64,000 nt of DNA from Octopus sinensis (GCF_006345805.1 NC_042998.1:190216001-190280000), one strand, 5' to 3'; shown: positions 1-64,000, counted from the stretch's first letter. Notes: a model not told the origin generated them from the letters alone. Numbers and translations: made by a program.

Positions 1-57
<57 letters not shown>

Positions 58-336
58 GTATATAATCGAAACGCGGAGTAGACAAAACAGAGGCAGCTGA
101 AGAAGGGGAACATTCCTTGTGTTGCATGTCTTGTACTCAGTTTTTCGTTATTTGAAAGATAGTTCGTTTCTCTGTTTTTGTTTTTATGTTTTCGTTTCTC
201 ATTGTGTTCTACGTTTTCTTGATGTCCTGTATGTATATATGATGTATGCACGTATATATACATATAAATGTAGGTATGTACATATATGTATGTATATATG
301 CATATATTTATATATTATTTATATTATCATATATAA

Positions 337-339
<3 letters not shown>

Positions 340-367
<28 letters not shown>

Positions 368-423
368 TGTATGTATGTATGTATGTATGTATGTATGTAT
401 GTATGTATGTATGTATGTATGTA
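340..423. repeat. (TATG)n tract
   Basis: Abuts the left TIR of the maT element. Confidence 0.95.
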
Positions 424-425
424 TA

Positions 426-1624
426 CAGGGTGCGAAGGTATTTGAGGACATAGCTTTTTGGGGGGTCATTACTGCATTTTTTGCTAACTCTGTATAATCT
501 TTATTTCAGAAAATAATAATGGCAGACCCTCAGCTTACTCAAGAAATGAAGAGGCATGCTGTTATTGTGGTTATAAAGGCTGTGCATAGCGATTTAGAAA
601 TATCTCGATTTTTAAAAGTTGTCAGATCTTTTGTCCACAAAGTTTGTAAGGAGCTAGATGGAAACGTATCACCAGCATCAAAGCATAAAAAGTATTCTAA
701 ACACTCTGAAATCATCAGAACACCTGAATTTATCCAGCAAGTTCAACAGAGCATTGATTACAATCCCAGAAAGTCTATGAGGTCAATTACAAAAGATCTC
801 CATGTGTCAGAAGGAACAGTCAGAAATGTTGTCCACGAAGACATCAGATATGAATCTTATATGATGAGGAAAGGTCAATTTGTCAGAAAAAGCTAAAGCG
901 AATCACTACATCTGATCTAAAAGGCTCTTAAAGATTTGATTTGGTTGTTCTCAAACGAGAAAAACTTCGACCAAGATCAAAAAGTTAACAGAAGAAATGA
1001 CAGATGATTATGTGTAGACCCTTCTGAAGTTCCAAGAGTTATACATACAAAGTTTCCTGCAACTACCATGGTTTTAGAGGTTGTCAGCAATGAAGGACGT
1101 GTGATGCCTCCTTACTTCTTTCCACAAGGCCTTAGAGTTAACTCTGCCGCCTACATTGAGGTCCTGGGAGTAACTGTTAAGCTCTGGATAGACAGCGTAT
1201 GCAATGGAAGGCCATATGTGTTTCAGTAAGATTCTGCACTATCACACATGGCTCTAGTAACACAGGAATAGTTGGCTGAAAATTTTCATGATCACATAAC
1301 CCCTAACATTTAGCCCCCTAAAACCCCAGTTCTCAATCTATCGAATTATTACATGTAGAGCGTTATTGAAAGAGAGGTCAATGAACACTCCCATAACAGC
1401 AAAAATTCAGAGTAATGTCCAAAATGAAACAGGACCACTTGATCTGAGCATGTAGATGATTTAGATCTCATATAGATGTAGTTGTTGAAACTGAAGGTGA
1501 CATTATGGAAAAGAAGGTTTATTTTTAACCTCCTGGCATTTTTTGATAAATAAAATTATTTTTTGCTATTATATATTTGTTTTTTATAAACATAAATCTG
1601 TCCTCAAATATCTTACGCACCCTG
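426..1624 (+). mobile_element. Full-length but inactivated IS630-Tc1-mariner transposon, DD37D (maT) type
   Basis: TA|CAGGGTGCG..TATTTGAGGACA TIRs (426-450 / 1599-1624) with TA target duplication. Broken transposase: N-terminal ORF 519..896, FSNEKNFD, VFQ*DSA, *PPKTPVLNLSNYY. 37 residues lie between D2 and the D3 position; D1 and D3 are mutated to N; several stops. Confidence 0.9.
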
Positions 1625-1690
1625 TACATACATACATACATACATACATACATACATACATACATACATACATACATACATACATACATA
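1625..1690. repeat. (CATA)n tract
   Basis: Abuts the right TIR of the maT element. Confidence 0.95.
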
Positions 1691-1691
1691 C

Positions 1692-2017
1692 AAAGGAGCA
1701 CTCCGCCGCTTACGACGACGAGGGTCCCAGCTGATACGATCAACGGAAAAGCCGGCTCGTGAGATTAACGTGAAAGTGATTGAGCACTCCACAGACACGC
1801 GTACCCTTAATGTAATTCTCGGGGAGATTCAGCGTGATACAGAGTGTACCAAGGCCGGCCCTTTGAACTACAGGTACAACTCATTTTTGCCAGCTGAGTG
1901 GACTGGAGCAACGTGAAATAAAGTGTCTTGCTCAAGAACACAATGCGTCTCCGGGAATTGAACTCACGACCTTACGATCGTGATCCGAATATCTCAACCA
2001 CTAAGCCACGCGCCTTC
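1692..2017 (-). mobile_element. tRNA-derived SINE, family C (head GGCGCGTGGCTTAGTGG)
   Basis: Perfect A-box TGGCTTAGTGG and B-box GAGTTCAATTCC on the minus strand; shares core CTCCAGTCCACTCAGCTGGCAAAAATGAG. Confidence 0.8.
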
Positions 2018-2040
2018 ACATACATACATACATACATACA

Positions 2041-2440
2041 TACTCTTTTACTTGTTTCAGTCATTTGACTGCGGCCATACTGGAGCACCACCTTTAATCG
2101 AGCAAATCGACCCCCGGGACTTATTCTTTGTAAGCCCAGTACTTATTCTATCGGTCTCTTTTGCCGAACCGCTAAGTGACGGTGACGTAAACACACCAGC
2201 ATCGGTTGTCAAGCAATGCTAGAGGGACAAACACAGACACACAAACATATACACACACATACATATATATACATATATACGACAGGCTTCTTTCAGTTTC
2301 CGTCTACCAAATCCACTCACAAGGCTTTGGTCGGCCCGAGGCTATAGCAGAAGACACTTGCCCAAGATGCACGCAATGGGACTGAACCCGGAACCATGTG
2401 GTTGGTTAGCAAGCTACTTACCACACAGCCACTCCTGCGC
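2041..2440 (-). mobile_element. tRNA-derived SINE, family A (head GCGCAGGAGTGGCTGTGTGGTAAG)
   Basis: A-box-like TGGCTGTGTGG and B-box-like GGTTCAGTCCC on the minus strand; near-identical to 34783-35183. Confidence 0.8.
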
Positions 2441-2754
2441 ACATAAAATAAAATACAAAATGGGACAAGAACGCAAAACATCCGGACAACTAGGTGATGC
2501 AAAAAGGGACAACAAAACATCCTGATAGACGATACGAAAAACAAGGACGAACCATTCGAAGCCTTTTATCCTCAGTCAAGAACCGGATCATCCTCGCAAT
2601 TTCGGCTGATTAATCTTGAGATTGCTCCAATCTGGCCATCCCCAAAGAAAAACTAAGCTAAGAGCATTAGATTCCTTGGAAAAAAGCATCGAATGTATAC
2701 GAAACAAGGACGGAAAAACAGACGATGTTACACGAATACAAATACAAAAATACA

Positions 2755-2757
2755 ATA

Positions 2758-2819
<62 letters not shown>
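2755..2819. repeat. (AAT)n microsatellite
   Basis: Direct inspection. Confidence 0.95.
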
Positions 2820-2821
<2 letters not shown>

Positions 2822-3893
2822 GGACAACATAGGTCTGAAGAATAGAATTTTTATATTAAATGGCCAATGTTATATTTGTTCGGAGCGTATACTGGGCATA
2901 ACAATTTATGGCCAAGGCTGTGTATGTATGTATGTACATCGTCAAACAATTTGCTGTGGTATTCGTATCGAAATAACACCTCCAACGGACGAGCTTCCAA
3001 ACAGTTTCCGTCTTCGAAAATTCCAGCCACAAGTTATTGGTTAATCCAAGGATGTAATTAAAAACATTTGCCGAAGATTAGAGCTAATCCGGAAACACGC
3101 GATAATTAAGCAAACTGCCCTTCCATAATGTCAATAGCAGTAACTCAGAGTTTCGAGAAAGCTTGTCAATGAATTTGGTTGCTATTTCTAGTAGCGACTC
3201 TGACCACATAGACTTACTGTCTTCTTGATAAACAAGAATTGTCTTTTAAGCATAACATGAAGCGTATTTACTAGTATAAGGGAGATAATTTCCACTTCGG
3301 TGTTAACGTAGTTGCTTCCCTTGGACTATTCGCTTTCTGAATTTACCTGCACGTTTGCCTTCTAAATATTGTAGTCTCGGAGACACGTTGCCTTTAAATT
3401 TTACTACACCATTTCTTATAGTATCATCCTCGTTTATATATGACTACTACTGTCAAACTAACTTTGTTCTCCGCACAGGTGTTGTCCGTTCACATCACTT
3501 ACTAATATAAGTGCATCCACGAGCCAACGAGAGTCTCTCGTCGTTACTCGATCTCCCACAAATAGCAGTCAAATCTCCCTCAAATTGCATCAGTAGTCTT
3601 AAAGAAGACATGTATTATATAGAATGGTCACAGCTGGAATGCCTTCGATCGTATATGTGCTTAAGAAAGGGCTGACTTGAAGCTAAAAAATAACAACTAG
3701 TGAAGCATTTTGCCCGGCGTGCTAACGATTCTGCCAGCTCGCCGTTGTAGTAAAGTTTTTATACAGCCATATACAAGGTCGCTTATGAACTAACTTTCAT
3801 TCCAGTTAACATTTCACATCTAATAGACTGGCCCACAACTCGTGTCTATCAGATCTTCCAAATTCAATGTCTATATCTCATTATCTTCGATGA

Positions 3894-4453
3894 AAGGCGG
3901 CGAGCTGGCAGAAACGTTAGAACGCCGGGCGAAATGCGTAGCCGTATTTCGTCTGCCGTTACGTTCCGAGTTCAAATTCCGCCGAGGTCGACTTTGCCTT
4001 TCATCCTTTCGGGGTCGATAAGTACCAGTTACGTACTGGGGTCGATGTAATCGACTTAATCCGTTTGTCTGTCCTTGTTTGTCCTCTCAGTGTTTAGCCC
4101 CTTGTGGGTAGTAAAGAAATAGGTATTTCGTCTGCCGTTACGTACTGAGTTCAAATTCCGCCGAGGTCGACTTTGCCTTTCATCCTTTCGGGGTCGATAA
4201 ATTAAGTACCAGTTACGTACTGGGGTCGTTGTAATCGACTTAATCCGTTTGTCTGTCCTTGTTTGTCCCCTCTATGTTTAGCCGCCGTTACGTTCTGAGT
4301 TCAAATTCCGCCGAGGTCGACTATGCCTTTCATCCTTTCGGGGTCGATTAAATAAGTACCAGTTACGCACTGGGGTCGTTGTAATCGACTTAATCCGTTT
4401 GTCTGTCCTTGTTTGTCCCCTCTATGTTTAGCCCCTTGTGGGTAGTAATGAAA
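3894..4453 (+). mobile_element. tRNA-derived SINE, family B, body repeated three times
   Basis: Head AAGGCGGCGAGCTGGCAGAAACG and B-box GAGTTCAAATTCC. The body restarts at ~3955, ~4135 and ~4285. Confidence 0.8.
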
Positions 4454-5245
4454 CATATACATCATTATGTTTGATGGAGCACCACAATTCTTAGACAGAC
4501 TTTCTACAATCGATAATTTTGCTTTAAGAAATGTTTACAACGCCTTTTTCTTTTAAATTCATCTATTAAGCATTCCTTCCAGTCACAACACGTTCACCAT
4601 TGAACGTGTATGGGATTGCATGCTCAGGGTTGAGTTGACACTTTTGGCAGATATACTTTATCGTGCTTCCTTGAACAAGTTGTCCAACCCTCGTAACAGC
4701 CAGCTCGAAGCTGTGACTCCAACAAACTTCGGTCACACAACAGGCGATTATAGAAGACGGCCAGCATTGTGCAATTCATTCGCATTTATTTTTTGCCTAA
4801 TTCATGCACAGATTAAGTCATCACACGATGTGATGGTCGTCCACAATGCTGAACAAACAAGCTATAATACCAATATTTTCAAATCTGGAAAATCCTTAAA
4901 CTAACAATCTATTTCAATGCCAGTAATATTACATATTTGGAACGTGGTGTATTTATGTATATTCAATAGAAATAGCCTTTCCTATATATTTACAATATCG
5001 ATTTCTGACATAAGTACGAATCCTCAACTTTAGAGCGGGGATATTCGCCGTACTTGATTGAGTTTGTGTAGTTTATACTGCAACTGGTGAACAATAGCCT
5101 CGTGTGTTAATGGTCCTCAACAGCCAGTCACTGGTTTGGTTCATTGCATTTCAAACGATGAGAAATAAGGAAGCGTCTTTAACTCGGTGGACTTGTTTTT
5201 CGTTAGATTACTTTCTTCACTAATATTTTTCGAGAAATATAGATA

Positions 5246-5642
5246 ACTAGCAGTATCGCCCGGCGTTGCTCGGATCTGTTTACCCCCTTGGGAATTGGAA
5301 TTTTTGAAAAGTAAAAATTTTGCATTATGTCGCTTGTTATTCTCTTTAAGTGAACATTTTTCTGGTTGAAATACACTGAAAAATGGCGACACAGCAGTCA
5401 AAAAATCGTTTAAAAAATAGGGATTTTCATAGAAAAAAAAGCACCTTTTTGATGTAAATAATTTTTGGTGTTAACATGGTCCGATTTGAATTTTTTCTTC
5501 TACGGAATGAAGAGCAAGCCTTCTTCTATCATACTCTCAATTTTGGTCAACTTGCGCCGCAGTGTCTCGGAGGAGATAGTGTTAGTTGAAGGCTACCAAA
5601 CCTGCCACACACAGAAAACTTCAGGTTTATATTTAGAGAGAT
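5246..5642 (+). mobile_element. Related Helitron/Helentron-like element, different interior
   Basis: ACTAGCAGTATCGCCCGGCGTTGCTCGG start; acacacaga..tttatatttagagagat end. Confidence 0.55.
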
Positions 5643-5957
5643 TACCTAATAAGACTGAAACGTTCCTTTGGGAGAAATACTTTACCGTGCTTCCATGAAC
5701 AAGTTGTCTAGCCTCAAGTCTCCACTTGGCATCCAGCTCGAAACTGTGCCCTTATGCTGCGGTCACACTACAGGAAATTATAGAGGGTGGCCAATTCATT
5801 CGCATTTATTTAAACGGCCAGCGATGCATTAAAATTATATTTTCTGTAACATTCTTAATTTTCTAAATTGAATTATCTCCCCTTATCTTCCAGAGCTGCT
5901 CACAAATCGTCATTTGGCTTTTGGTTTCTGTTTCCAATCAGAATGCAAATTCCGTTC

Positions 5958-6357
5958 TTTATCTTTTACTCATTTCAGTCTTTGGACTGCAGCCATGCTA
6001 GGGTTCCGACCTGAAGTGTTTTTTTTTTTCAGTGGAACAAATCTACCCAAGTGATTATTTTTAAGTCTGACAACCTTTTTTCTATTGGAATCTTTTTACC
6101 GAACCGCTAATTTACGGAGACATAAACACTGGTTGTCAAGCGGTGGTGAGAGACAAACATAAGCTCAAAGACACGCACACACACATTATATATACTACAA
6201 GCTTCCTTCAGTTTCCATATACGAAATCCACTCACTAGGATTTGGTCGGCTCGGGGATATTAGTAAAAAGACATTTACCCGAAGTGCCACGCAGTGGGGC
6301 TGAACCCAGAATCATGTGGTAAGAAAGCAGACTTCTTATCACGCAGCCACGCCGGCA
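5958..6357 (-). mobile_element. SINE family A, diverged
   Basis: Colinear with 2041-2440. Confidence 0.65.
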
Positions 6358-7044
6358 CTGAATTTTTTTTTTTTTTTTTGCATACAACGTTCACGCATCA
6401 CCACCCACCTAAAATAACTCAATTCATGCCACTGAGTCATTTAAGATATTTTAGATATTTTCTTTAAGGTTTATTTTCATTATTTTGCAGATCATATTTG
6501 CTAACATTCTGAGTTTCTGCTTGTAAGAATCTCCGCCCACTGAGCTAAGCAGGCTGGAGAGTATACTTCACTAACAAGTTCTAATAAGACTGGAATATGA
6601 CAGCAGTTGTCATCTCATCTGCTAAGAAAAAAAAATTCCCAAGCTTACTTCTAAACTTGAAAACTCAGTATTCTATGCTTCTATGCAATTCTAAAATTCT
6701 TGAAATGATTACCCCTCTTCTTTGAGAGTCAACAATATGCATCATTAGGTCTTTGTTTTCTTTCTCCAACTAAAAGTAACTTTCAATATATCTGAAATGC
6801 TTGTGTGTACCGTTCAGAATGTCACCATTTATCTGAATTGCTGTACTGCTGTGGCATGTTTATGAGTATGATAAACAGTGTATTGTTACCTTACAACTAA
6901 ACATTCTATTGTTGTGGTACAGATATTAAGCAGCCACAGATTGTATATATATATTGTACAGTTGTGTTACAGAATACATTGTTCTGTTGTGGTAAAGTTA
7001 TTTATTTCTTTATTGCCAACAGGGAGGTGGGGGCTAAAGATAGA

Positions 7045-7200
7045 GTGGATAAACAATGGACTAAGTCGATTACATCGACCCCAGTGCATAACTGGTACTT
7101 ATTTAAACGACCTTGGTGGAATTTGAACTCAGAACGTAATGGCAGACGAAATACCGCTAAGCATTTTGCCCGGCATACTAATGATTCTACCAGCTTGCCA
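7045..7200 (-). mobile_element. SINE family B
   Basis: Reverse-complement match to 3894-4050. Confidence 0.65.
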
Positions 7201-7960
7201 TTGTGGTAAAGTTATTATACCGCCATACATTGTATTGTGATATTATTAATTAATTAACTAGCCCTCTCCCTCAAAATTTCAAAAATTCAGACCCTGAGCC
7301 CTATAATATTTATTGACAGAAAGCCACAGCATACATAGATCAGAATTAGACCCCTAGAACTGTGGGGCTCCCAGGCAACTTATAAAGCTAAATATTGTTC
7401 CGCTGTGGTACAGTTATTTTAAAGCTATACTTGTGCTGTTGTGGCACAGTTATACAGCTATACATAGTATAAAGCTACATATTACATCGTTATTTTATAA
7501 ATATTTCTGATAATCTGGGCATAGACGTAGAATTTTCAGGCCTACTAGATATGCGGAAGGAGATCAAGAGCTTGATTCAAATACTCAGATTGAACAATTA
7601 CAGGTTGGTAGTTGGACAGAAAATATGATTTGTAGATCAAAGGGCCGAAGGAAAAAGGAAAGGCCAAAGCAGGAACAGGACAACTATTATTACATTTCAC
7701 TTAAGTCTGTTGGCTAAGATATCTTCTTCAATGTTTTGATTTATAAAGTGCAACATTCTGTTATAGAGAGGTCGGTTTAGTATGTGAAACATGTCTTGGG
7801 ACAACTGTTCATACAAAGCTAGATGAAGAAGTCTCTTGTTGTGGATAACAGGGAATCTGTATATTCTAGACTTGAAGGAATAGCTGGGTTATTATTATAG
7901 CAAAAGTCTAGTTTTGGAGCTAATTAAATCTGAAGAATCATTATTTTAAATGTCAATTAT

Positions 7961-8125
7961 AGGTGCAGGTAAGATTGTGTGGTAAGAAGTTTGCTTCCCC
8001 AACCACATGGTTCCAAGTTCATTCCCAATGCAGAGCACCTTGGGCAAGTATCTTCTACTGTAGCACCTGCCAACCAAAGCCTTGTGAGAGGACTTGGAAG
8101 ACGGAAACTGAAAAGAAGCCCATGT
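7961..8125 (+). mobile_element. SINE family A 5' part, interrupted by a CR1 fragment
   Basis: Head through gaagccc, then CR1. Confidence 0.65.
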
Positions 8126-8462
8126 CTAACACCCGTGGACATGTTTACAAAGTCATAAAACAGCACAGCTCCCATGACTTTTGGAAACATTTTTTCACGC
8201 TAAGAGTTGCTGAAGCATGGAACAAACTGCCGGCATCAGTTGTCAGTTGTCGGAGCACTGCATCGTTCAAAACTTCCATGCTTCCTGAGATTCGCCAACA
8301 CTACACCTGATTTTCTCCCCCTCCATACACACGCAAGTATGTATCTGACTCATACACTGTTTACTTTCCAGACATTTGTACATTACTGCATATACTTTAT
8401 ACGCACTTTTGACAAGTTGTGGTGCACCTGAGCACTGTATACAATAATTTCATTATTATTAT
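8126..8462 (+). mobile_element. CR1-like LINE 3' end inserted into a SINE
   Basis: TRGHVYKVIKQHSSHDFWKHFFTLRVAEAWNKLPASVV, then a 3'UTR and (TAT)n tail. Confidence 0.8.
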
Positions 8463-8896
8463 TATATATATACATATATATATATATATATGTGTGTGTG
8501 CTTGTGTCTCTTTGTCTTGACATCATACAATAGTTATAAAATGATTGTCACTCTCATACAAGTGTCTTCATTTCCAGTACCAAAGTCTAGCATTGGGGGG
8601 GAAATATTAATTTGCTTGGAAACAAGTGAGGATTGGTAACAAGGGCACCCAACCATAGGAAACCTGCATCAATAAACCTTGTCCAACCCATGGAAGCAAG
8701 GAAACCTAGATATTAAAATGATAATGAATTCTCCTCACTTATGATGATGGCTTGGGCTGAACTGTTATATGAGATTATTGCTAATCATCTTAATCTTTCA
8801 CCATCTCTTTGAGACAAAGCTTCCCGAGATTTAGCCTCACCATTCCTGCAATCAACTCTCAGTACTTCTTACATTATGTGTCACTGCTACCTTTAA

Positions 8897-9106
8897 CCCT
8901 TCAGCATTCAGACTAATCTGTCTAATGTAATACTTTTATATACACATTACTACAAGATAATGAATGATTAATTCAAAGCAATGAAATTTTGATGATGTGA
9001 TTGCTTATTTTTAGAATGACATTGTTGATTAGGTGTAAGAGGCCAGATTGAAGATAAAATTAGTAGAATATTTGGACCAAATATAGACAGTCTAAATGCT
9101 AAAGGG
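8897..9106. mobile_element. piggyBac-like MITE, diverged copy
   Basis: TTAA|CCCTTCAGCATTCAGA ... AATGCTAAAGGG|TTAA. Confidence 0.7.
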
Positions 9107-9134
9107 TTAATACCTTGTTCTCCCAGTTGACTTG

Positions 9135-9375
9135 TGCAAAAAAGCACCAACCGATCGTGGCCATTGCCAGCCTCGTCTTGCACCTGTGCCGGTGGCACGT
9201 AAAAAGCACCCACTACACTCACGTAGTGGTTGGCGTTAGGAAGGGCATCCAGCTGTAGAAACACTGCCAGATCAGACTGGGCCTGGTGCAGCCTCCTGGC
9301 TTCCCAGACCCCAGTTGAACCGTCCAACCCATGCTAGCATGGAAAGCAGACGTTAAACGATGATGATAATGATGA
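9135..9375 (+). mobile_element. SINE-like family D ((GAT)n tail, internal 63-68 bp repeats)
   Basis: GGCGTTAGGAAGGGCATCCAGCTGTAGAAAC core; CCAACCCATGCTAGCATGG..GTTAAACGATGATGAT tail. Confidence 0.75.
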
Positions 9376-9494
9376 TAACAAATATATTGAACATATTTAC
9401 CTCTTCTTCTCCAGGCCTTCTACATTCAGTGTTTAGATTTAACAAAACAGCATCACAACATATATATATAGATATATAGTATGTACTGTCTCAA

Positions 9495-9737
9495 GTCCAA
9501 GGACTCAGGGTTGCTTACCTGGTTACCATGGTGTGTAAGTGACCAAAATCACAACTTTCCCCTCTGAAAAGGACACCAGTCCATGGCAGGGTTACTCATT
9601 TATAGCCGAGTAGACTGGAGCAATGTGAAAGGAAATGTTTTGCTCAAGGACACAACACACTACCCAATCCAGGAACTGAAACTATGGTTTTCCGGTTGGG
9701 AGTGCAATGCCCTAACCACAAGGCCATATGCCTTCAC
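9495..9737 (-). mobile_element. SINE family C-like, diverged
   Basis: Shared gactggagcaa-tgtgaaa..ttgctcaaggacacaac core. Confidence 0.55.
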
Positions 9738-10506
9738 ACACACACACACTTCATGCGATCTGCTTGTTACCAACAAGGACAGTACTCTCAAATTCAACTG
9801 CCCCTTATTTTCCCATATCTATTGTTTTCATGTTCTCTGAAATATTAGTGCCCTCTTTTCTCACTAATTACACTACATCCAACCACAGATTACTAAGATA
9901 ATAGAAACTACCGACTACAGCTAGTGATTCTGATCAACAGTTCTCAGACATCATTTCAAAAAGGTACCCCTACAGCTGAACTATACACCTCAAGCCCTGC
10001 TCTTCTACCAGCCTATTAAAACCTTACAGCATAACACAGTGTAACAATTTTTTTTTTTTGTCTTTGGTCAATAAATCTTATTTCCTAATTACATCTTTCT
10101 AGAAATCAAAAGAAACGACTACTATTCCCTTCAAACTTTGCTTTTGTGACCTGGGCATCAATGTTTTGAAACTGATCTATTTTTTTTCATTATATTTCAG
10201 GCAGATTCAGCACTGAGTGAGCAGAAATATCATTATAGCAAATATTCTGCTCGGTACGACAGATTTACTTGTCAGTTGCTTGACCTCAACCACTTGAGCA
10301 TGGCCCTTAGTGGTTGACAATATGTGCATCTCTGATCATGAGCAGGAATAGTGGGGGGAGCATCATAGCCATGTGTAGAGAAGGATTCTTTGAGGTTTGA
10401 ATAAATGTAAAAAAAAAAAAAAAAAGCAAAGTTTGAAGAAGATAGCCATTTTTCATATTTCCTAGAGGTGAGCAAATAAGAATAACAGTTGCTACCCAAG
10501 GACAAA

Positions 10507-10588
10507 AATCATGTTACATGGTATACTTTTTATATACTCACTGCTTAAATCATGTTACACAGTATACTTTTTATATACTCACTGCTTA
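10507..10588. repeat. 41-bp tandem duplication
   Basis: AATCATGTTACA(TG/CA)GTATACTTTTTATATACTCACTGCTTA x2. Confidence 0.9.
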
Positions 10589-10869
10589 CAGCAGGTATAC
10601 GGTATAACTAATCTACACACCAAGCAGCAACTCTTGTACAGCAGATTGTGCAAAGATTTCATGCTCTTTCCTTTACTAACTACTACAACACATAAAGTTC
10701 AATAAAATATAAACAATACCAGTAGTAAAGACAGTGACGGTTTAGATACTAAGTTTCTATTATTTATTTCCACAAAACATAATGTTAATGACTGTTCAAC
10801 AGGTTTTGTATGATAAAAAAAAAAAAAAACTTTTTAATGAAAAAAAATTTCCTTCATTTACAAAAGAAT

Positions 10870-11166
10870 GAGTGTATGTGTATATATATATAATAATACA
10901 CTATATGCTTATATATATAATTTAGAATATATATGTATGTAGATATATATATATTAGAGTATAATGTATATTATATATCATATACATATATACACACACA
11001 CATACATGTGTATATATATACATGTGTGTATATATATATATTATATATCATATACATATATACACACATATACATGTGTATATATATATACATGTGTGTG
11101 TGTATATATATATATATTTGTATATAATGTGTATTATATACAGACAAATGTACATATATATATATG

Positions 11167-11198
<32 letters not shown>

Positions 11199-11450
11199 TG
11201 CATATATATATATATATTATATATATATATATATATATGCATATATATATACATATATATGCATATATATATATACATATATATATGCATATATATATAT
11301 ATACACATACATATATATATATATATATACACATATATATATATATATATACACATACATATATATATACACACACATACAGAAGTGTGTAGGTGTATAC
11401 ACACACATACATTATATATTTGTGCACATAATTTACATGAAACTTAGAAC
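10870..11450. repeat. Compound (TA)/(CA)/(TG) microsatellite block
   Basis: Direct inspection. Confidence 0.95.
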
Positions 11451-12196
11451 TGCCACATTAAATTCTAAGACAAGGATCTCAACAAAACAATTTTGCAAAT
11501 ATGAAAATTAAGATACATGTGTCGAATCTCCTACAGAAGACTGTCTTTTGTGGGGGGTGTTTTTTCTTTTTTCTTTTTTTTTTCTAAACTATTTTTGTTG
11601 GCTGGATACATATTCCATTCCACAAAGAATTTTACTCACAAACTTTCTTAAAAATCACTATCTTTTTTGTTGTTTTTTTAAAAAAAAAAAAAAGATTTAC
11701 TTTTAGCATTTAATAAAAGTGTAATCTAATAAAACCTATAAATTCAATAATAATGACAAATAATTTATTTAATCAATTCCAGTTTAAACAATGATTTAGT
11801 TATGTATAAATCACACAAGTTTACATGATCTCAGCTATCATTAAGTACTTTGGATATATTCTCTATCTCTTATATATAAAACCACAAAATATACTTGAAA
11901 GTAACTGGTATGTGTAACAGTGTTGTAAGGAAAAAAAAATCACAAACCAAAATGAAATGTTACTTTCAATCAAATTTTAATTAAACTGAATAAAAAATTT
12001 TAACTATTTACTGAAAAATAACATGAAGAGAAATAGTTACTAAAAATGTTTGATACCATGGTCAAAGCCATCATGAATAAAACAAACTAATATGTATATA
12101 AATAATGTGTGTTATTTTTGTATTTTTGTGGTAACAAACTAATAAAACACTACACAACAGTAGGGTAGAGTATGTAAATTAGTGTGAAAAATCTCA

Positions 12197-12346
12197 TCAC
12201 TGACACCTTCGGTTTCCTGTCGATAGAGTTGGCCTACTGATATTCTTTCAGCTTCTTCTGCCTTATGGCTTACAGCCAGGCCTTCAACCAAGTAAAAGTA
12301 TATCAGTAGACCAATTTTAATTGTGGGAAACCTAAGGTATCAGTGA
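12197..12346. other. Imperfect 52-bp stem with 46-nt loop
   Basis: 12197-12248 versus 12295-12346: ungapped, 40/52 Watson-Crick pairs. Confidence 0.8.
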
Positions 12347-13229
12347 CAAGAATTAATATACATACAGATATACATATATATATTATATTATATATATACA
12401 TATATTTCTAACTTAAAAGTTCATGACACTTTGTTGTAATAAAGGTTTGATATATGCATCCAGTGAACAAACCGAAACTACTACAGCAAAACTAAAAGCC
12501 AGTATTTGATACAGATACTAATAATTTACGCAGGTGAGGATGTCTAAGAGATGAGAGAAGAATATCTAACAAAATTTCTTTTTAGGATGGTACTATAGAA
12601 GCTAAGCTAAGAACATAAGAGAAACAAATTCCTAAATTATAATTTTGCAATGAAAACAAAGAAAAATAAACAGAAATATAGCACAAAGAAAGTTTTATGA
12701 GGAAGAAAAGGTGGGAGTATTCGAAACATATTTGATAAGATAACACTTTGCTAAGGGAAAGACAACAGATGGTAAAAACACACAAACTAGAAGTGTGTAG
12801 ATAAGACAAAATCTGAAGCTAAAATAAATAGTAACAAATCCATTTTTGCAGTAACAAAGAGAGAGAAAAACAACATTACTTTAAAAAGTAATTAGAAAAT
12901 GTTTCATATTAAAACAGAAAAAAAAAAATAATAATAATAACAAGGCACACAATAAGCTTCTCACTTTTTTTTGGTTTTAAAAAGTTATCTTCTTGTAGAT
13001 GTTTATGTTGCGTGTAAACAAATTTTTTTTTTTTTAAATCAGCCATTATGGATCACACATTAATTAATTGATTCACCTGCCCCCACATACATATACGCAC
13101 ACCAAAAGGAAAAATATAGGTGTTCAAAGGAAACAATGACTTTAGTTTTAAACAAAATTGTAACATGAGATTATTCTCCTTATGGAATGGGTAAAGAAAT
13201 CTGCAATGATGCAATTAAATACACAATAA

Positions 13230-13231
13230 TT

Positions 13232-13272
<41 letters not shown>

Positions 13273-13470
13273 GTGTGTAGAAACATGTATATGTATATAT
13301 ATAAAATGTGTGTAGACAAATATATATATATAATATGTGTGTAGATACATACATAAATAAATATATATATAAAATATGTGTGTAGATACATACATAAATA
13401 TATATAAAATATGTGTGTAGATACATACATAAATATATATATATATATATATTAGTAGTATGAATTTGCA
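13230..13470. repeat. (TA)-rich block with ~33-bp higher-order unit
   Basis: atatataaaatatgtgtgtagatacatacataaat recurs about three times. Confidence 0.85.
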
Positions 13471-14079
13471 ATATATATATATTCTTGCAAGTTCATACTA
13501 ATAATAAATGTATTTACAGTAACACGAAATATAACCTGGAAAATTAAATAAAAATGTATATTTGTAAAAATAAGTTCAGGCAGGGTGGGGGAGTCAGAGG
13601 ATAAGCATTTCTTCTTAGTAATAGTAGATGTATTAATAAATAAATTAATATGAAGCTTTAATCCCAGACAAGTAGGAATAAGCTATCTTGATCGGGAATA
13701 AAAAGGCATCCAATTTGTCTAAACAACAGTAAAGGATGGAAATAGCATCAGAATAACCTGTTTGATGACAAACAAGTTATCCCAATAGAAATTTTTTTAG
13801 TAAACAAAAATAAATATTATAGTACTTAAAAAGAAAAATAAATATTAAAATATCTTTGTGAAAAACTAAACCGTTACAATGTAGAGAAAATGTGGAGTGT
13901 TGTCAAAATGAAAATTCTAACAGAAAATGATATCTCAATGCACAAGATAAAAATGAAATGTTTGTATGGGAACAAGATGAGGCATCTGCTTTGATTTACT
14001 TTAAAGAATGATGAACAGAAAAACTGGAATGGAATTGTTAACTCTTTATAGAAGAGGGCAACATTTGTTGTGAATGTGT

Positions 14080-14662
14080 GCATGTGTCTGTATGTGTGTA
14101 TATATATTTATAATGTATATAGATAGCTATGCATGTATATGTATGCACACACACACATACAAAAAAATATGCACTTTAATCACATATATCTTCCACCATA
14201 TACATCACTACATATATATATATATATATATATACATATATATGCATGCATATATATTTTGTATATACATACATACGTGTATCTATATCATACATATATC
14301 ATAAATAGTATAATCACATATATATCACCTATGTTTTATATATATATATATCTGTATAAATTTTATATATATATATAACACCATATATAATGTATATCAT
14401 ATATATCAATATATATTTCATATATATATAATACCATACACAATATATATCATATATATCAATATATATATATCATCTATTTATATATGTATCTCATATA
14501 TAAATGTTTATTTCATATATATATGTATCCACCTTATATATATATCACATCTTCATTTTTACATCCTCATTTCCATGTGTCAGATGATGTATATATGTAT
14601 CATATATCACACTCACACATATATCACCATAAATATCACCACATACAGACACATGTGTATGC

Positions 14663-14701
<39 letters not shown>

Positions 14702-14725
14702 TACATACATACATAAACACATACA
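14080..14725. repeat. Compound (TA)/(CA) low-complexity block
   Basis: Direct inspection. Confidence 0.9.
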
Positions 14726-17480
14726 CATTTATTATGTTTGTAGATATGTTTTTTGTTGCATGTATGCGTTTGTAGAAATTTTAAATACTGATCATAATTT
14801 TGGTTTTGTCTCTGAACATAAGTACAATAAAAATCACCTAGCATGGAAATAGATGCAGAATAGATTTTAAAAATGTTTTATGCACACATACCTATTAACA
14901 CACACAGACACACACACATTTTTACAGTATTTCTGTGAAATTAAAACCATAACCATCAAACAAGTGTTTGTTGTTATTAAATCTATGGTGACAACTAATT
15001 CTGGTGGAAAACAATGAAGAATGCATACAAATATATTGTTGCTACTTTGTGTTGTCATATAATATAATAAATTTCATGAGTGTAATTAAACAAGCTTAAA
15101 AGTATGAAATTTATCACAATAACAAGGGCTTTATTCTGATTTGAATACATTTAGTTTTGCAAGATGGATCATAATTGATAAAACAATTAAGCGGTTGAAT
15201 AGAATTCAACTTTGAAATAACTCAATGAAATATTTGGATGCATCTATCTACACAAACATATTCGAATTTTTTTTCTTTTTTTATCCTTGACGAAACATTT
15301 TAGTAATACTGAAAAAAGAGAAAATTAAGATTGTGTTAATTTATGAAGCCAAAGATGAATGTTTATTTTTGAATTAGGCATGGTTGTGATGTCGATAAAA
15401 TTAGGAAATGTTAGAGTTGTACACTACATATTAAATGTGACAGTCCCAAAGTAATGAAACATTTATAGCAGTTCTAGTTAAGAGAAACAATTACTGACTT
15501 TTTTTTGTTTAACATTAAAACTATGCTATATGAAACTAACAAAAGCCCTAATATGTTATCTCTATCAGTCTAAAATATTTAATGGAACACAAAATAGACA
15601 AACAAAATTAATTCAATGATTTTTTTTTTCTTCTCTTTTTTTTTTTTCTCTTTAATTTACAGTATGTGACAATAAAAATTATTGTATCAACAATTCATTT
15701 CAAAAAAAAAAAAAATCTATATTTTATTATTCTGAAATAAGATTCATTAAGTGAAACTTTATTGCAAAACAATCAGTGTAAAAGAATTTTTTTTTCTTCT
15801 TTATTTTAAAATGAATTAATTTCTAGAGATCAAAAGAAAATTGACAGAAAATATTTTACCAATGAAAAAATATCAATTTAGAAATTAATAATAGAAAGAA
15901 AATTATGAAAATATTGTAACTACACTTCTATTGTAAGTTGCTATAAACTTTTGTTAGTGCCTTGCATTTATTGTATAAAACCAGAAACAAATACTAAAAG
16001 TATTTTCCAAATAGACACTAGTATATGTCATATATATATAATTTATACCAAGACTTTATTATATCAACTAGTGGCTTTACTAGTATGAAGTAAATCTACA
16101 TCTGAAAATTTAGGCTGGGGAAAATAAAATATTGAGCAAATAGAATAAGATTATAAAGCAAATAGCCAAATGAAAATATTTTCTCCCCGAAACTTGTTTT
16201 CGATAGACTACTTAATTTTGTTTGTTTATAACAAAGTATAAATATAAAAATGAATAATGAAAAATATAAATGAAACATAAAGTGATATTAATCTAAAATG
16301 ATCACAGATTAGACAACCTAATTAGACTATAATCTGACAATTTACCACTTTAATATACCATGTTAGTTGCATATTCAGAATCAAAATTTGCTAACAGAAA
16401 AAGAAAAAATAATCAATTTTCCTGGAAAACTTAAAAAAAAAGATTAAAGTGTTTAAAGGAAGGGATGTATATTCTTTAAAAAAAAATTAGAGAACTGATA
16501 TCAATATAGTTATTAATTTTTAAAAAAATATTAAGTAATCACATTTTGTAAATTCTTAAAAAAAAATAACAATAATAACAATCATTTACTGTGTTTCCAC
16601 TAAAAGAGTTGCTTGGGATATCCACTTCCAGATATGCAAAGGTTTATATAAAATAAAGGCAATTCACTGTGGATCAACTGGGAATAATTTGACTACTTTT
16701 CACACAAAAAAATGTCACAAGTCGAAATTAAACACCACGTCAAGTAAAGTGGAAGAAATTATCCTGTTTTTCTGGCTTTCTTTCCAATAATTTCAGGATA
16801 ATTATTTCTGACAGATTTCCTTTTTTTTTTTTTTAAATTAAAAAAATAAAATATATAGCCTGAAGCTCTTGGAAAATCCAAACTAACAATGGCAACCCAT
16901 TTTTACACAAAAGTATAGAAAAACCTTCAAGTAGCTACAAAATATGACATCTTCAAAATAACAAGGTTGTATTACTAACTAACTTTAGATGACTAAGTAT
17001 AAGTAGTTAAAAAATTGTTATCCTAGTATATTATGAATGCATTATTACATTAGTATATTATAATTGTAAAGATATTTGCAGTGAAGTGATACTAATTATT
17101 ATAAGCACCAATTCAAGAAAGTAGGGCAGAGGCTGTTTATGTCTTCTTTTCAAATTCCAGCACATTTTGTTTAATATCACCTCATGTTAGTATATTTCTA
17201 AAATAAAAAATTACTTTTTAAATTAAATATACAGATTTAAGAAAGCTACCATTTCTTAATCATATACCTTTATTTATTTTAGTACAATTACTGTACAAAA
17301 TTTACTTAATAATTAGACATTTTAATAAACTCAAACCTGGCTACGTTTAAAGAAGACACAACACATATAGATGTTTAATATACATTTGCACGAAGTTTTG
17401 CTTTATACACACATACAAACATAGATATACACGTACACACATACATATATGTAGACACATACACATAATTATACAGTCAT

Positions 17481-17577
17481 ATATATAGATAGATATTTTT
17501 ATATACATATGCATATATACATAGATATTTTATATACAATGCATATATACATAGATATTTTATATACAATGCATATA
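17481..17577. repeat. 30-bp tandem repeat x3
   Basis: ATATATACATAGATATTTTATATACAATGC-like units; source of the MHIYIDILYT repeat ORF. Confidence 0.8.
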
Positions 17578-20439
17578 CAGGTACTTTGGTATATGAATAC
17601 ATATATAGTTTTACATATGTATGCATATATGCAAATAGATATTTTTATACTTGTATATAGGTATTTATATACATATATGCATAAATGTATATGAATACTT
17701 AGATATTTGTATACCTATATATAAATAGTTCCCGACACATATATACATAAACATATAAAGATATTGTTATATCTAATATTTCCATACATGTATACATATA
17801 TTCATATAGATAGTTTTATACCTGCACATAGATATATATATATATAAAACATACACAGTAAAAAAAAAAGCGTTCAATATTTGATTAACCAGCTGACAAA
17901 ATGTCGGTTAAATAGAAACATAAAAACATGTTTAATAAAATAATGGGTCCAACTTTCGTTTCTATAACTCATCTTGCCTTGTAAAAGTAGGATATCAACA
18001 GAATGTGTTTTAAAAGTTTGGTAATATTTGTTGGTGCTTTTACAGAATATATACCATAGATATTCTGTAACCCGTTCCTGTTCTAGTTGAGTTTAATTTT
18101 TGTGTATATGTTTGTCTACGCATACATACAAGAGGTAAAAGTGTGTGTATGCCAATAAAGATGTACCACAGATATTATTACCATCATCATCTGTGACAGT
18201 ACTTCTTGGAATTCATAAACATATCTATACAGATATGCATATGAATAGCAATATCTCAAATTCAAGGTAGATATAAGCATAATCTGTACTTATTTATTTT
18301 AAATGTGCATGTGTGGGGGTAGGGGGAAATAATCTTTATTACTGTATAAGTCCTTCCTTTTTTTTTTTTTAAAATGGAAATTTCATTTAAAAACAAAAAC
18401 ATTAAATATAGGTAGAGAAATTACAGTATTTAACAACAATAAATTCCCTTGATCAAACAATGAAAGAAAACCACCTGCATTTAAAGAATTTAGATTATAA
18501 AAAGAAAAAAAGTAATATATGTGTGTGCATGTGTTGTATGTGTATGTAGGAGAGAGAGAGAGAGAGAAAAGGAGAGAGAAATTAATTTAAATTTAATAAA
18601 GAAATTAAATCTAAGGTTTTTGTAAACTAAAAAATAAATGCCAGGAAAATTCTCTGTAAACAAATTCAAAGTGAATAGTTCCTCAGAGTGTACAACTTTC
18701 CAAAGTTTTCCAACTGAGAAGAGATTTGTGAACAGTACTGAGAAGGGAGGTAACAACATCCAGTTATTAATTCACAATATTTACAATGAAATCACAACAA
18801 TTTCAATTACTTTCCACCCAAAAAAAAAAACTAATTTGCATCAAAGTTTACAGAAATATTGATTAGTATTAATTGGCTTACAGAAATACTGAGTAAGATT
18901 AGAAGTAGCATCTACAAGTAACACTATGTTTCTGCATGTGTATGTGTATATATATATGTGTATATATATATATATACATATATATATTGCATACAAACAC
19001 AATCACACATATATATATATATCTATGACTTAACTAACTACCACATCTCCACAATTAACAATAGCATTAGGAAGAAAACACTTCATATTGTGTTTTAACA
19101 ATAACTACATCTTCTCTCATGCACACGCATATATACACACACACACACACACTGTTTCTCCATCTCCCTCTTTCATTCATTCTTCTGCTTCTTCGCACCA
19201 ATACTTTATTTCTCCCTTTTTCCACATCACATACATCGATATATCTAATAGGATTTTGTTTATTTACTATCTAGTAAAAACAATAAGCTACATATAACAG
19301 TTATTATTGCTCAAAATGGTAGTGGTCCTGTAAGTGGAATACCATTAGGAATGCCAGAAGAGAAAACTAAATTTCTCTCAAAACCTAATAGTTTCATTCA
19401 TTGTCAAACAATTATCAAAACTTAACCACACCAAACAAATGTCATTAGCACATTTCTTTTTTTTAATAATTAAAATTCCATTTTTAAATAATGTTTATTA
19501 TTTTTTTCCATCTTTTAAATATATTATAATTTTAGATAAACCATTACCGCATCTAAAATATCATTTTATAATATATTAAAATTATTTGGGCAATTTAATA
19601 GTAATCGTAGTGGATCAGTCATGTCGAACAAAACAAGCCTTACTGAAGAATTTAGAATTTATTGTTAATTCCTTGCTTGATAAACACCAATAAAAGTTTA
19701 GTTGAGTATTGACTGGTTGTCAATTAAAATTTAGAGCTTTGGTGTTTTGGAAGGCTAATTACTAGTGCCCATCAATAAAACATGACCTTATTTATATTTG
19801 CACTATTTGCAGCGAATTGACAATGTTTTTAAAACCAACTAAGTCTCTAAAAATGTTAGTGGTCACAAAAAAAGAAATGTTCATAAACTATAAATTTGTT
19901 TATTTCAGTACACTTTATTTTTTACATTTTGTTATAAAAAAATACTGTTTTTTTTCCCTAATGTGTGTAACTGCCTAATTAGATCATAAAATTGTAACGA
20001 GCAGTTTTGCTAAAGGAATACACACCATGTATGGTTTCCAATAATAATAATAATAGTACTAATAATAATAACAATAACAATATAACAGCAATAACAGAAT
20101 CACTTTGTGTAGATTTCCTTTAGCGTTTCATTTTATGATTGGTATTTTAGTCGTAATTATCATTATTATTATTATTTATTATTAGTGATAATGTTCATTG
20201 AACAGTGACCATAATTAAACATTTGTAATTAAGAAATTTTTTGTTAGTGGTATTAATTGCAATGACAATGGGAAGTGCTGCTACTGCTGCAAATAGTTCT
20301 GTTTTCGTCCATTCCTCAAAAGTTATCTTAATCTTCAAATCATTGTTTCTAGGGGAATATATGAGTGTTTGATCTAGCTGCAATATGTACTTAATGCACA
20401 TCTCTGTGTGTCTCTTTCTCTCTGGCACAGTTCCCATGA

Positions 20440-20506
20440 TCACTGAGGACGCTGTGGCATCGATGGTCGCTCAGGGATCCTGGGTGGAATACTAGGGATT
20501 GGGCGA
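20440..20506 (-). CDS. DNM1: Dynamin terminal coding exon: (L)RPIPSIPPRIPERPSMPQRPQ*
   Basis: Acceptor ttctttaatttcag|T in phase 2 matches the previous donor. Pro/Arg-rich with PxxPxR motifs; TGA at 20440-20442. Too short to appear on the ORF track. Confidence 0.88.
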
Positions 20507-20689
20507 CTGAAATTAAAGAAATCAAAAAAAGTAGATCAATATATAAAGAAACAAAGATCAATTTAGAATCAGATTACAATAAACGTAGAATACCTTTACA
20601 AGGAGAATTAACAAAATTACAGGAATTATTAAAATGAAGTCTGCACAAAGATTATTCAACTGGACCCAGTTATAGGACTTATAATGTAG

Positions 20690-21057
20690 ACTAGCACTAT
20701 GACCCGGCGTTGCTGGGTCATAGTGCTAGTGCATGCATATACAGCTGCGTGCATACGCACATACATGCGAATACTGTCCAAATCTCCGACCAAACACATA
20801 CAGCTAGCTGGCATTCAATTGGCGTATCAAGTGTCAGGCATTTTGATTGGGTTTGGGATAGAAAATTCACAAAAAAGTCACTTCTATTGATTTTTTAATG
20901 GCTTTGCGGGGTGACAGGGGAAATGTAAAGATGTGCACGACCACCCTTGGACGGTTTTGAATGACCATAGACAGTGCGAGCCCTCTAACTGAAAAATTGT
21001 GGATTTGTATAAAGGACACACACACACAGACATTTTGCCGTTTATATATAGAGAGAT
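20690..21057 (+). mobile_element. Non-autonomous Helitron/Helentron-like element with 5' hairpin, copy 1
   Basis: Starts ACTAGC with a 16-bp stem (ACTAGCACTATGACCC/GGGTCATAGTGCTAGT); ends acacagaca..ttttatatatagagat. About 90% similar to 36731-37119. Class assignment rests on terminal motifs only. Confidence 0.6.
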
Positions 21058-21462
21058 ATAAAATGACAAAAATGTAAACTGCAAAGAAAAATGTGAAAGA
21101 AACTAAAGAGAACTGAACAGAGTGTTCTTTGTAGAGTGGGCAGTGGGGATTGGAAGCAAAAGGTTTGGAACCTGATTACATCCCTTTATGGACTAGAACT
21201 TCCATTACCCCAGGCCAATGAGAGAATCTCTAATTGGTTAGGTCAGCCTGCTAGAAATAGCAGTTGAATCTCCCTCAAGACAAACCATGCCATCTTTGAA
21301 AAAGGAAAAACATTGGACAATCCAGTGCAGGTTATGCAAAAAGGATGGGATGGGCATCTTTGATCAGCAGTCTTCATAGGCTATGAGTAACATACACCAA
21401 CCTCTTAACACATGAAGAAAATGTACAGCACAGTTTGAGAGTAAGAGAACTCTACATTATTT

Positions 21463-21828
21463 ACATTATTTACATTTGACGGATAATTGTCATCTTGTTT
21501 GTTTTTAGCACATTTCAGCTGATATACTCTCCTGCCTTCATCAGGTATCTTGGGAAAATTTTGAACCTGGGTTCTCATTCCTAAGGTATTTTTCCATGTT
21601 ATTATTATTATTATTATTATTATTCAATTGAACTCAGAATCTTGGGGTTAGTAGCCCGCGCTCTTAATAATAATAATGATAATAATAATATCGAAAAATA
21701 CCTTAGGAATGAGAACCCAGGTTTGAAATTTCCCCAAGACACCTGATGAAGGCAGGAGGGTATATCAGCCAAAATGTTGTGTTAACAACAAACAAGAAGA
21801 GGACAAATATCCATCAAATGTAAATAAT
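21463..21828. repeat. Inverted repeat, ~160-nt arms with ~40-nt spacer; Penelope-like terminal repeat carrying hammerhead-like cores
   Basis: Arms are roughly 85-90% complementary by eye; each contains CTGATGA-A-GGCAG..CAGC(C/T)-(G/A)AAA. Confidence 0.7.
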
Positions 21829-22531
21829 TCCTCATCTCTTAAATATAGAAGAGAACTCTAGTTTAAAACAAATATGCTATTTTAAATTGTAAAAAAAACT
21901 TTGAGGGATTTAGTTTAATATAAGTGAAAGGAATGGAAAAACTGGTGATCAAGGACAGAGATTCTGATTGTGTGTGTGTGTGTGTATGCGTGCAAGTACA
22001 TGTTCATAATTGTGGTGAGTTGATGAGCAAAGGTTTCCTAACCATTCAAATAGCTTTTTTTAATATAGTTTAGAATGTATTTATGCAACAGTTCCTGTAC
22101 CTCAGAAGTGTTGGGACTATTCTCTAATGTATTGTACACTTACTCTTTACAATTCAACAGATGTTCAGACTCTGAAAAAGAAGGCCTAGGCTTCTACTAA
22201 TGCTGTTTTGACAATAGGTTTTTTTGGGGGTTTTTTTCTGGCTAAAGGAAAATGGTTGAGCCAGTTACCTCCCTAGGGCCTGAGTAGATTACAGAGGACC
22301 AGCTATCTAGGACGGGAGGGAGAACCAGTCATAACAGTAAGTGTAAGGATTGTAGAAAGAGGGTAAAAAAAAAATGGGTGTTAAGAGGAAAGAGGAGTTA
22401 GTTGGAATGCTTGAATAAAGGTGGCATGAGAACAACCAACTCCAAAGAGCAAAGGCCACTTTGTAGAAAAGGGGGTTTTGGCTGGATTTAACAGTGAATG
22501 AAAATGAAAGTAGAAAGTATAAATTACTTAC

Positions 22532-22690
22532 AGAGGCTGACTTGACATGTGCATAGCAGCCTGTGGAGCATCAGGAGCTGGTCTACTTGGGACCTTTGGT
22601 GCAGGTCTACTTGGAATAGATGGCGTAGGTACTGGCCTAGAAGGTGGCATTGGCGGCCCACGAGGTCTGCTTGGTCCAGGTGAAGAAGGC
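22532..22690 (-). CDS. DNM1: Dynamin exon, proline-rich domain: (R)PSSPGPSRPRGPPMPPSRPVPTPSIPSRPAPKVPSRPAPDAPQAAMHMSSQP(L)
   Basis: Acceptor ttttctttag|G, donor CTCT|gtaagt, 159 nt, phase 2 to 2. Repeated PxxP/PSRP SH3-ligand motifs; overlaps ORF 22528..22785. Confidence 0.93.
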
Positions 22691-23181
22691 CTAAAGAAAA
22701 GGATTATAAGTTTTGTAAAGCAACAGATTTTGTGGAACAAGAATTCAATGATTGAGAAAAGGAAAAAAATAATACAAGTCACCAATGGTTAAATCTGACC
22801 TAAATTAAAACAAATAAAAATTGATCAATTATATTTTTGGGGGTAGATGAGGGAGCGTTTCAAATAAAAGACATGTTATTTGAGCATAATTACATATATT
22901 ACAGCAGAAATACATATTCTAAAACTCATACAAGTAGTAACTATCAAAGATATAAATCAACATTTCTGATTGTTGTGACATACATAATTACTCTCATATT
23001 CAACAGCCTGAACAGCAAAATATGACTGTCAATCAGTAAACAAGCATGAACTGTAAGCATTTTGTTCATAGACCATTTAAGCTTCACCTTTCATTTTAAC
23101 CCTTTTCAAACCAAACCCATCAAAAACCAACTCTAGTTCTATGATACAAAACTGCTCACTTTTAAATGTTCACATTATATA

Positions 23182-23380
23182 ATTTCAAATTTTGGTACAA
23201 GGCCATTACGTAATTTGATTTCAAATTTTGGTACAAGGCCATTATATAATTTGATTTCAAATTTTGGTACAAGGCCATTACATAATTTGATTTCAAATTT
23301 TGGTACAAGGCCATTACATAATTTGATTTCAAATTTTGGTACAAGGCCATTACATAATTTGATTTCAAATTTTGGTACAA
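23182..23380. repeat. 36-bp minisatellite, ~5.5 copies
   Basis: Unit AATTTGATTTCAAATTTTGGTACAAGGCCATTACAT; no spacers. Confidence 0.95.
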
Positions 23381-23384
23381 TTTT

Positions 23385-23660
23385 CGGGTAGGGGCAAGTC
23401 GATTAAATCAACCCCAGTATTCAACTGGTAGTTATTTTATAAGCCCCCAAAAGGATGAAAGGCAAAGTCAATCTCAGCAGAATCTGAACTCAGAGTGCCG
23501 CCTTGACCGGCTTCCGTGCCGGTGGCACGTAAAAAGCACCATCTATACATGGCTGATGCCAGCGCCGCCTTGACTGGCTTCCGTGCCGGTGGCACATAAA
23601 AAACGTAAAGATGGATGAAATGTCGCTAAGCAGTTTTCCCAGTGTGCAAACAATTCATCA
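23385..23660 (-). mobile_element. SINE family B with a foreign insert at 23495-23601
   Basis: gaactcaga|insert|aacgtaaag. Confidence 0.6.
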
Positions 23661-24629
23661 TACTTTACTGAAAACATTATAACGCTGACTTCCAAACAGT
23701 GACTTAATATACAAATTAATGAGAAAATTAGCTGTGTTACTAAATCCCTCTAAATTCTCCGTTATTTTTAAAAGCCACTGAAACACAATTGTATATTTCT
23801 TTAGAAATGTGATTATGAATAATTCAAGAATATCTTAAAAAATTAATTTTGGTCAGTGATAGAGATACAAATAGAACCGTAATTCTCCCTCACTCTGCAT
23901 TAACAAATGATGTGGGTGTAATATGCTGCTAAACTTACAACAGTCTGTTTACCAGTAATTAGGTTTCAAGAAAATCTAACAGAGGCAATAAATCTACTGA
24001 GAACCTACTTAACAGTACAGAATTTTATTTAAAACTACTGCTACAGATGGTATTACTATTAGATCTAGTCCTACTACTATTACTACACCTACAAGCTACA
24101 GAAGGAGCCTCTACATGGTCACATGAACAGCTGAAAATAGCAGCCAAATCTCTCTCCAGTTATACCTGATCATCTTAGAAAAGGAGGATACATTGGATCA
24201 TATGATCTTGTGTGTACTGTGCTTAAGAAAAGGAAGTGATGGTCATGGCTGGAACACCTTTAACCATAAGTCTCCTTAATTAAGTCTAACCTGGAGTTAC
24301 ACAACAAGAACAATTATTGTACAATAATTGTTATACAAAATGGGTTTTTTTTTATTATTACAATATTTAGGTACCATATCAAACTAGTGTGGTTGAGATG
24401 TGTAATACAGGACTTGTCTATTACACCAAAAAAAACAAAACTAATAAGCTAACCAGCTAATAAGCTATTTGAAACTGTCTCAGATGTCAAAGGCAGAAAC
24501 AAAGGATATAAAGAAACACACAACGGATTATAAGTAAATCTTGAAACTAGACTAATAGGTAAATTGCTAAAGGAACTGGAATATTTTAAATGGTAGCTAT
24601 AGGCATTTTATGTGTTCAGATTAGCTTAC

Positions 24630-24656
24630 ATGCTGGAATGACTCGGAGAACTCTCG
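24630..24656 (-). CDS. Candidate 27-nt cassette microexon of dynamin: (S)ESSPSHSS(M)
   Basis: tttgcctgtttaatatttcttttttccag|CGAGAG...CAGCAT|gtaagc. Symmetric phase 2, no stop, Ser/Pro-rich like the adjoining PRD, two CpGs in AT-rich surroundings. Confidence 0.62.
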
Positions 24657-25374
24657 CTGGAAAAAAGAAATATTAAACAGGCAAACATTTAAAACCATGT
24701 CTAACAATGAGGAAGGCTCAAAAGAAGTGGTAAGAAAACTGAATACAGTAAACGATTAGGCTGAATTTCATTAAGTTTGTACCAGTAAATCTGCAATTTT
24801 TTTTTTTTGTATTCTATGATAGCCACTAAGCACATAGATGTTTGCCATCAGATGTGAAGAATTAAAAAAGGAGCAACTTGTTTCTACATTGTTGCACCGT
24901 CAACCTACATTAAAGAAATTCAAAGCAAATTGCAGATATTGCAATTCTATAAAACATTTCCCCTATTTTCCTGGCACAGATCAAACAATTTTTCCCATTG
25001 CTGGTATAAGTGGTTTTTTAGGCATCCCCTGACTTTGCCTTTTTTTTTTTTTTTTTTGTTTAAGATGAACATTTTTGTTTGAGTAAAGGAAAAGGTACAC
25101 TGACTCTTGAAAGTGCCCTTGACTGGTAATGTTGAAGTTGACATTCAGTTAATATTTTTGTGGGGTCATATCAGTAGAGAAAACAGGAGAGAGATCCACA
25201 GGTTTATAATGGTTTGCGTGAAGTGCTTGGTACAGACTTTTGCCAGGTGAAATAATTAGAGTAATTAGAAGAAGAAAGGTAAGTAGGTCTGATCTTACAG
25301 TTTGCCAGCTTAGACCAAAAAAATTATTGTCATATTAAGAAAAAACACAAGAGGCAGTCTAGTACCTATTTCTT

Positions 25375-25600
25375 TACTACCCACTAGGGGCTAAACACAG
25401 AGAGGACAAACAAGGACAGACAAATGGATTAAGTCGATTATATCGACCCCAGTGCGTAACTGGTACTTAGTTTATCAACCCCGAAAGAATGAAAGGCAAA
25501 ATCGACATCGGCGGAATTTGAACTCAGAACGTAACGGCAGACGAAATACAGCTACGCATTTCGCCCGGCGTACTAACGTTTCTGCCAGCTCGCTGCCTTC
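25375..25600 (-). mobile_element. SINE family B, full length
   Basis: Reverse complement of the 3894 element. Confidence 0.8.
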
Positions 25601-25839
25601 TAGTACCATGGCTGTGGTGCAGTAGTATGTGAAGATTTGTCAATCACATGACTTCTTTGACTTTTAATGTTGTCTAGAATGTTCATGTATATAGCAATTG
25701 TCTGTCCCAGGAATGTGAACAATATCGTAGTGTGAAGTGGAATGTGTGTGCTTTGTAAGTCAGTTACTTTACAGAGGTGATAAATTTTTTATGTTCTAAA
25801 CCTTTTCCATATCAACCTACCTGAGACCAGGTTCTAGAA

Positions 25840-26319
25840 CAAGGGTCACCAAACTTTTTCAACCATCGACTCCCTTTAACCACTTCTCCTTCCATATCGA
25901 CCCCCCTTTAGCCACCTCACCTTCTGCATCGACCACCTGCCTCATTTAAAATATCTTAATACCCTACCCTACCGTACCATATCTTAAATGCATACTGGGT
26001 ACTGATGCTGGCAATTAAAACATTAGCTAAAATATAAATGTGCGAGAAATTAAGAAATTCTATTGAAGATGACACACATTTTACATTTAAAACTACGTGT
26101 ATACAGTATTAAACTTTCAGTTTTTATGAAGTTGTTTCCATGGTTAGAAAATGTGGAAAACACATCATATTGCTGGAATATCTTTTATTGAAACTGACAA
26201 CATAAATATGAGGGATGGGCATGGGTGAGCTGGTCTTTCGCACGCCAACCCCCATTCGACCCCTTGACTATCATTGAACTCCTGTAATTCCTCTCAGACC
26301 CCCTTTGGCAACCCCACTG
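25840..26319. mobile_element. Non-autonomous hAT (Charlie-like) element
   Basis: 8-bp TSD TTCTAGAA at 25832-25839 and 26320-26327 (NTCTAGAN is the Charlie target). Imperfect TIRs CAAGGGTCACCAAA / TTTGGCAACCCCACTG. Confidence 0.8.
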
Positions 26320-26616
26320 TTCTAGAACATAAACTATCTATTTAAAAATGTTTGTGTCATGATTTTATGTAGGAAGAGTCTATTTGCAGACATTAGCTTA
26401 ATAATGTAAATGATATTTATTAAACTGCTCCAAGTTCTTGATTCTTTACTGAGATAATTGAAATACATTCACTGTGCATTTCATTAGAAATATTGTCATG
26501 CTAACATACAGTTTTGACTCAGCAACTGTGTGGTCTAACAGTCATAACTACTTAATTCTAAATTATTTATTGAGCACTACCACCAAAAAATATCTCATTT
26601 AAACAAATTAGGATGC

Positions 26617-26656
<40 letters not shown>

Positions 26657-27098
26657 TAAACACCAGAACATAATGGATATTATATATTTTTTTAATGTCT
26701 ATACCCCACTAAAAACAAAAATAAATGGCACTAGTAGATAGGTTGTTCATGATAAGAGATGAGTGTGGAGAACATAACCATGTCTGGAGACACACCAGAG
26801 CTAACAAATTACATCAGAGAGATACAGGAAGATACAGAAAGAGCAAACTGATAGGAAACCTCAAATTCAAGAAATGGGTGAAACCATAAACAGAGATTCA
26901 GGTACCAAATGTAGGTGAAGATTTTGCAGATGGATAACTTTTTCAAAATTCCCAAAGATAAACTTAAAAGTAGAAGCTGTAATTTTTCTTTTCCTTCATT
27001 ATCCTATCATTCAACATTTGAAAAATTGTTTCTCTATTTGATTTGATATTAAATAATAATATATAAAAATATTAGGTTTTTTTTTAATTAATGTTTTA

Positions 27099-27283
27099 CA
27101 TCATCATCATCGTTTAACGTCTGTTTTCCGCACTAGCACGGGTTGGACGGTTCGACCGGGGTCTGGGGAGCCAGGGGCTGCTCCAGGCTCCAGTCTGATC
27201 TGGCAGTGTTTCTACAGCTGGATGCCCTTCCTAACGCCAACCACTCCACGAGTGTAGTGGGTGCTTTTTACGTGCCACCTGCA
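27099..27283 (-). mobile_element. SINE-like family D, 5' truncated
   Basis: Tail on the left; same core. Confidence 0.75.
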
Positions 27284-28559
27284 CTTTAATACAATTTTAA
27301 AAAGGTATAGGCATTGTTTCAGTTTAACTTGCAAATAATTTGTATAGATTTAATCCCTAAAGTGAAGAAAGTAAAGGAACTCAAAATAAAAGAAAATAGT
27401 CAACTAAGTTGAATTTAACAATTAAACTTCAACATATTTTTCTAGATAACTAAAATATTTTACAATATAGTCCATGTATATACAAAATACTGAAAACTGA
27501 AATATAAAAAAAAAAATCAATTTTACATTCAATAAAGAAAAATCTTTTCCTGATGTTCTGTAAATGTCTAATGTCCACTTTCTCATGCATCCATGGGTCA
27601 GATTGAGTTTATTGAGGCAGATTTTCTGTGGCTGGATGCCCTCCTTGTCACAATCTCTCCCCTGTTTCCAAGCAAGATAATATTTCCTTATTACTAAACC
27701 TGCTTACGTAGAATACTGGAAATGAGTGACACTGCTTGTATGACAGGGATACTCATCTACAACTATCACATGATGTGAAGAGAAGGAAACACAGTTTCTC
27801 TCTCTCTCTCTCTCATTCACACACACAATTTGCAGTTACAGCAATGCAATAATGATTCATCATCATCATCTCATGTCCATTATTAAAACACTATGACAAA
27901 CATATTACATTTCTGTTGACTCAAAAAATATATATAAAAGATTGCAATACTAAAGAACTCACAGCATACAACCCTAAAGTGTGTGTGTTACTATTTCCTT
28001 GCTTTGATGGTTGTGGACAAGTGTCACTGTAATGCAGGCAGTGTCCATTCCCAATATTCAGTGAAAATATGTGAAGGTTGGTGACAGAAAGAGCATCTGC
28101 CACAGAAAATCTAACTCAACATATTCTGTCCAACCCATGCAAGCATGGAAAAGTGGACATTAAAATGATGGTGATGATGTGTGGGTGAGAGAGAGAGAGA
28201 TTACAGGTTTACTTTCTACCTCTTTCGTATTTTTCAAAAAATAGAGCTCCGTATTTTATTGGACTGTGCCAATCCTTAATACTAGCATACAGCAACCGAT
28301 ATTTTGAATATAATGGAGATATGCGGCTCTTAAAACAAAGTGACCAGTCAAGGTTACAAATTATAGAAAGGAATTTATTAATGGTTCAATGACATTCAGA
28401 GCCATTTGAACAGACTCGCATTCTCATTTTGGTAGCTAAACTCTTCTCCACTCCCTTGAGTTGGAATGTGTGAGCAAGATATGGACTCTGCAAGCCACAT
28501 CTTGAGTTAACTAGCAGGATAGTAACTCCAAATATGAACTGATGCAGAGTGAGTGGGGG

Positions 28560-28890
28560 GGGATGGGTTCTAATGTTGCTCCTCTCTTTTTCTGAGTGAA
28601 GAACGGATTGTATAATGCTTCAGTACTAAATGCAATATTGCATGGTAGCAAGACATGCTCTGCTGGATGTATAATATCATCATACATGTATGAACAGTGG
28701 AACATAGATAAGCTGATAGTTAAAATAGGTATCGGAGTATTTTGCTGTAGCATATAAGAAAGAAATGCCAAGCAATTCAAAGAGGAGCCTGCAGGAGAAG
28801 AAAACCATGGAAGGCATGGGAAAAGTTGAGAAGGTAATCTCAAGATGCTGTACTAGAGAAAACTCATCCAACACATGCCAACATGTAACA
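28560..28890 (+). mobile_element. Highly decayed RTE-like 3' remnant
   Basis: LYNASVLNAILHGSK resembles LYxxxVxxxxLHGSETW; KTHPTH-like end. Confidence 0.45.
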
Positions 28891-30282
28891 GCAGACATCT
28901 GATAGTCATCACGATGATAAATTAATGGCTTTCTTATATCATTTCTGAAGAAATTATTAGATGGTTTTAAAACAGAGCAGGTTTTTCTACCACCTTTACT
29001 TTTTGTTTAAAAAAATATTCCAGTAACGGAAAATAATAACCTTTTCCCAAATTCAGATCTTACTTTTCAGAATTATAGAAGTTAATAAAAAAAATTATAA
29101 TTACTAAGAAAAAGAAGTTATTACGGAAATAATTTTTTAAATTCAGATTTTCACTAAAATTTACATAAAAATAAGTACTTTTTACAATTCTTGATATGGT
29201 CTTTGTTCAAGGCAATTATCACTATATAACTCTGATCAAATGATCTTATAGTGAAGATAGTGAGGAAATGTCACTCTATGCATACAGTCCATATCAGTAA
29301 GTAGTGACAATGCCATGTATAAAGACTAAACTACAAGCAAGTTAACAAGGGAGCTTCTACATGGTCATTCAACTTACTGAAATAGCAGCCAAATTTCTCT
29401 CAAAACTTAGCTATTGTTAGAAAAAACACACTGAATCATGTGGTCTTAAGCATACAGTGCCTAAGGAATAAGACATGATGGTCACAACTGGAATGCCTTT
29501 GGCTAAACAACCACTGTAAACAGAAGTGAACCAAATATTCCATTCATACACTGATGTTGATATATCATCATCATCATTGTTTAACATCCGCTGCTTGATT
29601 CTTGAGACTGACACGTATTTTCTAACCTATAGCTATATAAATATTTCCATGTGCGGTGAAGAATAACAAAAAGGCATAACACATTGGTTTATATACGGAA
29701 TTATTTTGAACTGTTAATCTTGTTGTTGGCCCTGATTGGGCAGACTTAGTTAGTCCAACTGTAACCTACCTTATTTTGCACATTTAAGTCTATATTATTT
29801 AATGTGTCAGTTCTTTTTCTAAGACAATAGGGTCTGATTTGAGGAAGATTTGGTTGCTGTTTCTAGCAGGCCAAAAAGGCATGTAGAGGCTACACCTTTA
29901 TCAATGATGCTAAATGGTACTATGAAAGGTTACCTTTAATATTCTTTTTATGTGTTAGTATTACAGAAGTACTCTCTCACTGGTTTGAAAACGTGCTTCA
30001 ATAAAATTACACATGGCAACAAGAACTTACAAATCCAGTGTGGAATTTCCTAATGAACTCAGGTGTGGAATTTAATTAAGATTGGTGACTCCATCTGGTT
30101 TGCATTGCTGCATTACTTTGTCTATATTTCTGAAGAGCACCCTCTGCAGCATTATGACACAAGATTCATAATGCTTCACCAGTGGTCATTACCAATTAGT
30201 AGGCAGCAAAGGCCCAACACAAAATATTAGCTGTATCATGTTGATTTTCTTCCATTCAAGATTATGATAGTTATGATATGAG

Positions 30283-30536
30283 GCCGGTGGCACGTAAAAA
30301 GCACCATCCGATCGTGACCGTTGCCAGCCCTGTCTGGCACCTGTGCCGGTGGCATGTAAAAAGCACCCACTACACTCACGGAGTGGTTGGTGTTAGGAAG
30401 GGCATCCAGCTTTAGAAACACTGCCAGATCAGACTGGGCCTGATGCAGCCTTCTGGTTTCCCAGACCCCAGTTGAACCGTCCAACCCATGCTAGCATGGA
30501 AAGCAGACATTAAACAATGATGATGATGATGATGAT
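30283..30536 (+). mobile_element. SINE-like family D
   Basis: Same core and tail. Confidence 0.75.
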
Positions 30537-30868
30537 GAGAGTCTATTTGAACTGATACAGTATTTATTAATAAATGCATTGTACTCATACTTCCAGTAAA
30601 ACAAAATTATGTTTGTATTAAGTAACTGATAAATAGATAACATTTTCTTGTATGATTCTAGTATAGACTGGCTAGAACCTTCAGTTTTATCATTTGTCTT
30701 TGTCTGTGTATGTGTGAATAATGCTCAAAAACAAAATGAAAAAAATCATTCTTTCTTTTTAGTCCAGTGGGGTAAAATAGTTTAAAAATTGAAAAAAATA
30801 TTCTCTCAGTTCTTGGAAAACATTTAATTTGAAAAAAATTGCTAATAAGACAAAAGTAAAATTCTTAC

Positions 30869-30871
30869 AAA
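30869..30871 (-). CDS. Candidate 3-nt microexon (TTT) of dynamin
   Basis: A ~70-nt pyrimidine tract ending ttttttttctccccag|TTT|gtaaga; frame-preserving. Prediction only. Confidence 0.35.
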
Positions 30872-33800
30872 CTGGGGAGAAAAAAAAAAAAAAGAGAAAG
30901 AATAAGAAGCAGGGTTGGTGAGAATAACAAAGGATAGAGGAAGTGAACATTTTTGAATCCAATTAATAAATCTGTTAAAATTTGATCCTATACATCAGTG
31001 ATGTATTAGACTTCTTCGAAGCAGTGGCATATGCTTGTATTTGAAGAATTATAACTCAAGGGAGATAATAATAGGAACAAAACCAACAGAACTTGCTAGT
31101 GCAAATTTTGCATCTTTCATAGCAAAACTTTCTGAAATGATCTTGAAGAAAATATTTTTTTCTCTTTTACCTTTCTTGTTCATAAAAGACAAATCAAGAT
31201 TAAAAATAGTTCAGGTTTGCAGCAACAGAAGGAATATTTGAAAACATCTATGTGTGCCTGTATTTTTGTATATATACACACACACTTTCATTTTGGTAAA
31301 CAACTTAAAGACCAGAAATGGTCAAATCAACTACCTATACACCAAAAGATGTAGTTTTTCTTTACTCACAATAAATGCCACTATCTTCCTAAAATGCACA
31401 TTTATAACTGTATCAAAGATTTTTTACCTGTTTTTAATATTTCAGAATTGGAAATAAAATGATTGGGTTTTTTTTTTTTGGGGGGGGGGGGGTAGTACAG
31501 TAAAAAATGAAAACTGTAAATTTGAAAAACTTAACAGAAAATTATTAGAAATATTTAGTCATATTTTTAAAACACACACACACAGTTTGGCTATTTCTTA
31601 TCTACTGTAATTGATCTCATTTAGAAATAAAAGACAAAATAAAACAGGAGAGAGAGAAGCAATTTAACCCAGCCCAAAAGAGAGCAAAATTAATTTTATA
31701 TTTAACAAGGTTATAGGATATGAAACATCCACAAGGCCAAAAAAATGAAGCTATTATAACAGAGCCTACTAGCATTCAGCATTAGGAAAAACTATACTAT
31801 AGTTTATAAGATTGATTCATAAGTTTTGTATATCCATCACATATCGAGTTTAATACAAGACATGCTTTTAATAACTAATTTTTAGATGAAGAATCAGAAT
31901 TGATTTATCTATTCTTCATTATTTAGAGCACGTGGGAAGCTGTTTTTTTTGGTGATGATTGTATTAAGTAAAGTGAAATCTTATTAAGTTAGAAGTGAAG
32001 TTCTGTATAAGAGGATTATTTCAAATAATGGGACTTGTATTAATTCAGATAATTGCTCCATTCCCCGTTATAATCAGGGGTTAGAGTAAAAAGCCTGTCT
32101 ACACAGTATTTGTGACTACTCCACTCAAAATTCAGTTGTAAAAAGCGCTTGCCCAAGATGTAAGAGGTAACCGTGAACTGTTTGAGATTGAGAAGATTGT
32201 AAATAGTGGGGAAAATAGATAGGGCACTAAAGAAAGTGCTCAGTTTCCAGGCGAATGGTAACTGTCCCCAAGATATTCAAGGAAACGCGAGAATCAGCAT
32301 CAAAACTGAAAACATTTTAACATCAATTTCAATTGAAAGTAACCGTTTTGGCTGATATAATGAAGTAAACAAAAAAGTTCATAGCACACATCCTTGTTTA
32401 AATGGAACAGGCAGAAAACTAGGGAAAGTAATAAGTTATAAATCAAACTTAATCCATTCTATTGAGAAACAAAGTTTCAGATAAATAACTTATCGGTACA
32501 ATTCCTATTTTCTATGAGACTAACTTTCATGTATACCATATTTTAGCAATGTCAAATCTGTTGAATTGAGAGAATACAAAATTTCATCTGAAAATACATA
32601 CTGTTCAGAATACCATTTGATTTTTAATTAACATTACTCGAATTTTGAGGTACAAAACAATGCAAAAAAAAAAAATAATGTAAATAAACCTTTGACATGA
32701 AATAAGTAGAGGTAAGAGTAGAAAACCAAGAAAGAAGAGGTAGAAGTGAGACGTAGATATAGAAAATACTGAGGAAAGCAAAAATATGTTTATGTAGCTA
32801 GAGTTCAAATAAATAATAGGATTATGGAGGTAATTCTCCAGATTATACACAATGAAAACATTTACAGGGATGCATACAACATACTTATGCAGCTGATTAT
32901 GTATTTCTGCTGAAGTTTTAGAGATTTACTTAAGGACTATAATGCAGTTTACCAATCCAGGTCAGAAATCTTTGCAGCTTGTTGAAGAGACAAGCAGTAG
33001 TGATTCCTGATGTCTCCTTCACTTTGTTTTTGCTAAGTTACTCCAGATCTAACAATGTGTTGTTTGAAATTCAGTGGAGGAGACAGGGTTTAAAGGTATC
33101 TAACTTCTCTGAAAACAGCAAATTCCCAATGGTTCTTTGTAGGGAATTCTGTACACTGATATAACGCAAGTAGTTATGTGACAAGATTCAAAGAGGAACT
33201 CAAAATTAACCCCAATCATGGCTACAGTTCAGGGTTCGAACGAACGTACATATGTATGTATGTATGGATATATGTATATGAGACGGGGGGGGGGGGTGCT
33301 AGACAGACAGACAGAGAACATGCATAAAATTTGGTGTTTGATTTAGATCAATGACATCAAACTTAGAATTAAAGAATTAAATGGGTTCATTTCTAATTTA
33401 CACAACATTATTCAGATACCAATTAAACTAAATGAATTTTTAGATTAAAACTGATATTTAATTAGAGAAATTTAATTGAAGCATGTGTATACCATTTGAT
33501 TACCATATTCTAGTTATTGTGTCATATGTTCATAAAGATAATACTTTTCAGATAACTGTATTCAAAGACTAAGCCTTTTATTAACTAAAATAGGAATTCA
33601 ATTCATTAATCATTATAAAAATTTATATTACCACTGAAATTAAAGAAAAAATAATATCATTTCTACATGAAAGTAGTATAGAAATATAAATCATAATTTA
33701 TTTACAAAATTAGGAGAGAGTAAAAGAAGAGAAAGCAAATAAAGCGAAGAAAAATGTCAAGATAAAATTTTTGTCAATCTCCCACAAAGATATTTAGTTA

Positions 33801-34502
33801 TACAGAATTCAAAATTTAGATTTCAAGTTTGAAGAAAAGGGTGGGAAAATGGATTATGTAAAGCACTGAAAATAGTGAATAAGCTGAGAGTTCTTCTGGA
33901 ATGAAATAGAAAACAATATTTTGAAGCAGTAACCAAAAAGCAGTTTCAAAGTAGAAAAATATTCTTTGAATTGAGCCACACAAGGTATCGTCAAAATAAC
34001 CACCAGAAAAGGGAATTCAGGAAAATTTAGGAAATTTAGGAAAATATTTTGGTGGGTAGAATTAATTTGGTAGTATAAGGAATGCTAGCATAAAAATTTT
34101 TTTTTTTTTTTAAATACAAATTAGCAGACGAGTTGTTGTATAAATGTGTTTAGGTTTTTATAAGTGATTAGTATGGTTAATAAAAACAGAAAATGCACAC
34201 AAATATTAATTAATTAATTTTAAAACATTGTTTTAAAATAAGTAACTCAAATTTTCAAAAAAAAGTAATCAACAACTAATTTTTATGTTATTGGTCTTTC
34301 AAAGGTTTCGAATTTTAATATTTTTATATAATTATGGATTTTAATTGGTGAGTTAAACAACTCTAAACATTCATTCGTTAACTTTGAAATTTAGTAACCA
34401 GCTAAATTATGAAGAAGTAGGAAGGTAGCAGCGAGAGTAGTAGCAGAATAGTAGCAATAATTCAATAACTTGTCTCCTGCCAGCTTACGGCAAACCACAT
34501 AC

Positions 34503-34538
34503 CTGCTAACTTTCGTGTATCCATTTTTCACAGCTAAC
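34503..34538 (-). CDS. Candidate 36-nt cassette microexon of dynamin: (R)LAVKNGYTKVS(R)
   Basis: ttttcactcttacaaaatttcag|GTTAGC...TAGCAG|gtatgt. Symmetric phase 2, no stop, good acceptor and CAG|GTATGT donor. No transcript evidence available. Confidence 0.6.
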
Positions 34539-34782
34539 CTGAAATTTTGTAAGAGTGAAAAATTGCGTGTGAAGTATTGGCGTTCAGTAAATAAACTTTG
34601 TGATTGCAGTATAATAGTTTTGGTAGGCTTGAGTATTTCCATCAACAAAGCTATGTTGACTAATTACAGCACAACTCGTTTTAACAGCACTTTCAAGTTT
34701 ATTTTTCACAAAGTAAAATGTCCATGTTGGGAATAACCTGACTAAATAATCAAGTTTGTTTATAATGAATGTATTGATCACA

Positions 34783-35183
34783 CTCTTTACTCTTTTTACT
34801 CTTTTACTTGTTTCAGCCATTTGACTGCGGCCATGCTGGAGCACCGCCTTTAATCGAGCAACTCGACACTGGGACTTATTCTTTTGTAAGCCCAGTACTT
34901 ATTCTATCGGTCTCTTTTGCCAAACCGCTAAGTAATGGAAACATAAACACACTAGCATCGGTTGTCAAGCAATGCTAGGGACACACACACAAACACGCAT
35001 ATATATATATACATATATACGACGGGCTTCTTTCAGTTTCCGTCTACCAAATCCACTCACAAGGCTTTGGTCGGCCCGAGGCTATAGTAGAAGACACTTG
35101 CCCAAGGTGCCACACAGTGGGACTGAACCCGGAACCATGTGGTTGGTAAACAAGCTACTTACCACAGAGCCACTCCTGCGCCT
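34783..35183 (-). mobile_element. SINE family A, young copy
   Basis: Colinear with and highly similar to 2041-2440. Confidence 0.8.
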
Positions 35184-35439
35184 GCTCTGAATTTTTTTTT
35201 TTTTTATCCGTCTTTATCAAGACTATTTCTTGAGATTCAGATGAAGAAACTATTTTTCAGAGAGGATCAATTCCAGTGAATAATATGTAAAATAGGATTC
35301 ACTGTCATCCAATGAGGAGGCTTCTACACAGTTGCTTGACCTACATAAATTAGCTGCTGAATCTCCCTGGAATCTTTAACATTTAAAAACTATATAAAGG
35401 GAAAATTGGATAAAGTAGTTCTTGGTGTATTGTATTTAA

Positions 35440-35658
35440 CCCTTTAGCGTTCAGATTATTCCGTCAAACATAATGCTTATTGATTCCCATTGATTTGAAT
35501 TAATCATGCATAATCTCATATCTTCAAGATCTTGATGGTGTAATTACTTAATGTAGAATAACATTGTAGGGTAGGTGTGAGAGCCTGGATCTGGTCAGTT
35601 TGAACATAAAACAGATTAACTATTTTGGCCAGATATGGCCGGTTTAAATACTAAAGGG
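35440..35658. mobile_element. piggyBac-like MITE (219 bp)
   Basis: TTAA|CCCTTTAGCG ... TACTAAAGGG|TTAA; same family as 51541-51759 and 8897-9106. Confidence 0.8.
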
Positions 35659-36149
35659 TTAAAATTAAAAAATGGTGTAGACATGGCTGGAACACCTTTG
35701 ACATAGCTTTGCTAGATCGGGGCTGACAAGGGGTTCAGCAGTATTTTTACTGGGTTTATTTATTTATTTACTTATTTATTGTTTTAATAGTAAGAAAATT
35801 ATCTACATAAGAAATTAATAACACAACTTAGAAAAAAAAATTAACAAGATAACTTAGAAAGAAAAAAGAAAGTAAATGTTTATATACCAGAGTTGCTATT
35901 ATTTCCACCATTAGTACTAAAATGTTTTTAAGAGTTTTAGCAAAGGATGCACACCCGACGATTTATTGCTATTGATAAAGCAAATTAATCAATGCAAATG
36001 CAAAATCACATGCTGCTGGTGATACAAACATTGCAGAAACAATGTTAGGAGAGCTATATTATACAATTCTTCACAACATTATTATTGTTTCAATAATAAT
36101 AATAATCCCTCTCTCTCTTTCGGAGAGGCACAAGCACCTACACGCACAT

Positions 36150-36316
36150 GTACACACACGGCAGTAACTTCCGCCTGCCGAATTCAATCACAAAGCTTCG
36201 GTCGGCTCGGGGCTATAGCGGAAGACACCTGCCCAAAGTGCCACGCAGTGGGACTGAACCCGAAACCATGTAGCTAGGAAGCAAGCTCCCTAACCACACA
36301 GCCATGCCCGCGCCTA
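36150..36316 (-). mobile_element. SINE family A-like 5' part
   Basis: tRNA-like head GGTTTCGGGTTCAGTCCC on the minus strand. Confidence 0.65.
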
Positions 36317-36424
36317 CTAATAATAATAATAAAGCTAAGTTTATTGCTGAATATTTTAAATGTACATTTCAACTAATGTGTCTTTTAGGTGAAATGTCAA
36401 TGCTGTACTTTAATTAGTGGTTAA

Positions 36425-36619
36425 CCCTTTTCTTACAATATTTCTTTTGAAATACACTGCCTGTGTTTCAATTAATTTTGGAAATAATGAATTCAGTAAA
36501 ATAATTTTGTCATTAAGTTGGTGTTTGGGACATAAATCAAGATGAAATTTTTGAATGTTTTAACTGGGGTTACTTTAAAATACAGGAAATCCATCACAAA
36601 ACTAGGGGCAGTCTAAGGG
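36425..36619. mobile_element. Second piggyBac-like MITE family
   Basis: TTAA|CCCTT ... AAGGG|TTAA termini; different interior. Confidence 0.55.
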
Positions 36620-36730
36620 TTAAGCAGTAGTTGTGTCCTATAACAATAATAAAAAGTATCAAGTACACAATTTGAGATCTCTGTACTGTTAACTTAATAT
36701 TTCATGCTTCTGTGTTTTACTTTATTTTCC

Positions 36731-37119
36731 ACTAGCACTATGACCTGGTAATGCCGGGTCATAGTGCTAGTGCATGCATATACAGCTGCGTGTGTGCACA
36801 CATACACGCGAGTACTGTCCAAATCTCCGACCAATCACATACAGCTAGCTGGCATTTAATTGGCATATCAAGTTTCGGGCATTTTGATTGGGTTTTGGAT
36901 AGAAAATTCACAAAAAAAAGTCACTTCTATTGATTTTTTAATGGCTTTGCGGGGTGACTGGGGAAATGTAAAGATGTGCATGACGTAAAGATGTGCATGA
37001 CCACCCTTGGACGGTTTTCAATGACCATAGAAAGTGCGAGCCCTCTAACTGAAAAATTGTGGATTTGTATAAAGGACACACACACAGACATTTTGCTGTT
37101 CATATATATATATAGAGAT
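36731..37119 (+). mobile_element. Same Helitron/Helentron-like element, copy 2
   Basis: Colinear with 20690-21057, plus a small internal duplication (gtaaagatgtgcatgac x2). Confidence 0.6.
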
Positions 37120-38849
37120 TGTATTCAGCTAACCTATTGATAAGAAATAGAATGGGTGATAGATGGGCAGAGTAACAAAGTGAGTGGTAGATAGGCACTT
37201 AATATAAACATTAAAGATACCCAAATGTAGATAATACACATCACTATCTCCATCAACTTCTTCATAATTTTAGCACCCTTTTTCTCAAGATTACATGGGT
37301 TGCTGAGTCCTATTTGATATAGCACTTCACCACAAGTTGCAATCATCTGTCATCCCTTTCATGAAATTTAGTTTCTTGAAATAAGTCATAACCTCCTTGT
37401 TCCATGTTTTCTTTGATCTCTTTCTTTTTTTGGTGGTACCTCTGTACATGACTTGCATGGCTCTCACAAACCATTCATCTATCCATAGTTTTCTAAGCAA
37501 CCATCAGACTACAGACTGTGAAGCCCAACCAAATCCCTTCTTCAGGTCAACAAAAGATAAGCAGCGTGACTTACATTTAGTTTAGTACTTCTCCTAGGGT
37601 TGTCCCTATAGGAGAGTGTTTTGGTGGTACTCCTGCAAGCATAAACCCAAACTATATTGCATCTAGGCTAAATATCTTCCTAGTCCTTCTGTTGCTCCTT
37701 TTGTAATTTTTTTAGCCTCAGTGAAACTGAGTTCTGGAAGTGCTGTGTATTCCACCCACATATAACATTAATTCACACACCCTACCCCCAATGTAGCAAA
37801 CTACATCTCTTCTTCATGCATTATACTTATTTCTCCTTCCCCGACTCCTGCAGCCCAACACCAATCCGTCTTCTCTCTCTCTCTCACCTATCCTCCACCT
37901 GCCAACTATCCTTGCTACCCTGTTGCCTTCCTCCCATATACCTGTGTTTCAGCACTCGCTACATTCTCTCCACTCCCATTCTGCACTTTTATGAACTCCC
38001 TGCTCTTGCACCTTGGGGAATCCTCCTCCATTCCATTTATATTCACATCCTTGTACCTTGAGAGTATGCCCTAGCACACCACCACCACCATCTCTCTCAC
38101 TCTCTCTCTTTCTCTGATTGGGGTAACCATGTATCTCCTATACCGCAAGACACCTCTTTCCATCACTGTCATACTCTAAAGCTTTCATCAGTTGGCACAA
38201 AGCCACCTCCCTCAATACCACTTCCCCTCTCAGTTGAGGGATCTTTGTCTTGTAAGTTATGTGGTGACCTCGCCAGTGCTGGCAGAACATAAAGACATCC
38301 AGTTCACTCTGTGAAGTGGTTGGCATTAGGAAGAGTATCCAGATGTAAAAACCACGTCAAAACAGACAATGGAATTTGGCACAATCCTCTGGCTTACAGC
38401 TCCTCTTAAGAGTATTGAAGAGAGACACTAAATGAATTTGATGATGATGATGGTCCATCAACTTATGTCTTTGCCATTGCTTCTTTCTGGAGCATCTTCT
38501 TTCCTCTACAGTAGTAATAATACTGCTACAACAATCACTAGGTAGGACACCATTCTGTTTGACTATGCAGGCACCAAACATTTCATATTTTAAGCATCTC
38601 AGCAATTCTCCTTTATGATCCAGTTGGCTTCATGTTATACCACAAACAGTCACTTGGCTATAAATTACTATGGTGAAAAATCAAGGCAAATTCACCAAAG
38701 TCTCCTGACCAAATACAGAATCAATATGTTGTTCTCAGTCTTATGAGGGCAATGACATTTTCTTATATCACATAATGTTGACAAATATTGTTAATCATTA
38801 CATGACATCTCAAGTTAATGCATTATCAATTTGTAGCAATAGATTATTC

Positions 38850-39390
38850 AGTACATCTGCTCAGTGCTGACAGGGCCACTCTCCTCATTGACAAAAACAC
38901 AATCCAGAAAAGATGGGCAGTGCACTTCAACAAAATCCTGAGCAGGCCTTCCTCTATGCTGAGGCCAATGCTCACATGCACCAGAAAGCAATTAAACTCC
39001 TTTTAAATGGCAAAGCACTAGGTTATGGCCCCATCCCAACTGAAAAATATTAGGTAGGGAAGCCAGTCTTGACTCAAAAGCTCACCAACCTCTCTCAGAC
39101 CATGTGGCAACAGGAAATTGTTCCTCAGGAGTTCAAGGATGCTTCTATTTTCCATCTCTACAAGGGAAACAGGGAGTCCTGTGACAACCAGTGAGGACTT
39201 CCTCTCCTTGTAATCACTGGCAAAATAGCCACAAGAGTCCTCCTTAACCACCTCACCCAACACATGGCTGATGGGCATCTACTAGAGAATCAGTGAGGCT
39301 TCAGAGAAGGCCAAGGAACAATCAGCATGATGTTTGTAGCATGCCAACTTCAGGAGAAGTGTCAGGAACAAAACAGGGATTTGTTTTACT
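38850..39390 (+). mobile_element. RTE-type LINE RT-domain remnant
   Basis: LLSADRATLLIDKNTIQKRWAVHFNKIL; VPQEFKDASIFHLYK; GKIATRVLLNHL; GFREGQGTISMMFVACQLQEKCQEQNRDLF across frameshifts. Confidence 0.85.
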
Positions 39391-39734
39391 AAGTATATTA
39401 AATAATCAAGTTACACAAGTTCTCCTCTTCAATACCTTGGTTCATTTAAAATGGATATCAGATGCAATAATGAGAAACTTGATACTGATTTTCATATTAA
39501 TGATGCTAATTGTAAGGCACTATTACCTAATGTGAGCACTTAACTCTTAACGATGGGTTATTATCATGTATAGAAATTACTCCGATAAAAGTAAACAACT
39601 CATTTACTTTGACTATTACCCTAGTTATGTACCAAGTCTATATTTGGTGAATATAAAAAATTTAGCCTTCTTAATACACAGGCTCTTGTTTTGTACATTA
39701 GATTATATCCATTATTTCTACAATGCTCTTCAAT

Positions 39735-39950
39735 ATCTGGCAGTGTTTCTATAGCTGGATGCCCTTCCTAACACCAACCACTCCACGAGTGTAGTGGGTG
39801 CTTTTTATGTGCCACCTGCACAGGTGCCAGGGGGGTCTGGCATCGGCCACGATCAGTTGGTGCTTTTAATGTGCCACCGGCACGGAAGCCAGCCAAGGCG
39901 GCGCTGGCATCAGCCACGTTCGGATGGTGCTTTTATATGTGCCACCAGCA
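39735..39950 (-). mobile_element. SINE-like family D, tail missing
   Basis: Core plus internal repeats. Confidence 0.7.
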
Positions 39951-40734
39951 ATGAATTAATGTATCTACATTAAAGCTTACCATTGATTACACATTCACTA
40001 TCATGTGCCAGAAATAACTGGATATCTTGTAAATTATAGCACCTAAATTTGCATTTAATTGTAGAAGATAGATTCGTTTGAGCATCAGGTAGAATACCTT
40101 GTAGTTGTTCCACTTCTCTGCTCTCTGACATCAAATCCCTTCAAGGTAATTTAAAGACAGTACCAACTGAGAGTTGTGGATTGGCAGAGCTGTTCGAGTG
40201 TCAAATTAGATACCTTGTGGTATCTATCTTCTCCAGCTCTCTGCATACTGATAACAATGCCTACGAAAAAACTAATGCCAAGCTGATTCAACCGTCGCCT
40301 CTCCCCTGAACAACTTAAGTGATGTGGAGAGCACAGACTTACATGCATAGACAACACTAGAATTGCACAACAAAGCAACCTTGCACATGTCTGCATCATG
40401 AACAGGACCTTTCCAGATACAGATAAACTATACTGTCTAGAGGTTATTGATTGATAGAGAAATATGATGTGTAACAATTTTTACTCAGCTTAATGGAACT
40501 TTATTGACTTACTAACTACATCATATGTATGGTACTGTAATTGCAAGAACTGGGTACTGAAAATATCTATGAAAAAAAAAAAATAATAATAAATAAATAA
40601 ATAAAAATCTATTCTCTTCCCAAAAGGAATAAGCTGTAGAGTTATTGCCCTTTGATTGTATTTGCAGAATTCACTTTTTTCTATTTTTTTTTTGTGTACA
40701 ATTATCCTAAAATGTAATTTTTCCATGCATCCAT

Positions 40735-41060
40735 AGATTGGATGGGTCTTCAGCATAGTGTCATGTCACTTGTTACAGTTCTTCGTTATCTCCCTTGCAA
40801 AGTGCAGCCTCTTGAGATCAACTTTCACCACTTCTTCCTATGCCTTCTTTGATTTTTCCTCTTCAGCAGATTCCTTTTACTTGGGTTGCTTGACTCCTGG
40901 CTAAATATACCAGACATGAAGCTGATATTGTTCCTTGTTCCTCTCTTCTGTTCTTTCCAAACCTGTCTCTTAGCTTTTATGGCTCTATTTACTGTCACCT
41001 CCACTTGGGTTGCAACATTGCTCCTTGCACATATCTGGTCTGGGAGCTCACAGCAAGGTT
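40735..41060 (-). mobile_element. Highly decayed RTE-like 3' remnant
   Basis: Minus strand reads EEVVKVDLKRL...MLKTHP, a typical RTE C-terminus. Confidence 0.45.
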
Positions 41061-41204
41061 GTCTTATAGAAACTTCCAGCTGTCTTCAGTTATAAATTTC
41101 TATCTCCTCCTCCTCCTCTTTCACATAGCATCACTTAATACACTTCTGAACCTACATCTGTGTGAGGGATATTTCAGCCTCAACACCTCTCTTCTCTCAC
41201 TTTC

Positions 41205-41586
41205 TTTTATTCAACAATCACGCTCGGAGCACCATCCAAGCATGATCGTTGCCAGAGTAGCTATCTGGCCTCTGTGCCGGTGGCATGTAAAAGTGCACCA
41301 TTCGAGCTTGATTGTTACCAGCATCGCCTTACTGGCACCTGTGCCGGTGGCATGTGTAAAAGATTCAAGCGAGGTCGTTGCCAGTACCGCCTGACTGGTC
41401 CCATGCTGGTGGCACATAAAAGCACCCACTACACTCTCGGAGTGGTTGGCGTTAGGAAGGGCATCCAGCTGTAGAAACTCTGCCAGATCAAGATTGAAGC
41501 CTGGTGCAGCCATCTGGTTCACCAGCCCTCAGTCAACCGTCCAACCCATGCTAGCATGGAAAGCGGACGTTAAACGATGATGATGA
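41205..41586 (+). mobile_element. SINE-like family D
   Basis: Core, internal repeats and tail. Confidence 0.75.
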
Positions 41587-41794
41587 TTTCTTTTTGTTGG
41601 CCCTGATGCCAATTTTACTTAAAGTATTTATTCCACATCATTTCATGCATCAAACTACTGCCCGGGTATTTTGCCGATGGGAAACATAATGTGAAGACAT
41701 ATGGAGACACATGCATATTCATTCATTTGTTCCATAACCATTTCTTTAGCATGAGCTGGACATAAACTTATTACTGAGACATTATTTCTCATGC

Positions 41795-42046
41795 AGCGCT
41801 TTCCATGCTAGCATGGGTTGGACGATTTTGACTGAGGGCTGGCGAACTAGATAGCTACACCAGGCTCCAATCTTGATTGTAGTGGGTGCTACACTCTCGG
41901 AGTGGTTGGTGTTAGGAAGGGCATCCAGTTGTAGAAACTCTGCCAGATCAGATTGGAGTCTGGTGCAGCCATCTGGTTCGCCAGTCCTCAGTCAAAATCG
42001 TCCAACCCATGCTAGCATGGAAAGCGGACGTTAAATGATGATGATG
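41795..42046. mobile_element. Rearranged (fold-back) family D element
   Basis: 41795-41878 is the reverse complement of ~41948-42030. Confidence 0.7.
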
Positions 42047-43225
42047 CTTTTCCTGTCACTAATCTGTAGCTGTGTTTCAAATAAGGGATCATTTTATTCC
42101 ACTTGTCTTGAAAGTGCAGGGCTGGAAGATGATCTGTTGACAGCAAATGTCAACATAAATTTACCATTTTGTTCAAATGCTTCCAATGTGTAAACATTTA
42201 CACACACACACACAGAGGTTACTAATTCCATTCATAAGGCATTAGTTGGTCTGAGGTTACAGTAGAAAACACTTGCCAAAATATACACATACACACATAT
42301 TACAGGCTTCCATACAGTTGCCATCTAACAAATTTCACTCACAAGGCATTTGTCATTTTGAGGTTATTGTAAAAGACACTTGCCCAAAGTGTCATAGTGA
42401 GATTATTTCTGAAACTAGTTGTGCAGCTGCCTTGTGGATCACACAGCCATGTCTCCCTCTCTCTGAAAGAGATAGATCAGATCAAAATGATCTATTACTG
42501 GTAAGTGTGTAAACCTGCACTACCTATCCATGACTGAATAATTTGCAACTAAATTGGCAGAGCCACTCTTGGTTCTCATCCTGTTTTGTGGAGGATGTAT
42601 GGACATCTAAGACCAAAACCAATATCTGTCAAGAAGAATAGATGAACTCAACAGGGAGGCAATAGCCATGCATTAAATCTACAAACTGAGTAAAGGCCCC
42701 ATTAAAGTTTTGTAGTCTAGCATTGTTGACTCTTAGTAACCCCTACAATTGGCTGTTTCTCTCAGACATACTTGCTTTGCTTTTCCTCTAAGTTAAGGGA
42801 GACCCAGGTGAGAAAAAATTCTTGATAATTGCAATGGCCACCTAAGTTAAATTCCAAAAACTACTCTAAAACATAGTAGGACCTTGTCATTATTCTTACC
42901 CTTTAACATAAAGAACATTAGAGATGTATCTTCAGAAATGTATAAAATATTCCATGCCATTATAAGAAAGAAATGGCTTCAAGCCAGCAGTAAAGAAAAT
43001 ATAGCTGAAAGAATATAGAGAAAATTAGAGAAAGAGGAAAATTTGCACATTCAAAAGTAGCCAGCATAATAAAAAAAAGAGTTTAGTTCCTTTGCGTTTT
43101 TTTGTGTTTTTTTTTTGTTAGTATTTATGGAATCAGAAGATTTTGTTTAGTACAATATGAAAAAAATGCCAAATAGAACAGGAAGCAAAGATGTCGATTA
43201 GAGAGAATGGAATAGCTTTACATAC

Positions 43226-43413
43226 CTAGAGGGTCCATTCTCTGCTCTTTCTGCACGCAACCAATCATTGTCTACAGGTGGAGGGAGTGGAGTAGTCACT
43301 GTACTAGTGGTCACTTCACTAATTATATTCAATGCTTCTTTGGTAGCATGATACATGCGCAGAATTTCTTCTCTTCTCATGGCCTCTTCAGAGGATTCTT
43401 CCATTAAAGTATT
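43226..43413 (-). CDS. DNM1: Dynamin exon, GED end: [62 protein letters not shown](R)
   Basis: Acceptor ctattag|AAT, donor CTAG|gtatgt, 188 nt, phase 0 to 2. Overlaps ORF 43198..43404; contains the NTLMEES...LRMYH..KEAL and PPPVD..WL motifs. Confidence 0.97.
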
Positions 43414-43715
43414 CTAATAGATACAGAAACAAAAATTTCTCTTATACTCTTTTAAATGTAAATAAAATTAATAAGAATATGGTGGAATACAGGAAGAAAT
43501 AGAATAGTTGTGTAGCAGCAACCAGTCATCATCATTGTATGTAAGTGATATATATTTGAAGAGAAAGAAAGCAAATTAATTTAGTGGTTTAAAAATATTT
43601 TTCTTATCAATAATTCTTATCTCTTAAAAAAATATTACAATTTCTCTTCAGTGTCTTTGAGATTTTTCACAAAATTTTCATTTACTTTCTACGATATACA
43701 TATATGAGCACTACT

Positions 43716-44632
43716 GGTCTTGATGATGAAATTTCGTGTAGAACCAGGAAGGATAGTAAATACTTTTGGTAGGCTTGACAAGCATCTCTGGTCAAACCAT
43801 ATTATATATTTCCAAATTAAAGTTAGAGTTTATAGCATGTGTGTTCTGCCATCATTGCTCCATGGAAGTGAGACATGGGTTGTTTATCATAGGCATTTAA
43901 GGCATTTGGAATTGTATCATCAATATTGTCTTAGGAAAATTCTAGGCCATCAGTGATGTGGAGGTACTTGAGAGAAGTGGTAATAGGAGTATAGAATCGA
44001 TGATTCTGCAAAGTCGTTTGAGGTGGGGGGGGGTGGACATCTGGTGAGAATTAATGGTGAAAGACTTTCTACACAACTTTTGTATGGTGAGCTGGAAGAT
44101 GGTTGGAGGCCAGCACATAAACCCAAAATGTGGTCCAAGGACCGCCTCAGAACTGCTCTGACACAGTCAGAAATTTCAGTTGTTGATTGAGAAAGAAAGG
44201 CACAAGGCCAAGATAGATGGAGGAAAAGAGTGCATAGTGGTTGTTTGAAGTTTGAAAAAGAGAGAGAATAAAACACAAGAAGATCAAGAGAAGGCTTAGA
44301 AAGAATGAACCTGTGGAAAATGAGGGAATTTTGTTTTTTTATGTGTGTGATTCATGGGAGGAAATGCTTGAGTCATGCAGGCCTGGTCAGCCACCAGAGA
44401 AGTGACTGGAAATAACCCCTTGTAAATTGTGACATGGCTATTGTTCACAACAGAACATGTGCAACTTGTGGGAAAGGTGTGCCTTTCAGTTGGAGAATTG
44501 AAAAGGCTGGTCAAAAGACTTTGTGGCACCTGTTTCCCCTGCCAACCAGCACAGCTGTGTATTATGCAATAGAATGTGCAAATCTTTGGCCGGGCTCAAG
44601 AGTCATACAAGGGTCTCACTTTGCATCATAAA
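43716..44632 (+). mobile_element. RTE-type LINE 3' remnant (RT C-terminus), antisense to dynamin
   Basis: KVRVYSMCVLPSLLHGSETWVVYHRHLRHLELYHQYCLRKIL, then frameshifted SIESMILQSRLRWGG..QLLYGELEDG..RWRKRVHSG and a CxxC near the end. Confidence 0.85.
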
Positions 44633-44998
44633 TGACTAATTTCAATGATTCTTTTTAGAAATGGCTTTGCTCGTATACGAGAAAGCAGCTACTATATATA
44701 TATTGAGTTTCTTGTAGTATGGTCAAAATCAAAATATGACTCCAAAATTCCAGGTAGAACAAAATAAATAGTTGTGTAACCGTTGCAGCTCACTGTCCCT
44801 CTTTCTCTCACCCAATATCAATCAGCTACCTCATGCAGGTGTTTAGCAGACAAACACAAACACACAATAACATGTATGATTGATATAATAAGATACTCTG
44901 ACAAATACTTGTAAAAATTCAAAGCCTCATTTTCAAAGTCAATTGTAAAATGCAAACTTTAGAGCAGATTTCTATAAAAGTTTGTGAATAATATTTAC

Positions 44999-45058
44999 CT
45001 GATCAGCAGACGCATACAACTGAGCCAACATTTCTCCACCACTTATAAAATCTTTCAC
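44999..45058 (-). CDS. DNM1: Dynamin exon, GED: VKDFISGGEMLAQLYASADQ
   Basis: Acceptor cattccag|GTG, donor CAG|gtaaat, 60 nt, phase 0 to 0. Aligns to human TKEFIFSELLANLYSCGDQ (recalled). Confidence 0.93.
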
Positions 45059-45995
45059 CTGGAATGAATCAAAACAAAAGACAATTAAAGCAATTTTATT
45101 TTTATTTTTCATCCATTCTTGTATCAGAATGAAAATTAAATAAATAAAGACAATCTAACAATCTTCCATTCCAACTCCACAACTATTATGATAAATTGTA
45201 ACACAAGAACAAGGCAAAACATTTACAGGGAGGGATGCAGTTGATTTAACCATCAATTCTGGTGCTTGACTGGTTCTTGTTTTATCAACCTCAGAATGAT
45301 CAAAAGCATACATTTTATCAGGCACTCTACTGATACTGCTATCCACTGCTCTCACTGCAACCATCTTCAGAAGGTACACTTTAATAGTTGCACTATTGAA
45401 TACCTCCACTTGGTCTTTGAGTAACTTTAGCATAGCTTTTTTACTCCATTACAGATATTCAAACCAAATTCCCTGTTCCCTCTGCACTCATATTCTTCTT
45501 ATAATAATAATAATAATAAACATTGTGTACAGTGCCCAGGTGCACTACAACTCATCGAAAGTGTATATATAATCAGGTGTAGTTTCGACGGATTTCGGAA
45601 AGCATGAGGGCCTTAAAGGATGCAGTGTCATGGCAGTCAACAACTGACGCAGGCAGTTTATTCCAGTCATTAACCTACAAATGTTCAAACTAAACATCAC
45701 TACACCAATCCCAACACCCTGATGGGAGTTCATACAAATCCCATGTAGCTTCACCTCCTACACTGGATATCTTATAAAAGTAATAAAAATAACAACATTG
45801 ACACAAAACCACAAATCTAAAGTGGAGAAATATAACCTATTTAACAGGCCTCAGTACATGATTGGTACCGCATCCTATCAACTGCGGGATGAAAGGAAAA
45901 GACTTGTTTGGTGGTATTTGAAATCAGAACTGAAAGAACACAGCATAAGGCATTCAATCTAGCCCACTCCCAATCGGCCACTAAACTGTTATAAT

Positions 45996-46396
45996 TCATC
46001 ATCATCATCATCGTCGTTTAACGTCCGTTTTCCGCGCTAGCACGGGTTGGACGGTTCGACCGGGGTCTGGGAAGCCAGGGGCTGCTCCAGGCTCCAGTCT
46101 GATCTGGCAGAGTTTCTACGGCTGGATGCCCTCCCTAACGCCAACCACTCCGCAAGTGTAGTGGGTGCTTTTTACGTGCCACCCGCACAGGTGTCAGGGG
46201 GGGTGGGTCCGGCATTGTCCACGATCGGTTGGAGCTTTTAATGTGCCAGCGGCACGGAAGCCAGCCAAGGTGGCACTGGCAACGTTCGGATGGTGCTTTT
46301 TATGTGCCACCGGCACAGAAGCCAGTCGGGGTGGCGCTGGCATCGGCCACGTTCGGATGGTGCTTTTTATGTGCCACCGGCACAGAAGCCAGTCAA
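45996..46396 (-). mobile_element. SINE-like family D, 60 nt from a dynamin donor site
   Basis: Tail on the left; four internal repeat anchors. Confidence 0.8.
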
Positions 46397-46456
46397 ATTG
46401 TAAGCAATAAATAAATGAAATTAGTGAGTATTATAAGTACCAAAATCTATACTTAC

Positions 46457-46603
46457 ATCATTTACTATTAGATGCATAATAGTTTTTGGAACCAAATCCC
46501 GATGTGTTTTGTAAACTAATCTCATGTAGGAATCTACTAAATTTCTGATGGTCTCCACTTGTCGCTCCAGCTGAGGATCCATGGATGTATTGTCATCTTT
46601 TGA
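46457..46603 (-). CDS. DNM1: Dynamin exon, stalk/GED start: [49 protein letters not shown]
   Basis: Acceptor gttttag|TCA, donor GAT|gtaagt, 147 nt, phase 0 to 0. [19 protein letters not shown] is the conserved dynamin motif. Confidence 0.97.
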
Positions 46604-47006
46604 CTAAAACAATAAAGATAGTAAATAACAATAAAATAGGTAAAAAAAAATAAATAAAGTTCCATTGTTTAATTTTGAATGTTATTGTTATGAAAAACTA
46701 AGTGTAAAGTAAATTTAAGATAAAATTTAATTTTAAAAAATAAGAGGAAAGGAGAGGTATAAAACTGAGATGATATAATTTCTATTTTTCTTTTACTGAA
46801 CAAAATAACATTTTCATAGTAAAATACAAATATAGATAAAGAGAGAATACCAAACTCATTCCCTATGGATACCGTATTAATTACAACGAGTGGCTTGTAA
46901 ACGTATCTAACGAGCGAAAGTGTTCTCACTCACATGTGTGCAATAAAACCTAATTTGAATATCTACCTTATTTTCTTTCAAAAAGGTAAAAGAATAAAAC
47001 GGTTAC

Positions 47007-47133
47007 CTCATCACCCTTATCTTGGGCTTTCTCTGGGTAAACACCAGCTCGTAGGAATGATGCCTTCCAACTGTCTATTTCTTCTTGACTTTCAGCAGAC
47101 AATTCTAGCTGCTTATAGTCTTTGTACACATTC
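47007..47133 (-). CDS. DNM1: Dynamin exon, end of PH domain: (R)[42 protein letters not shown]
   Basis: Acceptor attatag|G, donor GAG|gtaacc, 127 nt, phase 2 to 0. Contains the diagnostic NVYKDY and [14 protein letters not shown] motifs. Confidence 0.97.
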
Positions 47134-47294
47134 CTATAATGCAAACAACAAAAGCAATTAAAATATTTTTCTATTAAATGTGAAATTTATTAATGAATTA
47201 CTTTTAAAAAATTTCCTGAAAAGGAAAAAAAAATTTTTAATATTTACTAAGATTTACTAAAATAGCTGACATAAGTGAGTGGGTTAGTAATATT

Positions 47295-47500
47295 GGTTGC
47301 AAATTTTGGCACAAGGCCAGCAATTTCTTGGGAGTGGAGTAAGTCAATTACATTAACCCCAGTGTTCAACTGGTATTTATTTTATTGACCCTCAAAGGAT
47401 GAAAATGCAAAGTCGACCTCAACTGCATTCGAACTCAGAACATAAAGTCAGAAGAAATGTTGCAATGCAATTTTTCCAGCATGGTAATGATTCTGTCTGT
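47295..47500 (-). mobile_element. SINE family B-like, diverged
   Basis: aagtcgacctc..gaactcagaac..atgattctgtc. Confidence 0.55.
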
Positions 47501-47859
47501 TCATTACCTTAAAACAGGTTAGTAATATTAAAACTAAATACAATAGGTAATTAACATGTTTAAATGAATAAATGTTTACAAATGACGAATGCTCTTGAGA
47601 AATAGGGTTAAGTATGATATAATTAACAAACTGCATAGAAGCATCTTAACAATTTGCAGCATCAAGATCTCTTCTAAATGAAATTTTCCGCTTGATTTGC
47701 AGTTTGGACATGTGATTACAGGTTGATCAATTTCTGAGTAACACAGATCATCACATATTTGTAATAAGTAACGATGATGATGATGATGATTCATTTGACT
47801 AAAATCAAGTTTGTAGAGAACAGTGTTTCCTCAAGATACATGTTTGTAACAATATATAA

Positions 47860-48120
47860 ACAACCAGAGCGTCGGATGCGGGGTCACTCCGAAAAGCTCT
47901 ATCTGCGACGATTTCATCTCAATCGAAGGAGCGGGGCTTTCTCCATCCGGATTGCAGATCCGTGGAATAAGCTGCCGGACAAGATAGTGAAGGTGCCGAC
48001 GACCGCTCGGTTCAAAGTCTCTTTTGACCAGAAATGGCCTGAACTCTTTGCATGAACACCACCCTGTACATAACTCCATGTCCCCTTACATGGCCTTGCT
48101 TTTTGGTTTTTGAGCCAAAA
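47860..48120 (+). mobile_element. CR1-like LINE 3' end
   Basis: MRGHSEKLYLRRFHLNRRSGAFSIRIADPWNKLPDKIVKVPTTARFK. Confidence 0.8.
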
Positions 48121-49125
48121 AATTAACTTAACTATCTCTTGACACCAGTAATTTAAATGTACAGACTGTCTTTTAGATATTGTGTTTAGAAAAAAGAACT
48201 ACAGTTAAACTGTAAGTTACATTTGTATCTACAAGTTAAAAACTACCTAAAACTTATCATAAATTTCAATTTCTCTAAATGCCTTTGACTTTTGCATCAT
48301 CATCATTAAATAATTTATTAAAATTATTTATTTTCAATAAATAAATATTACGAAGAGAAGTTTACCAAACTGATTATTTCTTGTATAGATTTATAGGAAA
48401 GGAGAAAACTCTGTAATGTTCATTTCTGAATGAAGAATATGTATATAATAACTGGTTTTAAATTACTATTCAGATATCTAACGAAAGATAATTGAATATA
48501 TTTCAATGTTATATTCTTCATTAGTCTCTTCTGCTTTTAGTAACAATGTTTGCTTCAGTTCTTTTTATTAAACAATTATCACTTTTAGCTGATAAACAAC
48601 AATCAACCACAACTTATTCAACAGTCTCCTTTCATTCTCTGAACCACCTGTCGTTTCTCTGGCAGACACTAATTTAAGATCATTTTTTAAAACAAAGCTA
48701 TGCTGGTAAATAAAATACTTTTCTTATTTTTAGAAACATTTTCCCAGAGAGGACAGAGCCTTATTTGAAAGCAAAAATTCAGCTAAACATGGAATAGCCT
48801 CTAGAAAACTGCAACAAGTACAAATTGGATTTCACCATAATTATTCATTATCAAAATATTCTCTACTAAGAAATCTACAATTCTTAGCTAACACTTCAAA
48901 TGATATACTCACTTTGATATACAAATCATAGTCATTTTAAAACATATCTCTATCTTCCCTTAAAACACTAAGGCTCATATATAATGATATGGATTTTAGG
49001 TATAAGTCACATACACCAGATTTCTTTGGTTTTTATCTCCACTTATTTAGAGGAGGAAGGGAAGTACACATGAACTTTTACAGAGCCTTCTAAACTAGTG
49101 GAAAGGAAGAGCTTATCCTCAGATT

Positions 49126-49487
49126 AGGTGCAGGAGTGGCTGTGTGGTAAGTAGCTTGCTTACTGACTACATGGTTCCGGCTTCAGTCCCACTGCATGGC
49201 ACCTTGGGCAAGTATTTTCTACTATAGCCTCGGGCCAACCAAAGCCTAATGAATGGATTTGGTAGACAGAAACTGAAGGAAGCCCACGTATATATGTGTG
49301 TCTGTGTTTGTTCACCCACTATTGCTTGACAACCATTGTTGGTGTGTTTATGTCCCCGTAACTTAGCAGTTTGGCAAAAGAGACTGATAGAATAAGTACT
49401 AGGCTTACAAAGAATAAGTCATAGGATTGATTTGTTCAACTAAAGGCAGTGCTCCAGCATGGCCACAGTCAAATGACTGAAACAAAT
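49126..49487 (+). mobile_element. SINE family A
   Basis: aggtgcaggagtggctgtgtggtaag...ctgaaacaaataaaa. Confidence 0.75.
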
Positions 49488-49769
49488 AAAATTTTAAAAA
49501 AAACCTAACCCAAAAGAAAAGCCTGCAACAGAATGTAAGCTGCTAAAGGCCACACAGTGACAAAATAGTGATATTTTACTAGACAATGGATCGAGTTTAC
49601 TATACAAAAAGAAAATCAGTTCCTAATTATGGGTTTCCACATAACCCACATGGTTTTGGTCCACCCAAGGCTATGATAGAAGACCCTTGCTCAAAGTGCT
49701 GCATGGCAGGATTTGTTTGAACCCCCCTTTGCTTGCGAAGACCTGTTGGGGCAAGTGAAATCGAAATCG

Positions 49770-50205
49770 AAATTGAACCAATCCTATGACTGGCACCCGG
49801 CAGATGCCAGGACCCCTGGACTGGTGGTACGTAAAAAGCACTATCCGAATCGTGGCCGATGCCAGCGCCACCTCGACTGGCTTCCGCGCCGGTGGCATGT
49901 AAAAAGCACCATCCGAATCGTGGCCGAAGCCAGTGCTGCCTCGACTGGCTTCCGTGCCGGTGGCACGTAAAATGCATCAATCCGACCATGGCCGATGCCA
50001 GCCTCGCCTGGCACCTGTGCAGGTGGCACGTAAAAAGCACCCACTACACTCATGGAGTGGTTGGCGTTAGGAAGGGCATCCAGCTGTAGAAACACTGCCG
50101 GATCAGACTGGAGCCTGGTGCAGCCTTCTGGCTTCCCAGATCCCCGGTCGAACCGTCCAACCCATGCTAGCATGGAGAACGGACGTTAAACGATGATGAT
50201 GATGA
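49770..50205 (+). mobile_element. SINE-like family D
   Basis: GTAAAAAGCAC-type anchors at 49831, 49899, 49967 and 50030; tail on the right. Confidence 0.8.
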
Positions 50206-51540
50206 TATTCCAGCCAATAATATCAGTTAAATCTTTTTCCTGTTTTCTTTATTCATGCTTCATATAATTAAAACGGATATCTTTGTTTTAAAGTTGTAAC
50301 TGGTATAAATTATTTCAACCATTTACTTCCTCAAAATAATACATATGTAATTCATTAAGCAGCAATAAGTGGTTTTAGTAACTTTACTATTTGTTATGAC
50401 CAAATATGGAGATGTTCAAAGATATTTATAAATTTGAAAATCACGTGAAAGCCGGCCTTCAGTATTGACTTTCAACATTCCCAATGTGATAAGATATTCC
50501 AGTAAATTGTGTTCTAATTGGGATACTATACCAACAGAGGCTATTTCTTGTTTTTACTAACTTTTCATTTTCACTATATTCTATTCAGACTAATTAATGA
50601 TATATCAAATGAACAGCAAAATTAGATCATGGAAACGGATCTAATTACATTAGACATGGTAATGATACTGAAAATGCTGTTACAATTTTGGATTAGAATT
50701 TATTAATGTGACATTTTGTCATGAAAACAAATGATCAATACTTTTGTGAAACACAACACAGAAGGACAAGCCAGGCAAACAGCTTGCAAAAATAGGGGTA
50801 AAAAGGAAACAATTAGAACTTTACAACACCCATGATATAGGATAAGGCAAATACGTGAGCATTTTAAATGTCCAAGTGCAAATGACTTAGGATATAAAAC
50901 ATTAAAATGTCTAATCCAGTTCATGCATGTGTCTTCAGATATTTGTACAATGCTTACACATTGCATAAGTAAATAAATAAATGAAAGTAAATTGTCATTT
51001 CAGAGGCTTAAAATTTCTATCACTTCAATATCAGCAGAATTGAAATGAATTTTACTGCTTCAATTGTTAGTTTTTCAGTTTTGTTTGTTACTAGACACAA
51101 TTTATATTTAACTTTACGACATGAAGCCAATGTAAATATAAAACAATTACATAACATCCAATGCAAAGATCTACATAAATTGTCTATATAAACTAGCTAT
51201 GCAACTAATACATGTAATAGCTGTGAATAGTAAAATCAATAAATGAGATTAACATACCAACTATGTGCTAAAAAGAATGAAATATTTAAAAATACAAGCT
51301 TTGGTACAATAAATTGATGTATAAAGACACCATCTTGAATTTTAAAGCAGATGCAAAATGCTGATATTAAAAAGAGAACAAAGCAAATTTATATATTATA
51401 AAAATCATTTGAGCTATTTACACATCTTTTTTAAATCATAATCAGAACAACTGGAAAATTCACATCGCAGTCCCCTTAAGAAATCTTTGACTAAATGCTT
51501 CCAATGGATAAAGCTATATTAACATAAGTTTCAAGTTTAA

Positions 51541-51759
51541 CCCTTTAGTGTTCACATTATTCTGCCAAAATTAATGCTTTTTCATCCAAATTGTTTTGAA
51601 CTAATCATACATTATCTTGTAGCTATGAGATTTTGATGAGGTGCTGTTAATTTTTCAAACGATATTGTAGGGTTGGTGTGAGAAACCAGATCTGGCCAAT
51701 TTGACCATAAAACAGGCAGAATACTTTGGCCGGATATGGCCGGTTTAAATGCTAAAGGG
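51541..51759. mobile_element. piggyBac-like MITE (219 bp)
   Basis: TTAA|CCCTTTAG ... GCTAAAGGG|TTAA; internally similar to 35440-35658. Confidence 0.8.
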
Positions 51760-53562
51760 TTAAAGACTAATAGAAGTACCACAATGACATAAATGGAAAT
51801 AAGTCAATGTAAGTATAAAATAAGATGTGTAAATACTCAAACAACTTTATTATCAAAATCTAAAAAAGAAATGGAAAATACAATTTATACAGTATTAGCT
51901 GAAAAATATAATATATATATATGTGTGTGTGCATTGTTTTATTTATTTATTTTGTTTGGACTGAAGAAAGTAGCTGTGCACATGGCCTCTGCATACCATG
52001 TGAGACCCATGAGATTGATGCAGGTAATGCTTTTGAACTCCACATTGACAGCTCCAGGAAAAACATTCCAGAGAGGAAATACTAAGAATAATAGATGATC
52101 AGGGTTGAGAGAAGGGTACAGTATAAGTGACACAAGGAAGAAAAAAAAAGAGAGTTAAGAAGCTAGAGGGGAAATGACATAAGATCAGCCAACTGCAGGT
52201 AGTGGTAGAAAAGGCAGAGTTACAAGACAGCATATGTAAGGCCAGAGTTTGGAATATGCTCACAATGGTTTCATGCCAATCAGTTGGATGGTTGTATTTT
52301 TGAGATGTATGTGCGCAAGACAAGACAATCTTAGAGCACACCAGAGTTAACAATGTGTAAATAAGAGTTCCATTAGCACACACATCAGTGGTGCTGACAA
52401 GACGTTTTAGATCCAAGATAGATAGATGGGGGCTTGTAGGCTGCATTACTAAGAAATCTGGTGAGCCAGATATAGTCAATGTTTTGCTGATATCAAATGC
52501 AATAACACTCAACATCATTTCAAGTCCACTTTCCAGGCTATGTGTTCAACTGGTTGTTATGATTCAAGTCAGTTCTTAATCAGAGTTACTGATCTTCTAA
52601 ATAGGATCAGATTTCTATGGCTGGATGATGTCCTTCCTAATACCAGTTATTTTAAAGTGTACTACTTCCCTTTTATCATGGCACTAGCAATACTGAGATT
52701 ATCTTATACCCTGCAAGACACAGATCCACTTTATGTTATCCCCATTTGTCCATGGTAATGTAACCAGTAGAGTGTACAGGACAAAGAGTGGTTGTAGATG
52801 AACTCAGTTCAGTGGGAGAAAAAAAAAGGATGAAATAAAAAACAGCGATTGGAGAGATAGTGTGGAAGAGAGATAAATGGAAGTGGTAGTGCAAGAGGAG
52901 CAATGAAGAGAGGGAGAAATGGCAAAGGATAAATAGGAGAAAGGTGCAAATGACAGTTACATGCTGGCAAGTGAAAGACAGCAAGTGTCTTGAAAATACA
53001 GCCCCACATGTGAGTGACATACAGTAGGTCGCAAGTCATTAAGGGAGACTTTGAAATGTTAGAAGAAAATGTTTGCAAATGACTATCGCCATTGAGCTGC
53101 TGACGGTAGGAAAGATAAGATGATAGTTGGAATAGTCAGAAGAGTAGACAATCTTGAGAACAGGTAGCAGTGCAACAATTTTCAAAAATCAGAATAGATT
53201 TCTGTGGAGAGAGAGAAATTGAAAATTTCAGTAGCTCATATAGTATGTGTGTGTGTGTATGTATAAGCATGCATATAAATCGTTATCAGCATCCTTTATA
53301 TTTCCTACATTGTCATGTATCTTCTATACCCTATTTTCCAAGTGTCTCAGTCCTGTATCAACTGGGGCATCCAATTTTCTGACAGTCATTTCACTACTGC
53401 TTTAGTGCATCTCTGTTTTATCCTCAGAACTGATGTGAATATTAACAAACACTCAGAAAACTCAGTATTGAGAACAGTTGTCAATGTTAGCCATGTAGAA
53501 GCTGGCCTTCCATACTGACCATCAGTATTCACATCATCCCTCTCATAGTTGAGATTGTTTCT

Positions 53563-53880
53563 TCATCATCATCATTTAACGTCCGTTTTCCATGTTAGCA
53601 TGGGTTGGACGGTTCGACCGGGATCTGGGAAGCCAGGAGGCTGCACCAGGCTCCAGTCTGATCTGGCAGTGTTTCTACAGCTGGATGCCCTTCCTAACGC
53701 CAACCACTCCGTGAGTGTAGTGGGTGCTTTTTATGTGCCACTGGCACAGGTGCCAGGCGAGGCTGGCAACGGCCACGATTAGTTGGTGCTTTTTACGTGC
53801 CACCGGCACGGATGCCAGTCAAGGCGGCGCTGGCATCAGCCATGTTCGGATAGTGCTTTTTACATGCCACTGGCACAGGG
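53563..53880 (-). mobile_element. SINE-like family D
   Basis: Tail on the left; three internal anchors. Confidence 0.8.
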
Positions 53881-54968
53881 ATCACAACAACAATTTCCAT
53901 TGATTTTTGATGTTGATGAAATTGACTCAATACGTCTCTTCTTCTTCCATCTTCTAAACTCACTAATTTAAGTTCCCCATTCAACAGATCTGTGCCTATA
54001 ACTATTTCTTGTCTATTTCTGTATTTTCCAGCTGGCGTCATGTAAAAAGCAGTTCCAGACTAATTACGTAACTAAGAGAACTTAGGTTCCTGCAAATGCA
54101 GTGAAGCAATCCAATGCAATTCCTGCAAACAGCAAATGCCAAATTCTTTACATTATAAAACTCTTGTATTTTTACGATTGAATTTCTTATGTACATTGAT
54201 ATTAGCTAGTCTAATACTAATTATATGCAAGTATACATACACACAAGTTGTCCAGCACACTATGAGAGAATGAGAGAATGAAGCATGAATATAATCATTT
54301 TAAAAGAAAATTCTTGCTATATAACATCTTAAAAATGTAAGACAAGAAATAAGGCAATATCAAAATTTTGTACAGAAATTATAATGAATATATTTAAAAA
54401 ATCAGTTTAGAATAAACCTTGGAATAAACAAATGTATAATAGAAATCTGGATTCTGTATTTCCTGGGTTACATGGTAGAAATGATACTACAGGGACTTCA
54501 ATTTAATTTAATCATTCAGATTAATTTAATCATTCAGTAAACATTAAAAACAAATAGATTTGTATCAAGTGAGACAAATCTATTCTGCTCATAAAAGATA
54601 TCTTTTAATGTTATCTTGTCTGAAGAAGAATGCATTGGCCATAAGCTGTAGAAACCTCTTTGATATGAAGAGATCCTGAAGTCTATAAAATTTGTATTAT
54701 CAACATAGAACTGGTCGTTTCAAATGAATATTTGACAGAGATGAAATATTAGAATACAGAATTATTAAGTAATTGTGGTCATTAATATACATAATAAAAG
54801 AAATAAAAGAATACACAAAGATGATACAAGTGGATGTTCAGCTCAAAAACAAAACAAAAAATATCCAGATCTGAATATTTTCTGACAGACAAATGAATTC
54901 TTAAATGTAGAGTAGGATGATAGTAATTAAAGAAAATATTCTGTAGACATTGTAGAAAGAATAGTTAC

Positions 54969-54974
54969 CTGCAG
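54969..54974 (-). CDS. Candidate 6-nt microexon (CTGCAG) in the PH-domain intron
   Basis: aagttttcag|CTGCAG|gtaact; phase 2 to 2, turns S-R-N into S-S-C-R-N. Modest pyrimidine tract with upstream AGs. Confidence 0.3.
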
Positions 54975-56024
54975 CTGAAAACTTATTTAAACACTAAACA
55001 GAAAGCCAAGTGTCTTGAATGCAACTTCATTAATTTTATGAATACAAATGCTTCAAGAGATACCAGAAATCCAAACAAGGAAGATACTTTAAGTAAAAAA
55101 TATTTCTGAAGTGCCAGATTTTTTATTATGTGCTATTCTAGGAACTATTAATGTTGTCTTTTGTGCCTGTATATATCAGAGAATATTTGGTTAGTTTAAT
55201 CTCCAGGCATCCTCAGGAGCACCATACTTATAATTTGCATTGCATACGGTCAAGCTAGTCCTATTGTACTTATTTCAGAGATCTAAATAATAACACTTAT
55301 ATGGTGAGGAAAAGAAAATCTTAACGAAAAGACTATGGCAGTAGGCTGCATTTAGAGGTCCTAGGTGAATTCGTCTACAACAATTTATATATGTGTGGCT
55401 ATATTTATGTGTGTGGTTGTATGTATGTGTGTGTGTGTGATTGTATGTGTGGTAGTAGATGACTTGTAGACATATTTGTGCCAGATACACCATTTAAATT
55501 CAGAAGCTTTATTTCTGCCGACAAGATTTCCATGTTCATAATCACTAAGCAAATACTGCTACAAATATCCCAAAATTACACCAATAATTGCTCCCATAAA
55601 GCAGAGCAGCCCCCAATATATGGACATATATATACATCAAATGTGACTCCTGGTACATACTTAAGCCAGAACATGCAGTTTTAACAATCAAAGGCACATA
55701 AAGAAGAGTACAAATAATATGCAAATGTACTCTCTTTCCAGCTGTCTCCCATCAAAATGAAAACATTAAATCATATGTTTTGTTATGTGCATCCATTTCT
55801 ATATCGTATGCATTCATGCAGAAAATGCCACTAATACAATTGTAAATATAAGGCATTCAAAGACAACTGGCAATTTTAATTAGTTCAAAACAATGCAGTT
55901 GATAGAGAAAAATTAGATTAAAGATTCAAAATATTCAAGTTGTCAAGAAATATTTGCATTTTACTTTCCAAGATTGTTGATCCATGTCATAGGACAATGA
56001 AGTTCAACATTAATAGAGTAGATG

Positions 56025-56028
56025 GATA

Positions 56029-56095
<67 letters not shown>

Positions 56096-56600
56096 ATATA
56101 TATGTGTATATGTATATATATATATATATATATGTATGCATATACATGTATATATATGTATGTATATATGTGTATGTATGTATATACATATATATATATG
56201 TATGTATATATGTGTATGTATGTATATACATATATATATATATGTATGTATATATGTGTATGTATGTATATATATATATATGTATGTATATATGTGTATG
56301 TATGTATATACATATATATATGTATGTATATATGTGTATGTATGTATATACATATATATATATATGTATGTGTATATATATATGTGCATATATGTATGTA
56401 TATACATATATATATATACGTATGTGTATATATATATGTGTATATATGTATATACATATATATATACGTATGTGTATATATATATGTGTATATATGTATA
56501 TATATATATATATATACACACACATATATATATATACATATGTATATATATACACACACACACATATATATATATACACATATATATATGCATACGTATA
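56025..56600. repeat. Compound (TA)/(TATG) microsatellite block
   Basis: Direct inspection; source of six spurious long ORFs. Confidence 0.95.
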
Positions 56601-56619
56601 TAAATAAAAAATATATATG

Positions 56620-56857
56620 CACCCCTTTAAAGCCTAGCCAGGCTCAGGGGCCCAGTTTCAATGGCGTATGTGTTCCCCAGCTGGATGGGACACCAGTCCA
56701 TCGCAGCATTACTCATTTTTGCCAGCTGAGTGGACTGGAGCAACATGAAATGAAGTGTTTTGCTCAAGAACACAACGGGTCGCCCAGTCCACGAATTGAA
56801 ACCACAATCTTACAATCATGATGCTGACACCCTAACCACTAAGCCACACGCCTCCAC
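56620..56857 (-). mobile_element. SINE family C
   Basis: Same head and core as 1692-2017; different 3' part. Confidence 0.75.
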
Positions 56858-56875
56858 ACATGTATATACATATGC

Positions 56876-56908
<33 letters not shown>

Positions 56909-57575
56909 ATATATATATATATATATAAACATATGTATATATGAGACTAGTTGTTATTAGCAGTGAAAAATTGCTACATGTGAACAGTAGAAGGTACACA
57001 TGGCAGCAGATGAAAAAGAGCAGAATAACCAGGGATGTCAGATCTCAAGATATCAGTTACCACAAACAGCATTACAGATTCGAGAGTGATCAAAGAGTGT
57101 ACTGATGACTTGTACAACTTATACCACATGGAAAACCAAATAAAATAATTATCATAATAATGGCAATAATGACGATGATGAATGAAAGAATTCTCAATCT
57201 AAATGAATTAAAAGAATGACAATTATTTTCAGGTTCATTTGTTTTAGTAGATTGAACCAATGCATTTGAGCATGAAGCAACAGTAATGATATCTGTAACA
57301 TGAAAGCAAGAACAATCAAGAAATAATTAGATGATTAAAACTTGTTACAAATTCAACACCAATTTATAACCCAGAAAATACAACATACAAATCAGTGTAA
57401 TTTAAAAGTATTGATTAAAAATTTTAATTAGCAGAAATATAAGAGACGGCTGAATATCTCTTGTATAAGTTTCATCATATTAGTTTATGCAATAGATTAA
57501 ATAATAATAATAATAATATAATAATAATAGCAAGGTGTAGCAAAAGTAAAGAAAATTTAGAATACTCTTACCTAC

Positions 57576-57682
57576 CTGCTCAAGGTACTATATATGGCAA
57601 ACATATGTTTGTGTAAAAATGAGTCTTCGAGGTCACGCAGCATCATACCATCTAAAGGAATTAAATATTTCTTGTCCTTCTC
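57576..57682 (-). CDS. DNM1: Dynamin exon, PH domain: EKDKKYLIPLDGMMLRDLEDSFLHKHMFAIYSTLS(R); first coding exon found in the window
   Basis: Manual translation. Acceptor ggctgtag|GAG, donor GCAG|gtaggt, 107 nt, phase 0 to 2. Matches the dynamin PH segment (human DNM1 [37 protein letters not shown], recalled). The symbol denotes the DNM1/2/3-shibire orthologue. Confidence 0.95.
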
Positions 57683-58999
57683 CTACAGCCAACACACCAG
57701 GAGAAAATAGGAGGCACAGATCAAATGACTAGTTTACCAGAACATGATTAATAAACATAGCAGAAGACAGAAGATTCATTGTTTGTTAGAATATGAGCGT
57801 ATGAGTATATGTTGTAGATTATATGAGAAGTGAGTGTGAGTGAAGCCTTTGAGAGGTTTTAGGTCAGCACAAGAAAATAATTTACAACCCTCTCCATGAA
57901 TTTATCAGGTCTAATCCTAGAAAACTAAGTAGATAAAGGATTTTTAAGCGAAGACTAGTCAGGTAATTTTCTTCAAGAAGATACTAAACCATTATCAAAA
58001 CAAAAGAAACCAATGTGACAAACTTCTAGGGAACTAAATTAATTTGAAAAATTATTTGTTTTATACTTGGTATTCCAGACACACAAAAGGTTATATAGTT
58101 TGTTGAAAGGAATATATTTGAATGGCAAGAAATAAAAATTACTGATACACACACCACACAACACCACACACACAGAAAAAAAAAATTATATATCATCTTT
58201 GAAGTAATGAGCTATCTCTATCTTCTGCCAATAAAATGTTTAAAACTTTAAAATATTCCATTTTGTGCAGAAGAGAAGAGAAGCAAGTAATTTTAAGATA
58301 TCACATACCACTCAGCTTCTTATGAATTATCTTCAGCAAATTTTTGACTTTTTTGAGCAAAATTTCTTCTGGTTTATAATTACTAAGAACTTCACAAATA
58401 TGTTTCCAAAACAAACACACAGATCATTTGTCTGGCATACAATACAATATTAGATAGTCAAAATATCTTTGTCCATATTTTTACTGTTTCTTTTGGAGCT
58501 TATCACTTCACACCTAGAAATCTCGTTCACATCTCGTTCAATATTTTAATTATTCCAATGTCCACTTATACAACAAAAATGTCTAAACTGACTGTTGATC
58601 TTACATCACAATATTTTCCTTTTACGTAAAATTGCATACAAACAGAAACTAAACGGTAAAAGTTGAAATAAAAATACAGACTAGACATACTACCTAACTG
58701 AATAAAGGATAAAGTGATAGCAAGTTTTTGCTATAACATCACAGCAGCATTGTTTTGCAAAACGTCAATACCAAACAATATCTAAAATGAGTAGACTGTT
58801 TTAGGAGTTTGACTTCATAAAAGCTTGACATAAGAAGAATTCTTAATGGTAACACTATTATAACAGTGGAATGGCAATCTAAGAACATCTTACATTCCAT
58901 CATGTATGTGAAAAAGACATTTTTTTTTATGCCAAAATTTAGATTTTGATTTAAAGATTGAACAATTTATTTTGTAACAATAACTGCCACTCCATCAGT

Positions 59000-59306
59000 T
59001 ACAACAACAAGGATTTCAGTTGATCGAATCAATGGAACAATGTGCTCATGAAATTAATGTGCAAGTGGCTGAGTGCTCCACAGACATGCATACCCTTAAC
59101 ATAGTTCTCGAGGAGATTCAGCAAGACACAATGTTACAAGGCTGACCCTTTGAAATACAGGTATTATTCATTTATACCAGCTGAATGAACTGGAGCAATG
59201 TGAAATAAAGTGTCTTGCTCAAGGACACAACATGTCACCAGGTATCAAACTCATACTCTTACAAACTTGAGCTGAACACCCTAAACACTTAGCCACAGGC
59301 CCTCAC
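59000..59306 (-). mobile_element. SINE family C, diverged
   Basis: Colinear with 1692-2017. Confidence 0.65.
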
Positions 59307-60019
59307 AACAATTTATTATATATAAATTATGACTACACTGTAGGCTTTCTTGGTCTTTTCATAAAATTATAGTCAAAAATACATAAATATTTTAGATATT
59401 TATAGAACTTTTTGTTTTGTTTAAATGAGTCTGATCACATTCTATAAGCTATGTTAAGTCTTCTTTTCTCTACACAGGAAAACTCTGGAAGACAGTTTAG
59501 GCAAAGAAAATTGTCTATTTGTATTATCTAAATTTAGAATCCTCAACTTCTTGAGAAATTTTCTCCAATATTTAAATGCTATGTTGTTCTCATATATTTT
59601 TCCTTTGTTCTAATTCCAGCATCGTTATCTAAATGTACATATAAAATGCTTTATGACAACCCATTTCAGATAAGTCAGAAATACTTGATATGATAATTAA
59701 CATAAACTCTACCTGGTTAATAATTTATCATGACAGTTAATGTTTATGTCAACACAGATATCATATGGATTTGGGGTTGTGAGTTCATACTACAATAACA
59801 CTGTAAGTGATATAGTTCTAAAGGGAAATCAAACTAGAGATATCAAGACACCACAGAAATGCTCAAAAGAAGAGACAGAGAATTCTTTTATTTCTTTGAA
59901 AAGAAGCGTAAAATTCTAGTTAACTTCACTGAATATATTAAAGGTTCTTATTTTATCAACACCTGATGTATTTTAAAGTAGATATGGTAAAAATAAATTA
60001 AATAACATTTCACATCCTG

Positions 60020-60050
<31 letters not shown>

Positions 60051-60331
60051 ACAATTGCAGCGTGGAAGGTGTTTATAAGCCATTTAAGAAACACACAAAA
60101 GCCGTTCGATTCACTTCAACATTTAAGTTTAATTTGTCAAAATATTTTCGTCGCTAAAATCCGCGACCTGTTCACTGACAAAGTCTGTGCTGCACGGACT
60201 TTGTCAGTGAACAGGTCACGGATTTTAGCGACGGAAATATTTTGACAAATTAAACTTAAATGTTGAAGTGAATCGAACGGCTTTTGTGTGTTTCTTAAAT
60301 GGCTTATAAACACCTTCCACGCTGCAATTGT
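60051..60331. repeat. 281-bp near-perfect palindrome between (TA)n tracts
   Basis: 140-nt arms centred on 60191; three mismatched pairs counted. Confidence 0.95.
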
Positions 60332-61468
60332 TTTCGTTTCAGCACACGATCTCAGATTAAATTACTTGCTATGCGAGTACATCTCCGTAATATATATATA
60401 TATATATATATAGAAATTTACTTATTTGAAAGGGGGCACATTCACAAATTATATAGAGGTAATCACACCAAGATACAAAGATAATTTACAAATCAAGGTG
60501 AAAATACTTCAAATTCAGACAAATAAATACACTTTATAGTTTCTAACAAAATGACAATTTTTATTCAAGTTATTAAAACATAAAAATGTAGATAATAACA
60601 ATTAAAGAGTGAGTCATTATTAGATAATTTACTTTCAAATTTCTAGGTACTTTATTAGTTCAAACACACACACACACACATTTTGGTGGAGGTTTTACAC
60701 AAACAGAATTAAACGTGAGAGGTAACTTTTTCTAAATACACATTTCAAATGTTAATTAGATAGAAATATGAGCTACAATTTTACACCATTTTTTTTCCTA
60801 TTTTCTGTGTTGCATATAGCTTCCAGAAAGTGTACTTTCTAATTATAATAACTCTATGTGTTATAAACTTTATAAATATCTAATATACAAGGAGATTAAT
60901 TCAGTTTAGCAGTCACACACAAACACACACACACATATAAAAACTCCTAATTTATAGGTGCAGGGAAAGGTGCATGATTAAGAAGTTCACTCCATAACAA
61001 CATAGTTTAGGTTCAGCTCCACTGCAGAGCACCCTGGGCAAGTGTCTTCTACTATACTTCAAATCAACCAACATCTCTTGTGATTGAATTCAATAGACAG
61101 AAACTTTACAAAGCCTATCATATATAACTTTAAATTTAGCGCACCAAAACGGGGACATGTAAAATAGTAACCACGAGTGTAATAGGTAGAACTGTTTACA
61201 AATCTAACTTTGTGCAGACATCCTAGTATGCAGTCCTATAAATTATATTCATCTGGACAGTCGCACCGATGATCTACGAACATTTATGTAAGTAAAATTA
61301 CGTAATATGTTAATAGTGAAACATGTATGCGAATAATCCATATTTTTATTGCTTTTTTGTTTTTTTGGTTGTTTTGCTAAATTTTTATTGAGAACATTTG
61401 TTAGTGGTAAGACCATAGCGGATCTATTTCTAGCATAAGGGTGTCCACATAGTGGTTTCCCTCTAATA

Positions 61469-61500
<32 letters not shown>

Positions 61501-62467
61501 ACTTTACATGTGTTTTCCATGCTTGCTTTACTTGGACAGGTCATCACAGTTTGAGCCACTTCCCATGTGGCCTGGTTTCTAAAGCTGCATGCCCCTCCTA
61601 AGACTTTACAGGATGTACTGGTGCATTTTCTCATAACACCAGCTCTAGGAAGGTTGAACAGGTCTCAGTGAGACAGGGCTAGTAAGACCTCATAACTCTA
61701 TACTTTCTCTGCTCATTTAACCAACCGTTTCACAATTTGAACAGTAGATAGGGTTCACTGTACATAGTGTGTATATGTAAAACACAATCACTAACAGTCA
61801 TGGTCGTCTCAATACAAGTACAACTGTATAGACATACGAATGTTCTAGTTAATATACCCATATACAGACACTCTCTACAAACCTGCTCATGTGTTCACTC
61901 AAGGCATCTTTCTGGAGTTTTGTTTTTTTGGAAAAGTAAACAAATACATACACCCTGGTGTGTACTTATTTGCCAGTGTATTCTTGCTATTTTATCTCTA
62001 CCATAACTTTGCTATTACTTCTATGTATACCAACTTATGTTGTTACTGTCATTTGATAGAGGTGGTGGAATGATGAAATAGTAAAATGGTACCTAAAAAG
62101 CCTTGTGGTATTTAATCCATTTTACATTCTGGATTCAAATTCCACTTTGACCAGACTCTACCTTCCATCCCTCAATAAAATAAATACTAGTTATAAACAC
62201 TGGGGTAAATTCTATCAAATATACCCCCTCTTCAAATTCCTAGTCTTGTGTTAATGTGATAAATCATTGCCATTTGTAAATTCATAGAGCTGCAACTAAC
62301 TTTCCATTTTATTTCTATACAATGACAATGTGTTGGAATGTATACACGCATGTATTTATACACACATACACACATATATGTACATTCTAAACACCTATTC
62401 ACACCAACTATTACAGATGGTTTGAGAATAACTTTTAAAATCCCACACAATTTATATGAAAGTTCAA

Positions 62468-62688
62468 CCCTTTATTTAACATTCAAATTACTCTGTGAAA
62501 TGTAATACTTATTTATTCATGCTGTTTTGAATTAGCCATACATTGTATTATAGTTTCAAAACATCAATGATATGTGTTTATTTATGAACTGACATTATAG
62601 GGAGGTGTAAGATACCTGATCAGGACAATTTCAACATTAAGCTGGTAGAATATTTGTGCCTGATATGGCCAATTTAAATGCTAAAGGA
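62468..62688. mobile_element. piggyBac-like MITE, degenerate copy
   Basis: Right end gatatggccaatttaaatgctaaagga-ttaa matches the family; left end decayed. Confidence 0.5.
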
Positions 62689-64000
62689 TTAAGTGACAGC
62701 AAAACTCAATTCCAAGTTGTGAGGGAAATTGCAATTCACTTTTTGTCAAATTTCTTGTCACCCAAGTCAACAACCCTAGTTTTAATATTTCCACTTTGAG
62801 TTCAGTATCTAGAATTTTGACGATGGAATTTCAGATCCAAAGCATAACAATTCAACATGTTCTTACACCAGTTACATGAATGAAATTCTAATTGTTTTTT
62901 TTTTAATACTTCTCTGAAGATGTACAGAGTGGAGAAACCATGAAGCTGTGATATATGTAAATATTTCCTAAACTTCAGTATCATGTATGACGCAGATGAA
63001 GGAAATATCTACACCTAAATAGGATACCAGTTTATCACATCTAACATACCAGATGATCTAAACCATTTCCTGAAGTCTAAGTGAATTGAGGCAATGTAGA
63101 GTGAACTGCTATACTCAAAAACACAAGAAAGATTCAGTAGATTAAATTGAATTATCTATAAGAGGTAGTCCAAGAAGGTAATAATACCCATGTTGTGCGT
63201 GTGTGTGTGTCTATGTCAGCAAATGATGTTAACAGTAGTGAGAAACCTGATTAACAGGTGTGTTCAAACAAAAATACCTTGTATAGTATTTATTCCTTCT
63301 ATATCGCATTGATAGTAATTTGTAAATATAGTGAAATAATGAGGTCCATTGGAAACATGTAACCAATGATGTTATTGTACACAAAATGCAAATATAAAAT
63401 TATTATATTCTAAATACATCATATCTGTGCAGCTTAAGCCCAACACATTCCAACAACATTTTGTGTACGAAATCATTAAATATAATAAAAAAAAGACTTA
63501 TGTCAAGCACAAACTCGGAAATGGTAAATTCAATTTCTTATCAAACTGAGCTTACTTTCTTCATTAGCAAAACTAAGAAACAATATAATTAGATAAAATT
63601 AAAACAACTTTATATATCAAGAGATCCAACATTATGAAAATCAGCAGAACAGGAAAACTCAACTTTAAAAAAAAATTCTTGGATAAAAAGGGGATGAAAA
63701 ATAATGAATATTATTTAAAAGCAAATCCTCATTAGAGTTAAACTACAATAGAGTTAAATTTTAATCACAGTGAACATCGTGTGCAAACACTTGATTTTTA
63801 TCTGGCAAATGTCAACAAGGCTCAATGTTCCCATCATGCCTTAGTAGTAGCCATTCTACCAATAATGTTGTAATTAACTTTACATATCATGCAATAGGAT
63901 CAATTTTATGAAACATTCCTGAAATAGTTTTATAGAAAATAGTGGATGCACCTTTGACACTAGCTCACAGAACAACAAGCATCATTTGTATTTAAATGTG

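Follow-up and report, generated by a model that had tools for sequence, protein, structure and literature searches.

Host gene and exon map

The window, that is, the whole stretch of 64,000 nucleotides analysed here, carries part of a dynamin gene on its minus strand. As judged from the translated product, the host gene is a classical dynamin, of which the C-terminal part (PH end, GED and PRD) is read. The GED is recognized by Pfam (PF02212, E=2.4e-23, 82.5 bits, cut-off 21.4), and the spliced product, PRD included, can be aligned with residues 595-858 of dynamin-1 (E=5e-70). Moreover, residues 1-39 of the product match the PH-domain chains 1dyn and 2dyn, representing the PH end before the GED. 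The exon map starts at position 47133 on the minus strand, and exons farther upstream lie outside it (Table 1). The last GED-region exon is 83% conserved with the corresponding loci of two relatives, L001 and L003; it belongs to the Pfam GED match and aligns to dynamin-1.

In the dynamin-1 alignment, the long intron that follows falls exactly at the start of the vertebrate phospho-box RRSPTSSPTPQRR, and the residues PSSPGPSRPR that open the first PRD exon align with this phospho-box. The GED-PRD setting that the initial annotation had assigned to the intron is thus upheld by both the Pfam match and the dynamin-1 alignment. An intron of the same position and phase, 2.4 kb long, is present in L002, a more distant, mollusc-like relative.

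Table 1. Exons, intron and candidate units of the dynamin gene in the window, with the predicted junctions of the 27-nt unit
Feature	Position	Strand	Description
GED exon	46457..46603	-	147 nt, 49 aa; Pfam GED
GED exon VKDFISGGEMLAQLYASADQ	44999..45058	-	60 nt; conserved in L001 and L003
Last GED-region exon	43226..43413	-	188 nt; ends in phase 2 with two codon bases, AG
GED-PRD junction intron	22691..43225	-	20,535 nt, phase 2, GTATGT...TTTAG
42-nt unit SLTDSLVDAHQPCVG	39257..39298	-	In-frame, stop-free; top crude splice score in the intron
36-nt unit RLAVKNGYTKVS	34503..34538	-	cag/GTTAGC...AGCAG/gtatgt; acceptor weak, 0.2 bits
3-nt unit	30869..30871	-	ccccag/TTT/gtaaga; behind a T16 run
27-nt candidate cassette microexon	24630..24656	-	tttcttttttccag/CGAGAGTTCTCCGAGTCATTCCAGCAT/gtaagc
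Predicted junction, upstream exon / 27-nt unit			...CCCTCTAG/CGAGAGTTC...; ...GGACCCTCTAG/CGAGAGTTCTCC...
Predicted junction, 27-nt unit / PRD exon			...TCCAGCAT/GCCTTCTTC...; ...CATTCCAGCAT/GCCTTCTTCACC...
First PRD exon	22532..22690	-	159 nt; (R)PSSPGPSRPRGPP...; (R/M)PSSPGPSRPRGPPMPPSRPVPTPSIPSRPAPKVPSRPAPDAPQAAMHMSSQP; homologue in L002 12596-12736
Last coding exon	20440..20506	-	(L)RPIPSIPPRIPERPSMPQRPQ, then TGA stop

Candidate units in the junction intron

The initial annotation had described three units of 36, 3 and 27 nt in this intron as an array of frame-preserving microexons. All three are found on the minus strand where it had placed them, with AG before and GT after, and share the features by which microexons are recognized (at most 51 nt, a multiple of three, no stop, AG/GT). 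Every one of the 8 possible combinations is stop-free, the junction codons being AGG, AGT, AGC, TTC, TTG or ATG, and the example isoform peptide given earlier is correct on translation. These features are non-discriminating because a total of 904 phase-2, stop-free AG-GT units of 3 to 60 nt (multiples of 3) occur in the intron, compared with ~777 on average after mononucleotide shuffling; 82 of the 904 are 3-nt units.

Splice signals were scored by a crude PWM, a generic metazoan approximation rather than one trained on the species of the window. Of the three candidates, the 27-nt unit comes 2nd among 4,529 AG-N(1-60)-GT units, followed by the 3-nt unit in 3rd place and, farther down, the 36-nt unit in 11th. 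The 42-nt unit, absent from the initial annotation, outscores all three candidates, indicating that such units arise easily. Scores at least equal to that of the 36-nt unit are reached by 13 units on the sense strand and 12 on the antisense strand of the intron, by 1-13 units in other window regions and by 9.5 units on average in first-order Markov simulations. Similarly, each control sequence of ~17-20 kb contains 0-8 units that score at least as high as the 3-nt unit, and four of the five controls contain 3-8. Taken as a whole, the three-unit array does not exceed chance expectation.

A ratchet point for recursive splicing was additionally considered; in the 3-nt unit, AG and GT are three bases apart rather than juxtaposed. 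Matches to the recursive splice site YYYYYYNYAGGTRAGT (polypyrimidine-AG/GTRAGT) with at most one mismatch number zero in the whole window.

A counterpart unit in related species

A 30-nt unit, ttttctttcag/AGAATCTTCTCCAAGAAATTCAATGATTCT/gtaaga, is present in both L001 (15488-15517) and L003 (2488-2517). In both loci it follows the GED-end exon on the downstream side, no PRD exon intervening, is compatible with phase 2, and encodes R-ESSPRNSMI. The stretch of L001 compared, from ERZ21867824 contig ctg119033l, spans 10 kb up to record position 141207, and the L001 PRD exon falls outside it. A search with the candidate peptides first revealed the L001 unit; its conservation in L003 does not depend on that search. 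The two units are identical at 30 of 30 positions and are centred in a 172-nt block of 92% identity, the only block of such quality between the L001 and L003 loci apart from the coding exons. Conservation extends into the intron for ~50 nt upstream and ~90 nt downstream of the unit, whereas the block at the constitutive GED-end exon stops within 3 nt of that exon.

L003 to L007 represent one species, for which one run is cited as Acanthosepion esculentum reads. One of the two relatives carrying the 30-nt unit is a cuttlefish, probably this one, and the other is a second species. In the cuttlefish, the GED-end exon and the conserved unit are only 1.49 kb apart, and that interval contains no further conserved block. 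An antisense ORF overlapping the conserved block in L003, used as a query, retrieved four contigs and nothing else; these belong to that species (99% identity) and all stop at the same repeat.

The octopus unit most similar to this element is the 27-nt one (tccag/CGAGAG...AGCAT/gtaagc), whose inclusion would keep the frame and change the junction residue R to S-ESSPSHSS-M. It gives the best peptide match to RESSPRNSMI among 822 in-frame intron units (24; next 21). None of 400 second-order Markov simulations and none of 5 real control sequences produced a unit with a splice score of at least 5.7 together with a peptide score of at least 24. Furthermore, counted from the acceptor, its exon bases match those of L001/L003 in register (TTCTCCGAGTCATTC vs TTCTCCAAGAAATTC, p=0.004). 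The codon differences between the 27-nt unit and the relatives' unit are largely synonymous (GAG/GAA, AGT/TCT for Ser in both, CCG/CCA, TCC/TCA), which indicates constraint at the protein level.

It is nevertheless conceivable, though rather unlikely, that all three octopus units including the 27-nt one are chance pseudo-exons, that the block conserved in L001/L003 represents either a microexon of that lineage only or a non-coding intronic element, and that the likeness of ESSPSHSS is a coincidence. The abundance of the 904 units and the equal frequency of strong pseudo-units on the antisense strand speak for this explanation. The peptide likeness to the relatives is short (ESSPxxS), with a small lead over the next unit, and scanning the intron in all six frames without constraint yields other peptides scoring 24-25. 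The intron flanks of the 27-nt unit give no alignment between the window and L001, and nucleotide alignment of the window intron with the L001 and L003 introns returned low-complexity matches only. One further match, between window positions 21546-21490 and L001 19358-19417, was read as a dispersed repeat and set aside as no exon. The protein collections also fit this explanation: a query with all three inserts, or with the GED-end exon, matched read-through ORFs from genomic sequence and transcripts of non-cephalopod animals only, with no insert in any match and no spliced cephalopod dynamin among them.

Against coincidence, however, stand the joint agreement of splice score, strand, phase, intron and peptide, which neither the simulations nor the controls reproduced, as well as the same-register nucleotide match and the synonymous type of the codon differences. 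The conserved block also matches no Rfam family; Rfam gave no match in the window, L001 or L003, and Pfam gave nothing significant on the intronic ORFs. On balance, these comparisons favour, with modest confidence, the reading that the intron holds one real conserved cassette microexon (24656-24630), the 36-nt and 3-nt units being ordinary pseudo-exons, such as occur in their hundreds in long AT-rich introns. Only the 27-nt unit stands beyond chance, and it does so only after the cross-species data are considered.

Status of the other units

For the 36-nt, 3-nt and 42-nt units, neither L001 nor L003 has a counterpart. The 36-nt unit is most likely a pseudo-exon, and the 3-nt unit is most likely due to chance; for the 42-nt unit, the status of an exon is unsupported. 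Of the microexons originally proposed, and of the AG/GT conservation by which they were to be checked in related species, only the part concerning the 27-nt unit is retained; the 36-nt and 3-nt units drop out of both.

The three units, perhaps together with the 42-nt one, might still all be real lineage-specific neural microexons giving, in combination, up to 8 or more isoforms. The preservation of the frame in every combination is in keeping with this, as is the position of all candidates outside window-internal repeats, which cover ~19% of the 20,535-nt intron. Additionally, each of the three top splice scorers among the 4,529 is in-frame and stop-free (prior ~0.2 each), but this enrichment concerns three units and is a post hoc observation. 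The very relatives that keep a 27-nt-like unit show no counterpart of the 36-nt and 3-nt ones. Moreover, the 36-nt unit combines its weak acceptor with a peptide rich in Lys and hydrophobic residues, unlike the Ser/Pro-rich linker around it, and the score of the 3-nt unit comes from the T16 run. An array of this kind is therefore judged highly improbable. The earlier expectation of up to 8 combinatorial isoforms is unsupported, as the 36-nt and 3-nt units lack counterparts and antisense or simulated pseudo-exons have splice signals just as good.

The 36-, 3- and 42-nt units resemble decoy pseudo-exons, being numerous, lacking conservation and occurring just as often on the antisense strand, whereas the 27-nt unit differs from decoys by its conserved, phase-compatible counterpart in other species. 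As a lesson of method, AG-(3n)-GT units in a long intron carry no evidential weight by themselves, and conservation alone separated one plausible exon from the decoys.

Regulated or constitutive inclusion

Long conserved intronic flanks are the usual mark of regulated cassette exons. The 27-nt unit may be alternatively spliced rather than constitutive, because the relatives' unit has such flanks and the constitutive neighbour exon has none. Its strong splice sites, and the conservation of frame and peptide between lineages, would equally suit a constitutive coleoid dynamin exon missed by simple gene models. This alternative is improbable in view of the same contrast in flanks and of the direct 43226->22690 junction, whose product aligns well with dynamin-1 with no insert needed. 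Furthermore, no 27-nt-like unit was found in L002, and the short intron of L008, read by eye, contains no PRD-like or Ser-rich insert, an absence that also tells against the 27-nt unit as a conserved exon. The comparison with distant species covers L002 and L008, the exon of L009 lying at the end of its contig.

Comparison with known splicing programmes

A cassette microexon of this kind would resemble the neuronal microexons of the bilaterian Srrm3/Srrm4 eMIC programme in several respects. It is 27-30 nt long, a multiple of three and stop-free, and it lies in a disordered linker adjoining an interaction region of an endocytic or synaptic protein. A strongly conserved flanking intron would be a further likeness; it is seen between L001 and L003 and is absent between the window and L001. 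The UGC motif expected near the 3' splice site of eMIC exons is inconsistently placed, with TGC at -27 in the window, at -14 in L003 and at -65/-72 in L001. A search of the cephalopod literature returned no paper tying dynamin to the eMIC programme or reporting dynamin microexons.

Splicing is also known to diversify dynamins elsewhere. Mammalian DNM1 has mutually exclusive middle-domain exons and alternative C-terminal tails, DNM2 has a 4-residue insert, DNM3 has inserts, and Drosophila shibire has splice isoforms. To our knowledge, none of these sites is the GED-PRD junction intron. The likeness lies in the family itself and in the alteration of short segments and PRD content, by which partner binding is altered; the difference is that the insert considered here falls immediately before the phospho-box equivalent.

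Possible role of the conserved insert

If included, the 27-nt unit would add an acidic segment, rich in Ser and containing a Ser-Pro site, right before PSSPGPSRPR. The insert could add or shift a proline-directed phosphorylation site, or alter the length of the linker, and may thereby tune how SH3 or F-BAR partners bind the PRD. A far more elaborate proposal is that the conserved E-S-S-P insert acts with the 36-nt, 3-nt and possibly 42-nt units as this lineage's combinatorial, neuron-specific array, setting PRD phosphorylation and the choice of SH3/F-BAR partners in synaptic vesicle endocytosis; we regard this as very doubtful indeed.

Should the 27-nt exon be real and regulated, it would constitute a splice-controlled insert at the place where phosphorylation switches vertebrate dynamin-1. 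We know of no reported splice site at the dynamin phospho-box junction in other animals. Such an exon would offer a testable handle on the tuning of endocytosis in large invertebrate brains, for instance at the squid giant synapse, and gene models that skip it would be corrected.

Candidate units of the dynamin GED-PRD intron

Sequence comparison points to one probable conserved microexon in the GED-PRD intron. The spliced product carries a Pfam GED domain (E=2.4e-23) and, against dynamin-1, residues 595-858 are aligned (E=5e-70), so the gene context and intron phase of the initial annotation are correct. Opposite the dynamin-1 phospho-box RRSPTSSPTPQRR, the alignment places SRP-SSPGPSR-PR of the spliced product. 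The three units proposed (36, 3, and 27 nt) are likewise present, each preceded by AG and followed by GT. The frame is kept in every combination (junction codons AGG, AGT, AGC, TTC, TTG, and ATG, all sense), and the example peptide had been given correctly.

Coordinates of gene parts, candidate units, and other features (slashes mark exon borders; window positions unless a locus is named)
Feature	Position	Strand	Remarks
Upstream exons	47133-47007, 46603-46457, 45058-44999	minus	
GED-end exon	43413-43226	minus	188 nt; encodes 62 residues, ends with AG (2 bases of next codon)
GED-PRD intron	43225-22691	minus	20,535 nt; GTATGT...TTTAG, phase 2
42-nt unit	39298-39257	minus	in-frame, stop-free; ctctgaag/CCTCACTG...GTGTTGG/gtgagg; SLTDSLVDAHQPCVG
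36-nt unit	34503-34538	minus	peptide RLAVKNGYTKVS
3-nt unit	30869-30871	minus	
27-nt unit	24630-24656	minus	
First PRD exon	22690-22532	minus	159 nt; continues (R)PSSPGPSRPRGPPMPPSRPVPTPSIPSRPAPKVPSRPAPDAPQAAMHMSSQP
Last coding exon	20506-20440	minus	adds (L)RPIPSIPPRIPERPSMPQRPQ, then stop
30-nt counterpart unit	L001 15488-15517; L003 2488-2517		ttttctttcag/AGAATCTTCTCCAAGAAATTCAATGATTCT/gtaaga
Conserved block	L001 15437-15607; L003 2438-2607		172 nt
GED-PRD intron, L002	10001-12740 (locus)		phase 2; GG/gttagt ... tttag/T
GED-PRD intron, L008	208-925 (locus)		
Match to L001 19358-19417	21490-21546	minus	60 nt, 77%
Dispersed repeat family	8968-9327, 41211-41522, 49841-50173	minus	
Dispersed repeat family	27136-27267, 53575-53730		
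TA/CA-type arrays	10964-11511, 13148-13471, 14487-14852, 55940-56821		long, imperfect microsatellites
Transposon-remnant-like ORFs	519-896, 7963-8310, 47774-48055	plus	

As a motif, the three-unit array is no more than chance. The intron holds 904 phase-2, stop-free AG-exon-GT units of 3 to 60 nt in multiples of 3 (shuffle mean 777), and 82 of these are 3 nt long. By a generic splice-site PWM, the 27-nt, 3-nt, and 36-nt units rank 2nd, 3rd, and 11th among 4,529 intron units. Units scoring at least as high as the 36-nt one are no less common elsewhere (13 sense and 12 antisense, 1-13 in other window parts, 9.5 per Markov simulation on average); with the bar raised to the 27-nt and 3-nt units, these figures become 3, 8, 0-4, and 1.9. 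The three top splice-scoring units are all in-frame, which is mildly unusual, but with an n of only 3 and spotted post hoc. The highest crude score by this generic PWM belongs to the 42-nt unit, which was absent from the initial list. About 19% of the intron is covered by window-internal repeats, and no overlap of such repeats with the candidate units was found.

Conserved counterpart of the 27-nt unit

With the exons and the three inserts as protein query, other animals yielded genomic ORFs that read through the GED-end exon. The GED-end exon of locus L003, a 2,972-nt Logan contig, is 84% identical to that of the window. L003-L007 represent one species (99% identity), and four of their contigs (Logan ERR12921339, SRR9969974, ERR12945500, and ERR14857108; 99% identical) stop at a common CA-repeat ~420 nt beyond the conserved block. 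A Sepia officinalis genome preprint (bioRxiv 10.1101/2025.04.22.649952) attributes the short reads of run ERR12945500 to Acanthosepion esculentum (golden cuttlefish), so this relative is a cuttlefish. A second species is represented by L001, a 213-kb contig from an ENA assembly, examined over 10 kb per side: its GED-end exon shares 95% identity with that of the cuttlefish, the introns of the two are mostly unalignable, and its identity to the window's exons is 76-83%. L002 is more distant (72%).

L001 and L003 share a 30-nt unit (30/30 identity), 5.3 kb and 1.49 kb downstream of the GED-end exon, respectively, which was first spotted in L001 by tblastn with the candidate peptides as query. No proline-rich exon was found between the GED-end exon and this unit or elsewhere in the two loci, so the unit lies in the homologous intron. 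It is centred in a block of 92% identity, the only one of such quality between the two loci outside the coding exons (the next best are one of 89 nt, 74% identical, and pieces no longer than 33 nt). Intron sequence is conserved over ~50 nt upstream and ~90 nt downstream; the block at the constitutive GED-end exon stops no more than 3 nt from either exon border. Regulated cassette exons typically carry such long stretches of conserved flanking intron, and the unit may be one of them. A search of the block against Rfam matched no family. Within 40 nt after the donor, 3-4 YCAY (Nova-type) motifs occur in the relatives and only one in the window.

With the conserved unit as single prior target, the best peptide match among 822 in-frame intron units was the 27-nt unit (S-ESSPSHSS-M vs R-ESSPRNSMI-(L) for the relatives' unit read in phase 2), scoring 24 vs 21 for the next, a small margin on a short ESSP-type motif; unconstrained intron frames also reach 24-25. 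An in-frame unit with a peptide score of at least 24 and a splice score of at least 5.7 arose in none of 400 simulated introns from a second-order Markov model (0.75% at a splice score of at least 0), and none with the joint score occurred in five real control sequences. Moreover, exon nucleotides match at equal offset from the acceptor (TTCTCCGAGTCATTC vs TTCTCCAAGAAATTC; p=0.004 by shuffling), and four of seven aligned codons differ synonymously (GAG/GAA, AGT/TCT, CCG/CCA, TCC/TCA). The intron flanks of the 27-nt unit gave no alignment with those of the relatives' unit. On this evidence, we consider the 27-nt unit reasonably likely to be a genuine and orthologous exon.

The 36-nt and 3-nt units

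Unlike the 27-nt unit, the 36-nt and 3-nt units lack a counterpart in L001 and L003. If conserved and collinear, they would be expected in the interval from the GED-end exon to the conserved unit (1.49 kb in L003, 5.3 kb in L001), where no similar unit or further conserved block was found. In the 36-nt unit, the acceptor is weak (0.2 bits, generic PWM) and the peptide is unlike the Ser/Pro-rich linker; the score of the 3-nt unit stems from a T16 run, and its donor is weakened by exonic bases. For the 42-nt unit, too, L001 and L003 lack a counterpart. These three units may be lineage-specific, but nothing sets them apart from decoys. Thus, with two members that lack counterparts and have splice signals no better than antisense or simulated units, the proposed "hidden array" and eight-isoform code are unsupported.

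Possible role and history of the insert

The 27-nt unit preserves the frame, has good splice signals, and lies directly before the phospho-box equivalent. As a putative cassette exon, it would, when included, replace the junction Arg by S-ESSPSHSS-M, so that PSSPGPSRPR would be preceded by an additional Ser-Pro site and acidic residue. This may alter phosphorylation or linker geometry at the PRD start, and hence partner binding. Such a microexon would belong to a well-known class, and its position is of interest. Neural specificity would be conjecture by analogy; near the acceptor, UGC motifs do not occur consistently across the window and relatives. No spliced cephalopod dynamin was found in either protein collection searched, nor did a literature search on such a dynamin exon yield anything.

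Vertebrate dynamin read-through ORFs lose dynamin likeness at the same point (...SGRR), suggesting that the intron position is old. The position is also kept in L002 (with phase 2) and in the likewise distant L008, where the intron is only 2.4 kb and ~0.3 kb long, respectively, vs 20.5 kb in the window and >10 kb in L001, indicating great expansion in cephalopod-type lineages. No unit resembling the 27-nt one was found in the L002 intron; the insert therefore looks like an innovation of the lineage holding the window and the cuttlefish-type relatives.

Other features of the window

Downstream of the PRD exon, a match to L001 was rejected as an exon, having neither reading frame nor splice context; it looks like a shared dispersed repeat. 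The dispersed repeat family yields spurious ORFs with common LQLDALPNANH...VVGAFYVPPAQ and KAPTTL.EWLALGRASSCRNTARSDWSL and no Pfam match. On both strands, the TA/CA-type arrays give rise to overlapping 'YIYIYI' ORFs of 100-290 aa, artefacts of any ORF track. None of the transposon-remnant-like ORFs is significant in Pfam; in the first, a homeodomain-like HTH match is weak and below threshold, and the other two share a motif (...AEAWNKLP / ...ADPWNKLP) of the kind seen in retroelement ORF2 tails.
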